In this document: positions 1-64,000 of the stretch, piece after piece | How positions within the stretch are numbered: the first letter of the stretch is position 1 | Layout of the letters: the number at the start of each line of letters is the position of its first letter | Assembly: GCA_964355175.1 (NCBI GenBank) | Contig: CAYHBZ010000001.1 | Location: 368,523-432,522 of the forward strand | Direction: 5' to 3' | From: an uncultured Gammaproteobacteria bacterium | GTDB lineage: Bacteria > Patescibacteriota > Patescibacteriia > Magasanikbacterales > GWA2-37-8 | DNA: 64,000 bases | The notes under the pieces: model-generated | What the model was told of the DNA's origin: nothing | The model's input: the letters and a program-made list of their open reading frames with translations, nothing else | Database searches by the model: none | Program-made: the position numbers and the translations under genes

Positions 1-72
1 CAACGTATGTTCGGTGGCATGAACTAGAGTTTCATCTAAATCTAATACTAATAATTTTTTAAACCTAGGCAT
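1..72 (-). CDS. HAD-superfamily FCP1/NIF-like phosphatase, N-terminal 24 codons only (gene runs off window start)
   Basis: Reverse-complement of 1-72 translates MPRFKKLLVLDLDETLVHATEHTL. The DLDETLVH motif is the catalytic DxDx(T/V) signature of FCP1/NIF-type HAD phosphatases. The start codon is at 70-72. Confidence 0.35.
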   Translation of the reverse strand, partial: MPRFKKLLVLDLDETLVHATEHTL

Positions 73-97
73 ACTGCTTATCAAAATATATAAATTA

Positions 98-604
98 CTA
101 TACCCCCAAAACCCACAGGTCTTGTTTGGTATTTAAGCAACTTTTAGCAATATTAATTAACCCACTATTTATATCTTTAAGTTGCACCAACACTTCTTTC
201 CAATCGTTATCCCAATTAATATTAAAGAAATCACCGACTACATCCATAAACTTAGATTGAGGGGAGGAAATACTATATACATTTGATAAACTAACAAAAT
301 CGTCATATGTATTCACTAAATTTAAATTATTTAAATTTATATTTAATAACTCAATTAAACTAACAATATCTCTTTGTTCATATTTTGTCGGTCCAAAATA
401 ATTAAATTTCGCGTTACTCTTTTCAAAACTATTAGAAAACACATAGCCGTAAATAATATCGTCTAAAAACACAGAATCGCTGTTCCAATGTTGACTTATT
501 TTAGACCAATCTCCGACAAAAAATTCAACATAAGCAGACCCTTTTCTTTCATTATTTTTTACCAATCTTACAGAATTCTTACTCATAAATTTTATTCTCC
601 CCAT
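98..604 (-). CDS. hypothetical protein (168 aa), last gene of the toxin-like locus
   Basis: Intact ORF co-oriented with and 11 nt overlapping the upstream paralog gene. I recognise no family. Confidence 0.45.
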   Translation of the reverse strand: MGRIKFMSKNSVRLVKNNERKGSAYVEFFVGDWSKISQHWNSDSVFLDDIIYGYVFSNSFEKSNAKFNYFGPTKYEQRDIVSLIELLNINLNNLNLVNTYDDFVSLSNVYSISSPQSKFMDVVGDFFNINWDNDWKEVLVQLKDINSGLINIAKSCLNTKQDLWVLGV

Positions 605-1314
605 TTTTTTGGTTCTTTACCAGTTTTATCTTTCCACTCTTTTTCCAATCTTTTCTCCACCAATTCCCAATTCATCTTGTTTGAGCCTCCATTTTCCACA
701 TCTCTGAAATACCATATGCTTGGACCAATTGAAGCGCCATAATACAAAGAATTTTTTGGTGCCTCTTGCCACCGCCACCAATCTCTAATCAATAATTTTT
801 GAATCTCCTCTATTGTAATTATTTTTTCTTCTATAAATGGGTCAAGAAAATTTCTAGCGAACTGTTCATCAATACCAGGAAATATTTTTGCCTGATGCTC
901 CCAAAATACTTCAAAAAGTCGACGAGTTCTAAAACCTTTTGGTAAAATAAATATTAATAAATAAGCAAACTGAATAAAATAAGAAGGATACGGTTTGTAT
1001 GTTTTATAATTTTCTACGGTGTCCGTATTCTCATACCTATTATCATGTTCAAGTAAATAAATAATAAGATCTTCAACTCCTTCTTTACCAAATTCATTAA
1101 GCAAAGTATCAAATAACTCTTGGTGGTTGTCTATAGATATTAAATTTGGGGATATAGAGTCTTCTTTATGAGAACTAATTACTTTGCGATTGCGCATCAA
1201 TGTCCACCTATAAAAATTACCCGTAAAACTCTCTATTTTTTCAGGATCTTCAGTCATCCAATTCAATAAAATATCAAAGGCTTTTTGTAAATCTAATTTT
1301 TTTTGATTAATCAT
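592..1314 (-). CDS. hypothetical protein, tandem paralog A (240 aa); candidate immunity-like protein
   Basis: Shares a ~100-aa identical core (…IDNHQELFDTLLNEFGKEGVEDLIIYLLEHDNRYENTDTVENYKTYKPYPSYFIQFAYLLIFILPKGFRTRRLFEVFWEHQ) with the adjacent ORF at 1307-2002. The termini are divergent. Confidence 0.55.
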   Translation of the reverse strand: MINQKKLDLQKAFDILLNWMTEDPEKIESFTGNFYRWTLMRNRKVISSHKEDSISPNLISIDNHQELFDTLLNEFGKEGVEDLIIYLLEHDNRYENTDTVENYKTYKPYPSYFIQFAYLLIFILPKGFRTRRLFEVFWEHQAKIFPGIDEQFARNFLDPFIEEKIITIEEIQKLLIRDWWRWQEAPKNSLYYGASIGPSIWYFRDVENGGSNKMNWELVEKRLEKEWKDKTGKEPKKWGE

Positions 1315-2002
1315 ATAAAACTAATTTTAAGTAATCGTCACTCCTTGGTTGTTTTTTATATTTGCGATACCAATCTTCAACCAATTGTTTTTCGACTTTT
1401 TTCCATTCGTCAAAACCATAATAAGTTACTATTAGCCAAGGCGAAATCCTACTATCAGCTTCTCCACTACTCTGCCATTTTTGCCACTGTTTTATAATAA
1501 GAGCTTGAATCTCTTCCTTACTAGTTACACCTTCATCTATAAAGGGGTCAAAATACCTACGAACATAGAGCTCATCTACCCCACGACCAATCCTTTCCTG
1601 ATGCTCCCAAAATACTTCAAAAAGTCGACGAGTTCTAAAACCTTTTGGTAAAATAAATATTAATAAATAAGCAAACTGAATAAAATAAGAAGGATACGGT
1701 TTGTATGTTTTATAATTTTCTACGGTGTCCGTATTCTCATACCTATTATCATGTTCAAGTAAATAAATAATAAGATCTTCAACTCCTTCTTTACCAAATT
1801 CATTAAGCAAAGTATCAAATAACTCTTGGTGGTTGTCTATAACAGTGAAACGCGGACTTATTGAATCGCTTTTTCTATCATTTGGCCATTTTCTAAGGTA
1901 ATTTACCCAATTATAAAATTTTTTCCTAAATAATTCTACATAACTAGAATTATTAGTTTTCCAATCCAATAAAATACTGAAGGCTTTTTGTAAATCTAAC
2001 AT
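1307..2002 (-). CDS. hypothetical protein, tandem paralog B (231 aa); candidate immunity-like protein
   Basis: Paralog of 592-1314 with an identical core and divergent N- and C-termini. It lies immediately downstream of the large secreted protein. Confidence 0.55.
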   Translation of the reverse strand: MLDLQKAFSILLDWKTNNSSYVELFRKKFYNWVNYLRKWPNDRKSDSISPRFTVIDNHQELFDTLLNEFGKEGVEDLIIYLLEHDNRYENTDTVENYKTYKPYPSYFIQFAYLLIFILPKGFRTRRLFEVFWEHQERIGRGVDELYVRRYFDPFIDEGVTSKEEIQALIIKQWQKWQSSGEADSRISPWLIVTYYGFDEWKKVEKQLVEDWYRKYKKQPRSDDYLKLVLYD

Positions 2003-2014
2003 AGAAAATAAATA

Positions 2015-5000
2015 CTATTCAAATTTTTTAATCACATCAATTTTAACGCCAGGATATGCACTTTGGATAGTTGATTTAACATCTTCTAAACTCTCGGCAC
2101 TAGGATAAAAATGTCCAGAACTATTATCTATTTCGATCAGATCCTTAGCTTTAAATTTGATAGTACCCGCCGACCTAACATCAGCTCCACCGCTTAATAT
2201 CGGGTGAGGAAACGGCTTATAATTACCGCGCGGAGATATAACCACTTCACCATTTTGTTTTAAAACATATATAATTTCGTCACCTTTTTGTGTTAAACTC
2301 AATAAATAATCATCATTTATTGCTTTCTTCAAACTATAAAATCCATACTGCAAATCGCCTTTTAAATACCCGTCCACTACGGCATTTTTAAGCTGGAAAC
2401 CAGGATAATCAAACGCTTTATTATACCAACTAGCCTCACCGCTACTAATATATTTTTCAAGCACACCAAATATTGGTTTGCCTTCAAATTTTCCTACTTT
2501 AGCAACACCGTTAAGAGTTTCTACGGTATTTTCCGTTACATCACTCAGCTTAGAAATTACTTTCACATCCTCCCCTAATTTATCCATTAATTTTACTTTA
2601 CTAACAGCTTTTAATTTACTCGCTGGAACATAAATTAACAAAATCTCACCTGCTATTTTTCCTCCAACATAGTTTGCTCTTGCCTGGCAACCATTTGGAC
2701 CAATCGAGGTATTATATTCATCTACTAGAGAATTATACGCCGCATTGCCAGAAGATTTTAAGAAATCTATAACATCCTTTTTGCTTATTCCGCTAGCTTT
2801 TTTGGCAATCTCATAGGCCTTATCAGAAGTTTCACCAATATTTATCACCCCTTTTATCAACGGCATTACTAACGAAAAAATATCATCAACTGTTTTTACA
2901 CCAGTATCAAATATACCTTGAACCATTATTAATTCTAAAATAATCGGATTTTTTAGATCTTTATACAACTCACAGCGATACTTCTTGAAAGTCTCAATTA
3001 CAGTAGCACCCGTAGATAAATTCCAACCCACCTCCTGATCATTCTCAAACTCTTGATAAATAACCCCGTTGCGTTTATTTGGATCACCTTCTGGAAAACC
3101 TAAATTTCCACCTGTACCACCATTGGCATTATGCACTTCGGTCAGTTTGCCATAAGTATAATAAATCCACGGCCAAGCCCAGCGTTTATAATAATACATC
3201 TGCCCGTTAACAAAATTTTGGTAAACACCGCTAGTGCCATATTTACTACTAGCCGCACTCGATTCGTCACTTGTAGGAAAACCTACAATTTTTATAATTT
3301 CATTATCATTTTTACCAGCTTTATCCAAAAATCCAGCTTTAAGTCTGTACGCCTGTCCGCTGTTACCATCTGGCACAAAATACACGGTCTCGTAATTACT
3401 GTTGTCACAATTATTCCAACCATTACCAGTACAAATTGGCTGGCGATAAGTACCCAATACACTAGAAAATTTTAAAGTATATTTATTGGTCACGGAACCT
3501 ATATTGTTAATATAAGAACTAAGTTTGTTTTGAACTTCAACTTTAGAGTACCACTTATTATATTTATTTGGACTAAAAAATTTAGCGCCATTGGAAGCTA
3601 ATATATACACATGCTGAACCGAACCAAAATTTACCGTGTCTTTCCAACAAGGAAAACCGTAGGATGAATCCCATCCAGAATTATTTTTAATATAATCATA
3701 CTGCGCCTTGGTTGGGACGCATTGAATAGAATCTACCGAACGCCCGTCTTCATAAGCATAATATTGAGTTGCTTGATCAAATACATAATAATATTTTAAC
3801 ATCTGTGTGATAGTGTCGGTATAAGCCAAATATTGTCCGACCTCTGTAGTATTTCCACCATTCATCTGAGCCTGCTCCCCGATAGCATAGGTACCAGTAC
3901 CGTCAGAAGAGAGCGAGACATACAATATACCCGTCCATACTCCATCGGTGATAGCTTTGTCTGGAGTGACCACTGTATTGCCGGCTTGCACATCTGTGTG
4001 CATATTTTGTTTGGTGTTGGCCGTCAAATTTAACGTGTCAATAATATTTTCATTTGTTTTGGTAATATTATGCACGATATAATCGCTAAGATGCGCGTAA
4101 GCATATTGCAAACCTTTCACTGTAGAAATACCTTTCAGACCAGTAATATCATTAAAAATTTGTCCTTCATAATATGACGCGTCCAAACCCCAGAGCAAAC
4201 GAAAATCTTTGCGATGATTATTAAAAATACCGCGATTGGACCAGTCATTGATATACGATGAAGCATCTATAGTGAGACCTTTGAAATCAAAAGTGGTAGG
4301 CGTACCGTCTATGGAAGATAAAATTCTGTTTTGAGTCACTACCGCGCGTGTGAACACGGTATTGCGACGATAGTCCAATGCTTTTTCCAGAGTATCACCG
4401 GTCTCTTCCAGATGTTGTAAATATTTACTGGCCAAGACGCTGTTGCCTTGCAATAATATTTTAGAATTGGTATCCAAGTTTGGATCTACCTGTACTCTAG
4501 ACAGAGAAACCGCTATGCCTTCGCTATTGCCGGCAATGGAAAACTTTTCATCGGAATATATTTTGGTACCATTTTGAATATAATCAAAACGCAATATCAA
4601 TTGATCGCCTATCTTTATATTATTATCGGTATCATAGTGCGCGTATCCAGCCAACATGTACGGCTTAATATTAACCAAAGCCGCTGGCGTAGCGTGAATA
4701 CCACCATAACTATCTATTACTTGTTTATCGACATCGGTAGCGCCTTCATAGGACAGACTAATCTCCGCGTTGTTTATTTCACTGCCAAAAAATTCATGTT
4801 CAAATACTACACTGTTATCACTTTCTTTAAGTAAAGAAATTTTTACTTGAGCACGATAATTATCCGGAACAGAAGACCAAGCTACTGGCTGAATCAAACT
4901 ACCACCCACATTACCGGTGTGAGTATAATATGGCAAAGTTGGCGGCAATATTTGGAATTCATCAATGACACCAACATTAGCGGATTGAAAACCGGCATTA

Positions 5001-6520
5001 GCTATATCTTTACCAGTAGAATTTTTTAAATCCTGAGAATATTTTTGCAATGGAGACAGCGTTCCGGAATATTGCAAAAATCCATCCCAAAAAATTTGAG
5101 TATTGAAATTGGCGGTATCGTGTACTATTTCATTTTTAGTACGGTTATAAGTTTTCACGACCGCATCAATAGGAATCCACTGTTTTTTGCCATACCCCTG
5201 CAATAGATTTTGGACATCGGCCGTGGTAGTAGCGTTGGCAAAAGATAAAATATTATCAATATTTGCTCCACGTTCATCATAATCATAATACGCTTCCACA
5301 AATACCCATTCCAGACCTAGAGCGGTTTCGTTGGAAAAATCATAGTCCTCGGCTTTGCCATTAAATGTGCCGGCGGATAAAGTGTATACCGGCACTTTAT
5401 TCATAGCCCAAGCCAAATAAGCGGTCTTGAGCTCATCAACACCCAATAAATTTTTTATCTGCTCCACATTCATTTGTACCACACTTTTTTTATAGCGAGC
5501 GGGAATGCCGGCGGCGCGCAACAAAGAAATTGTAAGTGAGCTGGCGTCAAAATCATTACAGACTTTTTCTCTTAGACAACCTAGACTACCTTTTTTCGCG
5601 CCAAAATATGGCTCGTAAGAAATATTCTGACGAACAAAATTTAAAATTTTGACTGGATTATTATTTAGTGAGTTGGCCAAATCCTGAATTTCGCTGTTCA
5701 CCACTACCTCATTATCGGCTTTCACATCGCTGATAGTCGGTAAATATTGGCTATCGGCAGAAACTTGGTCTATTTTAAAGGCCTTATTAAAAATATCTAA
5801 AAGTTTCGGAGCGGGCGGTTCATTTATAGCCCCTTGCAGAGTCTGAATCTTTACTTCATCGGTATTAAATTTAAACTCTGCCGGCTGGGCAGGAATACGA
5901 AATGTTTCACGATCATTAATGTTTGATTTGGAATCTAACCCCAAAATTTCTTTAGTTCTACCCAAGACTCTTTCTATGAAAGTAGGTGTTTCATTCTTTA
6001 ATTTTTTTAATTGTTTATTGAGTAAATCAAAATAGGCTGATTGGTTGCCACTATCCAAATCCAGTTTATCCAAACGATCTTTTTCTGACTGAACAAAACG
6101 CTCAAAATCAGAACTGGAAATTTCTTTGCTTTTATCCAGACCATTCAAACGGCGCATCAAGACAGAATATTCCGGTAATCTTTCTACGACTGGCGTAGAG
6201 GTAACAGCGACCACAGTTTCAGGTGTGACCACGACACTATCAGAAACCGCTTCGGTGTCTATATGGCGCGATTCAACAACCGACTCCGTATCACTAGCCA
6301 CGGTAGTGGAAACAACGAAACTCACATCGCCTATATGGGCTATGGTTGTATCTGAAGATGGAATCTCGACACTTGAAGAAACGGTAGGCTCGATTACATC
6401 CACCAAGCTCAAAGTAGAAGATTCTAGCTCTTGAGCCAAAACCGGAGCAACCGGCATTAAAACCAATTGTAATATTATCAATGAGATGACAGGTTTTAAT
6501 AAGTATTTGGCAATGGACAT
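2015..6520 (-). CDS. large secreted multidomain protein (1501 aa) with a transglutaminase-like cysteine-protease core, an LGFP-type repeat and a C-terminal module of unknown function
   Basis: N-terminal signal peptide (MSIAKYLLKPVISLIILQLVLMPVAPVLAQE) followed by an S/T/V-rich linker. The motif GCLREKVCNDFDASSLTISLLRAAGIPARY matches the transglutaminase-like core signature (C..[FY]A..L...LRA.GIPAR). GNLGFPEGD…GVIYQEF resembles an LGFP repeat. The C-terminal ~120 aa (…HPILSGGADVRSAGTIKF…IDNSSGHFYPS…) is unassigned. Confidence 0.7.
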   Translation of the reverse strand: MSIAKYLLKPVISLIILQLVLMPVAPVLAQELESSTLSLVDVIEPTVSSSVEIPSSDTTIAHIGDVSFVVSTTVASDTESVVESRHIDTEAVSDSVVVTPETVVAVTSTPVVERLPEYSVLMRRLNGLDKSKEISSSDFERFVQSEKDRLDKLDLDSGNQSAYFDLLNKQLKKLKNETPTFIERVLGRTKEILGLDSKSNINDRETFRIPAQPAEFKFNTDEVKIQTLQGAINEPPAPKLLDIFNKAFKIDQVSADSQYLPTISDVKADNEVVVNSEIQDLANSLNNNPVKILNFVRQNISYEPYFGAKKGSLGCLREKVCNDFDASSLTISLLRAAGIPARYKKSVVQMNVEQIKNLLGVDELKTAYLAWAMNKVPVYTLSAGTFNGKAEDYDFSNETALGLEWVFVEAYYDYDERGANIDNILSFANATTTADVQNLLQGYGKKQWIPIDAVVKTYNRTKNEIVHDTANFNTQIFWDGFLQYSGTLSPLQKYSQDLKNSTGKDIANAGFQSANVGVIDEFQILPPTLPYYTHTGNVGGSLIQPVAWSSVPDNYRAQVKISLLKESDNSVVFEHEFFGSEINNAEISLSYEGATDVDKQVIDSYGGIHATPAALVNIKPYMLAGYAHYDTDNNIKIGDQLILRFDYIQNGTKIYSDEKFSIAGNSEGIAVSLSRVQVDPNLDTNSKILLQGNSVLASKYLQHLEETGDTLEKALDYRRNTVFTRAVVTQNRILSSIDGTPTTFDFKGLTIDASSYINDWSNRGIFNNHRKDFRLLWGLDASYYEGQIFNDITGLKGISTVKGLQYAYAHLSDYIVHNITKTNENIIDTLNLTANTKQNMHTDVQAGNTVVTPDKAITDGVWTGILYVSLSSDGTGTYAIGEQAQMNGGNTTEVGQYLAYTDTITQMLKYYYVFDQATQYYAYEDGRSVDSIQCVPTKAQYDYIKNNSGWDSSYGFPCWKDTVNFGSVQHVYILASNGAKFFSPNKYNKWYSKVEVQNKLSSYINNIGSVTNKYTLKFSSVLGTYRQPICTGNGWNNCDNSNYETVYFVPDGNSGQAYRLKAGFLDKAGKNDNEIIKIVGFPTSDESSAASSKYGTSGVYQNFVNGQMYYYKRWAWPWIYYTYGKLTEVHNANGGTGGNLGFPEGDPNKRNGVIYQEFENDQEVGWNLSTGATVIETFKKYRCELYKDLKNPIILELIMVQGIFDTGVKTVDDIFSLVMPLIKGVINIGETSDKAYEIAKKASGISKKDVIDFLKSSGNAAYNSLVDEYNTSIGPNGCQARANYVGGKIAGEILLIYVPASKLKAVSKVKLMDKLGEDVKVISKLSDVTENTVETLNGVAKVGKFEGKPIFGVLEKYISSGEASWYNKAFDYPGFQLKNAVVDGYLKGDLQYGFYSLKKAINDDYLLSLTQKGDEIIYVLKQNGEVVISPRGNYKPFPHPILSGGADVRSAGTIKFKAKDLIEIDNSSGHFYPSAESLEDVKSTIQSAYPGVKIDVIKKFE

Positions 6521-6713
6521 AATATTTAAAAACTTTATTTAAACAAAAAACTCCTCAAACATGAGGAGTTACAAACAAAAATAAACTGAGCCAAAGGCTA
6601 TAATTGGGCAAGTTTTTTCTCTAATTACAGGCATAAATGCCAAAAAATGATTAAAACTATTGCCTATAGCCAACCATATTTTGGCATTGTTGTCAAATAA
6701 AGGCTGAGTAGAG

Positions 6714-6752
6714 GTAAAAAAAACAGTCCTGACTGAGTCAGGACTGTTTTCA
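6714..6752 (-). terminator. rho-independent terminator of groEL
   Basis: Perfect 11-bp stem acagtcctgac/gtcaggactgt with a 3-nt loop. On the minus strand it is followed by a T8 run, 25 nt after the groEL stop. Confidence 0.65.
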
Positions 6753-6776
6753 TAAACAATAATTACAGGACTAGAT

Positions 6777-8426
<1,650 letters not shown>

Positions 8427-8440
8427 TTAATATATTAATT

Positions 8441-8498
8441 GTCATCCCGAACGCAGTGAGGGATCTTGGTAAAGATTCCTCGTTTCACTCGGAATGAC
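8441..8498. repeat. palindromic repeat pair (two 25-nt units, GTCATCCCGAACGCAGTGAGGGATC and GATTCCTCGTTTCACTCGGAATGAC) in the groES-groEL spacer
   Basis: Each unit is a hairpin, and the two units are imperfect inverted copies of each other. Related units occur at 42916-42980, and an exact 25-mer copy at 42411-42435. Confidence 0.6.
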
Positions 8499-8508
8499 AT
8501 TCGTTCAT

Positions 8509-8814
8509 TTATTCAAAAGTGGCTACAATATCGTTTTTATCTTCACCGGATCCTACATATAAAATTTTATAAGTTTCTTCATTGCTACCTTGACCTACTT
8601 TTATTTCTTCGCCTCCCCATTTTTTAAACAATACCTTATCTCCTACCTTCAAACCTAGTCTGACAATCGCTTCACCGTTGCCTACTGCCACTATACTACC
8701 TTCCGCTTTTTTCTCTTTATCGACGGCGGATGGTAACAAAATACCAGAGGCGGTGACTTCCTCTTCTTTGGCTGGTTTTACCACCACTCGATCGCCCAAT
8801 GGCTTGATATTCAT
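8509..8814 (-). CDS. groS: co-chaperonin GroES (10 kDa)
   Basis: 101 aa, MNIKPLGDRVVVKP…, the canonical GroES sequence. Located immediately upstream of groEL. Confidence 0.95.
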   Translation of the reverse strand: MNIKPLGDRVVVKPAKEEEVTASGILLPSAVDKEKKAEGSIVAVGNGEAIVRLGLKVGDKVLFKKWGGEEIKVGQGSNEETYKILYVGSGEDKNDIVATFE

Positions 8815-8836
8815 ACTATGAAATTAAAATATTAAT

Positions 8837-8863
8837 TTTTATCACTCAAATTGTTTGAGTGAT
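8837..8863 (-). promoter_or_regulatory. CIRCE (HrcA operator) inverted repeat upstream of groES
   Basis: TTATCACTC-N9-GAGTGATAA against the consensus TTAGCACTC-N9-GAGTGCTAA. The 9-nt spacer is exact, and the two half-sites carry one symmetric mismatch each. It lies 23 nt upstream of the groES start. Confidence 0.7.
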
Positions 8864-9111
8864 AATTATCATTATTTTAATGGATTTTTATTAAGTTTGT
8901 CAAGATTTAGCAGTTCAAATTTCCACATTTTTTCCACAGTAAAATTTGGCTTACTTAAAACAAAAATCCAGAGTTGGAGACGAACTCTTAGCGCCGTCCA
9001 TATATTGTCCGGACTATGCCTGTCTATGGTGTAGCCCGAAGCTATGGCGAACGCAAGGGTCTGTCCCCAATTCTGGGTTCTTATCTCAGTTCTATAGTTT
9101 GTGTATGGAGT

Positions 9112-10386
9112 TTACTCCTTTGGAACAGAAGTGTCAATGTAGCGAATTTTGATAGCCAGAGCAAAAATCAGACCAAAAAAAATCCAACCGGTAAACATAC
9201 TCAGCACCCAGTGATCAAAAAAACCACTAGCCAGAATCGGCACTATCAGGGCTATTTGCGACTCTCGTCTTTTATACAAGAGACGCAGACCAAATATTAC
9301 AAGCACGGCTCCAGCCAGACCAAATTGTCCAATAAAAAGCAAATAGATATTGTGAATTGGAGAAAAATAATTGGCCGAATACCCGGGATGAATAGCTTCT
9401 AGAGCTACTGGGTAATTGCCTGGCCCTACCCCAAATAATGGATCCTCTAAGAAAATAATTTTAAAATCTTGCCACTGGGTAAGGCGCTCAGAAATGGATT
9501 TACTTTCTAGACGATTATTAAAATTGGCGCGAGTAAATAATAAGTTATAAAAAGAAAAAGATAAAATCAACGCTACCAAGACATAAATCACTGCCTGTTT
9601 TATGAGCCAAATATTTTTTTTATTCTCCCAGGCTAAAACCAACGCTCCCGCCAATAGACCTAAATAGGCGCCGCGGGAAAAAGAAAAAAATAAAGCAGCC
9701 AGAATTATCGACTGACCAACCAACAAACCAACCCGCCAACGAAAATTTTTGGTTTTTAAAATTAAAATTATTCCCAAGACAAAAACGGTGGCCAAATATA
9801 TTCCCAAAGCATTGGGAGAACCAAAAGTGCCGTACGCCCTCAGCCAGCGCTCGTCGCCCAGCTGAATTACGGAGGCACCGATGTCGGCTGGATTATGCGC
9901 GGCCATCCCTAGCCACTTATTGGCTGATACCGACTGAGAAAAAAACTGATAAATTCCCAAAATTGACGGGACTAAACTACCAAACCAAACAAATAAACTA
10001 ATTTTATAAAAACTAAATTCACTTTCCAAAATAATAACCGACAAACAAGCGCCATAAATAATCCAATTGATATATTGCCAGCCCAGATCGCGATTGTCGC
10101 CAACTAAAAAGTAAAAAGCGAATATAGCATAAATCCCCAAGATAGCCACCACACGCTTTATATTGGGCAATTGTAATCGAGCGCGAAAGTTTTTATCTCT
10201 GAGCCGGTCTATTATCCAAAATAATATCACTATCCCCGTCAAAATTTCACTACCATACAAAGACAAACTACCATATTCCCAAAATTTTTCCTGGATATAA
10301 ACGCTCTTATATATTAGTCTGGTCTGCCACGGTAGTACCAAAAGCAAGGCAAGTAGTAAATAATTTTTAATTTTAGAAATAGTCAT
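9112..10386 (-). CDS. O-antigen ligase (Wzy_C)-like polytopic membrane protein
   Basis: 424 aa with ~10 predicted TM helices. It has the LPWQTRLIY N-terminal motif and the overall architecture typical of O-antigen ligase family proteins. Confidence 0.5.
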   Translation of the reverse strand: MTISKIKNYLLLALLLVLPWQTRLIYKSVYIQEKFWEYGSLSLYGSEILTGIVILFWIIDRLRDKNFRARLQLPNIKRVVAILGIYAIFAFYFLVGDNRDLGWQYINWIIYGACLSVIILESEFSFYKISLFVWFGSLVPSILGIYQFFSQSVSANKWLGMAAHNPADIGASVIQLGDERWLRAYGTFGSPNALGIYLATVFVLGIILILKTKNFRWRVGLLVGQSIILAALFFSFSRGAYLGLLAGALVLAWENKKNIWLIKQAVIYVLVALILSFSFYNLLFTRANFNNRLESKSISERLTQWQDFKIIFLEDPLFGVGPGNYPVALEAIHPGYSANYFSPIHNIYLLFIGQFGLAGAVLVIFGLRLLYKRRESQIALIVPILASGFFDHWVLSMFTGWIFFGLIFALAIKIRYIDTSVPKE

Positions 10387-10392
10387 ATAATT

Positions 10393-11337
10393 TTACAAAC
10401 CAAACTCCACTATTTTATCTTTCCAGCTGTCATAAATCGCACCGCGGGTGTCATACTCATGCAATTTTACCACACCCTGATTTACCACCACACCATTGTC
10501 GCCTAATTTAGATTTTTCCTTTACGCTTAGTGACATCTTTAACAGCTGCCATTCTCTGGCTTGAGTTTCTATTAAATTGCCATACGGTCCTTGCCACATA
10601 GTTTGCCAAATTTTTTGCCAGATACTCATGACAATATTTGGCTTCACCAAATTATTATATTGAGTCTGCATATTAAAATTTGGCACATATTTTTTTATCC
10701 AAAAATTGGCCGACAAAAATCTTTTAAAATAATTTTGCGGATCATAAATCGGCACCATCTGCAAAGCCCAATAAGAAAAATGAATATCTTCAGGCAAAGC
10801 TTTGAGTTTTTCCAAACTTAAATTCTGATCATCCACAAAAAAAGATAGGCATATCCTATCGGCCATTTTATCGCCATAAGTACGCAAACCAAAAATACGC
10901 AAAATTAAATTGGTAAAAAACCGCACAATATACAGACGATTTTTTTCGGCAATGATAAAAAAATCAATATCGCTTTCTTCAAAAGCCGTGCCGGCGGCCA
11001 CCGTATTACAGACAAAAACCGCTTTTAAAAATGGCACCCCTCTGATAAATTTCACCGCCCGACGCGCTTTTTTTAATTTTAATTCTGAAATAACCAGCTG
11101 AGAGCGTCTCTTTTCTACCAAATCATCTTTGCCAAATAAATAATAATATCCATACTTTTCAGCAATGATACTATTATTTTTTAAATCTTCCAAGGCTGAT
11201 AATATTGGTTTAAAATCATCCGCTATTTCCTTATACAAAAATTGCCAAATCTCATTGGCGGTCAAAGGATACGCGACCAGATCAAAATAAACCAGTGTGC
11301 GTAAAATGGATTTTGCCAAATACGATTGGTTTGGCAT
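10393..11337 (-). CDS. nucleotidyltransferase-fold protein (hypothetical)
   Basis: GTAFEESDIDFFII resembles the GS…DxD motif of the Pol-beta-like nucleotidyltransferase superfamily. 314 aa. Confidence 0.4.
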   Translation of the reverse strand: MPNQSYLAKSILRTLVYFDLVAYPLTANEIWQFLYKEIADDFKPILSALEDLKNNSIIAEKYGYYYLFGKDDLVEKRRSQLVISELKLKKARRAVKFIRGVPFLKAVFVCNTVAAGTAFEESDIDFFIIAEKNRLYIVRFFTNLILRIFGLRTYGDKMADRICLSFFVDDQNLSLEKLKALPEDIHFSYWALQMVPIYDPQNYFKRFLSANFWIKKYVPNFNMQTQYNNLVKPNIVMSIWQKIWQTMWQGPYGNLIETQAREWQLLKMSLSVKEKSKLGDNGVVVNQGVVKLHEYDTRGAIYDSWKDKIVEFGL

Positions 11338-11355
11338 ACAAAAAATTTGTTAAAA

Positions 11356-11382
11356 AAATGCGACCGTAAAACGGCCGCATTT
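11356..11382 (-). terminator. terminator-like hairpin downstream of yidC
   Basis: Stem tgcgaccgt/acggccgca with one mismatch. On the minus strand it is followed by a T7 run. Confidence 0.4.
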
Positions 11383-11386
11383 AAAT

Positions 11387-12154
11387 TTATTTTTTTATTA
11401 CTTCACCTTCAAGCGGCGCGTTCTTATCTGTTTCTTTCTTATCTTTATGTAGCATGTAATATTGTTGAGCGGCCATTAATATCGTGCTCCAGAACCAGTA
11501 CAGGGTCAAACCGGCCGGCAAACTAAAACCAATCACAACGGTCATCACCGGCATCATATAGAGCATTTGTTTATTCATCATCGCGGCCATGCTTTCATCC
11601 TTACTGCCTTCACCGGCATTCTTTGGCGGCATCTGACGAGTCATTGTTTTGGCTTGCAAAAATTGAGCGCCGCCGGCGAGAATTGCCAGGGCGATACTTG
11701 GATTCAAAAGATTGAAACGGCCAAGACTCAGAGGATTGATAGTGCCTGGATTAGCGACAAATGAATATAATTGAGGGCCAATGTTAGTAGAGCTAAGACC
11801 ATCACGCATTACCCAGTACAATGCCAACAAAATTGGCAACTGAACCAGAAGCGGCAAACAGGAAGTGATCGGATTGACTTTATGATTGCGATAAAGCTCC
11901 ATAGTTGCTTGCGCCAATTTCTGTTGATCATCTTTATATTGTTTTTTGATTTCTTCCAATTTTGGCTGAAGAGCCTGCATGGAACGCTGAGCTTTTATAG
12001 AAGAAGATGTGAGCGGATAAACTACCAAACGCAATAGGATGGTAATAACCACGATCACAAGACCGACATCATGGCCAGGCAAAATATTATAAAGTTCTAC
12101 AAAAAAATTGAAGAGCGGGCGATATAAAATTGCATCAAAGATAGATGATATCAT
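11387..12154 (-). CDS. yidC: membrane protein insertase YidC/Oxa1 (short form)
   Basis: 255 aa. Conserved YidC core (…YPLTSSSIKAQRSMQALQPKLEEIKKQYKDDQQKLAQATMELYRNHKVNP…) with five TM segments. Confidence 0.85.
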   Translation of the reverse strand: MISSIFDAILYRPLFNFFVELYNILPGHDVGLVIVVITILLRLVVYPLTSSSIKAQRSMQALQPKLEEIKKQYKDDQQKLAQATMELYRNHKVNPITSCLPLLVQLPILLALYWVMRDGLSSTNIGPQLYSFVANPGTINPLSLGRFNLLNPSIALAILAGGAQFLQAKTMTRQMPPKNAGEGSKDESMAAMMNKQMLYMMPVMTVVIGFSLPAGLTLYWFWSTILMAAQQYYMLHKDKKETDKNAPLEGEVIKK

Positions 12155-12157
12155 ACT

Positions 12158-13399
12158 TTAAACATTTTCTGTTTTAGTTTCTTCAACAACTTCTTCTTTT
12201 GCTTCAGCTGCTTCGGCGATTTCCGGAGTTACTTCACCGACTGCTTCTTCCAGAGTTTGACCGCCACTGAGGTCAATCAAATTAATTTTCCAACTAGTGA
12301 GCTCGGAAGCCAAACGGACATTTTGTCCGCCACGGCCGATAGCCAAAGAAAATTGATCGGAAGTTACCGATACATTGGCAGTTTTTTCCACTTCATTTAA
12401 TTCCACTTCAGAAACTTTGGCTGGTGAAAGGGCTTTACTGATATAAGAAACCGGATCACTGCTAAAATCAATGATATCGATTTTTTCTCCGCCCAACTCT
12501 TCGATAATAGTATTAATACGACTACCGCGCTGACCAATACAAGCGCCGACCGGATCGATAGCTTCATCTTCGGTAAACACCGCTACTTTGGAGCGATAGC
12601 CGGCGTCACGAGCGACACCTTTGATTTGCACCACACCACTTTCGATTTCTGGAATTTCTTGTTTAAAAATTTCTTCTACGAGTTTACTGGAAGAGCGGGA
12701 CAACAAAATTTCTGGTCCACGCTGACCCATATTTACGGAAACCACATAAAATTTCATACGAGCGCCAGGGCGATAATTTTCACGTTCGATCTGTTGTTCG
12801 CCAAACAATACACCGCTGACTTTGCCCAAATCTACCAAGACTTTGCGGCCTTCAGCGCGCTGAATAGTACCCATGATTACCTGACCTTCTTGGCCTTTAA
12901 AGTCACCAAATACCATGTTGCGTTCGGCTTCACGGACTTTTTGAATGATCACTTGTTTGGCAGTCTGAGCGGCCATACGTCCAAAAGCGCCGGAAATTTC
13001 CAAAGGAATTTCGAGCACATCACCAACTTTGGTTTTTTTATTTACTTCTTTAGCCGCGGTCAACATTAATTCGGTTTTTGGATTGAAGCGTGGTAAATCG
13101 GCAGTTTCTTCTTCGGTCAACTCTCTGCCTTCTTCGCGAGCCTGCTCACGACGAGCAGCCAATTCTTCCTGGGCTTTGAGCAACACTTCTTCCTCCACAT
13201 CTTCTACTACGGTTTTGACATCCCAAGCCTGCATATCAGCAGTTTCAGGATCAAATTTTACTTTAATATTCTGTTGCTTATTGCCAAAATCTTTGCGATA
13301 AGCGGCCGCCAAAGCGGTCTCAATAGTTTCGAGCACTGCTTCGTAAGACAAACCCTTTTCGTCACAGAGCAATTGCATGGCCTTGGTAATTTCCGACAT
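12158..13399 (-). CDS. nusA: transcription termination/antitermination factor NusA
   Basis: 413 aa. N-terminal domain, S1 domain and two KH domains (…GACIGQRGSRINTIIEELGGEKIDII…). Confidence 0.92.
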   Translation of the reverse strand: MSEITKAMQLLCDEKGLSYEAVLETIETALAAAYRKDFGNKQQNIKVKFDPETADMQAWDVKTVVEDVEEEVLLKAQEELAARREQAREEGRELTEEETADLPRFNPKTELMLTAAKEVNKKTKVGDVLEIPLEISGAFGRMAAQTAKQVIIQKVREAERNMVFGDFKGQEGQVIMGTIQRAEGRKVLVDLGKVSGVLFGEQQIERENYRPGARMKFYVVSVNMGQRGPEILLSRSSSKLVEEIFKQEIPEIESGVVQIKGVARDAGYRSKVAVFTEDEAIDPVGACIGQRGSRINTIIEELGGEKIDIIDFSSDPVSYISKALSPAKVSEVELNEVEKTANVSVTSDQFSLAIGRGGQNVRLASELTSWKINLIDLSGGQTLEEAVGEVTPEIAEAAEAKEEVVEETKTENV

Positions 13400-13425
13400 A
13401 GTTTTTTTAAATTAAATTAGTGATT

Positions 13426-13456
13426 AAAAAAAGCACCTTCTACAGAAGTGCTTTTA
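13426..13456 (-). terminator. hairpin + U-run in the nusA leader (terminator of the upstream LDT gene and/or nusA attenuator)
   Basis: gcaccttctacagaagtgc hairpin (13433-13451) followed on the minus strand by a T7 run. It lies between the predicted promoter (13470-13498) and the nusA start (13399). Confidence 0.5.
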
Positions 13457-13469
13457 TATTCTGTAGTCA

Positions 13470-13498
13470 AGTATAGCACAAAAATACATTTTTGTCAA
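13470..13498 (-). promoter_or_regulatory. sigma70-like promoter upstream of nusA
   Basis: Minus strand reads TTGACA-17 nt-TATACT. Confidence 0.45.
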
Positions 13499-13552
13499 GC
13501 CTGATTTTTGGCCACTTTTTTAGCCACAACCTCAATCCGATTCATAAAATTA

Positions 13553-14170
13553 TTATTTTTTTGTTAAAGCTTTTGTCGGGGTTTTACCTACAACTTTGAC
13601 ACTATCCCCCACCTTTAAGAATTTATAAATTTTTTCCGCGTCCGCGTAGCCAATATTTACACAACCATGACTCATCGGACGAATGCCAAACTGCTTATGC
13701 CAATAAGCACCGTGCAAATAATAAGTTTTTTTGAATTCCAAATTCCATTTGGTGTTTGGCAAATCATAGCCCGGTCCTTTGTAATGTACCACCGGCACTT
13801 TTCGTAAAATTTTGAATTCACCATTTGGAGTGTCCGTACCTCTTTTACCACTAGATACCGGCACTTTGCCAACTTCTACCCCGTTAAAAAAATACTTCAT
13901 CTGCTGGGTATTGAGATCCACTTCTACGCTACGCTTCGCATCTTTATTCCTATCTCCAACCAAAGGATTAAAACCATTAGCCACCTCGATACCATCGGGA
14001 TAGCCATCTTTATCGGTATCAACACTAGCGAGATCAGTTTCTAATTTTAGTTCGATCTCATCCGACAAACCATCGCTGTCGGTATCAATAATTTCAGCTG
14101 CCCTGACTTGAGAAGCTGAAAATAAAAGTATAAAGAATATTAAGGAGAAAATTTCTTTTCTATAAAGCAT
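13553..14170 (-). CDS. L,D-transpeptidase (YkuD-domain) with N-terminal calcium-binding DxDxDG repeats and a signal peptide
   Basis: Catalytic motif …LHGAYWHKQFGIRPMSHGCVNIG…. Two DTDSDGLSDEIE / DTDKDGYPDGIE thrombospondin-type-3-like repeats. Signal peptide present. Confidence 0.8.
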   Translation of the reverse strand: MLYRKEIFSLIFFILLFSASQVRAAEIIDTDSDGLSDEIELKLETDLASVDTDKDGYPDGIEVANGFNPLVGDRNKDAKRSVEVDLNTQQMKYFFNGVEVGKVPVSSGKRGTDTPNGEFKILRKVPVVHYKGPGYDLPNTKWNLEFKKTYYLHGAYWHKQFGIRPMSHGCVNIGYADAEKIYKFLKVGDSVKVVGKTPTKALTKK

Positions 14171-14192
14171 ATGTCAAAAACAGGAGTAATTT

Positions 14193-15056
14193 TTACCTTA
14201 TTATTATATCACCTTTTAGGTCGGTTCGCCAAATCTCGACTTGAGCGCGTTGTAGTTTGCGTAAAACCCTTTGTGTGGGATGACCATATCGATTTTTGGC
14301 TCCGGACGATATTATCGCGTAGCGGGCCGAAACCGCTTTGAGAAAACTTACTCCGGTAGAAGAGTCGCTACCATGGTGACCAACTTTGAGATAATCAGCC
14401 TGTAACGCCGGACACGGCAACAGATCTTTGTCGCAATATTTTTCCAAAATAGCCTCTTCAAGCGGCATTTCCATATCGCCGGTAAACAAAAATCTGCCTA
14501 AATTATTTTTTAATAAAAATACTATGGAATGATTATTGGCCGTATCGGCATCTTTTTTTAGGAACAAGCCGACACTATCGGGAGAAAAAAATTCCAGACT
14601 GCTACTACCAATAGTGATAATTTCATGCCCATTAATAAATTTCCAATTGGAATTTTCCGCCGCGCTATATTTGGTCCAGGCGCGCCAAAATGGATCATTG
14701 GATTTTTTAAAATCATCAAAAATAATATTTTTAACATCATAACGCGCGAGCACTGCCGGACAACCACCATAGTGATCGCCGTCGGGGTGCGTGACCAACA
14801 TATAATCGATAGAACGGTCAAAAAATGATAGGCGCTTGCCAAGTTTGCTCAAAACTTTTTTATCCGGCCCGCAATCTACAAGCATCTTTTGACCGTTGCC
14901 GAATTTAATAAGCGCCGAATCTCCTTGGCCAATATCGAAAAAAATTATTTCCACTTTTTTATCGGCCTCAATAGTCCAAAGCAAATAAAAAAGTAGCAAA
15001 AAAATTGCTACCAAAAAAAATATTATTCCAATTAAAAAATTTCTTTTCCCCTCCAT
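14193..15056 (-). CDS. ComEC-type metallo-beta-lactamase-fold domain protein (membrane-anchored)
   Basis: HxHxDH-type motif YMLVTHPDGDHYGG and an overall ComEC C-terminal MBL-like sequence. N-terminal TM helix. Encoded separately from the ComEC channel gene. Confidence 0.65.
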   Translation of the reverse strand: MEGKRNFLIGIIFFLVAIFLLLFYLLWTIEADKKVEIIFFDIGQGDSALIKFGNGQKMLVDCGPDKKVLSKLGKRLSFFDRSIDYMLVTHPDGDHYGGCPAVLARYDVKNIIFDDFKKSNDPFWRAWTKYSAAENSNWKFINGHEIITIGSSSLEFFSPDSVGLFLKKDADTANNHSIVFLLKNNLGRFLFTGDMEMPLEEAILEKYCDKDLLPCPALQADYLKVGHHGSDSSTGVSFLKAVSARYAIISSGAKNRYGHPTQRVLRKLQRAQVEIWRTDLKGDIIIR

Positions 15057-15077
15057 ATGACTGTTCTAAGAACTAAA

Positions 15078-15177
15078 GCCTGGACAAATTACTTTTGAGC
15101 GGGTTATGAGGCCCACGGCCGATTCCTAGATCCCGACTTAGTCGGGAGAGGAAAGCGAAAAAGTCATTTGTCCAGGC
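15078..15177. repeat. 100-bp palindromic element in the MBL-methyltransferase spacer
   Basis: 12-bp terminal inverted repeats GCCTGGACAAAT / ATTTGTCCAGGC enclose a perfect 7-bp-stem hairpin TCCCGAC-tta-GTCGGGA. It carries GATTCC/GTCAT motifs reminiscent of the GTCATTCC repeat family. Confidence 0.45.
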
Positions 15178-15190
15178 GTCTATTTCCAAG

Positions 15191-15796
15191 CTATTTTCTT
15201 GCAATAATGAGTTGATTAATCCAAATATCTTTTTCGTAAACTAAGACATTTTTTTCTACCTGGAAGGCTAAACTTTCTAGTTCTTCAACAATTTTTTCTG
15301 GACGATGATAAAAAGATTCAATTTTTATTTTTCCTTCTTGGGTCTGCACTTCCGGTGGTTCTTTTTGATTGATATTGGAAACCGCCAAAATTCCTCCGTC
15401 TTTTAATACCCTGCAAGCTTCATCAAAAAAAGTTTTTGGATCTCTCAGATGCACTATCAAAAATGCAGCGGTAACAATATCAAAAGTACTGTCAGCAAAC
15501 GGCAAATTTTCGGCATCACCAATAGTGGTTTCAATTTTTTTATCTTTATTTTTCAAAACTTTCAACATCTGCTCCGACACATCCAAAGCTGTCACTTGCG
15601 CTCCCGACTTGGACAATAGCACCGATAGCCGACCTGTCCCCGCTCCCACATCAAGCACTTTTTTACTTTTTAAATCGCCTAAAAGCGGCAAAAATTTATT
15701 TTGTTCAAAACTATTTAAATACTTTTCTTTTTTATCGTATGAAGCCGCGGCCAAATCATAGCCCGGAGCGGATTTTAAAATTTTTATTTTTGACAT
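15191..15796 (-). CDS. class I SAM-dependent methyltransferase (Methyltransf_11-like)
   Basis: Motif I VLDVGAGTGRLS, and a post-I acidic residue. 201 aa. Overlaps the 3' end of the ComEC gene by 41 nt. Confidence 0.75.
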   Translation of the reverse strand: MSKIKILKSAPGYDLAAASYDKKEKYLNSFEQNKFLPLLGDLKSKKVLDVGAGTGRLSVLLSKSGAQVTALDVSEQMLKVLKNKDKKIETTIGDAENLPFADSTFDIVTAAFLIVHLRDPKTFFDEACRVLKDGGILAVSNINQKEPPEVQTQEGKIKIESFYHRPEKIVEELESLAFQVEKNVLVYEKDIWINQLIIARK

Positions 15797-17279
15797 ATAT
15801 AACTAATAAAACATAGGTAACCACCAATGCCCAAAGCGGCAGGGCAAACTCCACACTCGCCCACGGCCAGGAGGCCAAATAATGCGCGGTTATTATAACA
15901 TACTTTAAACCAAAATAAGTAGGGAAAGCCATTAACAAGCCCAATGGAAAAAATATATAGCTGAGCAGAATGGATAAAAAAGAAAACAACATCAAAAAAG
16001 GCACGATCCACAAAATTAAGATATTGGCCAGCGGAGCTATCAGTGATAGCTGACCAAACTGAAATAAAATTAAAGGCAAAGTGGCAATAATGGCCGACAA
16101 AGTAGTGGATAATGATTCCAATATAATATACAAAAATTTATTATCGGTTTCTATTCCAAAGTTATTTAAAATTGGCGAGATATATATCAGGCCTAGGGTG
16201 GACAAAAATGACAGCTGAAAACCGGCATCCCAAATTAACACAAACGGATTCATAAGCATCATCACCGCGGCGGTAAATACCAAAACATTTCCCACTCGCG
16301 ATTGTCGGCCTAGCTGAGTGGCCAACAAAACAATAATACCCATAATCCCCGCTCTCACTACCGAAGCGGAAGCGCCGGTAAAAAATACAAACAAAATTAT
16401 TCCACCTATTACCACAAAAAATGCTTTGCGTCGATCTAGGCTCAGCCGGATCAAAATATTCATCAGCACGCAGGCAATGATACTAATATTATATCCAGAA
16501 ACCGCCACGATGTGAGTGAGACCAACTCGACTAAAATCCTCGGTCACTTCCGGCGTAAATCCTGACCGCGCGCCGTATAGTAATCCGGCGGCCAAAGAAC
16601 TTTGCGGTTCCGACCATAATTCATTGACCCGATACTGCAATCTCTGCTTTAGATCAAAAAAATTTATATATAATTTATGTAACACGGGCATATCAGTTTC
16701 CAATTTTTCTATCCGGACGCGCGTACCGCATAGCGACCACACCCCGTTGCGCGCCAAATATTTATCATAATTTAAAAAACCATCTTTCCCCTCAGGTGTT
16801 TTCAAATCACAGCCCACTCTCACCGCATCACCAAATTTAAAATCCTCATAAAGCGGTAAATTTATCAACACACCGCCGGAAACTTTTTTTGCTCCCAGCT
16901 GGGTGACATTTACAATCGCCTGCTTGCTGGATATTTTTTCATTTATCTCCTGCGATATAGTACCGGTGAAAATTTCATACTGACCGTTATAATAACTCAG
17001 CTCATTCATTGTGACGGACGGCACGGCCAGATAAAAACGCAACCCGCCCAAGATAAAAAACAACGCACACAACAAAACAAAACGAAATTTTAAATTCGCC
17101 CAATAAAAAAATAATAAAATAACCACCGACAAAAAACCGCAGTAAATAAAAAACTGCCAATCTTTATTGATAGTTTGAGACGAAAAAATTCCTACTCCCA
17201 AAATAAAACAAAAACAGAACGCCAAAAATGTTCTGCTTCTAGAATAATAAATTTTTTCTTCCCCTCCTAACATATACAC
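15756..17279 (-). CDS. comEC: ComEC/Rec2 DNA-uptake channel protein (DUF4131 + competence domain), lacking the MBL domain
   Basis: 507 aa polytopic membrane protein with ComEC competence-domain sequence (…GLTHIVAVSGYNISII…). The start codon overlaps the response-regulator stop by 1 nt. Confidence 0.75.
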   Translation of the reverse strand: MYMLGGEEKIYYSRSRTFLAFCFCFILGVGIFSSQTINKDWQFFIYCGFLSVVILLFFYWANLKFRFVLLCALFFILGGLRFYLAVPSVTMNELSYYNGQYEIFTGTISQEINEKISSKQAIVNVTQLGAKKVSGGVLINLPLYEDFKFGDAVRVGCDLKTPEGKDGFLNYDKYLARNGVWSLCGTRVRIEKLETDMPVLHKLYINFFDLKQRLQYRVNELWSEPQSSLAAGLLYGARSGFTPEVTEDFSRVGLTHIVAVSGYNISIIACVLMNILIRLSLDRRKAFFVVIGGIILFVFFTGASASVVRAGIMGIIVLLATQLGRQSRVGNVLVFTAAVMMLMNPFVLIWDAGFQLSFLSTLGLIYISPILNNFGIETDNKFLYIILESLSTTLSAIIATLPLILFQFGQLSLIAPLANILILWIVPFLMLFSFLSILLSYIFFPLGLLMAFPTYFGLKYVIITAHYLASWPWASVEFALPLWALVVTYVLLVIYVKNKNFKIRSGL

Positions 17280-17656
17280 TAACTGCCGAGTTTGGCTTTA
17301 ATTTTGGCTACTATGGAAGAAAGATTATGATTGGTTTTGATGAGATAGTCATAATTACCGTGCTTAATCAATTTCAGAATTTCATGATCATCATTTATAT
17401 TACTAAGCACGATTACCGGCACGTTCTTGCCCCACTTATTTTTGTGCAGGGCGTTGAGCACCTCCGTACCGTTCATTTTTGGCATAAATATATCAAGCAG
17501 AATCAAATCTGGCTTCTCTTCTAAGGCCATTTTCAATCCGTCTTCCCCGTTGGCGGCTTGCAATACAGTGAATTTTTCACGGGTCAATTTATCGGCCAAA
17601 ATTTTACGCGTCGCGATTTCATTTTCAATAATTAAAATTTTTTTATTGTCTATCAT
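17279..17656 (-). CDS. response regulator, stand-alone receiver (CheY-like) domain
   Basis: 125 aa, …ILIIENEIATRKIL…DLILLDIFMPKMNGTEVL…. 4-nt overlap with the kinase gene. Confidence 0.8.
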   Translation of the reverse strand: MIDNKKILIIENEIATRKILADKLTREKFTVLQAANGEDGLKMALEEKPDLILLDIFMPKMNGTEVLNALHKNKWGKNVPVIVLSNINDDHEILKLIKHGNYDYLIKTNHNLSSIVAKIKAKLGS

Positions 17657-18885
17657 ATAATGATAGTTTTCTTTTTAATCACCGGTTTAATTGGAAAAGA
17701 TACAAAAAAAGTAGTGCCTTTGTCCACCTCGGACTCAAACCAGATTTTGCCTTGTAATTTTTCTACTATTGATTTCACCATATACAAACCCAGACCAGTA
17801 CCGGTAATTTCTTTGGCCATCACATTTTCCGCGCGATATAGTTTGGTAAAAATTTTCTCTTGAGAGGCTTTGGGAATACCGTAACCATTGTCGGCCACAC
17901 TCAGAGTAAATTCCTTTTTACCGCTTGGAATTACTTTGATATCAACTTTTCCTCCCGACGGGGTATATTTTATAGCGTTGGTTATAAGATTTTGCAATAA
18001 CATCTTGAGCATTTTGATATCGGTTTCTACACCTTTTAGTCCATCACTGACTGTAGAATTAATTATCATCTTTTTATCTTCAATCGTCGGCAAGTTGGCT
18101 TTTAATTCATCTTCTATGAAACTTTTTAAATCCACCGGTACCAACTGTACCGCCAAAGTACCCAAATCCAAACGAGAAACATTCAACAAATCATTGACCA
18201 TTTCTACCATGCGCTGATTACCCTGATAAACTTCTTTAAGATAATTTTTCTGATCTTCATTAATAGGACCAGCATCACCGGACATCAACATTTCCACATA
18301 CCAATTGATGGTGGACAGCGGCGTACGCAATTGATGAGAAGCTAAAAATACAAATTCGCTTTTTATTCTGTCAATTTCTTTTTCCTGAGTAATATCACGA
18401 AAAACTTCTATCGCGCCGATGATTTCGTCTTTCAAAAAGATTGGCATCGCGCTGATATATACCGCGAAATCCATTTTGTCTTTTTTTACAAAATGATAAT
18501 TGGTGCTAATAATTTTTTTACGCTTGGTGAGACACAGATGCAGAGGATGCTTTTCTATTGGCACATGTTTACCGGTTTCATCTGACAACAGTGAAATATC
18601 GCCCAATCTTTGACCAATCATACTATCGTCCCAGGCAATCATTTCCTGCGCGGCTTTATTTACAAAAATAATCGCTCCGTTTTTATCCGTAGCCACTACC
18701 CCATCGCCAATACTACCAAGCATAGCCTCTTCACGCGCTTTGTCTATTTTAGCGATTAATTCTTTTTTCTTTAATTCTTTAAGCAACGCGCGTGAGCGTC
18801 GGCCAAAATAAAAATATAAGGCTAAAATCAAAACTATAAATAGCCATTCTATAAACATCATTGAATTTACAGTGGTGAAAAACAT
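17653..18885 (-). CDS. sensor histidine kinase (TM - PAS - HisKA - HATPase_c)
   Basis: H-box FLASHQLRTPLSTI. PAS-like GDGVVATDKNGAIIFVNKAA. ATPase G-boxes GTGLGLYMV. Confidence 0.85.
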   Translation of the reverse strand: MFFTTVNSMMFIEWLFIVLILALYFYFGRRSRALLKELKKKELIAKIDKAREEAMLGSIGDGVVATDKNGAIIFVNKAAQEMIAWDDSMIGQRLGDISLLSDETGKHVPIEKHPLHLCLTKRKKIISTNYHFVKKDKMDFAVYISAMPIFLKDEIIGAIEVFRDITQEKEIDRIKSEFVFLASHQLRTPLSTINWYVEMLMSGDAGPINEDQKNYLKEVYQGNQRMVEMVNDLLNVSRLDLGTLAVQLVPVDLKSFIEDELKANLPTIEDKKMIINSTVSDGLKGVETDIKMLKMLLQNLITNAIKYTPSGGKVDIKVIPSGKKEFTLSVADNGYGIPKASQEKIFTKLYRAENVMAKEITGTGLGLYMVKSIVEKLQGKIWFESEVDKGTTFFVSFPIKPVIKKKTIII

Positions 18886-18891
18886 AATTTT

Positions 18892-20520
18892 TTATCTGGT
18901 AATACTAATTGCTTCAGCGTTTTCCGCACTACAAGCCTGAACATTTATTCTACCACCGGCTGTTTTTTGAATGGCGTAATATGTCTGGCTGTTACTGCCA
19001 GTTTTAGGATCAAACGGTAGAGAGGTGATATAAGTCGGAGCTAGCGCGGACGAAAGATCCAAACAAGCGGCGGCAGTGGTGGATGATGGAGAAGATCCGC
19101 CGCTTGAACCACTAGTACTCCCACTAATTATAGCACTTTTTAGCTCAGGAGTTAAGGCGGAATCGACGGTGTCTAGAAATGCTTTGTATTGGAAATATCG
19201 ATTATTAGAAATATTGGCGAGGGATACTGATGGAGTCGAATTGGAAGTATTGGAAGCTTCAGAATAATAGGTGTTGGCAGTGCCATCAGGACCAAAAAAT
19301 GTACCGTCAGAACAGTTGGCTTGAGCGCAGGATCTTGCTTGATATTTCAAACTAAGGGCGCCGCGTTTATACATATCACTAACTTCTGTGACAGAAAGAG
19401 CGCGAGAAAATACTGCTACCTCATCAATTAAACCTTGAAAAAAACGATTACTACTGTAGGTCGATCCAATTCTAGGATTGTGTAAAATTATATTATAATT
19501 ATTCGAAGTGGTTTCAGATTCTTTGACACCGTTTACATACACTGTAGCTTTACTGGTAGCATTATTTAAAGTATAAACTAAATGATACCACTGATTGAGA
19601 CTAACAGCCGTAGTAGAAAATACAAACGCACCGTTATTTAAAGCACACTGGACCAAATTGCTAGTATTATTTAATTGACAATGTAAATCACCGCCTGCCC
19701 AACCTTGGCTACCAAACAAACCGCGCATTTCACCTGATACTCCAGTGGATTTAAACCACATGGCAACAGAAAAATTAGTAAAATTACTATTATTTAAAGG
19801 AATTCCAATAAAATCTCCCGACCCGTCAAAACTTCCGCCGGTTCCAAACTTTGCACTGGCCGCCATAGCAGGACAACCATTGCCGCTACAGGTACCATTA
19901 TTATTGTTTCCGGAATTGTCGACAAAACTAGTCGCACCGCTGCTTTCGTCCAAATGCATCAATAAGACATTGCCATTCATACTCACATTCCCCGTTGGAT
20001 AGCCGGTCTCTGCAGCACCGCTGTTTGACAAGGCTTTACCTGTCGGCCTATTTGGCACCCAGGCAAGCGTGGACCAAGCGGCGCTGGCAGCAGCATCTTT
20101 AATGTCTGAGGTATAGGAACCACCAGTCTGTCCAACCGAAAGATTTAATAAAGAATTATTTGTGTTGTAAGTAGTATTACTATATGTACCGGCGAAAGTT
20201 GATTGACTATTATCAGTCATGGATACAGGACCGCCACTGCTGGTAGCACTACTGCCACCACAAACAACATCACATCCGGAATTGGCAGTGCCCAGCATTC
20301 TGAGATTGGTGTCGATGTTATTCGGAAACAAACCATCATTATCGAGAGAGTACTGATAAATAGCATTCAATATAGTACTGAGATCGCTTTTTCTGGCGGC
20401 GTTTCTCACTTGTGCCAATTGTTTTCCAGGATTAATGGCAACAATAACTATGCCGGCTAATATCGCAATAGCGGCTACGACTAACAGAATTTCTAATAAT
20501 GTAAAAGCTTTTTTATTCAC
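18892..20520 (-). CDS. type IV pilin-like protein with central LamG_3 (concanavalin-A-like) domain, paralog 1
   Basis: Class III signal peptide and conserved pilin helix (KKAFTLLEILLVVAAIAILAGIVIVAINP). Central region with the LamG_3 signature (…NQWYHLVYT…YVNGV…GLIDEVAVFSRALSVTEV). C-terminal module shared with the other paralogs. Confidence 0.75.
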   Translation of the reverse strand: MNKKAFTLLEILLVVAAIAILAGIVIVAINPGKQLAQVRNAARKSDLSTILNAIYQYSLDNDGLFPNNIDTNLRMLGTANSGCDVVCGGSSATSSGGPVSMTDNSQSTFAGTYSNTTYNTNNSLLNLSVGQTGGSYTSDIKDAAASAAWSTLAWVPNRPTGKALSNSGAAETGYPTGNVSMNGNVLLMHLDESSGATSFVDNSGNNNNGTCSGNGCPAMAASAKFGTGGSFDGSGDFIGIPLNNSNFTNFSVAMWFKSTGVSGEMRGLFGSQGWAGGDLHCQLNNTSNLVQCALNNGAFVFSTTAVSLNQWYHLVYTLNNATSKATVYVNGVKESETTSNNYNIILHNPRIGSTYSSNRFFQGLIDEVAVFSRALSVTEVSDMYKRGALSLKYQARSCAQANCSDGTFFGPDGTANTYYSEASNTSNSTPSVSLANISNNRYFQYKAFLDTVDSALTPELKSAIISGSTSGSSGGSSPSSTTAAACLDLSSALAPTYITSLPFDPKTGSNSQTYYAIQKTAGGRINVQACSAENAEAISITR

Positions 20521-20528
20521 ACAAAAAA

Positions 20529-22172
20529 TTATTTTGTTACAGTTATTGCTTCTCCGTTTTCAGGAGAACACGACTGCACATTAATACGACCGGCGGCGGT
20601 TTTTTTCACAGCGTAATAAGTTTTGGCACTATCGCCCACCTTTGGATCAAACGGAATAGAAGTGATATAGGTTGGCGCCAGCGCGGAAGAAATATCCAAA
20701 CAAGCGGCCGCTGTAGACGACGAAGCACCCACACTGCCTTGCACCACAGTCTGCGTACCGGCCAGATCCACACTCTTTAATTCCGGCGTCATTGATGTAG
20801 CAGGAGAATCAAAAAAAGTTTTATACTGAAAATATTGATTACTACCAATATTACTAAGTGATAAGGACGGAGTGGAAATAGATGTATTACTACTTTCTGA
20901 ATAATAAGTATTGACTGTATTGTCCGGACCAATAAATGTACCGTCTGAACAATTGGCTTGAGCGCAGCTTCGGACTTGGTATTTCAATGATAGGGCGCCG
21001 CGTTTGTACATATCAGTTACTTCTGTAGCTGACATAGAACGATTAAAAATAATTGCCTCATCCACCAAGCCATTATATTGGCCAAATCCCAACTGAATTG
21101 GGGTAGTGTTATTCCTAATACTAGTAAAGGCAAAATTCTTTGTAGACAACAAAACTCCGTTTAAATAAATTTTTCCTACACCATTATCAAAAGTAAAAAT
21201 TATATGTTGCCAGGCATTATCACCTATCCAAGTACCGTCCTGATATTCATAAGTAGTGCCAGCTGGATTAACTAAAAATACTCGCCAATAAACATTGCCG
21301 CTAATAGAGAAAGATCCATTACTAGGATTAAAACCAGCACCTTTTCCAATAATATGTCCGTAGCTTGGCCAACTGCTGGTAGCCACACTATTAAACCAAG
21401 CACCGAATGTAAGTTGATTAGAAAAAGTTAAGCTGGTACTATTTGGAACTGTTATTGGATTAGTACCGGCTTTAAAATTAGCGGCATTACCGAACTTACC
21501 AGATATCATGCTTGGACAGTTTGGATTAACACAATTTCCATTATTATTTTTACCTGAAGTATCTAAAAAAGCGGTGGCACCACTGCTTTCATCTAAATGC
21601 AATAATAATAAATTACCGCTCATATTGGCATTACCGGTGGGATAACCAGTTTCGGCAGCACTATTATTTGGCAAGGACTTTCCTGTAGGACGATTTGGCA
21701 CCCACGCCAAGGTCGTCCAACTAGTGACACCGGCTGAATCTTTTATGTTTGAAGTATATGTACCGGAAGTCTTATTAACCGAAAGGCTCAGCAAACTTGT
21801 ACCATTATTATAATTAGTGTTGGAAAATGTTCCGGAAAAAGTGGATTGGCTATTGTCGGTAATAGCGACTGGCACGGTTTGAGAAGTAGAACTACCGGCT
21901 ACTGGACCACAACTCACTCCACATCCTGATCCACTGGTACCAAGCATTCTCAAATTGGTATCGATAGATCCAGGAAAGGCCCCACTATTATCGAGCGAAT
22001 ACTGATAGATGGAATTTAAAATAGCACTAGCGTCTGATTGCCTAGCGGCATTCCTAGAGGCCGCTAATTGCTTACCTGGATTTATGGCAACAATCACAAT
22101 ACCAGCCAACACCGCAATTGCGGCCACGACTAAAAGAATTTCTAATAATGTAAACCCAGAATTTTTTTTCAT
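20529..22172 (-). CDS. type IV pilin-like protein with LamG_3 domain, paralog 2
   Basis: GFTLLEILLVVAAIAVLAGIVIVAINP N-terminus. Divergent LamG-like middle. Conserved C-terminal ~130 aa. Confidence 0.75.
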   Translation of the reverse strand: MKKNSGFTLLEILLVVAAIAVLAGIVIVAINPGKQLAASRNAARQSDASAILNSIYQYSLDNSGAFPGSIDTNLRMLGTSGSGCGVSCGPVAGSSTSQTVPVAITDNSQSTFSGTFSNTNYNNGTSLLSLSVNKTSGTYTSNIKDSAGVTSWTTLAWVPNRPTGKSLPNNSAAETGYPTGNANMSGNLLLLHLDESSGATAFLDTSGKNNNGNCVNPNCPSMISGKFGNAANFKAGTNPITVPNSTSLTFSNQLTFGAWFNSVATSSWPSYGHIIGKGAGFNPSNGSFSISGNVYWRVFLVNPAGTTYEYQDGTWIGDNAWQHIIFTFDNGVGKIYLNGVLLSTKNFAFTSIRNNTTPIQLGFGQYNGLVDEAIIFNRSMSATEVTDMYKRGALSLKYQVRSCAQANCSDGTFIGPDNTVNTYYSESSNTSISTPSLSLSNIGSNQYFQYKTFFDSPATSMTPELKSVDLAGTQTVVQGSVGASSSTAAACLDISSALAPTYITSIPFDPKVGDSAKTYYAVKKTAAGRINVQSCSPENGEAITVTK

Positions 22173-22175
22173 CTT

Positions 22176-23810
22176 CTATTTTGTTAGACTAATGGCCTCG
22201 CCATTCTCCACTGAACAAGCTTGAACATTTATTCTACCGCCAGCTGTTTTTTTTGCAGCATAATATGTTTGGCTGTTGCTACCGGTTTTGGGATCAAATG
22301 GCAGGGATGTAATATAGGTTGGTGCAAGAGCTGACGAAAGATCTAAACAAGCGGCTGCGGTGGTGGATGAAGATCCTCCGCCAGAACCACTAGTACTCCC
22401 ACTAATTACAGCACTTTTTAGCTCAGGAGTTAAGGCAGAATCAGTGGTGTCTAGAAATGCTTTGTATTGGAAATATCGATTGTTGGAAATATTGGTGAGA
22501 GATAGTGATGGAGTGGCGTTGGAAGTGTTGGAAGCTTCGGAATAATAGGTGTTGGTAGTGCCATCAGGACCAAAAAATGTACCGTCAGAACAGTTGGCTT
22601 GAGCGCAGGATCTAGTTTGAAATTTTAGACTTAGAACACCGCGTTTGTAAATGTCTGAGATTTCTGTGGCGGATAGGGATCGGTTGAAGACAGACGCTTC
22701 ATCGATGGTGCCGGTAAAATTATATGCCAAAACACCTGATTCCCCACCACTAAAATCCGTTCCGATATGGGCTACCGCGTTATTAATTCTAGGTTGACCG
22801 GTCTGAGAAGAACTGCCATCCAACACCCCGTTAATATAATATTTTACTGTTGCGCCATCCCAGGTAGCACTAATTAAAGACCATTGATTTAAATTTACTG
22901 CTCCGGTTCCAATATTGGCCGCTCCACCTACCCACAGTTGTATTCTACCGGTATTATTATACAACCCAAACCAATAGGCGGTGGCATGAGCTTTGGCTAT
23001 TACTGTATGATAGGTATGATCAGAAAAAGATGTTGGATAAATCCAAGCACTCCATGTGCCTTGACCCACATCCAAACTATTACTGTCAGCAACATTTAAA
23101 TAGGTGTTATTAAAATTACCAGCTGTACCAAATTTTCCAATTTGACCCATCGTAGGACAGGCGTTACCACTACAAGTCGCATTATTACCACTCCCCGAAC
23201 TATCGGAAAATGTAGTTGCTCCAAGAGCTTCGTTCAAATGTAGAAGTAAAACATTGCCGTTCATATTGATATTGCCGGCTGGATAACCACTTTCAGTAGC
23301 GCTATTATTTGGCAAGGCTTTGTTGGTAGGACGATTTGGGGTCCAAGCAAGAGAAGACCAAGTCGCGCTAGCAGTAGTGTCTTTAATGTCTGAGGTATAG
23401 GTGCCTGAGGTTTGGGACGAAGAAAGGTTTATTAAACTAGTATTGGTGTTGTAAATGGTGTTGGCATATATACCAGCAAAGGTTGATTGGCTATTGTCGG
23501 TGATGGTGAGAGTGTTACCACTCGAGGAACTACTGCTTGCCCCACCGCAGGATACATTACAACCGGAGGCGGCGGTGCCAATCATTTTTAGATTAGTATC
23601 TATATTATTTGGAAATTGTCCATTGTTATCCAAAGAATATTGATAAATTGAATTTAAAATTGCACTAACATCTGATCTTCTAGCAGTGTTCCTGGTAGCC
23701 GCCAGCTGTCTGGCCGGATTTATTGCCACAATCACAATACCGGCCAACACCGCGATCGCGGCCACGACCAAAAGAATTTCTAATAATGTAAAAGCTTTTG
23801 CTTTTTTCAT
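22176..23810 (-). CDS. type IV pilin-like protein with LamG_3 domain, paralog 3
   Basis: KAFTLLEILLVVAAIAVLAGIVIVAINP N-terminus. Divergent middle. C-terminus ~90% identical to paralogs 1 and 5. Confidence 0.75.
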   Translation of the reverse strand: MKKAKAFTLLEILLVVAAIAVLAGIVIVAINPARQLAATRNTARRSDVSAILNSIYQYSLDNNGQFPNNIDTNLKMIGTAASGCNVSCGGASSSSSSGNTLTITDNSQSTFAGIYANTIYNTNTSLINLSSSQTSGTYTSDIKDTTASATWSSLAWTPNRPTNKALPNNSATESGYPAGNINMNGNVLLLHLNEALGATTFSDSSGSGNNATCSGNACPTMGQIGKFGTAGNFNNTYLNVADSNSLDVGQGTWSAWIYPTSFSDHTYHTVIAKAHATAYWFGLYNNTGRIQLWVGGAANIGTGAVNLNQWSLISATWDGATVKYYINGVLDGSSSQTGQPRINNAVAHIGTDFSGGESGVLAYNFTGTIDEASVFNRSLSATEISDIYKRGVLSLKFQTRSCAQANCSDGTFFGPDGTTNTYYSEASNTSNATPSLSLTNISNNRYFQYKAFLDTTDSALTPELKSAVISGSTSGSGGGSSSTTAAACLDLSSALAPTYITSLPFDPKTGSNSQTYYAAKKTAGGRINVQACSVENGEAISLTK

Positions 23811-23821
23811 TATTTTTTTTA

Positions 23822-24268
23822 TTATCTAGTAACACTGATAGATGCGCTATTTTCGGCAGATGGAGCGCTGACAGTAATGCGTCCATTGGCAGTCTGTAAA
23901 ATTTTATAACCGGTACCATTGGTACTGGCGGCGGTTGGATCGGTTGGAATAGCCGTCAAATAAACTTCGTTTAAAGTAAGTGCGGACAAATCCACTAGGC
24001 CAGCACAACTACCACCGGTCTTACAAACTTCTACCGCGTTCTGAGTAATACCAGATGGCAATGCGCCTTTATTATCAATTGAATATTGATAAACAGCGTT
24101 TAAAATCGTGTTCACATTTACTCTTCTTTGCGCGTTACGAGTATCGGCCAATTGTTTGCCTGGATTGATAGCAATAATTACGATACCGGCCAAAATGGCG
24201 ATAGCGGCCACCACCAATAAAATTTCTAAAAGGGTAAAACCCTTTTTATTTAAATTTTCCATATTCAT
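23822..24268 (-). CDS. short type IV pilin (148 aa) lacking the LamG insert
   Basis: KKGFTLLEILLVVAAIAILAGIVIIAINP prepilin N-terminus. Its C-terminal beta-domain (…TANGRITVSAPSAENSASISVTR) is homologous to the C-terminal module of the large paralogs. Confidence 0.75.
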   Translation of the reverse strand: MNMENLNKKGFTLLEILLVVAAIAILAGIVIIAINPGKQLADTRNAQRRVNVNTILNAVYQYSIDNKGALPSGITQNAVEVCKTGGSCAGLVDLSALTLNEVYLTAIPTDPTAASTNGTGYKILQTANGRITVSAPSAENSASISVTR

Positions 24269-24310
24269 ATTATGAATAATTAATAAATTAATTTTTTAAA
24301 TTAGATATAT

Positions 24311-25996
24311 TTATCTTGTCACACTTATAACTTCAGAATTTTCCGCGCTACAGGCCTGAACATTTATTCTGCCACCAGCGGTCTTTTGAATGGCATAATA
24401 TGTCTGGCTGTTACTACCAGTTTTGGGATCAAATGGTAATGAAGTGATATAAGTTGGAGTCAATGCCGAAGAAAGATTCAAACAAGCGGCAGCGGTGGTG
24501 GACGAAGAAGATCCTCCACTAGAACCACTGGTACTCCCGCTAATTATAACACTTTTTAACTCCGGAGTTAAGGCGGAATCGACGGTATCTAGAAATCCTT
24601 TATATTGGAAATATCGATTATTGGAAATATTAGCGAGAGACAGTGACGGAATAGTATTGGAGGTGTTGGAAGCTTCGGAATAATAGGTATTGGCAGTGCC
24701 GTCGGGGCCGGCGAATGTACCGTCGGAGCAGTTGGCTTGGACACAACTGCGGACTTGGTATTTTAGACTAAGGGCGCCGCGTTTGTAATGGTCGGCAACT
24801 TCGGTTGCAGAAAGGGCGCGGTTATAAAGAGCAAATTCATCCAATGTACCACTAAAAAAATAATTTGTTCCGGCTCCGCGGTCGCCAAAATAAATTGGCT
24901 GATTACCAAAATTATTGGTATTATTGGCATTCAGACCACTGTTTGTGCCGGTAGTTTTTGATCCATTTATATAGGTAGAGACTTCGTTGGTTGGCAAACT
25001 TTTATCAAACACTACCACCACATGATACCAAACATTGGTCTGTAAAATATTATCAGCCACCCAAACAGAATAATACACATTGCCTCGTACGCCGGCTCCA
25101 ATTTTACCGTTAGGATTGATCGATACAACGTAACCATCGGAAACATTATTATAATTTGTAGAAGCTTCAAAAATTTGTTCACCGACAGCTGGTGTCAAGG
25201 AAGCAGGTTTAAACCAAAAAGATACCGATATTTTGTTGGTAGCCGAGACATCTACCGGACCAGTCTTGGCATAGTCATCTACCCCATCAAACTTTACACC
25301 TGTGCCAAAAATTCCACTTGATTGATAAGTTAATCCATTAAAAGTAGCGGCATTATTACCACTGCCAGATAAATCTTGCCAAGCTCCGCTCGCTTCATCC
25401 AGGTGATACAAAAGTACATCCCCACTCATGTTAGCATTCCCACTTGGATAACCGGTTTCAGTGGCACCAGAGTTTGGCAATGGTTTATTGGTAGGACGAT
25501 TTGGTATCCAAGCCAATGTAGACCAAGTGGCACTGGCGGTGGCGTCTTTAATGTCTGAAGTATACGTACCAGGGGTTTGGTTGGCAGAGAGATTTAAGAG
25601 ATTATTATTTGTATTGTAAGTGGTGTTGCTGTAAGTACCGGCAAAAGTGGATTGACTATTATCGGTAATGGATACAGGACCACCACTGCTGGTGGCACTA
25701 CTGGCACCACAAGAAACATTACAACCGGAATTTGATGTACCGAGCATCCTTAGGTTAGTATCGATGGTGTTTGGGACCAACCCAGTATTATCTATCGCGT
25801 ATTGATAAATTGCGTTTAAAATTGCGCTCACATCACTACGACGAGCAGCATTTCTTGTTTGGGCTAATTGTTTGGCCGGATTTATTGCAACCACAACTAT
25901 ACCGGCTAAAATGGCAATAGCGGCCACTACCAGAAGAATTTCTAGCAAAGTGAAACCAGTTTTAATTTTATAACATTTATGCTCCATAATTACCAA
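24311..25996 (-). CDS. type IV pilin-like protein with LamG_3 domain, paralog 4 (561 aa)
   Basis: TGFTLLEILLVVAAIAILAGIVVVAINP N-terminus. LamG-like middle (…FDGVDDY…WYHVVVVFD…YINGS…). Conserved C-terminus. Confidence 0.75.
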   Translation of the reverse strand: MVIMEHKCYKIKTGFTLLEILLVVAAIAILAGIVVVAINPAKQLAQTRNAARRSDVSAILNAIYQYAIDNTGLVPNTIDTNLRMLGTSNSGCNVSCGASSATSSGGPVSITDNSQSTFAGTYSNTTYNTNNNLLNLSANQTPGTYTSDIKDATASATWSTLAWIPNRPTNKPLPNSGATETGYPSGNANMSGDVLLYHLDEASGAWQDLSGSGNNAATFNGLTYQSSGIFGTGVKFDGVDDYAKTGPVDVSATNKISVSFWFKPASLTPAVGEQIFEASTNYNNVSDGYVVSINPNGKIGAGVRGNVYYSVWVADNILQTNVWYHVVVVFDKSLPTNEVSTYINGSKTTGTNSGLNANNTNNFGNQPIYFGDRGAGTNYFFSGTLDEFALYNRALSATEVADHYKRGALSLKYQVRSCVQANCSDGTFAGPDGTANTYYSEASNTSNTIPSLSLANISNNRYFQYKGFLDTVDSALTPELKSVIISGSTSGSSGGSSSSTTAAACLNLSSALTPTYITSLPFDPKTGSNSQTYYAIQKTAGGRINVQACSAENSEVISVTR

Positions 25997-26025
25997 ATAT
26001 TATAACACACTTTTGGACCATAAAA

Positions 26026-26442
26026 TTAAAAATTTGAAACTTCCTGCCAAGAATCCACTACTATGACCGGCGCAATCTGACTCACAGATACTTTTACCTT
26101 ACGAACTACCGATCCAATAGTAGCGCTAGATTGGATCACGCGACTTTGTTCTGAATTTATTATAATTTCATAACTACAGGTATCGCCGTCAATCTGTACA
26201 CTCCCTGCTCCGTTAATTATGGAGCAAAGTTGAACATGGTTGAGCGCCGATTCTGCGCAAGCATTAGCCAAAGTTTTGGCACGCGCGGACTGCTCAAGCA
26301 AAAAACTATTTTGATAGGAATATAGACCGGACAAAATCAAATACAAGGCCACGGCCACACCAAAAGCACCGACGATTAATACGCCGATAAGTACCGCGAA
26401 TCCGGAATTATTTTTTGTACTAGCGGATATTGGCAGTCGCAT
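26026..26442 (-). CDS. pilus-associated small membrane protein (minor-pilin-like / PilX-like)
   Basis: N-terminal hydrophobic segment after NNSGFAVLIGVLIVGA. Lacks the E5. Sits in the minor pilin block. Confidence 0.4.
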   Translation of the reverse strand: MRLPISASTKNNSGFAVLIGVLIVGAFGVAVALYLILSGLYSYQNSFLLEQSARAKTLANACAESALNHVQLCSIINGAGSVQIDGDTCSYEIIINSEQSRVIQSSATIGSVVRKVKVSVSQIAPVIVVDSWQEVSNF

Positions 26443-27004
26443 AAAAAGTTTGGGTATAGCTATATTGATTTAGCCCAGATGAATTTTTATAATTTAGATC
26501 AAATTGAATTTTAATGGAATCGTGAGAGGCAGCTCCTAAATTTTTTACCTGCCAGTTGGAAATTTGAATCTTGGAGGGATTTAAAAAATAATCTTTACTA
26601 TTTTTATTCAAAAATAAAGTGGTGCTGACTACGCTGAGCTGTTCAGACTGGCCATTGATATCCTGAAACTGCAATACGACGGCGGTATTGCCTACGGCCG
26701 GAGCCGTAATAATTTTCGCGTTATTAATCTCTTGGGTAATAATCTGAATAATCTGGGCACCTTGTTGCTCTACCATACTCATACTCTGATTTTTTACGCG
26801 TGATTGAATAAGCAGAGCCACCAAAGCCACAATGGACAACAAAATAACACTGGCTACAAAAACATACAGTAGTAACTCCAGCAATGTAAATCCTTGATTG
26901 TCATTTTGAATGCTCTGCATAAATATTTTATGGACAAAACTCCGTGCTGGTACCGGTACTGGTAGCAGTACGCCAATCAGTAAATAAAGTGGAAAAAGAT
27001 ACAT
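26420..27004 (-). CDS. prepilin-type N-terminal cleavage/methylation domain protein (minor pilin)
   Basis: QGFTLLELLLYVFVASVILLSIVAL class III signal peptide. Confidence 0.6.
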   Translation of the reverse strand: MYLFPLYLLIGVLLPVPVPARSFVHKIFMQSIQNDNQGFTLLELLLYVFVASVILLSIVALVALLIQSRVKNQSMSMVEQQGAQIIQIITQEINNAKIITAPAVGNTAVVLQFQDINGQSEQLSVVSTTLFLNKNSKDYFLNPSKIQISNWQVKNLGAASHDSIKIQFDLNYKNSSGLNQYSYTQTFYATANIR

Positions 27005-27386
27005 TAATAGTATTGGAACCGGTTTGCTTCCATTCTACTTGAGATGTTACTTTTTTTATTTGAGAATTCACATCGGCAATACTAATAGTGCGCTTAAAAA
27101 TATCCGTGACATCCGGCTGAGCCGCCAGTGTCCACTGACCACTACTTGCCAGACCAAAATTCCCTGGTGTTAAATTCGCAAAATTATGATCACGAATACT
27201 GCGCGCCGCTTCGAGCCCTTCCTGAGCCAGCGAAATAGCATGGTTTCTTTGTCCGGCACGGATGGTACTTTGCTGACCATAAGTCAAAATACCCAAAAAA
27301 ATCAAAGACAACAACGCTAGAAGTCCGCTGGCCAGGACTATTTCCACCAGAGAAAAACCTTGATAATTTTTTATATTTTTTATCAT
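26928..27386 (-). CDS. prepilin-type minor pilin
   Basis: QGFSLVEIVLASGLLALLSL class III signal peptide. Confidence 0.6.
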   Translation of the reverse strand: MIKNIKNYQGFSLVEIVLASGLLALLSLIFLGILTYGQQSTIRAGQRNHAISLAQEGLEAARSIRDHNFANLTPGNFGLASSGQWTLAAQPDVTDIFKRTISIADVNSQIKKVTSQVEWKQTGSNTINVSFSTLFTDWRTATSTGTSTEFCP

Positions 27387-27865
27387 AGGCCAATAATACC
27401 AAGTTCGCTAACAGAAACATTCTTTTTACGACCATCCTGGTGAGTTATAATTATAGTACCAGACGAGGTAGTCCATCCGAAAAATTTACTAAACACGACT
27501 TCATTTAAACCGGATAATTTTATAGTGGCGGTCATTTTATAATTTTCATCAAAATTTTGATCGCGTCCGGCAAAGTTATTTCCTTTAAAAAGAGTAGCCG
27601 TACTACTCACCATCTCCACTCCCCAATCAGAATCCCCATCCACGGCCTGGGCGCGAATTTGTCCGCGATGCAAAACATCCGATACGGTAGTAGCCGCAAT
27701 TGACACCTCATTCTCTGCCTGCAAAGACAGATACATAGGAGCGGCAATGCCCGCCAATAGGCTTATCAAAGCCACTGATAACAATAATTCCAAAAGTGTA
27801 AAGCCATTTTTTTGTGAAAATGGCTTTGGAGCATATATGATTTTTTTTACCAAAAAAAATTTCAT
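27383..27865 (-). CDS. prepilin-type minor pilin (GspH/FimT-like)
   Basis: NGFTLLELLLSVALISLLAGIAAPMY class III signal peptide. Confidence 0.6.
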   Translation of the reverse strand: MKFFLVKKIIYAPKPFSQKNGFTLLELLLSVALISLLAGIAAPMYLSLQAENEVSIAATTVSDVLHRGQIRAQAVDGDSDWGVEMVSSTATLFKGNNFAGRDQNFDENYKMTATIKLSGLNEVVFSKFFGWTTSSGTIIITHQDGRKKNVSVSELGIIGL

Positions 27866-27866
27866 A

Positions 27867-29435
27867 TTACGGACTAAGAGTAGAGCCGGTTTTTACATAT
27901 TGAGCACTGACCCACCCAAATTGATCCGGGCCTAAAATTATTTGATACCAACCGTCTTGTCGCTGTAAAAATTTAAATTGTTCGCCTACCAGTGCTTTGC
28001 GTATAAGCTCAGATTTAGAGGAAGAAGCCATGCGAATATTTACATATCCCAAAGAAGTGGAAGCCACCTCAAGCATATCCGGACCAAGCAAACTAACTTC
28101 GGGTGGAGGTAACATCGGAGAAGGGACGGTGGAACTGGTCGATACTGATGTACTGGAAACTGTGCTAGTAGGAGCTCCTTTAGGTCCAATAATTATTACT
28201 GAGCTGGTAGACATGGTGCTAGTGCTAATAATGGCACCAGCAACTACCGGAGACACAGCGCTAACCGGAGCAGACTGGGAAGAAGAACCGGACTGGCTAG
28301 GACCCTCATCATTTTTATTACTCAAACCACCCACCAAGCTATATATTGGCAAAATTACTGCCAAGGCTACTGCCACCACACCAAGCCAAACTATCACGAG
28401 CAACAAAGGCTCCAAAATGACGCTGAGATTTTTGGTTGTTAATTCGGTTTTAGCTTCAAAAGTTTCGCTAATATTTATAAATATTTTGGAAAGCGCACCC
28501 GATCTCTCGCCCGCCCCGATTAAACTCTGAATCGGAGTAGGGATATATTTTTTTATTTTTTTGTTGGAAGCAAAACTTTGTTCAAAAGACTTTCCCTCTT
28601 CTATCTGATCGTGCAAATAATTATAAATTTTCCCGTAAGACCTCAAGGTGCTGGAATCTTTTAGGGATGACAGAGCTTGCAACACGGGCAAACCAGAATT
28701 TAGCAATGTGCCCATGATATATCCAAATCTGGCCAACTCCGCTTCGCGGATTAAATTTTTGATACCGGGAATTAAAAACAGTAGCCACTGACCGATGAAT
28801 TTGGTTTTGGAAAAAACAAATAAAAAATATAGTATTAAACACAAACCAACCAAAAAAGACGGTACAACTATTGCTCCATATTCAGACAAAAAGGCACCAA
28901 AGCTCATCAACAGCCTGGTGACCAAAGGTAATTTGAGATTCAGCTGACCAAAAACACTGGCCAGGCGCGGCAAAATAAACCAAGCAATACCAATACCCAC
29001 CACCATCGCTATGGCCATCACAAATACCGGATACATCATGGCGGCGCGAATTTTGGATTGAAATGATCGGCTCTTGGATTGTTGCGTCACCACGACAGCC
29101 AAACTCTCATGCAATCTACCACTGTCTTCACCGATCTTAACTAGTGCAATAATATGGGCCGGTAAAATTTCAGTTTTACCAAGCGCGATAGACAGGCTAA
29201 AACCAGCACTGATATCTTCTACCAAATTATCAATGATATTTAGTAACTTGGTAGATTTTACTTCGGTTTTTATCGCTTGCAAGGACTCAATAATATCCAT
29301 GCCGGAAGCCAAAAGCATGGCCAAATTTTCAATAAAATATTCTTTTTCTTCATTAAAACCAAAACTAAAAGCCAGAATTGATGGTTTTTTAGGTTTCTCA
29401 TCTTTTTGATTGTCTATTTTTTTATCCTCGCTCAT
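27867..29435 (-). CDS. pilC: type IV pilus platform protein PilC/GspF fused to a C-terminal S/T/P-rich linker and SH3b-like domain
   Basis: Two T2SSF repeats with three TM helices. After the last TM comes a ~90-aa Ser/Thr/Pro low-complexity tract, then GYVNIRMASSSKSELIRKALVGEQFKFLQRQDGWYQIILGPDQFGWVSAQYV, which matches the bacterial SH3 pattern. Confidence 0.85.
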   Translation of the reverse strand: MSEDKKIDNQKDEKPKKPSILAFSFGFNEEKEYFIENLAMLLASGMDIIESLQAIKTEVKSTKLLNIIDNLVEDISAGFSLSIALGKTEILPAHIIALVKIGEDSGRLHESLAVVVTQQSKSRSFQSKIRAAMMYPVFVMAIAMVVGIGIAWFILPRLASVFGQLNLKLPLVTRLLMSFGAFLSEYGAIVVPSFLVGLCLILYFLFVFSKTKFIGQWLLFLIPGIKNLIREAELARFGYIMGTLLNSGLPVLQALSSLKDSSTLRSYGKIYNYLHDQIEEGKSFEQSFASNKKIKKYIPTPIQSLIGAGERSGALSKIFINISETFEAKTELTTKNLSVILEPLLLVIVWLGVVAVALAVILPIYSLVGGLSNKNDEGPSQSGSSSQSAPVSAVSPVVAGAIISTSTMSTSSVIIIGPKGAPTSTVSSTSVSTSSTVPSPMLPPPEVSLLGPDMLEVASTSLGYVNIRMASSSKSELIRKALVGEQFKFLQRQDGWYQIILGPDQFGWVSAQYVKTGSTLSP

Positions 29436-29445
29436 GGGTAAAAAA

Positions 29446-31098
29446 TTAAAATTTTGGCGCCTCCGCTACACGCAATAATTCTTCCAGAGTAGTAACACCA
29501 CTTTTTACTTTATCAATACCATCTTCAAATAAAGTGACTGAACCTTGCGCGCGGGCCACTTTCCAAATCTGGGCGGTGGAAGGATTTTTCAAAATAAGTT
29601 CCTCTAGCTCGGGAGTGACTTCAATAAATTCATAAATAGCAGTACGCCCCTTAAAACCGGTATGACCACAGCTGTCACATCCTTTTCCTTGATAGAGCAC
29701 GATATGTTTTCCGGTAAAATATTTAGAAGCATCTTCGGAAATATTTTTCTTGATTTCTTCCTTGGATGAGTTCACGCTATAGCGACATTTATCACAAATC
29801 TTGCGCACCAAACGCTGAGCAATAAGTACCTCAAGAGTAGAGGCCAATAAAAATGGCTCAATACCCATATCCAACAAACGCGGCACCGCCGTAGCGGCAT
29901 CATTGGCGTGAAAGGTAGACAATAATAAATGTCCGGTCAAAGCCGCGTTCACCGCAGTCTCGGCCGTTTCCTGATCACGAATTTCACCTACCAAAATAAT
30001 ATCCGGATCCTGACGCACAATCGAGCGCAAACCTTTGGCAAAAGTAAGATTTGTCTGGGCATTTACCTGGATCTGATTGATGCCCGGCATTTTATATTCT
30101 ACCGGATCTTCAATGGTGGTAATATTTACATCCGGACTATTTAATAATTTTAGCAAAGCGTAGAGCGAAGTAGTTTTACCGGAACCGGTCGGACCGGTCA
30201 CCAGAATCATACCAAACGGTTTGTTGGAAGCGGTGAGCAATAATTTTTGATCATGTTCAGACAAACCCAAATCAGCAAAAGAAAAACTGCGTACATATTG
30301 AGACAACAAACGAATTACCACCTTTTCACCATTTAAGGTAGGCAAAATGGAAATACGCATATCAAGCGAATTATCCCCTTTTACCTGACGAATAGCGCCG
30401 TCTTGCGCGGAAAAATGCTCATCAATAGGCAACATAGCCTGCACTTTAATACGATTCAAAATATTTCCATAGTATTCTTTTGGAATACGACCAGCTTCTT
30501 GCATTACACCATCAATACGAAAACGGACAATTACTTCTTTGTCCTGAGGCTCAATATGAATATCGGACGCGCGATAAGCCGAAGCATCGTCTACAATCTG
30601 CTCAATAATCTCCGGCGCGATGCGTTTTTGTTGTTTGATAATATCGCCAAAACGAGTGGCTAGAGTTTTGAGATAATGAATAAAGGTCGCTTCAACATCT
30701 TCGGCAAAAGCAAAGGCCAAAGATATTTTTTTACCTTTAAAAATTGTTTTTAATTTTTTGGTTAATTCAGGATTGGTGGGATTATCGGTCGCGATAATTA
30801 AGTCATCGCCATTTTGTTGAAATACTACGGCTGTAAATTCTTTGGCCGTGTCTTCCGGTAATAACTTCACCTGCTCAGCCGAAGGCTGATTGGTAGTCAG
30901 ATTGGCGTAGCTTATTTTATCGGATTCAGCAATGGCTTGACCCAACAAATCTTTATTGATAATTTCCTGCGACAATAAATAATCCAAAAATTTACCTTCC
31001 TCCCCTTTGGTGGCGGCCTCCGCTTTTTTGACATCCTCATCGGTTATATAATTACCATCCAGCAAAACTTGTTTTATTTTTTTGTCTTCAATTTTCAT
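29446..31098 (-). CDS. pilB: type IV pilus assembly ATPase PilB/GspE
   Basis: Walker A GPTGSGKTT. Asp/His boxes. Tetracysteine motif CDKC…CDSCGHTG. 550 aa. Confidence 0.9.
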   Translation of the reverse strand: MKIEDKKIKQVLLDGNYITDEDVKKAEAATKGEEGKFLDYLLSQEIINKDLLGQAIAESDKISYANLTTNQPSAEQVKLLPEDTAKEFTAVVFQQNGDDLIIATDNPTNPELTKKLKTIFKGKKISLAFAFAEDVEATFIHYLKTLATRFGDIIKQQKRIAPEIIEQIVDDASAYRASDIHIEPQDKEVIVRFRIDGVMQEAGRIPKEYYGNILNRIKVQAMLPIDEHFSAQDGAIRQVKGDNSLDMRISILPTLNGEKVVIRLLSQYVRSFSFADLGLSEHDQKLLLTASNKPFGMILVTGPTGSGKTTSLYALLKLLNSPDVNITTIEDPVEYKMPGINQIQVNAQTNLTFAKGLRSIVRQDPDIILVGEIRDQETAETAVNAALTGHLLLSTFHANDAATAVPRLLDMGIEPFLLASTLEVLIAQRLVRKICDKCRYSVNSSKEEIKKNISEDASKYFTGKHIVLYQGKGCDSCGHTGFKGRTAIYEFIEVTPELEELILKNPSTAQIWKVARAQGSVTLFEDGIDKVKSGVTTLEELLRVAEAPKF

Positions 31099-31104
31099 AC
31101 TTAC

Positions 31105-31488
31105 TTAATCGGCTATCAAAGTAGCCACGACATAATCCACTATTTTATTTATAGATGTGTCGGATTTTACAAAATACCATTTGGCTCCAAGCAACTTCGC
31201 TTTCTGAGCATCGTCGTCTTGGCCCAAATTGGACGCGATAATTACCGGTGTATTATCTTTTTTTTCTTTTAAAGATTTCAAAACTTCAAAGCCATCCATC
31301 TTTGGCATCATCAAATCAAGTAAAATCAGATCAAATTTTTCTTTTTTAATCGCTTCCCACGCGGCCAGACCATCGTTTACTACTTTGGTTTCAAATCCGC
31401 TGTGATTTAATTTGAGCTCCAGCGCTCTGGCCATTGGTTTTTCGTCTTCGGCAATTAAAATTTTCTTTAATTTCTTTTCAGCTACCAT
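31105..31488 (-). CDS. response regulator, stand-alone receiver domain (first gene of the pilus cluster)
   Basis: 127 aa, …KILIAEDEKPMARAL…DLILLDLMMPKMDGFEVL…. Confidence 0.8.
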   Translation of the reverse strand: MVAEKKLKKILIAEDEKPMARALELKLNHSGFETKVVNDGLAAWEAIKKEKFDLILLDLMMPKMDGFEVLKSLKEKKDNTPVIIASNLGQDDDAQKAKLLGAKWYFVKSDTSINKIVDYVVATLIAD

Positions 31489-31510
31489 AATAGTTATTTT
31501 GATTGCTTAT

Positions 31511-31539
31511 ATTATAGCATATTTTGGATTTTTTAACAA
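31511..31539 (-). promoter_or_regulatory. sigma70-like promoter for the pilus/competence cluster
   Basis: Minus strand reads TTGTTA-17 nt-TATAAT, about 20 nt upstream of the receiver gene start. Confidence 0.45.
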
Positions 31540-31547
31540 AATGGTCA

Positions 31548-31580
31548 AAATAAAATCCCCCAAATTGGGGGATTTTTTTA
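31548..31580 (-). terminator. rho-independent terminator of leuS
   Basis: Stem atccccc/gggggat (31555-31573) starts right after the leuS stop. It is followed on the minus strand by TTTTATTTT, and a T7 run follows on the plus strand too. Confidence 0.6.
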
Positions 31581-33992
31581 GAGAACGATACTTAGTAATT
31601 TGCCTTTAATATAAATTACTTTTTTCGGTTCTTTACCTTCTAGCCATTTTTGGATTTTCTCACTAGCCAGCACAGCCACTTTCGCGTCTTCTTCGCTAAT
31701 ATCCGCGCTGACCACCAATGTATCACGCAATTTACCATTTACCTGCACGGCCAAGGTGATTTCTTCGTCCTTGGCGAGCTCGGCATCATATTTAGGCCAA
31801 ACGGATTCAAAGATACTTTCTTTATTGCCAACTTCATTCCATATTTCCTCAGTCATGTGCGGTGCAAATGGAGATAATAATTTTAATAATACACAAAAAT
31901 CTTCTTTGCTAATACTTTCGGCTTTGCCCATTTCATTGGACAATTGCATCATGCAAGAAATAGCGGTATTGAAACGCATCTCTTCAATATCCTCAGAAAC
32001 TTTTTTAATAGTTTGATGAAGTTGAGCAATTAATTTTTTGTCCCTGATTGCGGCATCGGAAACTTTTTCATTGAGCGCCCATACTCTTTCCAAAAATCTG
32101 CGTACACCCACCACACCTTTGGTGCTCCAGGCACAAGGTTGATCAAATGGACCCATGAACATTTCATATAGACGCATAGCATCAGCACCATATTCGGCCA
32201 CTACTTCATCCGGATTAATTACATTATTCCAGCGCTTACTCATCTTGCGACCGTCTTCAGCCAAAATCAAACCAACATTTTGTAGGCGAGTAAACGGCTC
32301 TTCGTTGGCGACTGCACCAATATCAAATAAAAATTTATGCCAAAAACGAGCGTAGATCAAATGGCGGGTCGCGTGTTCAGCGCCGCCAACATAGAGATCG
32401 ATCGGATTCCAATAACTTATTTTCTTTTTATCCCAATCATAATTTCCATCGGCATCTTTTGGCATTGTGTATGCCAAATAATACCAACAGCTTCCCGCCC
32501 ACTGCGGCATGGTGTTGGTTTCACGTTTGGCTGGACCACCACAGGTAGGACAAGTAGTATTTACCCAATCGGTAATAGTGGCCAGAGGAGATTCTCCCGT
32601 GCCACTTGGTTCGTAATTTTTTACTTTTGGTAATTCAAGCGGGAGCTGGTCTTCCGGTACTGCTACCCAACCATCTTTTTCACAATGAATCAAAGGCATT
32701 GGCTCACCCCAATAACGCTGACGAGAAAATACCCAGTCGCGCAATTTATATTGTACTTTTTTCTCACCCAAACCTTTTTCTTGCAAGCACTCAATCATTT
32801 TTGATTTGGCTTCTTTGGTTGGCAAGTTATTTATAAAATCAGAATTAATAGCAACACCGTCATCGGTAAATGGTTTTTCATTTACATCTCCATCGCATAA
32901 TACTACAGGCAAAATCGGCAATTTATATTTCTTCGCAAATTCCCAATCACGCTCATCGTGACCTGGCACAGCCATAATAGCGCCAGTACCATATCCATAT
33001 AAAACATAGTCGGCCACAAAAACTGGCAGCTCAGATCCGTTCAAAGGATTAATGGCTTTGACACCTTTTAACTCCACGCCATTTTTTTCTTTTTGTAATT
33101 CAGTACGCTCTAGATCACTTTTACTCTTGGCTTGATCCAAATATTCTTTCACTTCTTTTTTATTGGAAATTTTTTCCAAATTTTGCGCGACCAGTGGATG
33201 CTCTGGAGCCACCACCATATAGGTAGCGCCAAATAAAGTATCCGGACGAGTAGTAAAGATTTTTAAAATTTCCTCGCTGTCTTTTATTTTAAAATCTACC
33301 AATGCGCCTTCACTTCTTCCAATCCAATCGCTTTGCATTTTTTTGATATGCTCTGGCCAGAACGGTAACTTTTCCAAACCATCCAACAATTTTTCAGCGT
33401 AATCAGTAATTTTCAAAACCCACTGACGCATTGGCTTGCGCTCAATCTCGCTGCCACAGCGTTCACATTTTCCATCATCCAAATCTTCATTAGCCAAACC
33501 GGTCTGACAAGACGGACACCAATTTATTGGCGCGAAAGATTCATAGGCCAAACCTTTTTTAAATAACTGCAAAAAAATCCACTGCGTCCATTTGTAATAT
33601 TTTGGATCTGTCGTATTCACTTCCCTATCCCAATCATAGGTGAAACCAAGCAGGCCTAATTGTTTTTTAAAAGTGGCTACATTTTCCGCGGTGGCTTCGG
33701 CCGGATGGACTTTATTTTTTATCGCGTAATTTTCAGCCGGCAAACCAAAAGCATCCCAACCCATTGGGTGGAGAACATTGAAACCCCGCATCATTTTCAT
33801 GCGGCCAACGATATCGGTGGCAATATATCCCTTAGGATGACCGACGTGTAAGCCGGCGCCAGACGGATACGGAAACATATCCAAAACATAATATTTTGGC
33901 TTTCCAGCCTCTTCTTTGGTTTTATAAATTCCACTTTTTTCCCAGTTCTTCTTCCACTTTTTCTCTATATCTTTATGATTATATTGGTGCAT
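31578..33992 (-). CDS. leuS: leucine--tRNA ligase
   Basis: 804 aa. HIGH-type motif (PYPSGAGLHVGHP), KMSKS motif (KMSKRWNN), and CP1 editing domain sequence. Confidence 0.95.
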   Translation of the reverse strand: MHQYNHKDIEKKWKKNWEKSGIYKTKEEAGKPKYYVLDMFPYPSGAGLHVGHPKGYIATDIVGRMKMMRGFNVLHPMGWDAFGLPAENYAIKNKVHPAEATAENVATFKKQLGLLGFTYDWDREVNTTDPKYYKWTQWIFLQLFKKGLAYESFAPINWCPSCQTGLANEDLDDGKCERCGSEIERKPMRQWVLKITDYAEKLLDGLEKLPFWPEHIKKMQSDWIGRSEGALVDFKIKDSEEILKIFTTRPDTLFGATYMVVAPEHPLVAQNLEKISNKKEVKEYLDQAKSKSDLERTELQKEKNGVELKGVKAINPLNGSELPVFVADYVLYGYGTGAIMAVPGHDERDWEFAKKYKLPILPVVLCDGDVNEKPFTDDGVAINSDFINNLPTKEAKSKMIECLQEKGLGEKKVQYKLRDWVFSRQRYWGEPMPLIHCEKDGWVAVPEDQLPLELPKVKNYEPSGTGESPLATITDWVNTTCPTCGGPAKRETNTMPQWAGSCWYYLAYTMPKDADGNYDWDKKKISYWNPIDLYVGGAEHATRHLIYARFWHKFLFDIGAVANEEPFTRLQNVGLILAEDGRKMSKRWNNVINPDEVVAEYGADAMRLYEMFMGPFDQPCAWSTKGVVGVRRFLERVWALNEKVSDAAIRDKKLIAQLHQTIKKVSEDIEEMRFNTAISCMMQLSNEMGKAESISKEDFCVLLKLLSPFAPHMTEEIWNEVGNKESIFESVWPKYDAELAKDEEITLAVQVNGKLRDTLVVSADISEEDAKVAVLASEKIQKWLEGKEPKKVIYIKGKLLSIVL

Positions 33993-34049
33993 AAATTATT
34001 CAAAAATATACAGATAATTTACAGTAAAAGCTCAAAAAATGCAAGATAA

Positions 34050-34082
34050 ATAAAACACCACGGGTTTACGCCCGTGGTGTCA
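34050..34082 (-). terminator. rho-independent terminator of the 34095-35015 gene
   Basis: Perfect 10-bp stem acaccacggg/cccgtggtgt with a 6-nt loop. The minus strand follows with TTTTATTTAT. Confidence 0.5.
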
Positions 34083-34094
34083 GAACAGTTGTGG

Positions 34095-35015
34095 TTATTT
34101 ATTATCTAGATCAACTGACCAAGATTTATAACACCAATCTTGACCGTCTAAAGGCTCAAATTTTGCGGAAAAATCCGTACCGGCCGTACGGCAAAGCTGG
34201 CCGACAGCACCATCAAAATTCTTTAATGGAGGGGTTTCCGGTATGTGCTTTTTAACAAGCAGCGCCTCTTTTTCTGTTTTAAATCCTAAAAAATAAACAA
34301 CTTCTCCATACTTAACAAGAAATTTCGCACCAAGACCATCTTTACCGGTTGATCTAACAACCTGTTGGGTTGCGTCGTAATCATATACATCATCAAAACC
34401 ATCGACTTTTTTAAGTCCAACTTTATACATTGCCACAAATGTATTTGGCAAAGCCTTTTCCGAATCAACATCAGCGTCAACGACTTCTACAGGCATAAGC
34501 ACGTCTGTTGATTTATATAACTCAACCGACCAAGATTTATGACACCAATTTTGACCATCTAGGGGCTGAAACTTCGCAGAAAAATCAGTACCGGCAGTAT
34601 TACAAAGCTTTCCCTTTATCCCGTCAATTTTAGAAAAATTTTTAAGCGGCGGAGTTTCAGGTGTAAACTTCTTAACAAGTAACGCCTCTTTTTTTGTTTT
34701 AAAACCTAAAAAGTAAACGACTTCATCTGGCTTAACGACAAATATAGCCGAGTTACCTTTGCTACCCGTTGACTTTATTGTTTGTTGAATTGCTTCATAG
34801 TCATATACATTATCATAACCAGCAACTGGTTTAAGTTTTACCTTATACATTGCCACAAATGTATTTTTTAGAACCTTGGCTGGTTCAACATTTGCGTCAA
34901 CCACCTTAACAGGAAAATTCACATTAGTGCCTTTGGCTGCCAAAACAGAATCTGGAGAAAATAGCGCCATCGCCATCATTGCTATTAGCGAAAAAACCAA
35001 TCTTGGTAATCTCAT
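34095..35015 (-). CDS. secreted protein with internal tandem duplication of a ~140-aa domain (hypothetical)
   Basis: Signal peptide. Two repeats share …NTFVAMYKV.LK.V.G.D.VYDY.A.QQ…VVYFLGFKT.KEALLVKK..PETPPLKNF…C.TAGTDFSAKF.PLDGQ.WC.KSWSV.L. Confidence 0.55.
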   Translation of the reverse strand: MRLPRLVFSLIAMMAMALFSPDSVLAAKGTNVNFPVKVVDANVEPAKVLKNTFVAMYKVKLKPVAGYDNVYDYEAIQQTIKSTGSKGNSAIFVVKPDEVVYFLGFKTKKEALLVKKFTPETPPLKNFSKIDGIKGKLCNTAGTDFSAKFQPLDGQNWCHKSWSVELYKSTDVLMPVEVVDADVDSEKALPNTFVAMYKVGLKKVDGFDDVYDYDATQQVVRSTGKDGLGAKFLVKYGEVVYFLGFKTEKEALLVKKHIPETPPLKNFDGAVGQLCRTAGTDFSAKFEPLDGQDWCYKSWSVDLDNK

Positions 35016-35083
35016 AAAAATAATTAATTAAAAACTTAATGTCTAAATTATAGCATTATCCCTAAAATACAACAAGTAAAGTC

Positions 35084-35953
35084 TTATTTCTGACACTTCA
35101 GACAATAGTGCGTCCCCCGCCCCGCATGCTTTATCTTCAAAATCACATTTTTACACTGCTTACACTTTTCACCATTGCGCCCGTAGACTTTGAGAAAGTT
35201 TATGTGGCTACCGGTACGCCCATCGCTATCTACATAGTTATTAAAAGTAGTGCCACGGTTTTCTATGGAAACTTTTAAAACTTGAGCCACCATCTCAAAA
35301 AGTTTCTTGAGTTCAATCTTAGAGACTTCCGAAGCTTTTCTCATCGGCAAAATTTTTGCTTCAAAACAGGCTTCGTCGGCATAGATATTGCCAATGCCGG
35401 AAATTAATTTCTGATTGAGTAAAATCGCTTTGACATTAGTTTGACGCTTTTGAAATAATTTGACGAAATCTTCAAAAATATAATCCTGTGTGAGAGGTTC
35501 GATACCAAAATTATTTTTTACAATCTTTTCTTTTTCTTCTGTAGAAACCAATTTTATATATCCAAAGCGACGTAAATCATTAAAAAACAGCTGCCCACCG
35601 TCGTTAAAGGTAAATACCACGCGAGTAAATTTGTTGGGAACGTTAGTATCCATCGCTGTCTGACTATGCCCACCGACCAAAATCTGTTTTTTATTGCGAT
35701 AAATCAGTTGGCCAGTCATTTTCAAATGCACCAACATATAGCCATATTTACCCGCCTTATCCAACGCAAACATGAGCAACTTCCCTCGGCGCTCAATATG
35801 GTTAAAATTATTACCCTGTAGAACTTTCAAAAATTCAGTCGTTTTATTATGAACACTTTTGCCTGCCAAAATATCAATACTCTTTATTTTTTTGGCGGCA
35901 ATTTTTTTCTCCAGATCACGACGAATAGTTTCTACTTCGGGTAACTCCGGCAT
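35084..35953 (-). CDS. formamidopyrimidine-DNA glycosylase / endonuclease VIII family (Fpg/Nei) DNA glycosylase
   Basis: MPELPEVETIRRDL N-terminus with the catalytic Pro2, and a C-terminal Cys4 zinc finger (CKQCK…CLKCQ). I place the start at the MPELPEVE methionine, 11 codons inside the longest ORF. Confidence 0.85.
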   Translation of the reverse strand: MPELPEVETIRRDLEKKIAAKKIKSIDILAGKSVHNKTTEFLKVLQGNNFNHIERRGKLLMFALDKAGKYGYMLVHLKMTGQLIYRNKKQILVGGHSQTAMDTNVPNKFTRVVFTFNDGGQLFFNDLRRFGYIKLVSTEEKEKIVKNNFGIEPLTQDYIFEDFVKLFQKRQTNVKAILLNQKLISGIGNIYADEACFEAKILPMRKASEVSKIELKKLFEMVAQVLKVSIENRGTTFNNYVDSDGRTGSHINFLKVYGRNGEKCKQCKNVILKIKHAGRGTHYCLKCQK

Positions 35954-35954
35954 A

Positions 35955-37181
35955 TTAAATTTTAATCTTGCTTGCCACTCTCTCAACTGCCTTCACAAAG
36001 GCGGCCGTGCGCATTGGCACATTATATTTTTCTTTTGTTTCCCACACTTCATTGAAAGCATCCACCATAATTGGTTTTAATTTCGCCAATACTTCGTCTT
36101 CACTCCATTTGAGATTTTTTACATTTTGTTCCCATTCAAAACAGCTCACGGTCACACCGCCAGCATTAGCCAACACATCCGGCACTACTATCACACCTTG
36201 CTTACTCAACATTTCATCAGCTTCCGGAGTAGTTGGACCGTTGGCCATTTCTACAATTGCTTTAGCTTTAATATTGGCGGCATTGTCCGCAGTGATTTGG
36301 TTTTCCATCGCGGATGGCACCAAAATATCTACTGGCAATTCTAGCAATTCCGCGTTGGATACTTTTTGTACTCCGTCAATTCCGGTGAGGGTTCCGGTTT
36401 TTTCTTTATGAGCAAAAATTGTATCCAGGTCCAAACCATCTGGATTATATACACCACCTTTACTGTCACTGAGAGCTACAATTTTAAATCCATCTTTGGC
36501 CAAAAGCTTGGCCATAAATCCACCAACATTGCCCATTCCCTGGATAGCCACTTTGGTATCAGCGGCGCGCCAGTTCATTTTACTCATTAATTCACGAGTA
36601 ACATAGACACCACCTTGGGCAGTAGCTTGTTCACGGCCTTCACTACCACCGTCGGCAATGGCCTTGCCGGTGATCACACCTGGATCACTGTGACCAACGA
36701 GTTTTTCGTATTCATCACGCATCCAGCCCATTATTTGAGGAGTCGTGTACATATCCGGTGCTGGAACATCCTTATCCGAACCAATCTCACGCCAAATTTT
36801 GCGAATATATTCACGCGACATTCTTTCGAGCTCGCCTTCAGACAATTTTTTGGAATCTACAATAATACCGCCTTTACCACCACCCATCGGAATATTTACA
36901 GTGGCACATTTTACCATCATCCAAAATGACAAAGCTTTTACTTCATCTATGGAAACATTTTCATGATAACGAATACCACCTTTGTATGGACCAAGAGCAT
37001 CATTATATTGACTGCGGAAACCGGTGAACACCTTTACTTCGCCATTGTCCATTCTTACCGGGACCGACACGGTCAGCACACGATCTGGTTGTTTTAATAT
37101 GTTATGGATATTTTTATCCAAATTCATTATATTGGCGGCCTTTTCCAATTGTTTGAGCGCATTCTCAAAAGGATTTTGCAT
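35955..37181 (-). CDS. gdhA: NAD(P)-dependent glutamate dehydrogenase
   Basis: 408 aa. Glu/Leu/Phe/Val dehydrogenase signature NIPMGGGKGGI and a Rossmann dinucleotide fold (AIQGMGNVG). Confidence 0.9.
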   Translation of the reverse strand: MQNPFENALKQLEKAANIMNLDKNIHNILKQPDRVLTVSVPVRMDNGEVKVFTGFRSQYNDALGPYKGGIRYHENVSIDEVKALSFWMMVKCATVNIPMGGGKGGIIVDSKKLSEGELERMSREYIRKIWREIGSDKDVPAPDMYTTPQIMGWMRDEYEKLVGHSDPGVITGKAIADGGSEGREQATAQGGVYVTRELMSKMNWRAADTKVAIQGMGNVGGFMAKLLAKDGFKIVALSDSKGGVYNPDGLDLDTIFAHKEKTGTLTGIDGVQKVSNAELLELPVDILVPSAMENQITADNAANIKAKAIVEMANGPTTPEADEMLSKQGVIVVPDVLANAGGVTVSCFEWEQNVKNLKWSEDEVLAKLKPIMVDAFNEVWETKEKYNVPMRTAAFVKAVERVASKIKI

Positions 37182-37230
37182 ATCTTATATATTAAAATTA
37201 TTGGATTAATAATACACCTATATATAAATA

Positions 37231-37259
37231 TTGACAAATCCCCTTATTCCAGGTATTAT
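37231..37259 (+). promoter_or_regulatory. sigma70-like promoter upstream of the helicase gene
   Basis: TTGACA-17 nt-TATTAT on the plus strand, about 100 nt upstream of the start at 37359. Confidence 0.45.
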
Positions 37260-37358
37260 ATTAATATCATTATGGTATACTATTTAAAACAATTTAGTAA
37301 CCTAACAATTTATAATTGCCCAAAAACTGCTTAAAAGCGGTTTTTTTAATTAAAACAT

Positions 37359-39140
37359 ATGAATCAAGAAGCTAAAAATAACTTACTAAACGGTGCCAAA
37401 GAGCATTTAGCCGGTATTCAACAAAAAATTACTGATAAAATTACTTACCGCGAAAAACGAGCACGGTCGTCTCAAAGATCTGACGTTACTCTTAGCGACG
37501 CAGTGGCCGAACAGATCCTTACAGCTCACAACCACGAACAGATAGAAAATTTGAAACAACTATACCCTTCCCCCTATTTTACCAGGTGTGATTTTACTAC
37601 CAATGGGGAACAAAAAATGATGTACTTTAGTAAATTTTCTTTTAGTGATGAAAATATTTATTCTTGGATTACACCAGCCGCCGCGCTTCGTTTTGAAAAC
37701 CCCGGAATAGCTTCGTATACTCGCCCGGACGGTATCAGCCACAGTGGAATAATCGATAGAAAAGACAATTACATGATAGTAGATGGAAAAATATTATTTT
37801 TTTCCACCGAAAGCACAAATCACCTGCGTGAATTAATTTATCAAGAAAATTTCACTCAACAAAAAACCGGCTTTATTTTGCCAGAAGTAGTAGAAAGAAT
37901 GGAAAAGAGCCAAGACCAAGTTATTCGCGCTCACCATGACGGACCGTTTATCATTGCCGGGCCAGCCGGATCCGGCAAGACCACACTGGCTCTACACCGC
38001 GTAGCTTATTTGGTTCAGTCTCCAGAAACCACTGAATTCTTTCGACCGGAATCAATCTTGGTTTTAGTCCAAGACAGCGGTAGTAAAAAATATTTTTCTC
38101 AACTACTTCCAGACTTGGGAATTAAAGGCGTGATGATTGTGACTTTCTTTGAGTGGGCACAGATGATCTTAAAATTGAATGACTGTTCTGCTCTAGCAGA
38201 CTATGAAGTTAGCGATAAAGAAAAAATAGAATACGAATATGTTAAATTAAAGGCACTGAAGACAATAGCCGCTATTCCTTATAACAAAAATATTTATAGT
38301 CTTCTGGATAAAGTATACGCCCCTTATTTAAATAACAGCCAAAAGACTACTCTGGCCTGGCAAAAAAATAAAAAACTACTGGACCGTTTTGATATCACCA
38401 TATTATTAATGTGCTATCAAAAACAATACGGCCAATTTAATATCGAAAAAGATTATTACGAACAACTATCCAACGGCCAATATCGCCGTCGCAAAAGCGC
38501 GTTTGAAGCTAAATATAACCTAATAGTAGTAGATGAATTTCAAAATTATTTACCAGAACAGTTAAAAATATTAAATTCTTGCATCAACGAACGACTAAAA
38601 TCTATGGTATACGTCGGGGATTTATCCCAACAAACACAACTTGGCACAGTACGCGATCTGGCAAGTTTAGGATTTGATACGACCCCAGAACGATTGGTAA
38701 AACTGGAAAAAGTTTACCGAAATACTAAAGAAATTCTGAATTACATTAAAAATATTGGGTATAAAATTGAGATACCGGAGCAGATAAAAAACGGAGAACC
38801 GGTAATAGAAGTGAAATTAGATAATATAGAATCCGAGATAGATTTCGTAAAAAAACAAAATAAAGGTAAAAATGAAACTGTCGGCATACTGTCGCGACAT
38901 AAAAATTACTTGGATAAATTCAAAGAAGAATTTAAAAACGATTCTCAAATTTATTGTCTAAATTTTTATGAAGCTCAGGGAGTAGAATTTGATTCAGTAT
39001 TTATCGTAGGACCCACCCATAATGAATCAAACTATGAAGACCTAAACGAAGATCTGGCTAAAGAAATAAAGGCTATAGAAAAAGATCTACTATATGTGGC
39101 TTTAACCAGAGCAATTTCAAAATTATATATCTTCTCCTGA
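37359..39140 (+). CDS. SF1 UvrD/HelD-like helicase ATPase
   Basis: Walker A GPAGSGKTT, Walker B VVDEFQN, motif VI LYVALTRA, and a long N-terminal domain as in HelD/helicase IV-type proteins. 593 aa. Confidence 0.7.
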   Translation: MNQEAKNNLLNGAKEHLAGIQQKITDKITYREKRARSSQRSDVTLSDAVAEQILTAHNHEQIENLKQLYPSPYFTRCDFTTNGEQKMMYFSKFSFSDENIYSWITPAAALRFENPGIASYTRPDGISHSGIIDRKDNYMIVDGKILFFSTESTNHLRELIYQENFTQQKTGFILPEVVERMEKSQDQVIRAHHDGPFIIAGPAGSGKTTLALHRVAYLVQSPETTEFFRPESILVLVQDSGSKKYFSQLLPDLGIKGVMIVTFFEWAQMILKLNDCSALADYEVSDKEKIEYEYVKLKALKTIAAIPYNKNIYSLLDKVYAPYLNNSQKTTLAWQKNKKLLDRFDITILLMCYQKQYGQFNIEKDYYEQLSNGQYRRRKSAFEAKYNLIVVDEFQNYLPEQLKILNSCINERLKSMVYVGDLSQQTQLGTVRDLASLGFDTTPERLVKLEKVYRNTKEILNYIKNIGYKIEIPEQIKNGEPVIEVKLDNIESEIDFVKKQNKGKNETVGILSRHKNYLDKFKEEFKNDSQIYCLNFYEAQGVEFDSVFIVGPTHNESNYEDLNEDLAKEIKAIEKDLLYVALTRAISKLYIFS

Positions 39141-39155
39141 AGAAAAATTATCAAA

Positions 39156-39188
39156 TAAAAAGAGACCGTTTTGGCGGTCTCTTTTTAT
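39156..39188. terminator. bidirectional terminator between convergent genes
   Basis: Stem agagaccg/cggtctct, flanked by an A-run and a T-run. Confidence 0.55.
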
Positions 39189-39196
39189 TTGATTGG

Positions 39197-39943
39197 CTAA
39201 GGATTCTCCACTGGCATTACCTGTCCTTTATCCACTATCCAAAAACTTCCACCAGATTCCACCAAATCACCGTTTGGGGCTTTGATGGCAAAGGAAAAAG
39301 TATGTTCACCGATATCGGCTTTCTTAAAGGCCGGCAATAATCTACCGGAAGAAGCGGTCTTCGCACCTGGATTTAAACCAGCGTCAAAAATGCTCATATC
39401 CATAAGCTCTTCATTATCAACAGCCACATCCATATAGTAGACTTGATTCTTATAATCGATGGATTTGCCGTTGGCAATATATACTAAAATATTTTGTTTT
39501 TTACCAATTTCCAATTGATAAGCGTAAGTACGCACACGAATCTTATCAAACCAAGCGCCGTATTGATTTTTATCTCCATCAATTACTTCAAATTTACCCC
39601 ACGGTTCGGAAGTAGCCCCATTTTTACCGGTAATCAAAAAAGAAAAAGAATGCTCACCAATTTGATCATCGGAAAAAGGACCAATTTCTCCACTACAGGT
39701 AGTGACTGTGCCGCAAGTTTTTACCAAAACACCATCCCTTTTTATTTGCGTCTTCTTGATAGTGCTAGCATTGGACAGATTTATACTGACAAAAAATTTA
39801 CCATTTTTCATCACTTGAGGATTGCCGGTTGTAATATTCTGATACTTAGGCGGCACTTTTTTAGGAGCGGCCAAAGCATTTTGTCCAATGAATAAAGTTA
39901 GTACAGCTAATACCCCCAAAATACTTTTCAAATATTTTTTCAT
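39197..39943 (-). CDS. secreted protein with two IGEHxFSF repeats (hypothetical)
   Basis: Signal peptide MKKYLKSILGVLAVLTLFIGQNALA. Internal repeat IGEHSFSFLITGKNGA / IGEHTFSFAIKAPNGD. Confidence 0.5.
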   Translation of the reverse strand: MKKYLKSILGVLAVLTLFIGQNALAAPKKVPPKYQNITTGNPQVMKNGKFFVSINLSNASTIKKTQIKRDGVLVKTCGTVTTCSGEIGPFSDDQIGEHSFSFLITGKNGATSEPWGKFEVIDGDKNQYGAWFDKIRVRTYAYQLEIGKKQNILVYIANGKSIDYKNQVYYMDVAVDNEELMDMSIFDAGLNPGAKTASSGRLLPAFKKADIGEHTFSFAIKAPNGDLVESGGSFWIVDKGQVMPVENP

Positions 39944-39953
39944 ATTAATAAAA

Positions 39954-40340
39954 TTATCTTTTCATCGCTTTAGTTGCCTTCTTCATTTTCCTGGCTGTTT
40001 CTTCTACCGCTTTGGCGACTGCTTCTTTGGCGCTGTTATTAAATTTCTCCGAACTGTCATCAAGCCAATCGGCGGCCTTTTTGGTGATTATTTTTTTGGC
40101 CAATCCGCCGGCACCACCGCTGAACAAAGTCATAATATTGGACAGCGACTCTACCTTGGAGCGAATATGATTCACGGTATCCAACAGAGTCTGTAATCGC
40201 ACACGGAATTCTTCTGTAATCTCATTGGCATTGCGCAACAAACGCATGAGATAATAAAACATCCAGCAAATGAAAAAAGTGACCCACAATACACAAAATG
40301 AAATCACCAAAAATAAAATATCTTTTGAATTTGCAAACAT
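39954..40340 (-). CDS. small N-terminally membrane-anchored protein (hypothetical)
   Basis: 128 aa. One TM helix followed by a helical charged domain. Confidence 0.45.
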   Translation of the reverse strand: MFANSKDILFLVISFCVLWVTFFICWMFYYLMRLLRNANEITEEFRVRLQTLLDTVNHIRSKVESLSNIMTLFSGGAGGLAKKIITKKAADWLDDSSEKFNNSAKEAVAKAVEETARKMKKATKAMKR

Positions 40341-40393
40341 ATTTCCCTCTTTTAAAAATTACCTTTATATTATACCACAAAATTGTAAAAAAT

Positions 40394-40425
40394 AAAAAAA
40401 TCCCCGACCGTAACCGGGGATTTAT
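40394..40425 (-). terminator. rho-independent terminator of pheT
   Basis: Stem atccccg/cggggat with an 8-nt loop. The minus strand follows with TTTTTTTATTTTTT. Confidence 0.5.
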
Positions 40426-40428
40426 TGC

Positions 40429-42903
40429 CTATCTTACTTCCGCGTTAAATTCTTTTTTTAGTTCTTCTTGCGCTTTTTTTACAGCGTTTTCTATTTCTTC
40501 TGTGGTGAGCGTGCGATCACTGTGCGCGTAAGTGAGGCGATAGGCCATACTCTTATAGCCTTCGCCAATTTTGTTTCCCTCGTAAACATCGAATAGTTCT
40601 ATATTTTTTAGCAGAGCATTGGTTTTTTTCAATGCTTTCAAAATATCAGCGTGGGTAAATTCTTTTTTTACCAAAAAGCCGAGATCGCGGGTCACTGCTG
40701 GATACACGGAAGCGGTGTGATAATTTGTCTTATCACCTTGTCTAGACAGCATTTCTACCAATATTGACAAATTCAACTGCAACACACCGACGCGCTGTTC
40801 AATACCCAAATTCTGAGCTATCAGTGGGCTAATTTCACATACTACACCAAGCACTTCGCCATGCGCCCGAACCAAAGCTAATCTGGCCGGATGTTCCCAA
40901 GGTTGTACCATATCGGCTGGCACAATTTCAAAATCGGTTTTAAGCGCGGCAAAAATATTTTCCAAAGCGCGGCGGGCCTGCCAAAATGGCGTGGCTTCTT
41001 TTTTCCCAGCATATACCGCGGCCACCCAAGTATCTTGTTTTGGCAACAAACTATCACCGTTGCTATCCAGACGCAAACCGCTTTGTTTGGTAGAAAAAAC
41101 TTTTCCAATTTCAAAAATTTTTACTTCCGAATAATTTTCAATATTATTTTTTACATTCTCCAACAAATTTGGCAATAAATTGCGACGCAAAAACGGACGC
41201 TCTTTGGAGAGTGGATTATCCAATTCCAAATATTTTTTCAGATCATCCCCCATTTTTATCACCTGAGCGTCACTGACAAAAGAATAATTATACACTTCAT
41301 TATATCCCAAACTTTTTACCAAAGTCTCAGCGACATTTCTTTCCAAATCACGCAAAGCATTTTTCTCCGGCGGATTAATTGAAAAAGACGGTAAGCTTGA
41401 AGGAATATTTTCATAACCAAAAAATCTAGCCACTTCTTCCACAATATCTTCGGAAATGGAAATATCTTTGGTAGCACGCCAGGTTGGAATCGTTACCAGC
41501 AAACTCTTTTTCTTGGTTTTCACTTCAAAACCCAAACGCGTCAAAATATTTAAAATATCTTTCTGCGGAATTTCCGTGCCTAATTTTTTAGCAAAAATTT
41601 CATTTGGCAATTCTATTGGCCCGACCGAAAGGTGAAATTTCTTTTCATCCACTACTTTGCTGGCGACCTTGGCGTCCGGACAAAATTCCAATGCCAATTC
41701 CACGGCTTTAAGCAATGCCACTTCACAGAGATTTGGATCCAAACTCTTTTCAAAACGCATGGCCGAATCGGTACGCAAACCCAAACGAGTAGAAGTTTTA
41801 CGCACAGCTGAAGCATTGAAATTGGCTGATTCAAAAATTACCGTAGTAGTGTCGTCGTAAGTACCGCTCTCCAGACCACCTTTTACACCCGCGATGCCTA
41901 GAGATTTATTTTCAGCGACAATCATGAGATCGTTTTCCGACAAAACATATTCAGCTTCGTCCAAAGCCACAAATTTTTCCCCTTCTTTGGCACTACGCAC
42001 GCCGATATTATGACCGACTTTAGCCGCGTCAAAAGCATGCATTGGCTGGCCAAGTTCCAACATTATATAATTGGTAATATCCACGATATTATTAATCGGG
42101 TTGGACCCCACGGCCAACAATTTTTCTTGAAGCCATTTTGGCGACGGACCAACTTTTATACCCGATACGGCCACTGCCATATAGCGTGGACAAAGTTTAA
42201 AATTCTCCACTTCCACTTTTAATTTAAAATCTTTACCTGGTTTTATTTTTGGTGTTTCGTATTTTTTTAAATCACGATTAAATAGCACGGCCACTTCACG
42301 GGCAATACCATAATGACCCCAGAGATCCGGGCGATTGGAAAGAGATTTGTTATCTATTTCCAAAATTGTATCATTGAGACCAAGTACTTGGGACAATGGA
42401 AGACCGATAAGATTCCTCGTTTCACTCGGAATGACGGCGCCACTTGCAATGACAGCGGTGAGATCCAAAATTTCTTTTTCTTCTTTGGACGTAAACATTT
42501 CTCCCAAACCAATTTCATCCGCCGCACAGATCATACCAAAAGATTCCTCACCGCGAATTTTGGTAGGTACCAATTCAATCAATTCCCCTTCTCCATGCCA
42601 CTGCACTTTGGCTCCGACTTGGGCAATCGCGGCCAGCATTCCCTCTGCCACATTACTGCCACCACAGACTATCTGTAATTCTTCCGAACCCACATCCACG
42701 CGGCATAATTTTAATTTATCGGCATTAGGATGCTTAGTAGCGGAAACAACTTTACCAACTACCACATTATTCAAAAGCTCACCTTGTTTTTTTATACCTT
42801 CCACTTCTACCGTAGTGGCTTTCAAGCGAGCGGCCACTTCTTCCACGGTAATAGTATCGGACAAATTCACGAATTTTTTTAACCAATTATAGGAAATTAA
42901 CAT
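40429..42903 (-). CDS. pheT: phenylalanine--tRNA ligase beta subunit
   Basis: Canonical MLISYNWLKKF start (Met18 of the longest ORF), tRNA-binding, B3/4, B5 and FDX-ACB domains. The 17-codon upstream extension of the longest ORF is just the translation of the palindromic repeat. Confidence 0.92.
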   Translation of the reverse strand: MLISYNWLKKFVNLSDTITVEEVAARLKATTVEVEGIKKQGELLNNVVVGKVVSATKHPNADKLKLCRVDVGSEELQIVCGGSNVAEGMLAAIAQVGAKVQWHGEGELIELVPTKIRGEESFGMICAADEIGLGEMFTSKEEKEILDLTAVIASGAVIPSETRNLIGLPLSQVLGLNDTILEIDNKSLSNRPDLWGHYGIAREVAVLFNRDLKKYETPKIKPGKDFKLKVEVENFKLCPRYMAVAVSGIKVGPSPKWLQEKLLAVGSNPINNIVDITNYIMLELGQPMHAFDAAKVGHNIGVRSAKEGEKFVALDEAEYVLSENDLMIVAENKSLGIAGVKGGLESGTYDDTTTVIFESANFNASAVRKTSTRLGLRTDSAMRFEKSLDPNLCEVALLKAVELALEFCPDAKVASKVVDEKKFHLSVGPIELPNEIFAKKLGTEIPQKDILNILTRLGFEVKTKKKSLLVTIPTWRATKDISISEDIVEEVARFFGYENIPSSLPSFSINPPEKNALRDLERNVAETLVKSLGYNEVYNYSFVSDAQVIKMGDDLKKYLELDNPLSKERPFLRRNLLPNLLENVKNNIENYSEVKIFEIGKVFSTKQSGLRLDSNGDSLLPKQDTWVAAVYAGKKEATPFWQARRALENIFAALKTDFEIVPADMVQPWEHPARLALVRAHGEVLGVVCEISPLIAQNLGIEQRVGVLQLNLSILVEMLSRQGDKTNYHTASVYPAVTRDLGFLVKKEFTHADILKALKKTNALLKNIELFDVYEGNKIGEGYKSMAYRLTYAHSDRTLTTEEIENAVKKAQEELKKEFNAEVR

Positions 42904-42915
42904 AATATTTTTATT

Positions 42916-42980
42916 GTCATTCCCGTGAAAACGGGAATCTATTACTTCAAACACTTGATTCCCGCTTTCGCGGGAATGAC
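42916..42980. repeat. palindromic repeat pair (GTCATTCCCGTGAAAACGGGAATC … GATTCCCGCTTTCGCGGGAATGAC) in the pheS-pheT spacer
   Basis: Same unit architecture as 8441-8498: each unit is a hairpin, and the two units are inverted copies of each other. Confidence 0.6.
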
Positions 42981-42982
42981 AG

Positions 42983-44014
42983 TTAGAACTGTTTTAGAAA
43001 TTTTAAATCACCGCTTTCGAGATGGCGGATGTCTTCAATGCCATACTTCAACATAGCTAAGCGTGTAAGCCCCAATCCAAAAGCAAACCCCTGATATTTA
43101 TTAGGATCTACTTTCCCTTCCTTTAAAACATTGGGATGAATCATGCCGGCGCCAAAAATTTCTAACCAACCGGTATTTTTACAAACTCTACAGCCTTTGC
43201 CTTTGCAAATAAAACAAGTTACTTCCCCATTTACACCCGGCTCTACAAATGGATAATATTTTGGACGCAAACGCACTTGCGTATCGACGCCGTACAAATG
43301 TTTAGCGACCGCCTCAAGCACGCCCTTCATGTGAGCAAAAGTAATATTTTCATCAATCACAAAACCTTCCAATTGATAAAAAGTGTGTTCGTGGCGCGGG
43401 TCGGTAGCTTCGTTTCTATAACATTTACCTGGCACAATCGCGCGTAGTGGCGCCCCCTGCTTAAGCATAGAGCGTACCTGCATCGAAGAAGTGTGCGTAC
43501 GCATCACCATACCAGGATGATTTTTGATATAAAAAGTATCCTGCATATCACGCGCCGGATGATTCTCAGGCACATTCACTGCGGAAAAATTAAAATAATC
43601 ACTTTCCAACTCCGGACCATCAAGCACCATAAAACCCATGGAAACAAAAAAATCTTCCAAGTCTTTTTGGATAATAGTGTTCGGATGAAAAGTGCCTGGT
43701 TCAATATGTGGTAAAGCAGGCTGAGTAATATCCACCCGCTCTTTTTCTACCGCTTTGTTCCAATCCGCATTCATTAATTCATTTTTCTTTATTTCAAACG
43801 CCGCTTCAATATCTTTTTTTACTTCATTGGCTATCACACCCACTACTTTACGAGCCTCATCGGTGAGATCTTTGAGCCCTTTCATCAAATTAGTAAGCTC
43901 CCCGCTTTTGCGACCAAGAAATTTATTTTCCAAATCTTCGAGCTGGATTTTATCACTCACGGATTTGATGGCAAGCAAGGCTTCAGTTTTGAGTTGTTCA
44001 AATTTTGATTGCAT
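42983..44014 (-). CDS. pheS: phenylalanine--tRNA ligase alpha subunit
   Basis: 343 aa. Class II motifs (…FRPKYYPFVEPG…, …GFAFGLGLTRLAML…). Confidence 0.93.
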   Translation of the reverse strand: MQSKFEQLKTEALLAIKSVSDKIQLEDLENKFLGRKSGELTNLMKGLKDLTDEARKVVGVIANEVKKDIEAAFEIKKNELMNADWNKAVEKERVDITQPALPHIEPGTFHPNTIIQKDLEDFFVSMGFMVLDGPELESDYFNFSAVNVPENHPARDMQDTFYIKNHPGMVMRTHTSSMQVRSMLKQGAPLRAIVPGKCYRNEATDPRHEHTFYQLEGFVIDENITFAHMKGVLEAVAKHLYGVDTQVRLRPKYYPFVEPGVNGEVTCFICKGKGCRVCKNTGWLEIFGAGMIHPNVLKEGKVDPNKYQGFAFGLGLTRLAMLKYGIEDIRHLESGDLKFLKQF

Positions 44015-44021
44015 ATTATTT

Positions 44022-44789
44022 TTATTCAGATTCTTTTTCTTTTGGTTTGTCTATTTTAACAACGCTATTTTTATCATCATGTTCTATAAAAATAATTTTT
44101 ACTCCACATTTTTTTTCTAATCCAGCAAACATATCCATTTTTTCCTCAGCACCGTGAGCAATTTTACCCACATACTCTATGCTTGCATGACCGCCTGGCA
44201 AAAGCTTACTAGCCACGGCATTAAAATATTTGGCAGCATCATCCAAAGTAGCACCCTTTTTAAAAGACAGACTATACAGGGCTTCTCCAGCAGTATCAAT
44301 CATTAAATCAAATTCTGGAAAATCATGGAGTTCCAAAACCGAACGCCATTTTAAATCATTTTTATTTAATTTTATGGATTCGCCTACTCTCTCCATCTCT
44401 TTTTTTACAGCTTTCTTTTTTAAACCAGTGGTAAACACTTCTACTTTATCTCCAAATGATTCCCTTATTTGTTTAGCGAACATGCCGATACCGCCACCTA
44501 TGTCTAAAATTTTAATTTTTCTATTAGGATTTTCTTCAATTAATCTCGGTATAGTTTCATTTATAAAACTTTCTTCATGACGACCAGCAATACTATCAGG
44601 AATTTCATCGCTCTCAACTCTATAGACCCTATAATTAAACGGCTTGTCCAATGGCGTATCCCCTGAAGCTGGCTCATTTTTGGCCGCAAAAACCTTCCAA
44701 CTTTCTACAGCCTTATCTTTTTCTTCTGTACTCAAAAAAGCCTCTCCTTTTCTCACTGCTTTTGGAATATATCTTTCACCTTCTCCCAT
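44022..44789 (-). CDS. putative SAM-dependent methyltransferase (hypothetical)
   Basis: ILDIGGGIGMFAKQI glycine-rich motif I, with an acidic residue about 20 aa downstream. Confidence 0.5.
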   Translation of the reverse strand: MGEGERYIPKAVRKGEAFLSTEEKDKAVESWKVFAAKNEPASGDTPLDKPFNYRVYRVESDEIPDSIAGRHEESFINETIPRLIEENPNRKIKILDIGGGIGMFAKQIRESFGDKVEVFTTGLKKKAVKKEMERVGESIKLNKNDLKWRSVLELHDFPEFDLMIDTAGEALYSLSFKKGATLDDAAKYFNAVASKLLPGGHASIEYVGKIAHGAEEKMDMFAGLEKKCGVKIIFIEHDDKNSVVKIDKPKEKESE

Positions 44790-44790
44790 A

Positions 44791-45963
44791 TTACAACAGA
44801 TTTTTTATAAAACTCCAGATCACTACTCTAAAATTGGCAAGATCGCGGATAGTTACTACTATTATTAGCAACATCAATAGCGCAAATCCAACCGTATGAA
44901 AAATTTGTTCTAATTTTTGAGAAACGGCTTTACCGCGTAATTTAGCAATTATTAAAAATAATTGGCGGCCACCATCGAGTGCTGGGATTGGCAAAATATT
45001 AAATATCGCTAAATTTAGGGACAACATTGCCGCAAATTGTATCAAATAAATCCAGCCGAGCTTGGCGACCTGTCCAGTCATCACTGCCACTCCCACCGGG
45101 CCAGAGACAGCTTCACCCACACCATTGCCGGTAAACAATCCTTTGAGTAATAGATAGAAAGCTATAAGAATTTCTTTGAGATACCATAGAGTAGTTTTGG
45201 CACCTTCCCAAATAGCGGAAAAAAATGGATAGCGTACTGTACCAATTTCGGCGATGGCAATACCAAGACCACCTTTGCCGGTATCATTATATACCATTGG
45301 TTGAATTTTTTTCTCAATTATTTGATCATTTCTTTTTACCCGCAAAAGCAGTTGTTCATTTTTATGATCATTCACATATTCCTGCATTTGTTTCAGGCGT
45401 GGATTTTGCAAATCACCTATTTGCACCACCACATCACCGGCCAAAATTCCGGCCGCTTCGGCTGGCTTACCGGGTAGAGTTTGCAAAATTTCAATACGAC
45501 GATCGCTCACATGCGATACATCAGTCATATTATCCACATTTTGTGGTAGACCAACCAAGTATCCGGTAGTAAGCAGGACAAAAGCCAAAATGACATTCAT
45601 CATCACACCAGCACAGAGCACCAAAGATTTTTGCCAAAACTTTTTGCTGGCAAAACTATCCGGATCATTGGCTTCTTCCCCATTCTCACCTTTTATTTTT
45701 ACAAAACCACCAAGCGGCAACCAATTCAAAGAATAGACTGTCCCATATTCTTCGTCCTTTTCATCCAAATCACGATTGCCCCAGACCAAGCGCCACTGTT
45801 TTTTATTATTTTTTTTGAATTGAATACCCAAAAATCTCGGCGGAAAACCAAACCCAAATTCATATACTCCCATGCCGGTTTTTTTGGCAAAAATAAAATG
45901 GCCAAACTCGTGCGATACTACCAAAATGGCTAAGACTGCAAGAAAATATAATATAGAAGCCAT
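44791..45963 (-). CDS. rseP: RIP metalloprotease RseP (site-2 protease, M50) with PDZ domain
   Basis: HEFGH zinc motif near the N-terminus, a PDZ-like middle, and a C-terminal LDGG motif. Confidence 0.8.
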   Translation of the reverse strand: MASILYFLAVLAILVVSHEFGHFIFAKKTGMGVYEFGFGFPPRFLGIQFKKNNKKQWRLVWGNRDLDEKDEEYGTVYSLNWLPLGGFVKIKGENGEEANDPDSFASKKFWQKSLVLCAGVMMNVILAFVLLTTGYLVGLPQNVDNMTDVSHVSDRRIEILQTLPGKPAEAAGILAGDVVVQIGDLQNPRLKQMQEYVNDHKNEQLLLRVKRNDQIIEKKIQPMVYNDTGKGGLGIAIAEIGTVRYPFFSAIWEGAKTTLWYLKEILIAFYLLLKGLFTGNGVGEAVSGPVGVAVMTGQVAKLGWIYLIQFAAMLSLNLAIFNILPIPALDGGRQLFLIIAKLRGKAVSQKLEQIFHTVGFALLMLLIIVVTIRDLANFRVVIWSFIKNLL

Positions 45964-46042
45964 AGGGCTTGATTTGATTAGATAAAAAAGCTAAAATACA
46001 TTCACAAAGCCGTATAAGGCTTAATGAAATAACTGTATATTT

Positions 46043-46600
46043 ATGAACCTATTTTATATTATTCTAGCGGTTCTGGCAATAGTAATCCTTTGGGTCATTG
46101 CCACCTTTAATGGCTTAATCCGCACAAAAAATCGTGTAGATGAAGCCTTTAGTGATATCGACGTCCAGCTCAAACGCCGCTATGATCTGATCCCAAATCT
46201 GGTGGAAACCGTAAAAGGCTATATGACCCACGAGCGTGAGACCTTGGTAAAATTGACCGAAGCTCGTACTGCGGCCATGGCTCAACAAAGCGGATCGCTG
46301 GCCGAGCGTGAACAAGCTGAAAACGCCCTATCCTCCACTCTAAAATCTTTATTTGCTGTCACTGAAAACTATCCAGACCTTAAAGCTAGCCAAAATTTCA
46401 TGCAATTGCAGGATGAAATTTCCGACACAGAAAATAAAATCCAAGCCAGTCGCCGTTTTTATAACAGCAATGTCCGTGATTTCAATACCGCAATCCAGAC
46501 TTTCCCACAGAATACAATTGCCAATCTGCTCAATTTTCATAAATATGAATTCTTCCAAGCCGCTGAAAATGAGCGCCAAAATGTGCAAGTGAAATTTTAA
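46043..46600 (+). CDS. lemA: LemA family protein
   Basis: 185 aa. N-terminal TM plus the conserved LemA core (…RRYDLIPNLVETVKGY…ENYPDLKA…). Confidence 0.8.
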   Translation: MNLFYIILAVLAIVILWVIATFNGLIRTKNRVDEAFSDIDVQLKRRYDLIPNLVETVKGYMTHERETLVKLTEARTAAMAQQSGSLAEREQAENALSSTLKSLFAVTENYPDLKASQNFMQLQDEISDTENKIQASRRFYNSNVRDFNTAIQTFPQNTIANLLNFHKYEFFQAAENERQNVQVKF

Positions 46601-46611
46601 ACCCACCAACA

Positions 46612-47496
46612 ATGTATAATCAAATAGACGCTAACAAGCGTAAATCAGTTTTCCTTTTAATTTTCGCCACTGCCCTCGTGCTCGCCCTGGGATATGTTTT
46701 TGATCGCGCCTATGGCGGCGATGGGTATGGCGGACTATTTATTGGGATTATCATTTCACTGATTAGCACTTCAGTATCATATTTCCACGGAGATAAAATT
46801 GCCCTCTCGGTATCGGGCGCGCAACCAATTTCCAAGGAAGAAAATCGTTATATATATAATATGGTAGAAAATCTGTGCATCAGCGCCGGATTACCCACAC
46901 CAAAAGTATATATAATGAACGATCCGTCCATCAATGCTTTTGCCACTGGACGCAAACCGGAGTTGGCCTCTATCGCTATCACTACCGGTGCGATAGAAAA
47001 ACTGAAAAATGAAGAACTCGAAGGCGTAATCGCCCATGAACTTTCTCATGTACAAAATTACGACATCCGCTTTATGATGCTCGTGGCTGTGGTGGTAGGA
47101 TCTATCTCTATCATGGCAAATATGTTTTTACATGGCGGACTGTTTCGTCGTCATAGCAATAACCGCGAAGGCGGCAATGCTTTGGCCATATTCGCAATTA
47201 TTGGCGTGGTGCTAGCAATACTATCTCCTATCATCGCCCAACTAATCAAATTGGCAGTATCGCGTAAACGCGAATACCTAGCTGATGCTTCAGGCGCTTT
47301 GCTGACCCGCTATCCGGCGGGGTTGGCCTCGGCGCTAGAAAAAATTCAAGCCGAGCATATACCGCTGCAGAATGCGGTACCGTCCACGGCTCATCTGTTC
47401 TTCTCCAATCCCTTTACCGGGAAAAATCTCGCTGGATTATTCTCCACTCATCCGCCAATTGAGGATAGAATAAAAAAATTAAAAGAAATGGCTTAA
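46612..47496 (+). CDS. htpX: M48-family zinc metalloprotease HtpX
   Basis: HELSHV zinc motif. Four TM helices. 294 aa. Confidence 0.85.
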   Translation: MYNQIDANKRKSVFLLIFATALVLALGYVFDRAYGGDGYGGLFIGIIISLISTSVSYFHGDKIALSVSGAQPISKEENRYIYNMVENLCISAGLPTPKVYIMNDPSINAFATGRKPELASIAITTGAIEKLKNEELEGVIAHELSHVQNYDIRFMMLVAVVVGSISIMANMFLHGGLFRRHSNNREGGNALAIFAIIGVVLAILSPIIAQLIKLAVSRKREYLADASGALLTRYPAGLASALEKIQAEHIPLQNAVPSTAHLFFSNPFTGKNLAGLFSTHPPIEDRIKKLKEMA

Positions 47497-47519
47497 ATTT
47501 TAAATATAAATATTAAAAA

Positions 47520-48923
47520 ATGAAGAACAAAATAAAGTCCTCCGCTCTTTTAGTATCCTTATTAATTATTTCGCTCTTTATAGCCGGCGGAAACGCAACT
47601 CCAGCTTCCGCCAAACAAACAAAAAAACATAAAAAATACCGACATAGTTGGTCGGCTACAAAAGGCCATAAAAAAACAAAGGTGGAGGGGAAAAAGGTAA
47701 TAAAAATTCCTGAGGTTAAACCAAACCCAGTCACCGCCACCAGCACTGCCACACCCACCACAACTACTCCGGCTGTGAGCACACCTACTTCTTCCGCTTT
47801 AGAAATAATTAAACAATTTGAAACAACCACTCCTGTCACCGTAGTTAAAGCTTCCACACCTGAAACCAAGGTAAACCTTGAAAGTTCGGATTTATTCCCT
47901 CCGCTACCAGATGTTTCTAATTTCCTTTCCAAACCGGTCGCTTCCAGTGTAGCACCTGCTATAGTGACAGTCGCTGCTCCAACTACACCAGTGACTCCAA
48001 CACAGACACCTACACCCATAGCACCACCGACAACTGCCGCGCCTACCTTAAAAAATATTCAAGCAATGTGGGTGTGGGGTGAATCTTATGGAATTGCCAC
48101 TGACGCCAAAAAACAAGCTGACTTCTTTACTTTCGTCAAAGCGCCGCATGGAAATTCAGCGACTGCTATTAATCGCATCTACTTAAATGGTGACAGTTTT
48201 GATTACAACAGCACTTCCAACAAAACCGCTCTACGCGCCTTTTTGAAAAAGGCTCACCAAAATGGTGTGGCTGTAGAATATCTTACTGGTGACTCCAAGT
48301 GGGCAATACCTGGAAATGAAAGCTCGGCACTAGCCAGAGCTGACAAAATGATTGCCTTCAACAAAGAAACTTCTGATACACAAGAGAGATATGACGGTTT
48401 ACATTTAGATATCGAACCTTATCTACTTCCAGATTGGTCGTCCAACTCATCGGCTGGTACAGACAAATACAATGACGCTATCCAAACCAACTATTTAAAT
48501 ATTTTAGCAACCGCTAAAAGTAAATTAAAAAATAGCGATTCTCGTTTGACTCTGAGTGCTGATATTCCAACTTGGTTTTCAAAAGTTACCGACATTTGGC
48601 CTACCATCACCTCTGATTCCTCACCGCTTGATTACATCACCTTCATGAATTACTTCGACAAAGAGTCCACTTTCTTGTACGGTTATGACGGCGCCAATAA
48701 AGTGGGTGGTATTGGTCCAAACTTAACCAACGGCGGAAAAATACCAATGGTCTTTGGCGCTGAAACTATTCATCTTGATCCAACCTCGATTACCTTTTAT
48801 GAGGAAGGGTTCAACTCTTTGGCAAATGTTTTTTCTAAAGCCAAAGAAGTGTACGGCACCAACTCTCATTTTGCCGGAACCGCGATTCATCATTATAGAA
48901 CTTTAGTGGAATTAAAAGATTAA
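47520..48923 (+). CDS. secreted protein with a Thr/Pro-rich linker and a C-terminal putative glycoside-hydrolase-like domain (hypothetical)
   Basis: Signal peptide, long T/P/A-rich tract, then a ~300-aa domain (…AMWVWGE…LHLDIEPY…). The family call is weak. Confidence 0.45.
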   Translation: MKNKIKSSALLVSLLIISLFIAGGNATPASAKQTKKHKKYRHSWSATKGHKKTKVEGKKVIKIPEVKPNPVTATSTATPTTTTPAVSTPTSSALEIIKQFETTTPVTVVKASTPETKVNLESSDLFPPLPDVSNFLSKPVASSVAPAIVTVAAPTTPVTPTQTPTPIAPPTTAAPTLKNIQAMWVWGESYGIATDAKKQADFFTFVKAPHGNSATAINRIYLNGDSFDYNSTSNKTALRAFLKKAHQNGVAVEYLTGDSKWAIPGNESSALARADKMIAFNKETSDTQERYDGLHLDIEPYLLPDWSSNSSAGTDKYNDAIQTNYLNILATAKSKLKNSDSRLTLSADIPTWFSKVTDIWPTITSDSSPLDYITFMNYFDKESTFLYGYDGANKVGGIGPNLTNGGKIPMVFGAETIHLDPTSITFYEEGFNSLANVFSKAKEVYGTNSHFAGTAIHHYRTLVELKD

Positions 48924-48935
48924 GATTGTTTAAAT

Positions 48936-48967
48936 TAAAAAAGTCGGCTTGAGAGCCGACTTTTTTA
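48936..48967. terminator. bidirectional terminator between convergent genes
   Basis: Stem gtcggct/agccgac, flanked by A6 and T6 runs. Confidence 0.55.
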
Positions 48968-48972
48968 ATTGA

Positions 48973-50076
48973 TTATTCTTGACAATCATCTTGTTGACTT
49001 ATTTGCACACTATCACCAACTGCACCATCATAAAATTTACCATCAACATTCACTCCAACGATATTTTTACTTTTTTGCATAAAAGCAAAATGGTCGCCGG
49101 TTAAACTAAAGCTATGAGCACCAAAAGCGCCACTTGTATAAATATTCTTGAACACCTTATTATTATAAACAAAGGATTGTGATGTTTGAGCTGATCTTAG
49201 AAATGCGACATTTTTACCTTCTATACGCGGACGATAACCTTTTCCAATATTCTTACCTTTGAAAACAACCGACGGAGAATAAATTAGGCCTTTATCATAA
49301 GACAGCATACCCTTTTTTAATTCCAAATTACCCCAAGCACCAATATTAGTTACTTTTTTACCATTAAAATATAAATTATAATTTTCTTTTACCAAGGCAA
49401 TGTTTTTACCATCATAATCTCCATGATAACCAACGCCTAAATCTTTATCATTGGCAAATATATGATATTGACCTTTGATGAGTTTTTTGAATATTACATA
49501 GTTTCCATTTAATCTGAAGTCTGTATCGCCAGTAGCAATCTCACCAAAATCTTGATTATCAAAAATCACATGAAATATTGGCGTACCCTTATACCCGGCC
49601 GCGGCTTTAGCCGCACTAATTTCGCTTAGTCCCACCATTCTTAAATAAACAACATGCTCTTGATTAATCTTTAATTTAAAATCGGCATTAGATACCATTT
49701 GAAAATCAATAGATTGCGGATTATATTGTGCCCAATCAATTACCGAACCGAAACTTTTGCCGTCCACCAACACTTCACCCTTTCCACCATTAAGAGGACT
49801 TTTCCAAGCGATATATCCCATTCTATCACCAGCTATTTGTGCCTGACTAATAGATATATAGTCGTTTGGAATATCCACTACTTCACCATTATAATAAAAC
49901 TCTTGAACTCCTTGGACATTACCGGTGTCAACCAAAATATTAAGACATTTATCAGTGGAGAGATCGTTCAAAGCACTATAATCAGATGCGGCACTCGCCA
50001 AATTAGGCAGAGATAATGTCAAAGAAAATATTGCTAAAACGACTAGACTAGACTCATATTTTTTAATAAAAAACAT
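48973..50076 (-). CDS. secreted hypothetical protein with repetitive G/K/Y-rich beta-strand-like repeats
   Basis: Signal peptide. Repeated GK..Y/GKN motifs. 367 aa. Confidence 0.45.
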   Translation of the reverse strand: MFFIKKYESSLVVLAIFSLTLSLPNLASAASDYSALNDLSTDKCLNILVDTGNVQGVQEFYYNGEVVDIPNDYISISQAQIAGDRMGYIAWKSPLNGGKGEVLVDGKSFGSVIDWAQYNPQSIDFQMVSNADFKLKINQEHVVYLRMVGLSEISAAKAAAGYKGTPIFHVIFDNQDFGEIATGDTDFRLNGNYVIFKKLIKGQYHIFANDKDLGVGYHGDYDGKNIALVKENYNLYFNGKKVTNIGAWGNLELKKGMLSYDKGLIYSPSVVFKGKNIGKGYRPRIEGKNVAFLRSAQTSQSFVYNNKVFKNIYTSGAFGAHSFSLTGDHFAFMQKSKNIVGVNVDGKFYDGAVGDSVQISQQDDCQE

Positions 50077-50144
50077 AAAAATATTTATAAATTAATAACA
50101 CTATTATAACAACCCTATAGTTGAGTGTCAAAATTTCCGATATA

Positions 50145-51266
50145 TTATCCGACCCATCTTAAATTTACAAACTGAGATACACTAAAAATTAGCAAAGAAA
50201 AACTAAAAACCAAATATAAATAATAAACAAACTTTTTTTGCATTGCCACTACTATAAATACAGGTAACAACATCAAAGCAAAACGCTGCACGCTGGTAAA
50301 AGTATTACTAAAAAAAGATGGAACAAAATTTAACAGTACAAAAAAAACATAGGCCGGATTTAGACGATATACTTTAGGCAAAGAGACCCCGACAAATACC
50401 ATAGTCAGAATTTCAAAAAAATAACGCCACTGATTTTCACCACCAATAATTATATATTTTATATAAGAAAATACCAGCCTAAACGGCGAGACTCCCAAAC
50501 TACGTCCATACTCGACCTGTGCCCGAAACCAGGCAAATGGATCCCCTACTTGATACCAAAGATAAAATGAAAAAAATATCAGGCCTAGAGGCGGTAAAAC
50601 CAAAAGACCAAAAAAATCTGCCCATTTACGAATTCCACTTTTTTTGGTCTGCACATACCATAGCCAAAGCAGTAATGGAAACAAAAATATCCCAGGCGGG
50701 CGGGCAACACTGGCCAAAGCGGCCACTACAGCCGCCCATATCCATTTTTCTTTATGAGCCAATAAAAACACCAGGGCTACTAGAATCAAAAGAGTAGATT
50801 CACTATACACGCTGATCAAGAAAAAAGAGGTTGGAAACACCGCTAATGCTAAAAGTGCGCGCCAAGCAATATTTTTATTAAATGCAACCAGCACCCAATA
50901 ATAAAAAATAATAAAACTGCCGAGCGCCAAAAAATTGGATATAATTTGTGCGCATACAGCGCTCTGCCAAGTAGTCAAAGAAAGCAATCCACGCCATAAC
51001 AAAGGAAACAAAGGGAAAAAAGTAACATTTGATTGCGTTCCTTTGTGCCAGCTATAGCCATGATGCACGATACTGGCATACCAATTGCTATCCCACCGCC
51101 ACCAAATGGTCTCATTCTGTGACCACATCAGAGCGGCAGATGGCGATGATTGCCCGATAATTTCCACAATTAGTCGCCAGACTAAAAATATAAAAATCGG
51201 AGTCAACCACCAATATTTTTTAAATAAATTACTAAGATAATTTTTGAGATTGGAATATTTTAGCAT
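50145..51266 (-). CDS. polytopic membrane protein, GT-C-fold glycosyltransferase-like (DUF2029-like)
   Basis: 373 aa, ~10 TM helices, aromatic-rich loops. Confidence 0.4.
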   Translation of the reverse strand: MLKYSNLKNYLSNLFKKYWWLTPIFIFLVWRLIVEIIGQSSPSAALMWSQNETIWWRWDSNWYASIVHHGYSWHKGTQSNVTFFPLFPLLWRGLLSLTTWQSAVCAQIISNFLALGSFIIFYYWVLVAFNKNIAWRALLALAVFPTSFFLISVYSESTLLILVALVFLLAHKEKWIWAAVVAALASVARPPGIFLFPLLLWLWYVQTKKSGIRKWADFFGLLVLPPLGLIFFSFYLWYQVGDPFAWFRAQVEYGRSLGVSPFRLVFSYIKYIIIGGENQWRYFFEILTMVFVGVSLPKVYRLNPAYVFFVLLNFVPSFFSNTFTSVQRFALMLLPVFIVVAMQKKFVYYLYLVFSFSLLIFSVSQFVNLRWVG

Positions 51267-51366
51267 AGAGGATATTATATCACCTATAAATAAAATGACA
51301 CAAATCCAAAAAAATGGTAAAATAATAACTACTATTCTCGTGAAAATGAGAATCTAATAGAATATT

Positions 51367-53466
51367 ATGAAACTAGACGCAATTTTTTATCCCAAATCTA
51401 TCGCCATCATCGGCGCCTCCACCGAAGTCGGTCATGTCGGCAATGATATTGTGAAAAATTTAGTGAAGCAAGGTTATAAAGGAAAAATTTATCCGGTAAA
51501 TCCAAAAACGACTGAACTTTACAATCTCAAATGCTACCCAAATATTTCCGCGATCAAATCGGGTGTGGATCTAGCTGTAATAGTAGTGCCTTCCGGCATT
51601 GTGCCAGCGGTATTGCAAGAAGCGGCAAAGAAAAAAATTAAAGGAGCAATTGTTATTTCCGCCGGCTTTAAAGAAGTCGGCAATTTTGATCTGGAAAAAC
51701 AAGTAAAAGAAATTTGTCAAAAAAATAATATCGCGCTAGTGGGGCCAAACTGTCTGGGTGTAATTAATCCGGAAAATAAAATGAACGCCTCGTTTGCCAA
51801 TATTATGCCGCCCGCTGGCAATATCGCTTTTATCTCCCAAAGTGGCGCGCTTTGCACCGCCATTTTGGATTATGCCCAAAAATTAGATATTGGATTTTCT
51901 AAGTTTGTCAGTGTGGGCAACAAAGCCCTGATGTCCGAAGCCGATCTATTTGATTACCTGGCCAAAGATAAAAAAACCAAAGTAGTAGCAATGTATGCCG
52001 AACAACTTACCAACGCTCCCGCTCTTATCGCCGCCGCTAAAAAATTGACCCACGGCAAAAATCCAAAACCGGTAATTGCGATAAAATCCGGCCGCACCTC
52101 TGCTGGCGCCTCGGCCTCAGCTTCACACACTGGTGCTCTAGCCGGCAATGACGCGGCCTACGAAGCTTTATTTGCCCAGAGCGGCATCATTCGTGTGGAA
52201 ACCATCCAAGAGCTTTTCGATTACCTCCGCGTCTTCACCCACAATGAATTACCAAAAGGCGACCGTGTAGCCATAGTCACCAATGCCGGCGGCCCAGGCG
52301 TGCTCACTACCGATACTGTGGTTCTGACCGGTCTCAAATTAGCGCCAATTTCCGAAGCTACCAAAGCCCAATTAAAAAAACATTTACCACCTTTTGCTAA
52401 TTTCAAAAATCCAATTGATGTGCTTGGCGATGCCCGCGCGGATAGATATGAAGCGGCCATAAATATTTTGGAGAAGGATAAAAATGTCGACAGTATTATC
52501 GTAATTCTCACCCCCCAATCCGTCACCGAATTTAGTAAAACCGCCCAAGCGATAGTACACGCCAAAAAGAAAAGCAAAAAACCAATTGTGGCCAGCTTTA
52601 TGGGCGGACATCTCGTAAATTTAGGAATTAAAATTTTGCGCAGTCACGGCGTGTCCACTTTTAATTTCCCCGAAAGTGCCGCTATGGCGCTAGGCGCTTT
52701 GACAGATTTTAAATTTATTGAAAAAGAAAAAAATAATTCTCATTTTAAATTTAAAAATACTAATAAAAATATAATTGGGAAAATTTTTGACGAAGCCAAA
52801 GCGCGCAAACAAGTATTTTTCCCGGAAGTTGATTCTCTGCCAATTCTACATCACTACGGCTTCCCTACTTTACCGTCCTACACCGCTTCCAGCGCTGAGG
52901 AAGCGCATGAAATAGCGAAAAGAATTGGCAAAAAAGTAGCAATGAAAATCGTATCACCAGATATTTTACACAAAACTGATTCTGGCGGTGTGATGCTGGG
53001 CGTCACTCCGGAAAATGCGGCCAGCAGTTTTAGAGAAATGATGAAAAAAGTAAAAAAGAATGTACCGACCGCAAAAATTGAAGGCGTGCTAATCAATGAA
53101 ATGATCAAAGAAAAAGGGGTAGAAATGATTCTAGGTGCCGTAAAAGACGCGGGCCTGGGACACACTATCATGGTTGGTCTAGGCGGTGTGTATGTAGAAG
53201 TGTTCAAAGATGTGGCGTTTGGCCTGGCCCCATTGACCAAAGGTGATGCCCAGAAAATGCTTTCTAAATTAAAATCCAAAAATATTTTGGACGGCGCGCG
53301 CGGACAAACGGTGCTCGACAGTGAGGCGCTAATTGATTGTATCGGCCGACTTTCACAATTACTAATGGATTTTCCAAATATTAAAGAATTGGATATCAAT
53401 CCCCTGTTGGTTTTACCAAAAGGAAAAGGGGTGCGCGTGTTGGACGCCAGAATTGTTGTTGAATAA
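51367..53466 (+). CDS. ADP-forming acetyl-CoA synthetase (acetate--CoA ligase, fused alpha/beta)
   Basis: MKLDAIFYPKSIAIIGAS CoA-binding N-terminus, succinyl-CoA-synthetase-like ligase domain, and C-terminal ATP-grasp. 699 aa. Confidence 0.85.
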   Translation: MKLDAIFYPKSIAIIGASTEVGHVGNDIVKNLVKQGYKGKIYPVNPKTTELYNLKCYPNISAIKSGVDLAVIVVPSGIVPAVLQEAAKKKIKGAIVISAGFKEVGNFDLEKQVKEICQKNNIALVGPNCLGVINPENKMNASFANIMPPAGNIAFISQSGALCTAILDYAQKLDIGFSKFVSVGNKALMSEADLFDYLAKDKKTKVVAMYAEQLTNAPALIAAAKKLTHGKNPKPVIAIKSGRTSAGASASASHTGALAGNDAAYEALFAQSGIIRVETIQELFDYLRVFTHNELPKGDRVAIVTNAGGPGVLTTDTVVLTGLKLAPISEATKAQLKKHLPPFANFKNPIDVLGDARADRYEAAINILEKDKNVDSIIVILTPQSVTEFSKTAQAIVHAKKKSKKPIVASFMGGHLVNLGIKILRSHGVSTFNFPESAAMALGALTDFKFIEKEKNNSHFKFKNTNKNIIGKIFDEAKARKQVFFPEVDSLPILHHYGFPTLPSYTASSAEEAHEIAKRIGKKVAMKIVSPDILHKTDSGGVMLGVTPENAASSFREMMKKVKKNVPTAKIEGVLINEMIKEKGVEMILGAVKDAGLGHTIMVGLGGVYVEVFKDVAFGLAPLTKGDAQKMLSKLKSKNILDGARGQTVLDSEALIDCIGRLSQLLMDFPNIKELDINPLLVLPKGKGVRVLDARIVVE

Positions 53467-53481
53467 TTTTTGTATTCATAA

Positions 53482-53511
53482 GAAAAAATCCGCTTTACGC
53501 GGATTTTTTAT
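53482..53511. terminator. bidirectional terminator between convergent acd and mutase genes
   Basis: Stem atccgc/gcggat, flanked by A6 and T6 runs. Confidence 0.55.
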
Positions 53512-53522
53512 TTATAAAAATT

Positions 53523-54887
53523 TTATCCAAGAATAATTTTTTTGACTTCCTCCAGCCTCTGCTCCATTTCCTCTTTTGTATTCGCCTCCAAATTTAGACG
53601 CAACACCGGTTCGGTATTACTGACACGCACATTAAACCACCAAGTCGGATACTCCACATAAAAACCATCCATTTCTACTACTTTCCCATCGCTATATTTT
53701 TCTCTGAGCTTAGCAATAATTTCTGCTTTTTTGTCCGTATGAAAATTTATCTCACCGGAATGAAAATATTTATTCTGCAAAGGCATTATAAGATCGGTGA
53801 TTGTTTTGCCTGTACGCGAAACTAAACTTAAAAGATACAACAACGATAGATCTGACGATTCTACTCCATACATATTTTCAAAATAAAGATGTAAAGATAG
53901 CTCGCTACCAAACTTCACCTTTTCTTCTTTCATCTTCTTTTTTATAAGTGCATGACCAATTGGACACATGCCAGTTTTGGCACCAGCCGCTTCCCAGACA
54001 TCGCGTATAATTTTACTGCTACGCAAATCATAAAGCATGTGCGCTCCAGGATTATTTTTTATTACTTCGAGTCCAACCAATGCCCCTACAAACGAAGCCT
54101 CTACCACTTCACCTTTTTCATCTACCAATCCGATACGATCCGCATCGCCATCCAGCGCAAACCCAAAATCCGCGCCGGTTTCTTTTACCTTTGCCTGTAA
54201 ATCCTTTAGAGTTTCTGCTTTGAGAGGATTGGCTTCGTGATTTGGGAAAGTACCATCTGGTTCCAAATACATATATTCTACTTCTACTGGCAAACGCTTC
54301 AACATCTCCACAAAACTCACCTTACCCATACCATTGCCAGCATCCAATACAATTTTAAGCGGCTTAATTTCTTCAGGCTTTACCAAGGAAAATATTTTAG
54401 CAATATAATCCTCCAACACATTCATATTTTTTAGCTCACCCTTTGCGCCGACAGAAGCAAACTCCGCTTTTTCCGCCAAATCTCGAATTTGTTCCATGCC
54501 ATTTCCCCTGCCCACCGGCGTGCCATCTCCCAAAGTCATTTTAAAACCATTATACTCCGCTGGATTATGAGAAGCAGTGACCATGATACCAGCCAAATGA
54601 TCACTGTAATGAGCGCAGGCAAAATTAAAAAGTGGCGTGGTCACCAAGCCAACATCCATCACATTAAAACCCTCATCCCGCAAAGCAGTTCTGACTTGCT
54701 CTGAATACCCCACACTGCTGGGACGCATATCATAGCCGACCACCACCAATTTTTTATTATCAAAAAGTCCGCGCTCGCGCAAAAATACGCCATACGCGCG
54801 ACCAATTTTATAAGCCAAATCATCACTCAACTCCCCCGCTACCAAACCCCTAATATCATAGGCTTTAAATATCTGTTTTGGGAACAT
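53523..54887 (-). CDS. phosphoglucomutase/phosphomannomutase family protein
   Basis: Active-site TASHNP motif (GIMVTASHNPAEYNGFK), metal-binding DGDADR, and sugar-binding GEES-like region. Confidence 0.88.
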   Translation of the reverse strand: MFPKQIFKAYDIRGLVAGELSDDLAYKIGRAYGVFLRERGLFDNKKLVVVGYDMRPSSVGYSEQVRTALRDEGFNVMDVGLVTTPLFNFACAHYSDHLAGIMVTASHNPAEYNGFKMTLGDGTPVGRGNGMEQIRDLAEKAEFASVGAKGELKNMNVLEDYIAKIFSLVKPEEIKPLKIVLDAGNGMGKVSFVEMLKRLPVEVEYMYLEPDGTFPNHEANPLKAETLKDLQAKVKETGADFGFALDGDADRIGLVDEKGEVVEASFVGALVGLEVIKNNPGAHMLYDLRSSKIIRDVWEAAGAKTGMCPIGHALIKKKMKEEKVKFGSELSLHLYFENMYGVESSDLSLLYLLSLVSRTGKTITDLIMPLQNKYFHSGEINFHTDKKAEIIAKLREKYSDGKVVEMDGFYVEYPTWWFNVRVSNTEPVLRLNLEANTKEEMEQRLEEVKKIILG

Positions 54888-54957
54888 ATTTTTGTCTATT
54901 TTTAGCTTGTTAAAAAAGTGGTTTCATTATATAATATCCTTATACTAAAAGCAATCT

Positions 54958-57480
54958 ATGTCCATATTAGACAGGTTTTCCAGTCATCTCAAAGAGGTGC
55001 TGAGTAAAAGCATCCAACTGGCTACCAAGCTAGGCAATGCCGAGGTTTTACCCTTGCATATATTTTTTATTTTACAAAATCAAAAAGGGTCAGTAGCGGC
55101 CGAAATTCTCAATCGTCTAAAAATTGATTTGAAAAGCGTAGAAAACGCTATTTTGGAATTACCAATAGAAAATATTAAAAAAATTGGCCACACCCACCAA
55201 GCCACTATGGCTTCTATGTCCTCTGAATGCAAACGCGCCACTGAACGCGCGATGATAGTGGCTCAGGAAAATCTCCATAATTATATCGGCACCGAACATC
55301 TCCTCAAGGGATTGATTGAACTGCACGACCTGGAAATAGAAACGGTTTTAAAAGAAAATAAAATCAGTGCCACTGAGATTTCTAAACAGCTATCGACGGT
55401 TTTGACCAACGCTTCTCAGTTTCCACAAATCACCGAAGTTGTGGATGCTATCGAAAAACTCCAGGATAATATTTCAAACGGCGGCGACATGAATGAACTT
55501 CCGTCGACTCAGCCCGGCCATACCCATAAACATAAAGCCAAAGGAAAAAAAGATAGTGCTCTGGATTTTTTTGCTACCAATTTGACCGATGAAACTCTGC
55601 AAAAAGATATCGACCCTATTATCGGTCGTGAAGCGGAGATCGAAAGACTGATCCAGATCCTCTGTCGCCGCACCAAAAATAATCCGGTATTGCTCGGCGA
55701 TCCGGGGGTTGGCAAAACCGCGATCGTAGAAGGTCTAGCCAAACGTATTTTACACAATGAGGTTCCAGATATTTTATTGAACAAAAAAATCTTCTCACTC
55801 GACATGGGATTAATGATTGCCGGCACAATCTATCGCGGCGAATTTGAGGGTCGTTTGCGCCAAGTGATAGATGAAGTGGCCTCTAATCCAAATATTATTT
55901 TGTTTATTGACGAGCTCCATAATATCGTGGGCGCCGGCTCTAATCAGGGCACCATGGACGCCGCCAATATTCTCAAGCCTGCTCTGGCTCGCGGTCAAAT
56001 TCGCTGTATTGGTTCTACCACTCTTTCTGAATTTAAAAAACATATTGAAAACGATTCCGCTCTCGAACGCCGCTTCCAGCCGATAATGGTGAAAGAGCCG
56101 ACCCTAGAAGATGCTGTAAAAATCCTGGAGGGCATCAAACTAAATTACGAAAATTTTCATAACATCAAAATCAATAGTAGCGCGACAGAAGCGGCCGTGA
56201 GATTATCCGATCGCTATATTCATAATAAATTTTTACCGGATAAAGCTATTGATTTACTGGATGAAACCGCGGCGGCGGCTCGCATCGGCGGTAAAGGCTC
56301 GATCTGGACTGGCAAAATCGAACGCCTCAAACAAAAATTAGAAAAAGCCACTCTAGCCAAAGAAAACGCCGCGCTCAAAGATAAATTCAACGAAGCGGTA
56401 AAACTAAAAAATCAAGAAGAGAAATTACGCGCAGAAATAGAACAAGCTCTCAAAGACAGTAAGGAGAAAAAACAAAAATACTTTGGTGAGATCAGCGAAG
56501 CTGAAGTACTAGCACAAGTAGCCAAGATAATCGGCGCCAAACCAAGTGAATTGATGCTTGAAGAAAAAAATGAATTAATGAGTTTGGAAACCAAGCTCAA
56601 ACAAAATATTGTCGGCCAAGATCAAATCGTCTCCGAAGTGACCGCCGTGATAAATCGCGCCCGCTTAGGTCTAAGCCATCCAGACAGACCACTCGCCTCT
56701 TTTCTATTTGTAGGCGAAAGCGGTGTGGGCAAAACCGAGCTGGCCAAATCTATCGCCAAAACTTTGTATTCCAGCAAGGATGCTTTTGTAAAATTGGACA
56801 TGAGCGAATTTAATGAAAGTTTCGGCGTTTCCAAACTGCTCGGCTCACCGGCCGGTTATATTGGCTATAAAGAAAATAATAACTTCACCGATAGAATAAA
56901 AAATAATCCTCACTGTGTGGTGCTCTTTGATGAAATTGATAAAGCCCACAAAGATGTCACCAAAATATTACTCCAGATGCTGGAAAACGGTGAAGTGACC
57001 GACTCCACTGGCAAAAAAATCTCCCTCAAACATTCTATAATTATTCTCACTACCACCATGGGCGCCGACGCGGCCAAACGCGCGGTCTTCGGTTTTGGAT
57101 CCGCCGACACACAAGACAGCGCGCGTGATCAAAAAATTGTGGAAAAACTAAAAGAATATTTTTCACCGGAAATTATCAATCGCCTGGATAAAATTTGTTT
57201 ATTCAACAATCTCTCCAAAGAAGATCTATCCAAAATCGCCGCTTTGGAAATCGAAAGCCTAAATGAGCGTCTAAGCCAATATCATACTCAAATAAAATAC
57301 AAAGAATCCGCTCTACAAGAATATTTATCTTCCCTATCAAAAGATAGCCAGAATGCCCGCACTGTCCGTCGCCAACTCCGCACCCAGATTGAAAAATTAA
57401 TTGCCGAAATGATTATTGAAAAGAAAAGCAAAAAACAATATCAATTGGAAGTTAATGGACAACAATTGACTGTGAAATAA
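54958..57480 (+). CDS. clpC: AAA+ Clp/Hsp100 ATPase, ClpC-like (two AAA modules, Clp_N repeats, short M-domain)
   Basis: Two Walker A sites (GDPGVGKT; GESGVGKT), Clp_N repeats at the N-terminus, and a short middle domain. Confidence 0.88.
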   Translation: MSILDRFSSHLKEVLSKSIQLATKLGNAEVLPLHIFFILQNQKGSVAAEILNRLKIDLKSVENAILELPIENIKKIGHTHQATMASMSSECKRATERAMIVAQENLHNYIGTEHLLKGLIELHDLEIETVLKENKISATEISKQLSTVLTNASQFPQITEVVDAIEKLQDNISNGGDMNELPSTQPGHTHKHKAKGKKDSALDFFATNLTDETLQKDIDPIIGREAEIERLIQILCRRTKNNPVLLGDPGVGKTAIVEGLAKRILHNEVPDILLNKKIFSLDMGLMIAGTIYRGEFEGRLRQVIDEVASNPNIILFIDELHNIVGAGSNQGTMDAANILKPALARGQIRCIGSTTLSEFKKHIENDSALERRFQPIMVKEPTLEDAVKILEGIKLNYENFHNIKINSSATEAAVRLSDRYIHNKFLPDKAIDLLDETAAAARIGGKGSIWTGKIERLKQKLEKATLAKENAALKDKFNEAVKLKNQEEKLRAEIEQALKDSKEKKQKYFGEISEAEVLAQVAKIIGAKPSELMLEEKNELMSLETKLKQNIVGQDQIVSEVTAVINRARLGLSHPDRPLASFLFVGESGVGKTELAKSIAKTLYSSKDAFVKLDMSEFNESFGVSKLLGSPAGYIGYKENNNFTDRIKNNPHCVVLFDEIDKAHKDVTKILLQMLENGEVTDSTGKKISLKHSIIILTTTMGADAAKRAVFGFGSADTQDSARDQKIVEKLKEYFSPEIINRLDKICLFNNLSKEDLSKIAALEIESLNERLSQYHTQIKYKESALQEYLSSLSKDSQNARTVRRQLRTQIEKLIAEMIIEKKSKKQYQLEVNGQQLTVK

Positions 57481-57485
57481 TAATT

Positions 57486-59138
57486 ATGGCGGATAAAGAT
57501 GATAAAGTAAAAATAGAAAAAGAAGGTGACTTAAAAAACAGTGGCTCTGATATTGGGTCTTTATTAGGTTCTTCATCTGAAACAGTAGATTTGGAATTGG
57601 CCGATGTGAATTCTGCCGATGCCAAAAAGAAAGACAATAAAACTTTAGAAATAAATTTAAAAACAGCCGCTACCGATGCCGATGATGGCGGCGCTAGATT
57701 GGCCGCGGCTTTGGTGACAGATAGCGAAGAAGATGACTCTCCTCCTCCCGCACAACCTCCTCCAGATGAAGAGGCGGCGTTACAAACCGAACAGCCCACC
57801 GAACAACCCGAAGAAAATCAGGCACCAGAAAAAGATAACCCTCCGCTCGATCCTAGTCAACAAAAAAAACCAGACGACGAATCAGGACAAAAACAGCCGC
57901 AGCCTACCAACCAGCCAGTCCAAACACAACCTTCTGTCCAGCCACAGACAGAAGCCCCTCAGACAGCTTTACCCGACCAGTACGAACAATTTCAACAACC
58001 GGGACCTCAAGCGCCAGAGCAACCTCCGGTACATCCTAATGAACATCAACCAAGCGTTCCCCAACAAGCTCCAACCGCCAAAAATCCCCCCACAACCGGG
58101 CAAACACCACAATCTCAACCTCCTCATGCTTCCCCGACTTCTGCAACGACTCATGACCCAAAAAACCCTCCTAAATTAGACCCTGAAAAACCTACAGGAG
58201 AAAAACAACCCACGGCCAATTTACAACCGTCCACAGTTTCAAAAGAAGCTCTGAGAGATATCGGTCCGCATGGAAATTTAGAAAACTCCATGAGTCAAGC
58301 GGGCCAGCATACTGATCCAAATAAAAAAATACCTACCAATCAACAAAACCAGGTTGGCAATGATTTAAATTCACAAAAATTAATGCAGCCAGACGGGGAC
58401 CACGCCAAAACCAACAATCAGACTGCCAACAAACCTCTTCAGACAACTAATACATCTGGACTGTCTACAAATACTGAGGATAAAAATGCCTTAAATGCCT
58501 TATCTGATTTGGTAAAAAAATTTAAGGAAGAACAACAAAAAGAGGAAGAAGCTTACCAAAAAATGAATGCTTTACAAAAATTAAACCGGACCAAACAACA
58601 AAAAAAATTACTAAAGGAGCTAAATAAAAAAAATGATAAATTAATTGGCCTGATAGACAGAATGCTTTTAACAAAATACTTTCCAATAGTACTTTACAAA
58701 ATACTGAGATACCAAGAAGAAATAGGCAAGCTTATAAAACAGCTGTCCAAGAAAAAAACTATTCACCGTAATGACGGTCCGATGAATAAATTAGATAGTG
58801 AAATATTCTTTTTTGAAGCGCTAGTGATATACCCTATACTTAAAACTGGAGCAACAAAAGATGCTGTGAAAAGATTTAGAAAGTATTGGTTAAGTTGGTC
58901 AACAGGAATCTGGTGGGGGACATTCATTATGGCCGCATTTGATCTACTAATAATTTTCCCTTTTATTTTTTTACTTTTTGGATCCGTGTTTGATGGACCT
59001 GGCATTAGATTATTAAAAAAAATTAGAAAAAGAAATCGTGAATTAACAGAAATTTTAACAAAAATAGGAAAATTAGCCAAACCAAAAGGTGGCGATAATG
59101 AAAATTATATTTGGCATCAAAAAAGCTATGAGGATTAA
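57486..59138 (+). CDS. large intrinsically disordered Pro/Gln-rich protein with a C-terminal coiled-coil and TM hairpin (hypothetical)
   Basis: 550 aa. Acidic N-terminus, ~300 aa of P/Q/T-rich low complexity, and a lysine-rich coiled coil. Two hydrophobic helices sit near the C-terminus. Confidence 0.5.
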   Translation: MADKDDKVKIEKEGDLKNSGSDIGSLLGSSSETVDLELADVNSADAKKKDNKTLEINLKTAATDADDGGARLAAALVTDSEEDDSPPPAQPPPDEEAALQTEQPTEQPEENQAPEKDNPPLDPSQQKKPDDESGQKQPQPTNQPVQTQPSVQPQTEAPQTALPDQYEQFQQPGPQAPEQPPVHPNEHQPSVPQQAPTAKNPPTTGQTPQSQPPHASPTSATTHDPKNPPKLDPEKPTGEKQPTANLQPSTVSKEALRDIGPHGNLENSMSQAGQHTDPNKKIPTNQQNQVGNDLNSQKLMQPDGDHAKTNNQTANKPLQTTNTSGLSTNTEDKNALNALSDLVKKFKEEQQKEEEAYQKMNALQKLNRTKQQKKLLKELNKKNDKLIGLIDRMLLTKYFPIVLYKILRYQEEIGKLIKQLSKKKTIHRNDGPMNKLDSEIFFFEALVIYPILKTGATKDAVKRFRKYWLSWSTGIWWGTFIMAAFDLLIIFPFIFLLFGSVFDGPGIRLLKKIRKRNRELTEILTKIGKLAKPKGGDNENYIWHQKSYED

Positions 59139-59161
59139 TTTTTTATAAATAATTTATATTT

Positions 59162-60400
59162 ATGAACCCAATCACAAAAAAAATATTGTTGGCCCTAGGA
59201 TTGCTGGCAATAGCCGCGCTAATTGGTTTTGGATTTTATACTCTTTTCAAAAAAAATCAGACCGGCGGCACTCTGCAAACTCCCAAAGGTGAAGGCAGTG
59301 GATCACTCCCTACTGCCGGGGAAAGAACCAGCACCCTAGCTCAGACAGAAACCACTGACGGCGGACTACAGCGCGGTGAAATCACTACGCCTTTGCCTAT
59401 TCCTCAGATTGCCAACGGTGGCTATTACCAAAACGAAGCGGTGAAAGAAATAACCGACCAAGCGGCGGCCTTTCCATCCTTAAGCAAAGCCGGCGGCGGG
59501 TTACGTTATTATAATAATTCTGACGGAAAATTTTATCACTTGACCGCTGACGGGCAAATTAAAGCACTTTCCGATCAAACTTTTTATAATGTAAATAAAG
59601 TCACCTGGGCTGATAAAAATGACAAAGCGGTATTGGAATATCCGGATAGCTCCAAAATAATCTACAATTTTGAAAAAGAAAAACAAGTTACTTTACCCAA
59701 ACATTGGTCGGATTTTTCTTTCTCACCTGACAGCAGTCAGTTGGCCGCCAAAAGCATCGGCTTGGCTCCAGAAAATCGCTGGCTAGTCACCGTCAATGAT
59801 GATGGTACCGGCACCACTTTGGTAGAACCAATGGGAGAAAATGCCGACAAAGTCCAAATTGACTGGTCGCCATCCCGCCAAACTGTAGCTTTTTCACAAA
59901 CCGGTGAGCCGCTCGGGGCTGAAAGACAAGAAATATTGTTTGTCGGTTTAAATCATGAAAATTTTAAATCCGCCATCGTGGAAGGCCGTGGGTTTGAACC
60001 ATCCTGGTCACCTACCGGACAAAAATTGCTATACAGCGTCTATAGCTCTCGCAGTGATTTCAAGCCGGAACTTTGGATCACTGATTCGTATGGCGACAGT
60101 ATCGGCAATAATCGCCAACTTCTTCAGCTCAACACCTGGGCTGATAAATGTACTTTTTCTGACGACAACACTCTCTTCTGCGCGGTACCACGAGATCTAC
60201 CACAAGGGGCCGGAATTTTGCCGGAAGTAGCCTCAAACACCAATGATGATATGTATAAAATCGACCTCAAAACCGGCCTCAAAACCACCCTGCCTTTGGA
60301 TGGTACTTACAACATAAAAAATATCACTTACGATAAAACCAAAAATAAATTATACTTTACGAATGGCGATCAGGCAGGTGTATTTGAAATAAAATTGTAA
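59162..60400 (+). CDS. membrane-anchored TolB-like beta-propeller protein (PD40/WD40-like repeats)
   Basis: N-terminal TM. Repeated FSPDSSQLA / WSPSRQTVAF / WSPTGQKLLYS motifs. Confidence 0.5.
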   Translation: MNPITKKILLALGLLAIAALIGFGFYTLFKKNQTGGTLQTPKGEGSGSLPTAGERTSTLAQTETTDGGLQRGEITTPLPIPQIANGGYYQNEAVKEITDQAAAFPSLSKAGGGLRYYNNSDGKFYHLTADGQIKALSDQTFYNVNKVTWADKNDKAVLEYPDSSKIIYNFEKEKQVTLPKHWSDFSFSPDSSQLAAKSIGLAPENRWLVTVNDDGTGTTLVEPMGENADKVQIDWSPSRQTVAFSQTGEPLGAERQEILFVGLNHENFKSAIVEGRGFEPSWSPTGQKLLYSVYSSRSDFKPELWITDSYGDSIGNNRQLLQLNTWADKCTFSDDNTLFCAVPRDLPQGAGILPEVASNTNDDMYKIDLKTGLKTTLPLDGTYNIKNITYDKTKNKLYFTNGDQAGVFEIKL

Positions 60401-60412
60401 ATTTAAATAAAT

Positions 60413-61069
60413 ATGCACAAGATTACTAAATTTTACATTCTGCTTCTATCCGCTATAGTTATCGCTGGCGGCGCATTTGCTTGGACATTTTTAAAAACTA
60501 AAGAGATCACCGTAAAACCAAACGCCGCTCCTTTAATTAGCGAGGGCTACTACGAGATACCCACCAACGACGATCCGGTTTTTGGGAATCCAGGATCGCC
60601 TCTGACCATAATCATGTTTAGTGATTTTGCCTGTAGTGATTGCCAAAACAAATACACTATCATTAGTGACTTTGTAAAAGCTCATCCGCAAGCCGCGCGT
60701 TTATTTGTAAAATATTCACCTCAGCCAAGTTTATTTTTCAAATCCAATGATTTGGCGTACCGTGGAGCTATCTGTGCCAACAAACAAAATAAATTTTGGG
60801 AATATAATGACTTGCTAATTACTGCTAAAAATCCAAATAAACAAACCGAACTGGAAAAAAATATTCAGGATCTAAAAATAAACGAAGATGCCTGGAAAGA
60901 TTGTCTAAACGACCAAACCACCCAACAAAAAATCGCCGGAGCAGTGGCCCTAAGTCAAACTTTGGGCATTACCAAAGTGCCGGTAATATATGTAAATAAT
61001 AAAAGATTAAATTTGGAAACCGAACCAAACCTGGCCGATCTACTTTCTAAACTTATAGCCGCTAATTAA
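60413..61069 (+). CDS. DsbA-like thiol:disulfide oxidoreductase (membrane anchored)
   Basis: Thioredoxin-fold CxxC (FACSDCQ) after an N-terminal TM anchor. 218 aa. Confidence 0.7.
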   Translation: MHKITKFYILLLSAIVIAGGAFAWTFLKTKEITVKPNAAPLISEGYYEIPTNDDPVFGNPGSPLTIIMFSDFACSDCQNKYTIISDFVKAHPQAARLFVKYSPQPSLFFKSNDLAYRGAICANKQNKFWEYNDLLITAKNPNKQTELEKNIQDLKINEDAWKDCLNDQTTQQKIAGAVALSQTLGITKVPVIYVNNKRLNLETEPNLADLLSKLIAAN

Positions 61070-61076
61070 TTCCGCA

Positions 61077-62420
61077 ATGAAAACCAATATAATTTTCACT
61101 TGCTCAAACTGCAATGCCCAATTCCAAAAATGGACCGGGCGGTGTTTGGAATGTGGTAAATGGGGTACGGTGGAAAAAAATATGATAACTGCTAGTGCGG
61201 TTAAAAATAACGAAACAAATAATCATCCCATAGCTAAAACGATAAAACTTTCCGAAGTAAACCAACAAAATTTTGCCCGTTTAAAGACCAATATATCAGA
61301 ATTGGATAGAGTTCTTGGCGGCGGAATTGTGCCTGGAAGTCTAATTCTCCTTGGCGGCGATCCCGGCATTGGCAAATCCACTCTAGCCCTACAGCTATCG
61401 GCCATTTTTGCGGATGCATTATATTTTTCTGGTGAGGAGTCGGTAGAACAAATCAAACTACGCGCCAGCCGTCTGGAAATTTCATCCTCTACCCTGGGAT
61501 TGGCCAACGAAACCAACGTGGAAACTATTATTGCTACCGCGATTGCCCAAAAAACCAAGCTCACAATAGTAGACTCCATTCAAACCATGCGCTCAGCCGA
61601 AGTAGAAGGCGAAGCCGGCAATATAAATCAGGTCCGTGCTTGTACCGTAAAATTGATGGAAGCGGCCAAAAAAAATAATATTACTTTTATCCTGATTGGC
61701 CAAGTAACTAAAGACGGCAATGTAGCCGGACCAAAAACTTTGGAACATTTGGTAGATACCGTACTCTATTTGGAAGGTGATCGCTTTCATGATTTTCGTA
61801 TTTTAAGAGCCGCCAAAAATCGCTTTGGGCCAACTGACGAAGTCGGAATTTTTACAATGGAAAAAGACGGTCTACGCGAAGTAAAAAATCCTTCCGCTTC
61901 CCTGCTGGGAGAACGCACTGATTCAGTACCAGGCACAATTATCACTTGTGTGATGGAAGGTACTCGGCCAATGCTAATTGAAATACAAGCCCTAGTCACC
62001 AAAACTAATTTCGGTTTCCCTCAGCGCCGCTCATCAGGATTTGATCTCAACCGTCTACAGGTTTTAATTGGTGTATTATCTCGTCGTGCTGGACTACCAC
62101 TAGAAAGTTATGACGTCTTTTTAAATGTGGTTGGTGGGCTAGAGGTAGACGAACCAGCCGCAGACCTAGCTGTAATCATGGCAATAGCTTCAGGCCTCAA
62201 AGACAAAACTATCCCTATTGGCCTAGCCGCTTTTGGTGAAGTAGGTCTCAGCGGTGAAGTACGCTCAGTAAATAATACTGAGAAAAGATTAAATGAAATA
62301 AAAAATTTAGGACTTCAAATTGCTGTCTTACCAGCATCGGCCAAACTACCAAAAATTACTGGCCTAAAAATCGCTCCAATCAAAAACGTCCAGGAGGTGG
62401 TAGAAAAAATAATCCAATAA
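61077..62420 (+). CDS. radA: DNA repair protein RadA/Sms
   Basis: N-terminal C4 zinc finger (CSNCNAQF…CLECGKWG), RecA-like Walker A GGDPGIGKST, the KNRFG motif, and a C-terminal Lon-like domain. Confidence 0.92.
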   Translation: MKTNIIFTCSNCNAQFQKWTGRCLECGKWGTVEKNMITASAVKNNETNNHPIAKTIKLSEVNQQNFARLKTNISELDRVLGGGIVPGSLILLGGDPGIGKSTLALQLSAIFADALYFSGEESVEQIKLRASRLEISSSTLGLANETNVETIIATAIAQKTKLTIVDSIQTMRSAEVEGEAGNINQVRACTVKLMEAAKKNNITFILIGQVTKDGNVAGPKTLEHLVDTVLYLEGDRFHDFRILRAAKNRFGPTDEVGIFTMEKDGLREVKNPSASLLGERTDSVPGTIITCVMEGTRPMLIEIQALVTKTNFGFPQRRSSGFDLNRLQVLIGVLSRRAGLPLESYDVFLNVVGGLEVDEPAADLAVIMAIASGLKDKTIPIGLAAFGEVGLSGEVRSVNNTEKRLNEIKNLGLQIAVLPASAKLPKITGLKIAPIKNVQEVVEKIIQ

Positions 62421-62442
62421 ACAGAAGAAGTCTGACAGAATA

Positions 62443-62637
62443 AAAAATCTGGATATAATATAACAAAATAAGTGAGCGCTGAAAATCCGAGCAAATAATT
62501 TGTGAGCCGACGAAGCGTGGCTGGCCGTGCTGTATGAGGAGCCAAGCGACGAGTTCACGGCCAGAGCTTTGGCGGGTTGCAAATTATGCGAGGATTTTCA
62601 CAGCGAACGTTTTTGTTATATTATATCCAGATTTTTT
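62443..62637. repeat. ~195-bp nested palindromic element (possible structured ncRNA, MITE, or bidirectional terminator) between radA and recG
   Basis: Perfect 27-bp terminal inverted repeats AAAAAATCTGGATATAATATAACAAAA / TTTTGTTATATTATATCCAGATTTTTT. A GC-rich interior carries further inverted repeats (GCGCTGAAAATC/GATTTTCACAGCG; CTGGCCGTG/CACGGCCAG). The right arm overlaps the recG stop codon. Confidence 0.5.
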
Positions 62638-64000
62638 ATTCGAGATGCACCAACTTTTCGAAACTTTTTATCTTTTGTTTTAACAGTGGTAATTTATCCA
62701 AATTATCAGCCGCTTTTACCGCTGCTTCGCGCGCCATTTTTACGATAGTGTAATCGGTTAATTTAGCCAATTGCAACCCGGCAACACCGCTTTGAGCCGT
62801 GCCATATACTTCGCCTGGTCCCCTATCCTCTAGATCTTTTTGTGCCAATTTAAAACCACTCAAATTGCCTTCAAAGAATTTTAATCTATCTAAAGTTTTT
62901 TCACTAGCGCTGTCGGTAAATAAAAAACAATAAGATTGATGAATAGATCGCCCAACACGACCGCGGAATTGATGTAACTGTGCCAAACCAAAACGCTCCG
63001 CACCCTCGATCATCATCACCGAGGCATTAGGTATATCAATACCTACTTCTATCACCGAAGTAGCCACCAAAATATCAATCTCATGATTTTTAAATCTTCT
63101 CATAGTTGATTCTTTTTCAGCGGACTTTAGTTTGCCGTGGAGAAAATCTACTTTCAAATCCGGGAATATTTTCTTGGATAATTTTTCATATTCGGCCAAG
63201 ACGGATTTCTTATCACCGCTATCATTTTCAATAAGAGGACACACCACAAACGCCTGACGACCCTGCCGGATCTGCGCCCGAATAAAATCATAAGCTTTTT
63301 GTCGATTATACACTTCTACCAACCTACTCATAATTGGCTTGCGTCCGGCTGGCAATTCGTCAATCACCGACAGGTCCAGATCGCCATATAAAGTGAGCGC
63401 CAAAGAACGTGGAATCGGCGTGGCAGTCAAACTAAGAAAATGCACGCCTTTGCCTTTTTGTTTTATATCTTGGCGTTGTTCCACGCCAAATCTATGCTGC
63501 TCATCGACTATAGCCAAACCTAATTTTTTAAATTCAATTTTCTCCGATAATAAAGCGTGAGTACCAATTGCCAAAGCAATTTTACCGTTCTTTAAATCTT
63601 CTACTATTTCTTTTTTCAATTTTTTACTTTCAATATTTTCTTCACCAGCATTCTTGGCAAATTGCGAACGAGTAAATAAACAAATAGGAGTATCGAGGTG
63701 AAATAACAAACGACTCAAATTATCAAAATGTTGCTTGGCCAAAATTTCGGTTGGTGCTAGCAATACAGACTGAAAACCATTTAAGGTGGTATTATATAGT
63801 GCCATGGCGGCCACGACCGTTTTACCAGAGCCAACATCCCCAGATAACAAACGATTCATCGGAGTGGGCTTAGACAGATCTTTCAAAATTTCCCAAGCTG
63901 ATAATTTTTGTGGTTTAGTCAAAGCGAACGGCAATTTTCCCACAAATTCCTTGATTTCTTTTTCTTTGAAATCCAATGCGGGCGCCTTTTGCAAAGCCCG
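62636..64000 (-). CDS. recG: ATP-dependent DNA helicase RecG (C-terminal ~450 aa; N-terminus beyond window end)
   Basis: Walker A GDVGSGKT, DEQHRFGV (DEAH box), a helicase C-terminal domain, and a TRG motif region. No start codon within the window. Confidence 0.88.
   Translation of the reverse strand, partial: RALQKAPALDFKEKEIKEFVGKLPFALTKPQKLSAWEILKDLSKPTPMNRLLSGDVGSGKTVVAAMALYNTTLNGFQSVLLAPTEILAKQHFDNLSRLLFHLDTPICLFTRSQFAKNAGEENIESKKLKKEIVEDLKNGKIALAIGTHALLSEKIEFKKLGLAIVDEQHRFGVEQRQDIKQKGKGVHFLSLTATPIPRSLALTLYGDLDLSVIDELPAGRKPIMSRLVEVYNRQKAYDFIRAQIRQGRQAFVVCPLIENDSGDKKSVLAEYEKLSKKIFPDLKVDFLHGKLKSAEKESTMRRFKNHEIDILVATSVIEVGIDIPNASVMMIEGAERFGLAQLHQFRGRVGRSIHQSYCFLFTDSASEKTLDRLKFFEGNLSGFKLAQKDLEDRGPGEVYGTAQSGVAGLQLAKLTDYTIVKMAREAAVKAADNLDKLPLLKQKIKSFEKLVHLE

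Follow-up and report, generated by a model that had tools for sequence, protein, structure and literature searches.

In Neisseria, pilin variation relies on one pilE expression locus and promoterless, 5'-truncated pilS silent cassettes, with a G4 element and variation by minicassettes. In flagellin FliC, the termini are conserved, while the central domain is hypervariable and recombines. Among the modular pilins, IPR012902-PF13385 is the commonest architecture, with 229 proteins (Raynaud et al. 2021, PMC8179133 Dataset S1), and its first representative is from Candidatus Magasanikbacteria (PMC8179133 Fig. 8). This catalogue gives architectures only, with modules grafted after the pilin, and contains nothing on nesting, tandem arrays, hypervariable cores or recombination. 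The lectin module of S. sanguinis PilC (PDB 7oa7/7oa8), located C-terminally after a small distorted pilin module, binds glycans (PMC9934059). GspK (alpha-domain) and ComZ (beta-solenoid module) carry domains inserted in the pilin fold (PMC8179133). In Saccharibacteria, lectin-like minor pilins have been implicated in binding to hosts, and PilX1 and PilX2 of Nanosynbacter lyticus TM7x, which have predicted lectin-like domains, have been proposed to bind host cell-wall glycans (PMC11623550).

Host recognition and attachment by ultrasmall CPR bacteria are largely unknown, type IV pili being the leading candidates. The window considered here (the whole 64-kb stretch of DNA that was analysed) belongs to a ~0.95-Mb, Magasanikbacteria-like CPR genome, and contains a block of pilin genes forming part of its type IV pilus operon. 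The block provides concrete, testable candidate specificity determinants, with four lectin-type heads on one pilus scaffold. The pilins with such heads resemble PilX1/PilX2 in belonging to a CPR type IV pilus and in their predicted lectin-like domains, but the likeness is one of description: PilX1/PilX2 come from a different CPR phylum, their L-type and PLL-type domains are C-terminal, and no tandem variable array is reported for them. While the combination of a pilin with PF13385 is already catalogued, the novelty lies in the nested topology and in the variable tandem arrays. The modular-pilin concept is thereby widened to modules that sit within the pilin on a conserved stalk, not at its C-terminal end, and to variable tandem arrays evolving by recombination. 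We consider it probable that the short pilin of the block (D) is the major subunit, that the four long ones (E, C, B and A) are lectin-bearing modular pilins, and that their diversity arises through recombination over evolutionary time.

The pilin block and its operon

The first-pass annotation had described five tandem pilin genes on the minus strand, four of them with a LamG domain, and open reading frames, prepilin motifs and PF13385 matches agree with this at the coordinates it gave. In the order of transcription, with the promoter-like element preceding them, the genes are:

25999..26007, minus strand: extended -10 promoter-like element TGTTATAAT, 11 nt upstream of the gene E ATG, read directly
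24311..25987, minus strand: gene E, long modular pilin, 558 aa (P0007); PF13385 E-value 5e-26
23822..24268, minus strand: gene D, short pilin, 148 aa, no insertion; N_methyl and TIGR02532 matches
22176..23810, minus strand: gene C, long modular pilin, 544 aa; ORF and PF13385 match
20529..22172, minus strand: gene B, long modular pilin, 547 aa; ORF and PF13385 match
18892..20520, minus strand: gene A, long modular pilin, 542 aa, GTG start (P0001); paralog chosen for modelling

The genes are separated by 3-42 nt, all are full-length and have both start codon and signal peptide, and no convincing terminator was found between them. Gene E, which follows directly on the minor-pilin set, has a LamG type of its own and starts at ATG 25987 in the database gene call (558 aa), not at TTG 25996. 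The TGnTATAAT element is kept at the same position in L001, L003, L004 and L089, and is present in 17 of the 42 loci surveyed. The recurring antisense ORFs that had been reported are exactly positioned, each 184 nt from the low-coordinate end (stop codon) of its gene. They lie inside the conserved 3' constant region (module C1 and second linker, see below) and are by-products of the conserved sense frame:

19076-19267, plus strand: spurious antisense ORF in gene A
22360-22545, plus strand: spurious antisense ORF in gene C
24495-24683, plus strand: spurious antisense ORF in gene E

The operon is ordered PilB, PilC, four minor pilins, pilins, histidine kinase (HK), response regulator (RR) and ComEC, with a further response regulator upstream of the pilus machinery:

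31105-31488, minus strand: response regulator; Response_reg match
29446-31098, minus strand: PilB, assembly ATPase; T2SSE/MshEN match
27867-29435, minus strand: PilC, platform protein with C-terminal SH3 domain; T2SSF match
27383-27865, 26928-27386, 26420-26920 and 26026-26442 (span 26026..27865), minus strand: four minor-pilin genes in H-I-J-K-like order; N_methyl matches
17653-18885, minus strand: PAS histidine kinase, downstream; same-strand cluster, synteny kept
17279-17656, minus strand: response regulator, downstream; same-strand cluster, synteny kept
15756-17279, minus strand: ComEC, downstream; same-strand cluster, synteny kept

The minor pilins show weak GspH, XpsI/PilV and ComGF similarities, the last of them (26026-26442) lacks Glu5, and the set of four is kept in all syntenic loci; it would most likely form an H-I-J-K-type priming or tip complex. 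The downstream HK-RR-ComEC genes are tightly packed on the same strand and likely co-transcribed. Since ComEC lies adjacent, the pilus may primarily serve DNA uptake, which speaks against an adhesin explanation. A further point against it is that the scanned ORFs of the window yielded no prepilin peptidase, PilM/N/O or PilT.

Pilin identity and the short pilin

The prepilin motif G|FTLLEILLVVAAIA (G|F-T-L-L-E), with Phe+1 and Glu+5, is present in all five genes. The three genes scanned with TIGR02532 (A, D and E) score 20.6-27.7 bits against a cut-off of 16.3, and Pfam N_methyl scores of 17-27 bits are at, above or just under the threshold of 21.2 across the genes. Profile matches were also obtained to the N-terminal regions of PilA, PilE1 and GspG. 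The features of type IV pilins are thus found together: class III signal, alpha-1 helix and C-terminal beta-sheet, and co-encoded ATPase, platform protein and minor pilins.

Gene D, whose best sub-threshold family is a GspG-like major pseudopilin, is single-copy and 85-93% conserved across syntenic loci. More distant relatives have only short pilins after the fourth minor pilin, in the position of gene D, and 1-4 of them. Gene D is therefore probably the major filament subunit. The alternative that each long pilin is the major subunit of its own thick, lectin-coated homopolymeric pilus, with D building a separate thin one, is unlikely. It draws on the retention in all long pilins of the complete features of a polymerising pilin, on the position of a long pilin gene directly behind the conserved extended -10 element, and on the two distinct pili that Saccharibacteria assemble (PMC11623550). 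However, the operon has just one PilB/PilC set, in S. sanguinis the known modular pilins PilB and PilC are minor subunits at the tip (PMC8179133, PMC9934059), and the relatives mentioned above manage with short pilins alone.

Architecture and fold of the long pilins

All four long genes match Laminin_G_3 (PF13385) with 65.4-92.1 bits (cut-off 27.6). The short pilin had been read as the N- and C-terminal modules of the long ones minus the insert, which the alignment contradicts: D aligns to A only at residues 1-72 (72% identity) and 484-542 (48%), so that ~200 aa of the supposed constant modules belong to the insertion. The long pilins can be described as D-like pilins interrupted by ~400 aa, an insertion in which a constant beta module holds the LamG domain:

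19078..20256, minus strand: whole insertion in A (aa 89-481), comprising G/S linker, N2, LamG (aa 185-387), C1 and G/S linker
20715-21905, minus strand: equivalent in B
22362-23543, minus strand: equivalent in C
24497-25705, minus strand: equivalent in E

An AlphaFold2 model of A (pLDDT 92.9) shows the pilin helix, LamG jelly-roll and pilin beta-domain whose presence the first-pass annotation had proposed to check by structure prediction. The alpha-1 helix spans residues 8-60 and is followed by the beta-rich insertion and the C-terminal strands (515-519, 525-529 and 539-541), while pLDDT falls below 50 at residues 91-93 and 474-476, corresponding to two disordered linkers. No sequence match in Pfam or PDB was obtained for the constant modules N2 and C1; their secondary structure and co-conservation suggest that they pack as one stalk domain. 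The long pilins have the N-terminal IPR012902 motif and a domain not specific to pilus biology (N_methyl and PF13385), as modular pilins do, but their module is not a C-terminal graft: it is nested between two linkers, and pilin sequence is back at residue 484 of A.

This arrangement differs from that of S. sanguinis PilC, in which no ~60-aa pilin beta-domain follows the module and there is no additional constant stalk. PilC is also a single gene, whereas the long pilins are four paralogs with different LamG cores, and the identity is only 10-11%. An extra domain inserted into the pilin beta-sheet, not appended to it, is a feature shared with GspK. GspK and ComZ are however single, tip-located minor pilins, GspK being without Glu5, and their inserts are neither lectin folds nor variable between tandem paralogs. 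Within the catalogued IPR012902-PF13385 set, A0A0G0IU57 is a putative member of the long-pilin family.

The LamG domain is a concanavalin-A-like jelly-roll beta-sandwich by sequence and by fold match (A modelled). A catalytic role, with domains of the concanavalin-A-like glucanase type and a pilus delivering glycan degradation to the host wall, is highly improbable: the best hits in sequence and in fold are to binding domains without catalytic function (AbnA domain 4, CBM40, neurotoxin HCN, pentraxins and PilC), and no glycoside-hydrolase family is above any threshold. LamG domains bind proteins too, and no ligand-binding residues were identified in the LamG modules. A role as lectin or adhesin is the natural reading for the long pilins.

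Each of E, C, B and A would then be a complete D-like pilin, with signal peptide, Glu5, alpha-1 helix and C-terminal beta-sheet, in which two flexible Gly/Ser linkers hold the ~400-aa module, itself a putative beta-rich stalk (N2 and C1) bearing the LamG lectin domain. Four different cores on one pilus could constitute a repertoire of ligand specificities, probably for glycans, and serve attachment to host cells or substrates. Incorporation into the filament is suggested by the pilin features retained in the sequences, and a filament may have room for the 40-kDa insertion only at its tip or where such subunits are sparse. In archaea, the bindosome has sugar-binding proteins with prepilin signals. 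On this model, the class III signal would serve export and anchoring, and the long proteins would be a surface layer for lectin binding or substrate capture instead of filament subunits. The awkwardness of such an insertion in a filament body, the scavenging of CPR cells from hosts, and the solitary homologues outside pilus operons (P0004 in L005 and P0069 in L088) are in line with it. We nevertheless regard a surface layer as rather unlikely, considering that the C-terminal pilin beta-domain is kept (48% identity to D, 64-92% between paralogs), that Glu5 is found in all copies, that the position between minor pilins and short pilin is conserved, and that a flexible double linker suits a module projecting from an assembled pilin.

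Conserved flanks and variable cores

The description of constant ends around a divergent centre holds at the amino acid level. In the four long paralogs, identity is ~60-97% in most 30-column blocks of the flanks (~50% for pairs with B in part of the 3' module) and 0-45% in the centre. The hypervariable part is nevertheless a ~130-aa LamG core and not the whole ~200-aa domain, as the first strands of LamG and its last strand and helix are conserved, and blastn blocks against L004 end and restart at the borders of the core. The motif-delimited cores, the 3' tracts (nucleotide identity 81-93%) and the longest identity in the array are:

19441..19836, minus strand: hypervariable LamG core of A (aa 229-360)
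21078-21482, minus strand: hypervariable LamG core of B
22719-23120, minus strand: hypervariable LamG core of C
24857-25297, minus strand: hypervariable LamG core of E
19111..19392, minus strand: homogenised 3' tract (module C1) of A
22395-22670, minus strand: homogenised 3' tract (module C1) of C
24530-24808, minus strand: homogenised 3' tract (module C1) of E
19279..19335, minus strand: 57-nt exact A/C repeat, copy in A; switch point of contig L171
22557-22613, minus strand: 57-nt exact A/C repeat, copy in C

At the DNA level, the 3' ends had been considered nearly identical, and the shared flanks had been proposed as homology arms. The first statement goes too far and the second is only partly borne out, since homogenisation at synonymous sites is confined to the ~300-nt C1 tract of A, C and E: dS between A and C is there 0.37, compared to at least 1.7 or saturation in the 5' flanks, and the same-codon fraction is 0.65-0.83 compared to 0.44 expected. 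Nucleotide identity drops to 71-84% in the last ~160 nt of these genes, and is 52-76% throughout for the 3' end of B. For the 5' flanks it is 61-78% in most blocks, with one A-E block reaching 87%, and the fraction of identical codons at identical residues is 0.41-0.51, compared to 0.41-0.43 expected from codon usage. Synonymous sites are at chance in the 5' flank of all pairs, and in both arms for gene B; nucleotide identity is there no higher than protein conservation predicts, unlike in the A/C/E tract. The longest exact matches between A and C are 57, 36, 27 and 27 nt, all other pairs having at most 26 nt, and those on the 5' side do not exceed 27 nt. The flanks and the B-type LamG are under purifying selection (omega ~0.1).

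Relatives and mosaic ancestry

Syntenic loci contain 1, 2, 3, 3 and 4 long pilins, placed on either side of the short one, and the named homologues of the window genes are from the same lineage, Candidatus Magasanikbacteria. Positional orthologues have flanks that are 80-94% identical and LamG cores that are 28-35% identical. For E and gene 1 of L004 (L4_1), the values are 94% for the N-terminal pilin part, 81% for N2, 28% for LamG, 80% for C1 and 86% for the C-terminal pilin part, with PilB at 96%. The first 375 nt of gene E are ~95% identical to L004 gene 1, while its 3' end is nearest to A and C; informative sites divide 70:8 at the 5' end and 20:57 at the 3' end (Fisher p = 1e-16). Gene C has no positional counterpart in L004, the closest genome, and a LamG of its type is also seen in P0062 and P0069, whose flanks are just 44-49% identical (69% for LamG and only 47-49% for the flanks in the case of P0062). 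Gene B belongs to a stable orthologue group, with a LamG 68-71% identical to those of L4_2 and L1_2, similar to the flank values. The 96 homologues form 46 LamG clusters at a threshold of at least 50% identity, and for pairs whose flanks are 80-90% identical, the LamG domains share a median of 31% identity. The family thus has more than 40 LamG types, and the type present differs between closely related genomes.

It is clear from these data that recombination at conserved flanks has shaped the family over evolutionary time. The sources of diversity would be tandem duplication and loss, unequal crossing-over and recombination between lineages, with breakpoints in the conserved parts, and patchy gene conversion in addition, as seen in the C1 tract of A, C and E. 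As in FliC, the ends are under purifying selection and a divergent, exposed middle is swapped between lineages; unlike in FliC, one operon encodes several neighbouring variants, the variable part is a recognisable lectin fold, and the filament and fold differ.

Antigenic variation and host recognition

The first-pass annotation had proposed a candidate antigenic-variation system, with cassette shuffling by gene conversion between tandem copies, and an active system of this kind is not supported. Frequent intragenomic gene conversion that moves LamG cassettes and so replaces the adhesin displayed in a lineage, as in Neisseria pilE/pilS, is improbable, although it would be in line with the homogenised C1 tract, the 57-nt repeat common to A and C, and the mosaic nature of the family. 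Conserved and variable pilin segments, and some evidence of gene conversion between copies, are indeed shared with pilE/pilS. However, the array has no silent or truncated donor cassettes, its four long genes being complete, tightly packed on one strand and all apparently expressed, as judged from their sequences. No G4 motif and no slippery tract or repeat were found, the DNA of the 5' arm is at the synonymous chance level with short exact matches, as is B in both arms, and the variable unit is a whole domain core (10-35% identity) and not a minicassette. The contigs that could be compared, L087 and L172, are independent assemblies of the strain from two other samples and are 100% identical to the window, and among 5.8 billion proteins there is no chimeric full-length variant, the best non-self match to A being 69% identical.

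The sole chimeric contig found, L171 from another sample, joins the LamG of A to the 3' end of C, with the switch inside the 57-nt repeat. A mis-join is at least as likely as a real recombinant, because the coverage is 3x and the repeat is only slightly longer than typical short-read assembler k-mers; the two would look alike. The locus does not speak for programmed variation by a new molecular mechanism, and the long pilins look like alternative adhesive heads evolving by recombination, not a programmed antigen switch.

A broader proposal, possible but doubtful, is that of a combinatorial host-recognition system of one CPR clade, in which co-expressed lectin pilins re-assort LamG fast enough for host switching and L171 is a real recombinant. 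The interchangeable LamG cores on one pilus would then decide which host envelopes the episymbiont can attach to, and new combinations of LamG types across genes and lineages would come from unequal crossing-over and from gene conversion in the conserved stalk and pilin parts.

The array was also considered as a target of a diversity-generating retroelement (DGR), which was rejected as there is no RVT_1 or bAvd match in the ~60 large window ORFs scanned. A true DGR lies next to the solitary homologue P0004, and targets a different, 194-aa gene.

Organisation of the pilin operon

Five successive pilin genes are present between 18892 and 25996, in agreement with the first-pass annotation. Four are long and one (gene D) is short, with intergenic gaps of 3-42 nt, and no convincing terminators or invertible elements were found between them.

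24311-25996, minus strand: gene E, long pilin, as first listed; the database start (ATG at 25987) gives 558 aa (database protein P0007)
23822-24268, minus strand: gene D, short pilin, 148 aa
22176-23810, minus strand: gene C, long pilin, 544 aa
20529-22172, minus strand: gene B, long pilin, 547 aa
18892-20520, minus strand: gene A, long pilin, 542 aa, GTG start (database protein P0001)

Each of the five proteins starts with a short, basic leader, after which come G and then FTLLEILLVVAAIA, and the class III prepilin signal previously attributed to the long paralogs, with Phe+1 and Glu+5, is found in 5/5 genes. TIGR02532 scores over its cut-off in A, D and E, and Pfam N_methyl at or near its own. 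Three antisense open reading frames, each lying exactly 184 nt from the end of its gene, are present as had been described; they arise as a side effect of conservation in the sense frame.

Upstream of the pilins, the minus strand carries:

31105-31488, minus strand: response regulator
29446-31098, minus strand: assembly ATPase PilB
27867-29435, minus strand: platform protein PilC with a C-terminal SH3 domain
27383-27865, 26928-27386, 26420-26920 and 26026-26442, minus strand: four minor pilins, with weak GspH-, GspI/PilV- and ComGF-like similarities

The fourth minor pilin (26026-26442, 138 aa) has no Pfam or NCBIfam match and carries the sequence GFAVLIGV without Glu5, like the K-type tip subunits. 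It is strongly conserved (48-96%) and is a good anchor for locating related operons. PilC (27867-29435) has, besides the bacterial SH3 domain, a low-complexity Ser/Thr/Pro-rich region of about 100 aa, and this architecture is kept in all syntenic loci. Downstream of the pilins lie genes for a PAS histidine kinase, a response regulator, ComEC, a methyltransferase and a metallo-beta-lactamase protein. Separate genes (14193-17279, minus strand) encode the channel part of ComEC (DUF4131 and Competence domains) and the metallo-beta-lactamase protein, with the class I methyltransferase gene between them, as is also the case in the related loci L001 and L004.

An extended -10 element, TGTTATAAT, is located at 25999-26007 (minus strand), directly upstream of gene E. 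Four related loci have the pattern TGnTATAAT at the same site, and in 17 of the 42 loci surveyed it lies ahead of the first pilin that follows the fourth minor pilin, a recurrence at the sequence level suggesting that the pilin block has a strong promoter of its own. The 42-nt AT-rich spacer upstream of gene D (24269-24310, minus strand), which ends in AATTAATTTATTAATTATTCATAAT immediately before the ATG, has almost the same sequence in L001 and L004, and a similar one in L003, despite the divergence of the adjacent coding DNA, and may be a regulatory element.

Nested architecture of the long pilins

By BLASTP, residues 6-77 of D align to residues 1-72 of A (72% identity) and residues 89-148 to residues 484-542 (48% identity). 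D thus matches only the two ends of A, and a long pilin consists of a D-like pilin carrying an insertion of about 400 aa. The AlphaFold2 model of A, built with 96 homologues (pLDDT 92.9, pTM 0.73), has an alpha-1 helix at 8-60, a beta-rich insertion and pilin strands at 515-541, and its confidence falls below 50 only at 91-93 and 474-476, inside Gly/Ser-rich linkers.

The LamG_3 assignment made from the sequence was borne out, since Laminin_G_3 (PF13385) matches 4/4 long proteins with 65-92 bits against a cut-off of 27.6. In A this domain lies within the insertion, at residues ~185-387, and the family profile matches LamG domains of the PDB with E-values down to 4e-21 over positions 194-398. 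The domain of A also matches HCN domains of clostridial neurotoxins, sialic-acid-binding CBM40 modules and pentraxins, non-catalytic binding domains that speak against the rival reading of the LamG domains as enzymatic. Weak, sub-threshold similarity to the TafC family fimbrial protein (NCBIfam; 23-31 bits, cut-off 410) covers the last ~90 residues of LamG in A and E. On either side of LamG are two conserved, beta-rich modules, N2 (~94-184 in A) and C1 (~388-473), with no match in Pfam (E up to 1) or in the PDB profile search; we infer that they form a stalk carrying LamG. Hypervariability is limited to a LamG core of about 130 aa, while the first strands, the last strand and the helix of the domain are conserved:

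19441-19836, minus strand: hypervariable LamG core of A (aa 229-360)
21078-21482, minus strand: hypervariable LamG core of B
22719-23120, minus strand: hypervariable LamG core of C
24857-25297, minus strand: hypervariable LamG core of E

Conservation of the flanks as DNA and as protein

The suggestion that the shared flanks act as homology arms was addressed by a codon-aware comparison of the four long paralogs. For most blocks of the 5' flanks nucleotide identity is 61-78%, one A-E block reaching 87%; dS is at least 1.7 or saturated, and omega is ~0.1. The fraction of identical residues encoded by the same codon is 0.41-0.51, compared with 0.41-0.43 expected from the codon usage of the genome; synonymous sites are thus at the codon-usage expectation, and the 5' flank is conserved as protein, not as DNA. 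The situation differs for the 3' tract of about 300 nt corresponding to C1 in A, C and E, where nucleotide identity is 81-93%, dS is 0.37 for A-C and 0.87-1.02 for A-E and C-E, and the same-codon fraction is 0.65-0.83 versus 0.44 expected (Fisher p = 2e-7, 0.016 and 0.012 against the 5' flank for the A/C/E pairs). Gene B is at chance level in both arms. The longest exact matches are between A and C (57, 36, 27 and 27 nt), every other pair having at most 26 nt. The proposal is therefore refuted for the 5' arm and for B, where identity is no higher than protein conservation predicts, but not for the C1 tract shared by A, C and E. Within the LamG cores dN/dS is uninterpretable because synonymous sites are saturated.

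Relatives and mosaic ancestry

About 100 full-length homologues (530-580 aa) were found, all of them metagenomic. A profile search of genome contigs with the family alignment matched on the N-terminal pilin motif alone, mostly in generic pilins, and its sole full-length relative is in locus L007 (Magasanikiibacteriota, 40% identity). The metagenome scan anchored on the fourth minor pilin gave no further close strains. In the syntenic operons the number of long pilins varies around a single short one:

Order of long (L) and short (S) pilin genes in syntenic operons
L089 and L093: L S
L001: L S L
L004: L S L L
ERZ1426829 contig: L L S L
L003: L L L S L
Window: L S L L L

More distant relatives have just 1-4 short pilins after the fourth minor pilin, which makes the pilins with an insertion a clade-specific elaboration. 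The universal subunit is the short pilin, and D is probably the major one; this distribution speaks against the rival reading, in which the long proteins are alternative major pilins.

The closest genome is that of L004, whose PilB is 96% and minor pilins 94-96% identical to those of the window at the amino acid level. The long pilins were compared over five segments (N-terminal pilin part, N2, LamG, C1 and C-terminal pilin part). Gene E and the first long pilin of L004 (L4_1) share 94/81/28/80/86% identity, and gene A and the third (L4_3) 92/73/35/88/78%, while the B-type genes are related throughout, with LamG 68-81% identical. A 6.1-kb block collinear with L004 (88.6% nucleotide identity) breaks off at 25395 within gene E, some 100 nt short of the variable core, and similarity returns at 24857, the other border of that core. 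The two ends of gene E differ in their affinities: informative sites in the first 375 nt group it with L4_1 (70) rather than A (8), and those in the last 410 nt with its in-genome paralog A (57) rather than L4_1 (20), a contrast with Fisher p = 1e-16.

The same is seen across the family, with 46 LamG clusters at ≥50% identity among 96 proteins. Among pairs whose flanks are 80-90% identical, the median identity in LamG is 31%; C and the homologue P0062, by contrast, have LamG domains 69% identical on flanks that are just 47-49% identical. Since similar flanks carry unlike LamG domains and like LamG domains sit on distant flanks, the histories of flank and LamG are decoupled. The sequence comparison demonstrates recombination whose breakpoints lie in the conserved parts; for individual cases, the candidate processes are unequal crossing-over within arrays, gene conversion and exchange between lineages.

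The operon of L004 is a mosaic too. It is window-like between the response regulator and the 5' end of its first long pilin (minor pilins 94-96% identical at the amino acid level), and from the short pilin to the metallo-beta-lactamase gene it is L001-like (89-94%, versus 75-89% to the window), the crossover region being within that long pilin gene. Contig L088 (2399-4012 and 8694-11183) carries a solitary LamG pilin, P0069, which has a C-type LamG and lies outside any pilus operon, together with TrwB/VirD4-like and DUF87 ATPase genes.

Evidence regarding active switching

Programmed variation, the rival in which the lectin-like cassettes are actively shuffled for antigenic variation as the first-pass annotation proposed, is not supported. 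The array contains no silent or truncated cassettes, the ~60 large ORFs scanned in the window no reverse transcriptase or Avd, and the 18-27 kb region no tandem tracts, homopolymer/slippery tracts or G4 motifs. The same strain is represented by two further, independent assemblies from other samples, L087 and L172, both collinear with the window and 100% identical to it. No chimeric full-length protein was found in a collection of 5.8 billion proteins, where the best non-self match to A is 69% identical.

One 3.3-kb contig from another sample (L171, 1-3333; ENA ERZ4201065; 3x coverage) has the order A LamG core, C 3' end, B, A 5' end. Each of its two parts matches the window at 100% identity, the switch falling exactly in the 57-nt repeat (19279-19335 and 22557-22613). 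This is the structure that unequal crossover would give; it would equally be expected from a short-read mis-join, as the repeat slightly exceeds typical assembly k-mers. L171 is either a genuine product of unequal crossover or an assembly error at low coverage.

A bona fide diversity-generating retroelement (DGR) adjoins a solitary LamG-pilin homologue, P0004, in L005 (7218-9728; JGI 3300027835; the same in L006):

7218-7802: 194-aa target gene
7679-7800: VR
8176-8297: TR
8315-8689: bAvd
8727-9728: reverse transcriptase

All 16 VR/TR mismatches (16/16) are at template adenines, and the target is the 194-aa gene, not P0004. A DGR reading of the pilins was rejected, the VR/TR beside P0004 belonging to this neighbouring gene and the window having no reverse transcriptase.

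Predicted role of the long pilins

The long pilins retain the signal, Glu5, the alpha-1 helix and the conserved C-terminal beta-domain, and their module is tethered by two flexible linkers. As everything required for polymerisation is kept, they are probably incorporated into the pilus; these features speak against the rival, a lectin layer on the cell surface outside any filament. The pilus in question would have D as its main subunit and be primed by the set of four minor pilins, and on it the long pilins would display four different lectin heads.

Variable surface-exposed domains between ends constrained by assembly are a familiar theme, for example in flagellin and pilins, and the LamG-pilin array is not a new mechanism. 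The lectin-head reading is supported by published results: the lectin module carried by PilC in S. sanguinis binds sialylated glycans as well as glycosaminoglycans (PMC9934059), a published catalogue of modular pilins has PF13385 as its most frequent extra module (229 proteins) and a Magasanikbacteria protein as the first-listed representative in the figure (PMC8179133), and lectin-like minor pilins of Saccharibacteria are implicated in host binding (PMC11623550). The combination of pilin and PF13385 is thus already catalogued. Nothing specific to LamG pilins in CPR was found in the literature searched, nor any description of the nested topology on an unannotated conserved stalk, of tandem arrays of 1-4 long pilins with >40 LamG types, or of mosaic evolution in CPR pilus operons. 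The array is useful as a candidate determinant of host specificity for CPR bacteria.

Genomic context

The source contig has 953,736 bp, and named homologues of the window pilins come from Candidatus Magasanikbacteria, Falkowbacteria and Peribacteria, so the description as a small-genome bacterium was right. The remaining genes of the window are housekeeping ones. No recA was seen in the 64 kb. Positions 60413-63994 encode a DsbA-like thioredoxin, RadA/Sms and a RecG-like helicase; the first is relevant to disulfide-bonded pilins and the other two to recombination capacity. A 1501-aa protein with a transglutaminase-like core and an LGFP repeat match (2015-6520, minus strand) is probably another large surface protein.

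Follow-up and report, generated by a model that had tools for sequence, protein, structure and literature searches.

The PilC platform protein encoded in the window, by which we mean the whole stretch of 64,000 nucleotides analysed here, continues beyond its third transmembrane helix into a Ser/Thr/Pro-rich linker and a C-terminal bacterial SH3 (SH3b) domain. This SH3 fusion is conserved under selection across many related lineages. The most likely function of the SH3b domain, judging from its sequence and that of its relatives, is to tether PilC to the wall by binding the peptidoglycan of the cell itself, which we consider an even bet. No description of a PilC-SH3 fusion or of a wall anchor on PilC was found in the literature searched.

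The PilC gene and its platform core

The gene is a single unbroken open reading frame of 522 codons on the minus strand, and the interval considered by the first-pass annotation (27867-28300) corresponds to residues ~379-522 of its product. The protein can be divided as follows.

27867..29435, minus strand: gene of 522 codons and a stop for a PilC/GspF platform protein that ends in a Ser/Thr/Pro linker and an SH3b domain (ORF list, Pfam)
29040..29435, minus strand: N-terminal region, residues 1-132, presumably cytoplasmic; most of T2SSF stretch 1, K+R 13 %
28965..29039, minus strand: TM helix 1, residues ~133-157, Kyte-Doolittle maximum 2.72
28812..28880, minus strand: TM helix 2, residues ~186-208, Kyte-Doolittle maximum 2.72
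28419..28811, minus strand: second domain presumed cytoplasmic, residues 209-339; presumed site of the second T2SSF stretch, K+R 13 %
28332..28418, minus strand: TM helix 3, residues ~340-368, LEPLLLVIVWLGVVAVALAVILPIYSLVGG, Kyte-Doolittle maximum 3.22
28080..28325, minus strand: linker, residues 371-452, predicted to be disordered and extracytoplasmic (composition, AF2 pLDDT, identity drop)
27888..28079, minus strand: SH3b (SH3_3) domain, residues 453-516 (Pfam, PDB profile search, AF2, Foldseek)

Up to the extension the protein is an otherwise canonical PilC/GspF with a third TM helix, just as the first-pass annotation had described it. In the full-length protein, T2SSF (PF00482) is matched over two stretches (Pfam, E 3.8e-45, 153.3 bits against a cut-off of 25.2), the first of which covers Pfam residues 34-156 and extends into TM helix 1, and the Kyte-Doolittle scale picks out three hydrophobic segments, at ~133-157, 186-208 and 340-368. 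The full-length AF2 model predicts core residues 27-368 with high confidence, the N-terminal region as a helical bundle with pLDDT >90 from residue ~30. Thermus PilC (2whn) matches residues 233-335, within the second cytoplasmic domain, and M. xanthus PilC (PDB 3jc8, 417 aa) aligns with residues 33-371 (E 4.7e-30). Since this alignment ends at residue 416 of 3jc8, opposite residue 371 of the query, canonical PilC stops exactly where the extension starts. TM helix 3 is the most conserved segment of the protein, with many invariant or near-invariant columns in the homologue alignment. Canonical family members (PilG, PulF, EpsF; 3jc8, 2whn) share with the query the two T2SSF repeats, the three TM helices and the PilB and pilin neighbours, but they end a few residues past TM helix 3, whereas the query adds about 150 residues, presumably extracytoplasmic, of linker and SH3b domain (PMC4471445).

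According to the published topology, PilC/GspF proteins are oriented N-in/C-out and expose no more than a few residues at the C-terminus (PMC4471445), in agreement with the earlier remark that PilC C-termini are normally short and on the periplasmic side. Taking the orientation from this family literature, the large domains of the query are probably cytoplasmic and its C-terminus probably lies outside the membrane. The charges flanking the helices also fit a C-terminus outside, but weakly: the 15 residues before and after TM1, TM2 and TM3 contain 4/1, 1/2 and 2/1 Lys and Arg, counts that agree weakly with N-in/C-out.

The linker and the SH3b domain

The linker comprises ~82-84 residues (84 from the TM3-end motif to the SH3 envelope), 50 % of them Ser, Thr or Pro. 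Within residues 385-462 there are 21 Ser, 10 Pro, 10 Val and 9 Thr in 78 positions, Lys and Arg occupy 2 of the 82 positions between 371 and 452 (2 %), and the full-length AF2 model assigns mostly pLDDT <50 to residues 371-446. The first-pass annotation had reported ~90 residues of S/T/P/V linker and a ~55-residue segment behind it; both are present, but their sizes are really ~82-84 and ~63 residues. The linker may carry O-glycans, as the first-pass annotation had suggested. Among homologues it varies from 27 to 232 residues (median 49) and is nearly free of aromatics. In comparisons with close homologues its identity collapses from 70 % to 9 %, while that of the SH3 domain holds better (92 % to 42 %) and that of the core remains at 74 % or above throughout, which argues that the SH3 domain is under constraint and the linker a mere spacer.

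By HMM score and predicted fold, the tail is a genuine SH3b domain of the SH3_3 type, and its earlier assignment to the bacterial SH3 pattern was thus correct. In the full protein, SH3_3 (PF08239) scores 36.9 bits over residues 464-515 against a gathering cut-off of 27 (Pfam, E 4.3e-9); the isolated tail scores 39.9 bits (E 5e-10), and SH3_16 is a weaker, overlapping match. Residues 454-516 of the full-length AF2 model form a predicted seven-strand beta domain with pLDDT >90, and the AF2 model of the SH3 domain likewise has seven strands at pLDDT 93. Foldseek superimposes the predicted fold on solved SH3b domains with TM 0.73-0.80 and rmsd 1.6-2.8 A, the best matches being clostridial wall proteins, a phage endolysin, NlpC/P60 peptidases and B. 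subtilis YrvJ; eukaryotic SH3 domains fit far worse (TM ~0.5). W496 and W508 are invariant in the homologue alignment. The net charge of PilC-borne SH3 domains spans -13 to +5, so that no conserved electrostatic signature exists.

A profile built from 95 PilC-borne SH3 domains, run against PDB sequences, finds the phage phiSM101 endolysin Psm (4krt), which has tandem wall-binding SH3_3 domains (E 8.3e-16), and also matches the NlpC/P60 dipeptidyl-peptidase VI, clostridial wall hydrolases and an amidase. Psm, Bacteroides dipeptidyl-peptidase VI (3pvq, 3npf), the C. perfringens CPE1231 and CPF_0587 domains (2kt8, 2krs) and YrvJ belong to the same Pfam family as the PilC tail and have the fold predicted for it. 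In these hydrolases the SH3b domain delivers a secreted enzyme to the wall, whereas in PilC it sits on a polytopic membrane protein of the motor that has no catalytic domain. Against 1.8 billion representatives, the SH3 profile matches 21,758 clusters at E<=0.001. Partner domains in 59 of the best matches, drawn from 150 listed, include Amidase_3 (29), NLPC_P60 (9), SLT (1) and PG_binding_1 (1), and GW is matched in 16 of the 59; these counts are biased, since the 150 mostly carry 2-18 SH3 stretches whose summed scores outrank single-domain relatives. When the 74-aa SH3 tail by itself was compared by word index, a 54-aa fragment was the single candidate homologue.

Distribution among related genomes

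The SH3 domain follows PilC in frame in 111 of the 120 best homologues and in 46 of 78 complete GTDB species-level loci from Patescibacteria/CPR lineages, the latter found in a genome scan with CPR-specific peptide patterns that retained the best 80 of 250 relatives; the extension is thus common among orthologs, a point that the first-pass annotation had proposed to check. Two homologue proteins and one further locus have SH3 in tandem. A frameshift or misassembly joining PilC to a separate downstream SH3 gene, the artefact against which the first-pass annotation had warned, has a negligible probability and is excluded here. Something of the kind is seen in one low-coverage MAG (L001), where the frame is broken and the annotation lists the SH3 end as a 54-aa protein of its own. 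However, the query frame is continuous, the identical protein occurs on 5 independent contigs, the homologues and the 46 loci just mentioned keep the same frame, and a free-standing SH3 gene within 3 kb was found at none of the SH3-less loci.

The other 32 of the 78 complete loci encode a PilC without SH3 in an unchanged PilB-PilC-pilin gene order. These proteins end 1-12 residues past TM helix 3, with one exception that has a 50-residue tail, and at none of the 32 loci does an SH3 gene of its own lie within 3 kb. Since the module is absent from so many loci that lack a nearby substitute, it is a frequent accessory and not part of the essential core. In a crude NJ tree of the PilC cores, which is star-like and too poorly resolved for gains and losses to be counted, SH3-bearing and SH3-less forms interleave. 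The two forms might be paralogues from different pilus systems, as in TM7x, but both occupy the PilB-PilC-pilin gene order, and on account of this common order they were treated as equivalent loci.

Some relatives whose PilC is 45-63 % identical to the query carry the labels 'uncultured Gammaproteobacteria' or 'Acidimicrobiales'. These oddly labelled records were not accepted as non-CPR carriers of the fusion but treated as labelling or binning errors; at least one of them (L007) groups with Magasanikbacteria sequences in the NJ tree.

Operon and envelope

PilC lies within a cluster of pilus genes, whose other members are listed here in the direction of transcription.

31105..31488, minus strand: response regulator of a single domain, first in the cluster (Pfam Response_reg, E 2.4e-25)
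29446..31098, minus strand: PilB-type assembly ATPase, 550 aa, directly upstream of PilC in the operon (Pfam T2SSE, E 1e-125, and MshEN)
26026..27865, minus strand: four small genes directly downstream, 160, 152, 194 and 138 aa, presumed minor pilins (Pfam N_methyl)
18892..25996, minus strand: four paralogous pilins of ~545-560 aa with Laminin_G_3 (lectin-like), plus a 148-aa pilin (Pfam Laminin_G_3, N_methyl)

The same PilB-PilC-pilin order is found at related loci, and PilB is the upstream gene in 65 of the 74 in which PilC is preceded by an ORF of 100 aa or more on the same strand. The first pilin gene begins 1 nt past the PilC stop. At their N-termini the four small downstream genes encode GFTLLE, GFSLVE, GFTLLE and GFAVLI, three of which are prepilin motifs and the fourth a weak one. 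The large Laminin_G_3 pilins are 57-68 % identical in pairwise comparison (n=4), and the 148-aa pilin at 23822-24268 is a candidate for the major pilin.

The window also encodes two wall-related enzymes, a YkuD L,D-transpeptidase and a GlmM-like mutase, from which we infer that the organism has peptidoglycan. Neither the PilC tail nor the ORFs scanned across the window gave a Pfam match to Secretin, AMIN or LysM, and an Rfam scan of the window found no match. CPR/Patescibacteria, to which the organism belongs, are generally without PilQ and thought to be without an outer membrane (PMC6744442), in keeping with the monoderm-like envelope that the first-pass annotation had envisaged. Its further idea that the SH3 domain stands in for PilQ or another secretin is not supported, as 32 of 78 loci lack both SH3 and a substitute within 3 kb. 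Moreover, a replacement is not needed because a secretin is an outer-membrane channel and hence superfluous in a single-membrane envelope.

A possible tether to the cell wall

How could an SH3b domain serve the pilus machine? In the proposal that we put forward, the cytoplasmic domains of PilC would engage the PilB ATPase encoded just upstream, while on the outer face TM helix 3 would lead via the flexible spacer of ~82 Ser/Thr/Pro-rich residues to the folded SH3b domain. By gripping the cell's own peptidoglycan this domain would leash every PilC protomer to the wall, which would make two or three leashes per machine since PilC is probably a dimer or trimer. The leash would keep the machine beneath one spot of the wall and give the platform a fixed hold with which to withstand the forces that arise as the pilus extends and retracts, in a single-membrane envelope that has no secretin complex to do so. 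Peptidoglycan is proposed as the ligand because the domains most closely related to this one target amidases, NlpC/P60 peptidases and an endolysin to the wall. Not every SH3b domain binds peptidoglycan, and the specific ligand is not one that can be read from sequence. Since 32 of 78 loci have neither SH3 nor a nearby substitute, the anchoring role would have to be dispensable or otherwise covered.

[quoted passage not shown] The AMIN and LysM anchors, however, have different folds without homology to SH3b and are carried by outer-membrane-associated or separate proteins; they are not known from the platform protein itself. In the flagellar MotB/PomB stator, a motor component is joined by a flexible periplasmic linker to a C-terminal OmpA-like wall-binding domain and so forms a fixed point. 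The design logic is like that of PilC-SH3b, but the proteins and the fold are unrelated. Furthermore, the tethered part in flagella is the stator, whereas current models of the pilus have PilC move, turned by PilB in steps of 60 degrees (PMC5424180, PMC10790770). Such rotation does not sit easily with a stable leash to the wall.

Other functions of the domain can be imagined. It is quite unlikely, but in line with the closest relatives being hydrolase targeting modules (amidase, NlpC/P60, endolysin), that peptidoglycan is bound for the placement of the machine or the opening of the wall, the domain sensing new, uncross-linked, septal or polar wall or else recruiting or guiding a hydrolase. SH3b domains of the NlpC/P60 type help to recognise stem-peptide ends (YkfC family), which may be counted in its favour, and the long flexible linker would suit a search-and-dock mechanism. 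However, the cluster has no hydrolase gene, the related loci examined have none within 3 kb of PilC, where only pilin-like genes follow, and sequence by itself does not separate this function from plain anchoring. Of comparably low probability is the binding of a protein of the pilus machine, such as membrane pilins, the filament base or a PilN/PilO-like protein, in which case the SH3b domains would move along with PilC as a collar on the outside or as an aid to loading. Nothing would then be fixed to the wall, as befits a rotating platform (PMC5424180, PMC10790770), the SH3 fold is a general interaction module, and the wide variation in charge is what might be expected of a domain co-evolving with fast-evolving pilins (PMC11623550). 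Against this, the neighbours in sequence and fold are overwhelmingly wall-targeting, eukaryotic SH3 domains reaching a TM of only ~0.5, and linkers of up to 232 residues seem needlessly long for a partner at the membrane surface.

The ligand might also be another envelope polymer, i.e., an S-layer protein, a secondary wall polysaccharide or a teichoic-acid-like polymer, which we regard as distinctly improbable. CPR cells may have an S-layer, and GW and other SH3-like modules bind lipoteichoic acid; GW accompanies 16 of the 59 best SH3-profile relatives, and long linkers could extend past the wall. The CPR envelope, thought to lack an outer membrane, is in any case unusual (PMC6744442). Yet the top-scoring relatives sit on peptidoglycan hydrolases, and the shortest linkers (27-28 residues) reach at most ~10 nm and may not cross the wall. 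Very improbable, finally, is an episymbiont adhesin directed at the cell wall of a host. The Patescibacteria in cultivation are episymbionts whose contact with the host involves type IV pili (PMC11623550), and SH3b domains can bind foreign walls, as those of endolysins do, but a tie to an inner-membrane protein with a median length of 49 residues would in most lineages not let the domain get beyond the envelope of its own cell, and the cluster already has dedicated lectin-like pilins for outward binding.

Possible consequences for the pilus motor

Type IV pili are central to the life of the ultra-small CPR/Patescibacteria, in host attachment, movement and probably DNA uptake. If the tether to the cell's own peptidoglycan is true, it would be the first known case in which PilC itself touches the wall, and it would explain in simple terms, for a large share of the radiation, how the machine holds without an outer membrane or a secretin. 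The SH3-bearing PilC proteins also constitute a natural experiment on how all type IV filament motors work, since a platform that 27-232 residues tie to an immobile wall would not be free to turn. If binding to the wall is stable, it would thus argue against continuous rotation of PilC in the organisms that have the domain, and would constrain or contradict the rotary model. It is rather unlikely, on present estimates, that, across much of the Patescibacteria, the platform is indeed kept from continuous rotation by two or three SH3b leashes, such that the rotary model fails or PilC is a wall-anchored stator, and that a ring of SH3 domains may mark the passage through the wall or hold it open. 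Such a ring, if true, would correspond, in minimal form and in an envelope with a single membrane, to the wall-anchored outer subcomplex of diderms.

A PilC protein extended beyond its last membrane helix

The unbroken 522-codon ORF at 27867-29435 on the minus strand encodes a protein, here called the PilC-SH3 protein, with a PilC/GspF core, a linker (residues 371-452) and an SH3b domain (453-516). Pfam recognizes T2SSF in two stretches (153 bits), and a hydropathy scan gives three hydrophobic segments (~133-157, 186-208 and 340-368); a family review likewise assigns three transmembrane (TM) domains to PilC/PilG, and in the published topology just a handful of C-terminal residues lie outside the membrane (PMC4471445). 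Residues 33-371 align with PilC of M. xanthus (PDB 3jc8, 417 aa), which ends one residue further, and the extension thus begins exactly where the canonical protein stops. In the 15-residue flanks on the N- and C-terminal sides of TM helices 1, 2 and 3, Lys and Arg together number 4/1, 1/2 and 2/1, and these residues make up 13 % of both large domains versus 2 % of the linker, a charge pattern that fits an N-in/C-out orientation, weakly if taken alone.

About half of the linker consists of Ser, Thr and Pro. AF2 models the full-length protein with a confident core, pLDDT values mostly below 50 at residues 371-446, and a confident beta domain at 454-516. Among 105 proteins the linker measures 27-232 residues (median 49) and contains 13.9 % Ser, 13.7 % Thr and 12.4 % Pro, with aromatics nearly absent. 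At 0.35 nm per residue we estimate that the shortest linkers can reach ~10 nm at most, and the linker of the window protein ~30 nm. The longest, in the 666-aa homologue P0108, has 232 residues and is rich in charged and polar ones. A short hydrophobic motif of low AF2 confidence, SSVIIIGPKG, sits at mid-length in the window linker, which is variable elsewhere (residues ~412-422; 28170-28202, minus strand). It is kept in the closest relatives sampled (e.g., P0004, P0007 and P0013; slightly changed in P0010) and is gone from more distant ones.

The terminal domain belongs to the SH3_3 family, as the whole protein does to PilC/GspF: residues 464-515 score 36.9 bits, above the gathering cut-off of 27, and the tail taken in isolation scores 39.9 bits. 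A profile built from 95 PilC-borne SH3 domains has as its top match 4krt, the tandem SH3_3 wall-binding domains of the phage phiSM101 endolysin Psm (E 8.3e-16), followed by Bacteroides NlpC/P60 dipeptidyl-peptidase VI, clostridial wall hydrolases or surface proteins, and an amidase. Residues 453-522, modelled with AF2 (pLDDT 93, pTM 0.82), retrieve with Foldseek the same proteins and B. subtilis YrvJ at TM scores of 0.73-0.80, versus about 0.5 for eukaryotic SH3 domains. When 1.8 billion representatives were searched, the partner domains in 59 of the best matches, a sample biased towards multi-repeat proteins, were Amidase_3 (29), NLPC_P60 (9), SLT (1) and PG_binding_1 (1). Pfam, hydropathy, the M. 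xanthus alignment and AF2 thus confirm the first-pass annotation of a PilC with a linker and C-terminal SH3b domain after the third TM helix.

A genuine and widespread, but accessory, fusion

Five contigs, taken from different assemblies and including one of 953,736 bp, encode exactly this protein, and in 111 of the 120 best homologues PilC and the SH3 domain form a single polypeptide, two of these having the domain in duplicate. Related loci were collected from one genome per GTDB species with CPR-specific patterns, and the best 80 of 250 were kept. PilC and SH3 share one frame in 46 of these, 32 are complete without SH3, one runs off a contig end and one is interrupted; the 46/78 share describes the 80 most similar loci and is not an unbiased sample. 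At none of the SH3-less loci among these 80 does a free-standing SH3 gene occur within 3 kb. An artefact is essentially excluded, and a frameshifted fusion with a downstream gene is ruled out by the continuous ORF, the five contigs, the in-frame homologues and the missing free SH3 gene.

Records with the fusion bear the labels Magasanik-, Morani-, Nomura-, Doudna-, Jackson-, Uhr- and Buchananbacteria, Gracilibacteria, WWE3, Dojkabacteria and Paceibacteria. The closest named relatives (77-85 % identity) come from Candidatus Magasanikbacteria MAGs, which places the window organism within the Patescibacteria/CPR. Several GTDB records with CPR-type PilC-SH3 genes (loci L007, L013, L017, L022, L038, L049, L073 and others) have the title “uncultured Gammaproteobacteria”, “Pseudomonadales”, “Bdellovibrionales” or “Acidimicrobiales”. 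The PilC they encode shares 45-63 % identity with the window protein, and L007 clusters with Magasanikbacteria in the tree; mislabelling or misbinning seems the likely reason for these titles. The interrupted locus, L001 (JAPLWP010000046.1, 3001-4563), comes from a low-coverage Magasanikbacteria MAG. Its PilC-SH3 gene shares 85 % identity with the window protein, and the SH3 end has a separate database entry as a 54-aa “SH3 domain-containing protein” (MCX6779856.1). The break is probably a low-coverage sequencing error or marks a pseudogene. Tandem double SH3 domains follow the third TM helix in P0034, P0084 and the Gracilibacteria-labelled locus L047 (PilC residues ~400-560).

Towards more distant homologues identity falls from 97 % to 74 % in the core, from 92 % to 42 % in the SH3 domain and from 70 % to 9 % in the linker, which also varies in length; the domain has therefore been kept, while the linker serves as a spacer free to vary in length. 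SH3-less relatives stop 1-12 residues past the third TM helix, as canonical PilC does, except for one with a 50-residue tail. Loci with and without SH3 have a common gene order (~550-aa PilB, PilC, ~150-aa pilin, variable pilin, ~170-aa pilin, ~140-aa gene), and in a crude NJ tree the two forms are intermixed. It follows that the module is a widespread accessory, repeatedly lost or gained, and not obligatory.

The pilus cluster and its surroundings

The window has a G+C content of ~40 %, and its minus strand holds nearly all genes between position 98 and ~46,000, among them the type IV pilus cluster to which the PilC-SH3 gene belongs.

Type IV pilus cluster and flanking genes
31105-31488, minus: single-domain response regulator, directly upstream of PilB
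29446-31098, minus: PilB-type assembly ATPase (T2SSE, E 1e-125)
27867-29435, minus: PilC-SH3 gene, 522 codons
26026-27865, minus: four small pilin-like genes, next in minus-strand order
18892-25996, minus: four Laminin_G_3 pilins of 542-561 aa (Pfam), the 561-aa one first, then three of ~545 aa
within 18892-25996, minus: 148-aa pilin, between the 561-aa pilin and the other three
15756-18885, minus: PAS histidine kinase, second response regulator and ComEC, immediately following the last pilin

Signalling and competence genes thus flank the cluster on either side. Neither PilM/N/O nor PilT or PilD was seen among the window ORFs scanned. The Laminin_G_3 pilins are tandem paralogues (57-68 % mutual identity), each with a prepilin N-terminus and a ConA-like lectin module; their architecture suggests modular pilins that bind glycans, similar to the lectin-like minor pilins described in TM7x (PMC11623550).

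Elsewhere, a 1501-aa ORF (2015-6520, minus) has a transglutaminase-like core (residues 287-388) as its sole Pfam match, and the three ORFs downstream of it (98-2002, minus) have none. On the plus strand (57486-60400), two ORFs are flanked by a ClpB-like ATPase and a DsbA/thioredoxin-like protein: one of 550 aa has no Pfam match, and the only match of the other, of 412 aa, is a PD40 repeat below threshold. The DsbA/thioredoxin-like protein may be a member of the MdbA-like family, which is reported to be enriched in CPR (PMC6744442).

A candidate wall tether

Two wall-related enzymes, a YkuD L,D-transpeptidase with a TSP3 repeat (13553-14170, minus) and a GlmM-like, phosphoglucosamine-mutase-like (PGM/PMM) enzyme (53523-54887, minus), are indirect signs that the organism may synthesize peptidoglycan. 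As the first-pass annotation proposed, the SH3b domain, held outside the membrane on a flexible leash, would bind the cell's own peptidoglycan and tie the PilC platform to the wall; the tether would fix the machine's position and supply a point of resistance. To this we give an even chance, and we consider it the most likely reading because of the extracytoplasmic leash, the wall-targeting nearest relatives and the wall enzymes in the window. Peptidoglycan binding could instead serve placement or the recruitment of a hydrolase; the ligand could also be another envelope polymer or the wall of a host, or the partner could be the pilins or other parts of the machine. W496 and W508 are invariant and L465, N466, R468, Y497, I499, G507 and Y513 nearly so, but these positions are uninformative on the specific ligand because they include the LNVR and GW signature of the SH3_3 family.

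The same annotation had suggested O-glycosylation of the linker. The Wzy_C/O-antigen-ligase family includes pilin O-oligosaccharyltransferases, and a 424-aa membrane protein with this domain (9112-10386, minus), 17 kb from the PilC-SH3 gene, could be relevant to the idea of O-glycosylated Ser/Thr-rich segments. We do not accept the further suggestion that the module stands in for PilQ, mainly since it is accessory. Moreover, PilQ is absent from CPR altogether, and their envelope is believed to lack an outer membrane (PMC6744442), so no secretin job is left to fill.

Implications for platform rotation

Automatic Pfam annotation already records the combination of PilC with SH3_3. No published description of such a fusion or of a PilC wall anchor was found in the literature searched, and SH3 on PilC goes unmentioned in a CPR protein-family survey (PMC6744442) and in the TM7x pilus study (PMC11623550). 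In function, the diderm machines' wall-binding parts come nearest (the AMIN domain of PilQ and the LysM domains of TsaP and FimV), none of which is on the platform protein; the MotB stator is an analogue in design, and its wall-binding part is not on a platform protein either. PilB has been proposed to turn PilC in 60 degree steps (PMC5424180), and in the T2SS a PulF trimer to rotate with the ATPase cycle (PMC10790770). If stably tied to a static wall, the platform could not rotate freely. The conflict would disappear if binding were transient, if the ligand travelled along with PilC, or if these organisms had a non-rotating platform. The PilC-SH3 fusion is thus a useful natural test case for platform rotation.

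What the first reader, a model, noticed from the sequence alone, without database searches (positions are those of the whole stretch)
42411..42435. Exact 25-nt copy of the repeat unit embedded in-frame inside the pheT coding sequence
GATTCCTCGTTTCACTCGGAATGAC at 42411-42435 is identical to unit B of the groES-groEL element (8474-8498). It lies inside pheT, where it is translated as …AVIPSETRNL…. A 25/25 match cannot be chance. Either the mobile repeat unit inserted into, or converted part of, an essential gene while preserving frame, or the coding segment seeded the intergenic elements.
Basis: seen in the sequence. Interest (0 to 1): 0.55.

Follow-up and report, generated by a model that had tools for sequence, protein, structure and literature searches.

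The report
Hairpin repeat translated inside PheT loop
A 25-base copy of a widespread hairpin-forming repeat sits in frame inside the essential phenylalanyl-tRNA synthetase beta gene of a candidate-phyla-radiation bacterium, where it encodes nine residues of a floppy surface loop that related bacteria have had colonised by the same repeat family again and again.

Summary
GATTCCTCGTTTCACTCGGAATGAC occurs exactly twice, at 8474-8498 and 42411-42435, with none expected by chance. The second copy is in phase inside pheT (40429-42903, minus strand) and encodes VIPSETRNL, PheT residues 157-165.

It is a solo unit of a REP/REPIN-like hairpin family (GTCAT, 5-bp stem, tandem G·A, stem-loop, ATC). Compensatory changes across 71 variants support the hairpin. 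The window also holds inverted pairs in the groES-groEL and pheS-pheT spacers.

The peptide is extra relative to solved PheT structures and lies in an AlphaFold segment with pLDDT below 50. Most orthologs lack it. Seventeen of 120 Magasanikbacteria orthologs carry recognisable repeat-derived peptides at this same site. They differ in subtype and in being solo or paired, and are scattered over the tree.

The 25/25 identity does not show direct copying between the two loci. The exact 25-mer occurs in at least 120 metagenome contigs (GC 0.31-0.70), and an ortholog with 86% protein identity has 24/25 at the same codons.

"The coding sequence seeded the repeats" is rejected. The closest analogues are Rickettsia palindromic elements and REP/REPINs. 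How the element moves is unknown.

The parts
42411..42435 (-). Solo repeat unit (GA-type, 'unit B') GTCATTCCGAGTGAAACGAGGAATC inside pheT. It is in phase 0 and encodes V157-N164 plus the first base of L165 (VIPSETRNL with the next two bases).
   Evidence: Family hairpin supported by covariation. On its own it is only a weak hairpin.
42436..42453 (-). Degenerate 5' half-unit plus 5-nt joint, GTCATTGCAAGTG-GCGCC, encoding VIASGA (residues 151-156). This is 18 nt that the closest carrier (P0003) does not have. It is a remnant of an earlier or overlapping unit at the same site.
   Evidence: codon alignment: window = P0003 + 18 nt.
40429..42903 (-). pheT (phenylalanine--tRNA ligase beta subunit), 824 aa, with all five Pfam domains of bacterial PheT.
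42916..42939 (+). Fully paired unit (CCCG-type) GTCATTCCCGTGAAAACGGGAATC, the pheT-proximal half of the inverted pair in the pheS-pheT spacer.
   Evidence: (I8).
42957..42980 (-). Fully paired unit GTCATTCCCGCGAAAGCGGGAATC, the pheS-proximal half of the pair. It starts 2 nt after the pheS stop codon.
42904..42982 (-). The whole pheS-pheT spacer (79 nt), made almost entirely of the REPIN-like doublet. It is absent from the close relatives L081, L082, L086 and L090, where pheS and pheT abut (TAA/TAG-T-ATG). A homologous filled spacer is present in L089.
   Evidence: Long hairpin, RNA -41.3 kcal/mol, z -10.4.
8441..8465 (+). GA-type unit 'A', GTCATCCCGAACGCAGTGAGGGATC, in the groES-groEL spacer.
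8474..8498 (-). GA-type unit 'B' in the groES-groEL spacer, identical to the pheT copy. With unit A it forms an inverted doublet with an 8-nt spacer.
   Evidence: Doublet hairpin, RNA -27.9 kcal/mol, z -5.6.
51331..51354 (+). Decayed unit ACTATTCTCGTGAAAATGAGAATC, 12 nt upstream of the ATG of the CoA-ligase-like gene. An intact unit (GTCATTCCCGTAAAAACGGGAATC) sits next to the corresponding gene in relative L082.
42983..44014 (-). pheS (alpha subunit), the upstream gene of the operon.
   Evidence: Pfam on orthologous neighbours.

Best explanation
The 25-mer is a solo unit of a non-autonomous, REP/REPIN-like small palindromic repeat family.

Architecture. A unit is (T)GTCAT, then a 5-bp stem of which three pairs covary, then a constant tandem G·A, then a short distal stem-loop, then the mirror half ending in ATC. 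In a second subtype the stem is fully paired with a GAAA loop. Units usually occur between genes as inverted doublets that fold into one long hairpin.

History at this site. A unit became fixed in the DNA encoding the linker loop that follows the tRNA_bind (B2) domain of PheT. This happened in an ancestor shared at least with the P0003 lineage. It is translated as nine loop residues. It persists because the loop is flexible and exposed, and because in this phase the unit encodes a hydrophilic, turn-prone peptide.

Why the loop is a hotspot. The loop is one of very few permissive places in an essential 800-aa enzyme, so repeated arrivals of units survive only there.

Why the match is perfect. 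Both window copies sit at the family's conserved master sequence, kept so by constraint on the hairpin and/or by occasional gene conversion. It is not evidence that one copy was made from the other.

Shown: family membership, hairpin covariation, loop location, absence from most orthologs, recurrent occupation of the site, and wide distribution.

Inferred: mobility in trans by a hairpin-recognising enzyme (a single-strand HUH/Y1 transposase such as a RAYT is the obvious candidate), and selective filtering as the cause of the hotspot and of the phase bias.
For: Family and structure:
- 5 units match GTCATYCC-N8-18-GGRATC in the window against 0.01 expected.
- On 71 distinct 25-mers harvested only by their termini, 85.7% of cells pair against 70.6% in shuffles. 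There are 99 double-sided changes against 33.5±6 (0 of 500 shuffles reach this). Slid controls score 0.02-0.21 against 0.441. GA...GA is constant.
- The doublets fold far better than shuffles.

Not native sequence:
- Alignment to E. coli PheT 3PCO_B shows IIELPA-DA-PIG against ILDLTAVIASGAVIPSETRNLIG, about 12 extra residues.
- AlphaFold gives pLDDT below 50 and coil for residues 153-162, against a mean of 85.8.
- About 95 of 120 orthologs have a short loop here.

Age:
- P0003 has GTCATTaCGAGTGAAACGAGGAATC at the same codons. P0009 has a copy matching 16 of 25.

Hotspot:
- 25 of 120 orthologs have at least 5 extra residues at this site, and 17 of these are recognisable unit peptides (VIPAKAGI..DSRFHGND, VILSKTKDP..ALPQND, MDSRFRGND, and others).
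- DNA confirms intact units in L087, L089, L001, L211 and L212.
- Fitch parsimony on the NJ tree needs 16 changes for 17 carriers, with the root state 'absent'.
- Sister pairs differ: P0038/P0037 at 85.5% identity and P0012/P0018 at 83.6%.

Distribution:
- The exact 25-mer is in at least 120 metagenome contigs of GC 0.31-0.70. 41 of 121 occurrences have an inverted partner downstream. Only about 5-9% lie in long ORFs.
- Planktothrix plasmids carry tandem doublets of a variant with compensatory changes.
- Units occur in other CPR loci and in a Chloroflexi locus.

Other in-frame cases, in the same phase: TsaD, phosphoglucomutase and UvrB of Magasanikbacteria.
Against: - No transposase or any other recurrent neighbouring gene was found next to units. 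All-vs-all clustering of 2043 ORFs gave none. tblastn with a RayT sequence recalled from memory found nothing. The only Y1 transposase seen is an ordinary IS200-like gene in L001 with its own end hairpins.
- No empty and filled pair of near-identical strains was available, so movement itself is not demonstrated.
- No target-site duplication and no conserved target motif was seen beyond a T before GTCAT.
- Sister comparisons look like replacement rather than clean insertion. For example, 30 nt replace 12 nt in P0038 versus P0037. This fits templated repair or conversion at least as well as cut-and-paste.
- All carriers at the PheT site are in one phase. Selection alone has to work hard to explain that.
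- The signal for nucleotide-level constraint is weak: 8 of 8 synonymous codons identical between the window and P0003, against 64% gene-wide, p about 0.03. The neighbouring KEEKEILD codons are equally identical.
Confidence: 0.72

Rival explanations
1. Site-specific, phase-exact integration. The element, or the enzyme that moves it, recognises something at this position of pheT and at the pheS stop/pheT start junction. It inserts or excises precisely there, so the hotspot reflects targeting rather than survivorship.
For: - All 17 carriers are in the same codon phase and within one codon of each other, although other frames are open.
- GTCAT-type units are found only at this PheT site, whereas a different hairpin family (..GGSAFGG..) occupies the loop near residue 220.
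- The pheS-pheT spacer insert has the same flanks in the window and in L089 (TAA-CT-[doublet]-AA(TA)AAAATATT-ATG), while relatives of each have abutting genes. There is no recombination tract around it.
- A Chloroflexi locus also has a doublet ending 3 nt before the pheT ATG.
- Patchy presence (16 changes for 17 carriers) is what precise excision and re-insertion by a single-strand Y1 transposase would give.
Against: - No shared target motif was found among insertion flanks or in empty sites.
- In-frame copies in other genes use the same phase relative to the element end (most). That points to the encoded peptide being selected rather than to a pheT-specific target.
- Decayed copies (P0009, probably ADKKNI in P0002/4/5) show decay in place, not clean excision.
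- No enzyme was identified.
Confidence: 0.2
2. Concerted evolution by gene conversion or short-patch recombination. A unit has sat in this loop for a long time and is repeatedly overwritten from other genomic copies, or from related lineages via the conserved flanks. This keeps it perfect and changes its subtype without any transposition.
For: - The window copy is 25/25 to the master sequence while the adjacent half-unit has diverged at 2 of 13 positions.
- Sister comparisons show replacement-type differences, not clean insertions.
- The flanking coding DNA (AAAGAAATTTTGGAT......GAAATAGATAATAAA) is highly conserved and could serve as homology arms.
- Unit subtype at the site tends to match subtypes seen elsewhere on the same contig. 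L089 and L001 carry both types, and L211 and L212 carry the CCCG type.
Against: - Most orthologs have a short loop of the same length as in E. coli, with no trace of a unit, and they surround the carriers on the tree. An ever-present unit is therefore not parsimonious.
- The donor of the window copy is not the groES-groEL unit, because the flanks differ.
- There is no elevated identity to L089 around the operon junction.
Confidence: 0.3
3. The inserted hairpin or peptide has been co-opted. It might act as an mRNA element pausing translation between the B2 domain and the rest of PheT, or as a functional loop of PheRS.
For: - Near-perfect conservation between two lineages with 82% nucleotide identity, 8 of 8 identical codons.
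- Recurrence of the same kind of insert at the same domain boundary.
- The intergenic doublets sit between co-translated subunit genes (groES/groEL, pheS/pheT). From general knowledge, E. coli REPs in such positions modulate mRNA stability and upstream-gene translation.
Against: - The solo unit is a weak hairpin (RNA -4.8 kcal/mol, z -1.0). The 71-nt pheT context folds no better than shuffles, z +0.3.
- Most orthologs do without it. Relatives let it decay.
- AlphaFold sees a disordered loop.
- The statistical signal is weak, p about 0.03.
Confidence: 0.07
4. The PheT coding segment is the origin of the repeat, having seeded the intergenic copies.
For: Only the identity of the two copies.
Against: - The unit family is found in Cyanobacteria, Chloroflexi, several CPR lineages and many unidentified contigs spanning GC 0.31-0.70, mostly outside genes.
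- Most PheT orthologs lack the segment.
Confidence: 0.01

Closest known systems
Rickettsia palindromic elements (RPEs; Ogata et al. 2000, as summarised in PMC10969869)
   Same: A palindromic dispersed repeat inserted in frame into unrelated, often essential, genes. It is translated and apparently tolerated because it lands in surface-compatible positions. One reading frame of the element is used preferentially.
   Different: RPEs are about 100-150 bp, specific to Rickettsia, and defined by their own sequence families. The unit here is 24-27 nt (65-90 nt as a doublet), has no sequence relationship to RPEs, occurs across phyla, and is mostly intergenic.
REP sequences / BIMEs / REPINs mobilised by RAYT transposases (PMC3116915, PMC3337134)
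   Same: Imperfect palindromes of 20-40 nt with a conserved 5' tail. They occur as inverted doublets with a short spacer that fold into a long hairpin, are dispersed mostly between genes (often between genes of one operon), and are non-coding and non-autonomous.
   Different: The conserved tail is (T)GTCAT rather than GTAG/GT[AG]G. No RAYT was found. REP families are normally specific to a lineage, whereas this exact 25-mer is shared by genomes of GC 0.31-0.70. REPs are by name extragenic, whereas these units are repeatedly translated.
Small dispersed repeats (SDR) of Nostocaceae (Elhai et al. 2008, Genome Res 18:1484; cited in PMC3116915 and PMC5861425; paper not held, so details are from memory)
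   Same: Very small (21-27 nt) hairpin-like dispersed repeats that appear mobile, with no known mobilising enzyme.
   Different: They were reported only in Nostocaceae (PMC5861425). Sequence relationship to the GTCAT family could not be checked here.
QMITE2 / small REP-like form in Coxiella burnetii (PMC5896051)
   Same: A REP-like palindrome that overlaps gene ends and is also found in distant taxa (alphaproteobacteria).
   Different: It is about 80-190 bp. Its sequence is not given in the text, so identity with this family is untested. The overlaps described are at gene termini, not internal in-frame loops.

Membership tests
REP / REPIN | Short (about 20-40 nt) imperfect palindrome able to form a hairpin | tested here: met
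   Units are 24-25 nt. Covariation on 71 variants supports 7 pairs plus a constant tandem G·A. CCCG-type units fold at -7.8 to -9.0 kcal/mol as DNA, z -4 to -5.
REP / REPIN | Inverted doublets separated by a short spacer that form one long hairpin | tested here: met
   groES-groEL doublet (8-nt spacer) and pheS-pheT doublet (17-nt spacer), z -5.6 and -10.4. 41 of 121 metagenome occurrences have an inverted partner 7-83 nt downstream. The pheT copy itself is a singlet.
REP / REPIN | Conserved GTAG (GT[AG]G) tetranucleotide at the 5' end | tested here: not met
   The conserved tail is (T)GTCAT in all units.
REP / REPIN | Cognate single-copy RAYT (Y1 transposase) gene flanked by the repeats | tested here: inconclusive
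   No hit to a recalled E. coli RayT in the window or in 2.26 Mb of fetched loci. There was one ordinary IS200-like TnpA in L001 with unrelated end hairpins. The window is only about 7% of a genome of roughly 0.95 Mb, so absence is not informative.
REP / REPIN | Many copies per genome, overwhelmingly extragenic | tested here: inconclusive
   There are 5 intact and 1 decayed units in 64 kb, and 8 in 19 kb of L089. About 91-95% of metagenome occurrences lie outside long ORFs. The whole-genome count could not be made.
Rickettsia palindromic elements | Membership of one of the RPE sequence families (about 100-150 bp) of Rickettsia | tested here: not met
   Unit length is 25 nt, and the organism is Candidatus Magasanikbacteria. 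It is an analogy of behaviour only.
Rickettsia palindromic elements | In-frame insertion within ORFs at positions compatible with the fold | tested here: met
   The unit is in phase 0 in pheT. The loop has pLDDT below 50 and is extra relative to PDB PheT. The same holds in TsaD, PGM and UvrB of relatives.
MITE | Terminal inverted repeats plus target-site duplication, derived from a parent IS | tested here: not met
   Doublets have inverted ends, but no direct duplications flank any of the 8 intragenic or 3 intergenic cases examined. No parent IS was found.
Rfam RNA families | Match to a curated covariance model | tested here: not met
   No hit at gathering score in the window. Only chance-level long-hairpin hits were found at the groESL doublet, E 0.02-10.

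The most novel reading that the evidence does not exclude
A structure-conserved 25-27-nt hairpin element, shared almost unchanged by bacteria from several phyla, integrates in a codon-phase-exact and site-specific way. Its targets would include a defined loop codon of PheT and the pheS/pheT junction, and loops of other essential enzymes (TsaD, UvrB, phosphoglucomutase), in streamlined CPR genomes. The mechanism would be an as yet unidentified hairpin-directed insertion and precise-excision process. The element's two usable frames would be pre-adapted to encode loop-forming peptides.
Probability: 0.2. Interest if true: 0.75.

Novelty: new variant of a known kind. Interest (0 to 1): 0.55.

Why it matters
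Candidate-phyla-radiation genomes are small and gene-dense, yet here a selfish-looking hairpin repeat is written into the coding sequence of an essential aminoacyl-tRNA synthetase. It also turns up in tRNA-modification, repair and sugar-metabolism enzymes of related Magasanikbacteria.

- It shows that the Rickettsia-style phenomenon of repeats inside genes exists in a very different lineage, with a much smaller element.
- It offers a natural map of insertion-tolerant loops in PheRS.
- It warns annotators that peptides such as VIPSETRNL, VIPAKAGIQ and DSRFRGND, and extended N-termini like the 841-aa pheT ORF here, are repeat read-through.
- It flags a cross-phylum repeat family with clear covariation but no Rfam model and no known mobilising enzyme.
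- The recurrent, single-phase occupation of one codon position gives a concrete way to test insertion targeting against selective filtering.

Tried and rejected
Only L001, L003 and a few CPR or Chloroflexi loci were useful.
- The look-up of encoding contigs for P0001 found nothing on record. The cause was not established.
- Literature searches by sequence and by peptide strings returned only primer noise, and no paper contains the peptide strings. Searches combining CPR with MITE/REP found nothing relevant. Elhai et al. 2008 is not held.
- A recombination or HGT tract around the pheS-pheT junction shared by the window and L089 was tested with sliding-window identity. No clear tract appeared beyond the shared insert itself.
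- I considered whether the AT-rich 12-mer after the doublet (AATAAAAATATT) is part of the element. I dropped the idea because such leaders precede most genes in the window.
- The doublets are not sense-strand intrinsic terminators, and the pheT unit is not an internal promoter or terminator. Nothing exceeded the shuffles.
- Phage carriage is negligible: 1 hit in 2.9 million viral contigs.
- Taxonomic naming of a high-GC contig through protein homologs returned only unnamed proteins.
- Clustering ORFs near units to find a recurrent neighbouring enzyme found none.
- I considered whether conserved native flanks (GGATCT upstream, AATGAY downstream) mimic element ends and create the hotspot. This was not testable here and is left as an idea.
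Full report
**1. Observation**

The 25-mer GATTCCTCGTTTCACTCGGAATGAC is present exactly at 8474-8498 and 42411-42435. There are no further matches with up to 3 mismatches, and none in 100 dinucleotide-preserving shuffles.

The second copy lies in pheT. This gene is on the minus strand, 40429-42903, and is 824 aa from the ATG (MLISYNW...). On the coding strand the unit reads GTC ATT CCG AGT GAA ACG AGG AAT C. It begins exactly at codon 157 and gives ...TAVIASGAVIPSETRNLIG....

An identical protein (P0001) is on record from NCBI, ENA and Logan assemblies on two contigs, the longest 953,736 bp. Its closest named relatives are Candidatus Magasanikbacteria, in the CPR/Patescibacteria.

The mechanical ORF call starts at an upstream GTG (841 aa). 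It reads through the intergenic repeat as ...DSRFHGND..., which is an annotation trap.

**2. The repeat family in the window**

The pattern GTCATYCC-N8-18-GGRATC finds five units against 0.01 expected.
- An inverted pair in the groES-groEL spacer: 8441-8465 (+) and 8474-8498 (-), with an 8-nt spacer.
- An inverted pair filling the pheS-pheT spacer: 42916-42939 (+) and 42957-42980 (-), with a 17-nt spacer.
- The solo unit in pheT.
- A sixth, decayed unit at 51331-51354, upstream of a CoA-ligase-like gene. Relative L082 has an intact unit next to the corresponding gene.

Two subtypes coexist.
- A fully paired type, GTCATTCCCG(C/T)GAAA(G/A)CGGGAATC, with an 8-bp stem and a GAAA loop. As DNA it folds at -7.8 to -9.0 kcal/mol, z -4.1 to -5.3.
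- The 'GA type' of the finding, GTCAT-TCC-GA-GT-GAA-AC-GA-GGA-ATC. Under nearest-neighbour rules it is only a weak hairpin (DNA -1.9, RNA -4.8 kcal/mol).

The doublets fold into single long hairpins: RNA -27.9 kcal/mol (z -5.6) and -41.3 kcal/mol (z -10.4). No Rfam family matches. Neither doublet looks like a sense-strand intrinsic terminator.

**3. The hairpin is real**

About 17 are expected by chance. I found 189 occurrences, of which 71 are distinct.

I then counted pairs for the structure ...(((((..((...))..))))). on these 71 sequences.
- 85.7% of cells pair, against 70.6±1.1% in shuffles.
- There are 99 cells with changes on both sides, against 33.5±6.0 (0 of 500 shuffles reach this).
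- The covariation score is 0.441, against 0.02-0.21 when partners are slid by 1-3 columns.
- The roughly 14 non-pairing sequences at each variable pair match the expected chance matches.
- Positions 6-8/20-22 covary (TCC/GGA, TTC/GAA, CCT/AGG, TCT/AGA, CCC/GGG, CTC/GAG), as do positions 11-12/16-17. G9A10 and G18A19 stay constant, so the helix carries a conserved tandem G·A.

This is a selected structure. Whether it acts as single-stranded DNA or as RNA cannot be decided here.

**4. The pheT segment is not native PheT sequence**

Against solved structures, E. coli PheT (3PCO_B) reads IIELPA-DA-PIG where the window reads ILDLTAVIASGAVIPSETRNLIG. That is about 12 extra residues, directly after the tRNA_bind (B2) domain.

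An AlphaFold model built on 44 orthologs has mean pLDDT 85.8. Residues 153-162 (ASGAVIPSET) are one of only three segments below pLDDT 50 and are modelled as coil.

In an alignment of the 120 best orthologs, about 95 have a short loop here, for example DLSNLKVKPG or DLTDKNFKVG.

**5. History in this lineage**

DNA of relatives was fetched, and compared.
- P0003 (86% protein identity) has GTCATTaCGAGTGAAACGAGGAATC, 24 of 25, at the same codons (VITSETRNL).
- P0009 has a decayed copy matching 16 of 25 (IVSSEAKNL).
- P0002, P0004 and P0005 have ...ADKKNI..., which has no hairpin. It may be a further decayed remnant.
- The nearest relative of P0003, P0005 (89.6%), lacks the unit.

Relative to P0003, the window has 18 extra nucleotides: GTCATTGCAAGTG-GCGCC at 42436-42453. 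This is a diverged 5' half-unit directly upstream of the perfect unit. At least two events have therefore touched this spot. Candidates are nested or adjacent insertion, unequal conversion, or a deletion between the direct repeats in the P0003 line. I cannot tell which.

Between the window and P0003, codons for identical residues are identical 64% of the time gene-wide but 8 of 8 times in the unit (p about 0.03). This is weak evidence for constraint or recent homogenisation, because the adjacent KEEKEILD codons are equally conserved.

**6. The site is a hotspot**

At this one alignment position, 25 of 120 orthologs have at least 5 extra residues. Seventeen of them are recognisable unit translations:
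- solo or paired CCCG-type: VIPAQAGIQ; VIPVKTGIQ; VIPAKAGI...DSRFHGND; VIPAKAGIQ...DSRLRGND; VILAKAGI...DSRFRGND
- GA-type: VILSKTKDP...DSSALPQND; VILSGAKDL...DSSAMPQND; VILSEAKDP...; VILNEVKDL...SAQND; VILSKAKDL
- a third subtype: VIASPASGGI...IATSARPSPPRND
- one reversed solo unit: MDSRFRGND

DNA confirms intact hairpin units in L087, L089, L001, L211 and L212.

On a neighbour-joining tree built from 810 well-occupied columns, the carriers are scattered. Fitch parsimony needs 16 changes for 17 carriers, with the root state 'absent'.

Sister pairs differ:
- P0038 against P0037 (85.5% identity): 30 nt including the unit replace 12 nt.
- P0012 against P0018 (83.6% identity): a 72-nt doublet is present in one and absent from the other.

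All carriers are in the same phase, with GTC|ATT at the outer 5' end and AAT|GAC at the outer 3' end.

A different hairpin family (..GGSAFGG..) occupies another PheT loop near residue 220, and never this one.

**7. The operon spacer**

In L081, L082, L086 and L090, pheS and pheT abut (TAA/TAG-T-ATG). The window and L089 (P0012, 70% identity) both have the doublet, with the same flanks:
- window: TAA-CT-[GTCATTCCCG.GAAA.CGGGAATC]-spacer-[GATTCCCGTTTTCACGGGAATGAC]-AATAAAAATATT-ATG
- L089: the same, with AAAAAATATT before the ATG

Sliding-window identity shows no recombination tract beyond the insert. A Chloroflexi locus (L078) also has a doublet ending 3 nt before the pheT ATG.

The patchy presence could reflect independent arrival, precise loss, or short-patch exchange.

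**8. Distribution beyond this genome**

- 41 of 121 occurrences have an inverted partner 7-83 nt downstream. The partner varies but keeps the architecture GATYCYTC...GRGRATGAC(A).
- Only about 11 of 121 lie in long open frames, several of them doubtful, mostly as VIPSETRN. or .IPRFTRND.
- Planktothrix agardhii plasmids carry three tandem doublets built on GTCATTCTGAGTGAAACGAAGAATC. This differs from the window unit by one compensatory pair.
- Among named genome loci around pheT, units occur in Magasanikbacteria, Uhrbacteria, other Patescibacteria and a Chloroflexi MAG. None occur in about 60 Firmicutes loci.
- Only 1 of 2.9 million viral contigs has the 25-mer.

The identity between the groES-groEL and pheT copies therefore reflects a conserved master sequence. 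It does not reflect a private copying event.

**9. Other translated copies**

In the relatives' contigs the same family is translated, in the same phase, in three further genes:
- TsaD (L001: VILSETKDP...RFAQND)
- a phosphoglucomutase (L089: VIPVQTGI)
- UvrB (L211: ...IATSPSAPRND)

In this phase, both orientations encode hydrophilic peptides rich in Pro, Ser, Thr, Asn, Asp, Arg and Gly. The alternative open frames give SFRVKRGI and FLVSLGMT. This makes selection on the peptide a credible cause of the phase bias.

**10. Mechanism**

*Shown:* a structured, dispersed, mostly intergenic repeat family; a unit embedded in frame in a disordered PheT loop; recurrent and phylogenetically patchy occupation of the same site.

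*Inferred:* units are non-autonomous and moved in trans. The REP/REPIN-RAYT system is the nearest model (PMC3116915). It shares the short imperfect palindrome with a conserved 5' tail, the inverted doublets, and the position within operon spacers.

*Against simple membership:*
- The tail is GTCAT, not GTAG.
- No RAYT or any recurrent neighbouring gene was found. The one IS200-like TnpA, in L001, has its own unrelated end hairpins.
- There are no target-site duplications.
- Sister comparisons look like replacement rather than clean insertion.

Gene conversion or templated repair therefore remains a serious alternative, or an additional process. A targeting mechanism cannot be excluded, given the single phase and single position.

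**11. Comparison with known systems**

In behaviour the nearest system is the Rickettsia palindromic elements, which are in-frame palindromic repeats in many genes (summarised in PMC10969869). In anatomy the nearest are REP/BIME/REPIN. In size the nearest are the 21-27-nt small dispersed repeats of Nostocaceae (Elhai 2008). I could cite that paper only through PMC3116915 and PMC5861425, so its details are from memory.

I found no paper in the held library that describes this GTCAT family or in-frame repeats in CPR genomes. That is absence from an open-access library, not proof of novelty.

**12. Verdict**

The feature is a new variant of a known kind, small palindromic repeats translated inside genes. 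Two aspects would surprise a specialist moderately: one loop codon of an essential synthetase is hit recurrently in a single phase, and the 25-mer is conserved exactly across phyla. Interest is 0.55.

Noticed in passing
window 62438-62641: A 204-nt element between radA (61077-62420, +) and a RecG-like helicase gene (62636-63994, -). It has 31-nt perfect inverted ends and folds into one almost perfect long hairpin (RNA -102.7 kcal/mol, z -10.7). There is no Rfam match. Its tip (GAGGAGCCAAGCGACGAG) resembles the inner part of the third repeat subtype (GTCATTGCGAGGAGCC..GACGAAGCAATC) seen in L211.
   Followed up: partly
window 8839-8865 and 8874-8903 (minus strand): A CIRCE-like inverted repeat, TTATCACTC-N9-GAGTGATAA, lies upstream of groES. 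Just upstream of it, on the groES strand, is a near-consensus promoter (TTGACA-18-TAAAAT). This looks like an HrcA-type heat-shock operator.
   Followed up: no
window 18892-25996 (minus strand): Four tandem paralogous genes of about 540-560 aa with a repeat period of about 1.64 kb (63-86% nucleotide identity). The two paralogs scanned (18892-20520 and 24311-25996) have a Laminin_G_3 (concanavalin-like) domain. One of them also has a sub-threshold N-terminal prepilin-type methylation motif. They look like a diversifying surface or pilus-associated protein array.
   Followed up: partly
PheT orthologs, alignment position after window residue about 215-222: A second insertion hotspot in PheT is occupied by a different GC-rich hairpin-derived peptide family (SAPGRSALGR, STRGRSAFGG, RGGSAFGGKE, GGPASGG). 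Further single cases occur at residues about 73, 298, 332 and 777-782. The GTCAT-type units never appear at these sites.
   Followed up: no
L001 10346-10428 (TsaD); L089 1849-1872 (phosphoglucomutase); L211 20512-20545 (UvrB): Further in-frame translated units or doublets of the same repeat superfamily sit in other essential or housekeeping genes of Magasanikbacteria. All have the element's outer end on a codon boundary.
   Followed up: partly
L214 (Planktothrix agardhii NIES-204 plasmid3, AP017994.1 about 4.6-5.1 kb): Three tandem doublets of about 90 nt, of the same family, lie in one intergenic region of a cyanobacterial plasmid. The left unit differs from the window unit by one compensatory base pair.
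   Followed up: partly
window 40429-42954 (minus strand): The longest ORF for pheT starts at a GTG inside the intergenic repeat and adds 17 spurious residues (MFEVIDSRFHGNDNKNI). L089 (P0012) is annotated with a similar 5-residue extension (MTKNI). Repeat read-through inflates N-termini in these genomes.
   Followed up: yes
window, upstream regions of about 40 genes: Almost no gene has a recognisable Shine-Dalgarno sequence. The leaders are A/T-rich (for example aaatatt-ATG). Many genes abut or overlap the previous one.
   Followed up: no
L001 12231-12731: An IS200/IS605-type Y1 transposase gene (HUH motif DHVHLQIE) lies next to a tRNA gene in a Magasanikbacteria contig. It has its own subterminal hairpins. 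The contig ends in GGTCATTTGT just downstream, too short to judge.
   Followed up: partly
window 799-1098 vs 1505-1804; 34102-34502 vs 34513-34922: Two further local duplications. One is a pair of adjacent paralogous genes (89% identity over 300 nt; ORFs 592-1314 and 1307-2002; the first has no Pfam hit and the second was not scanned). The other is an internal tandem repeat of about 410 nt inside ORF 34095-35015 (no Pfam hit).
   Followed up: no
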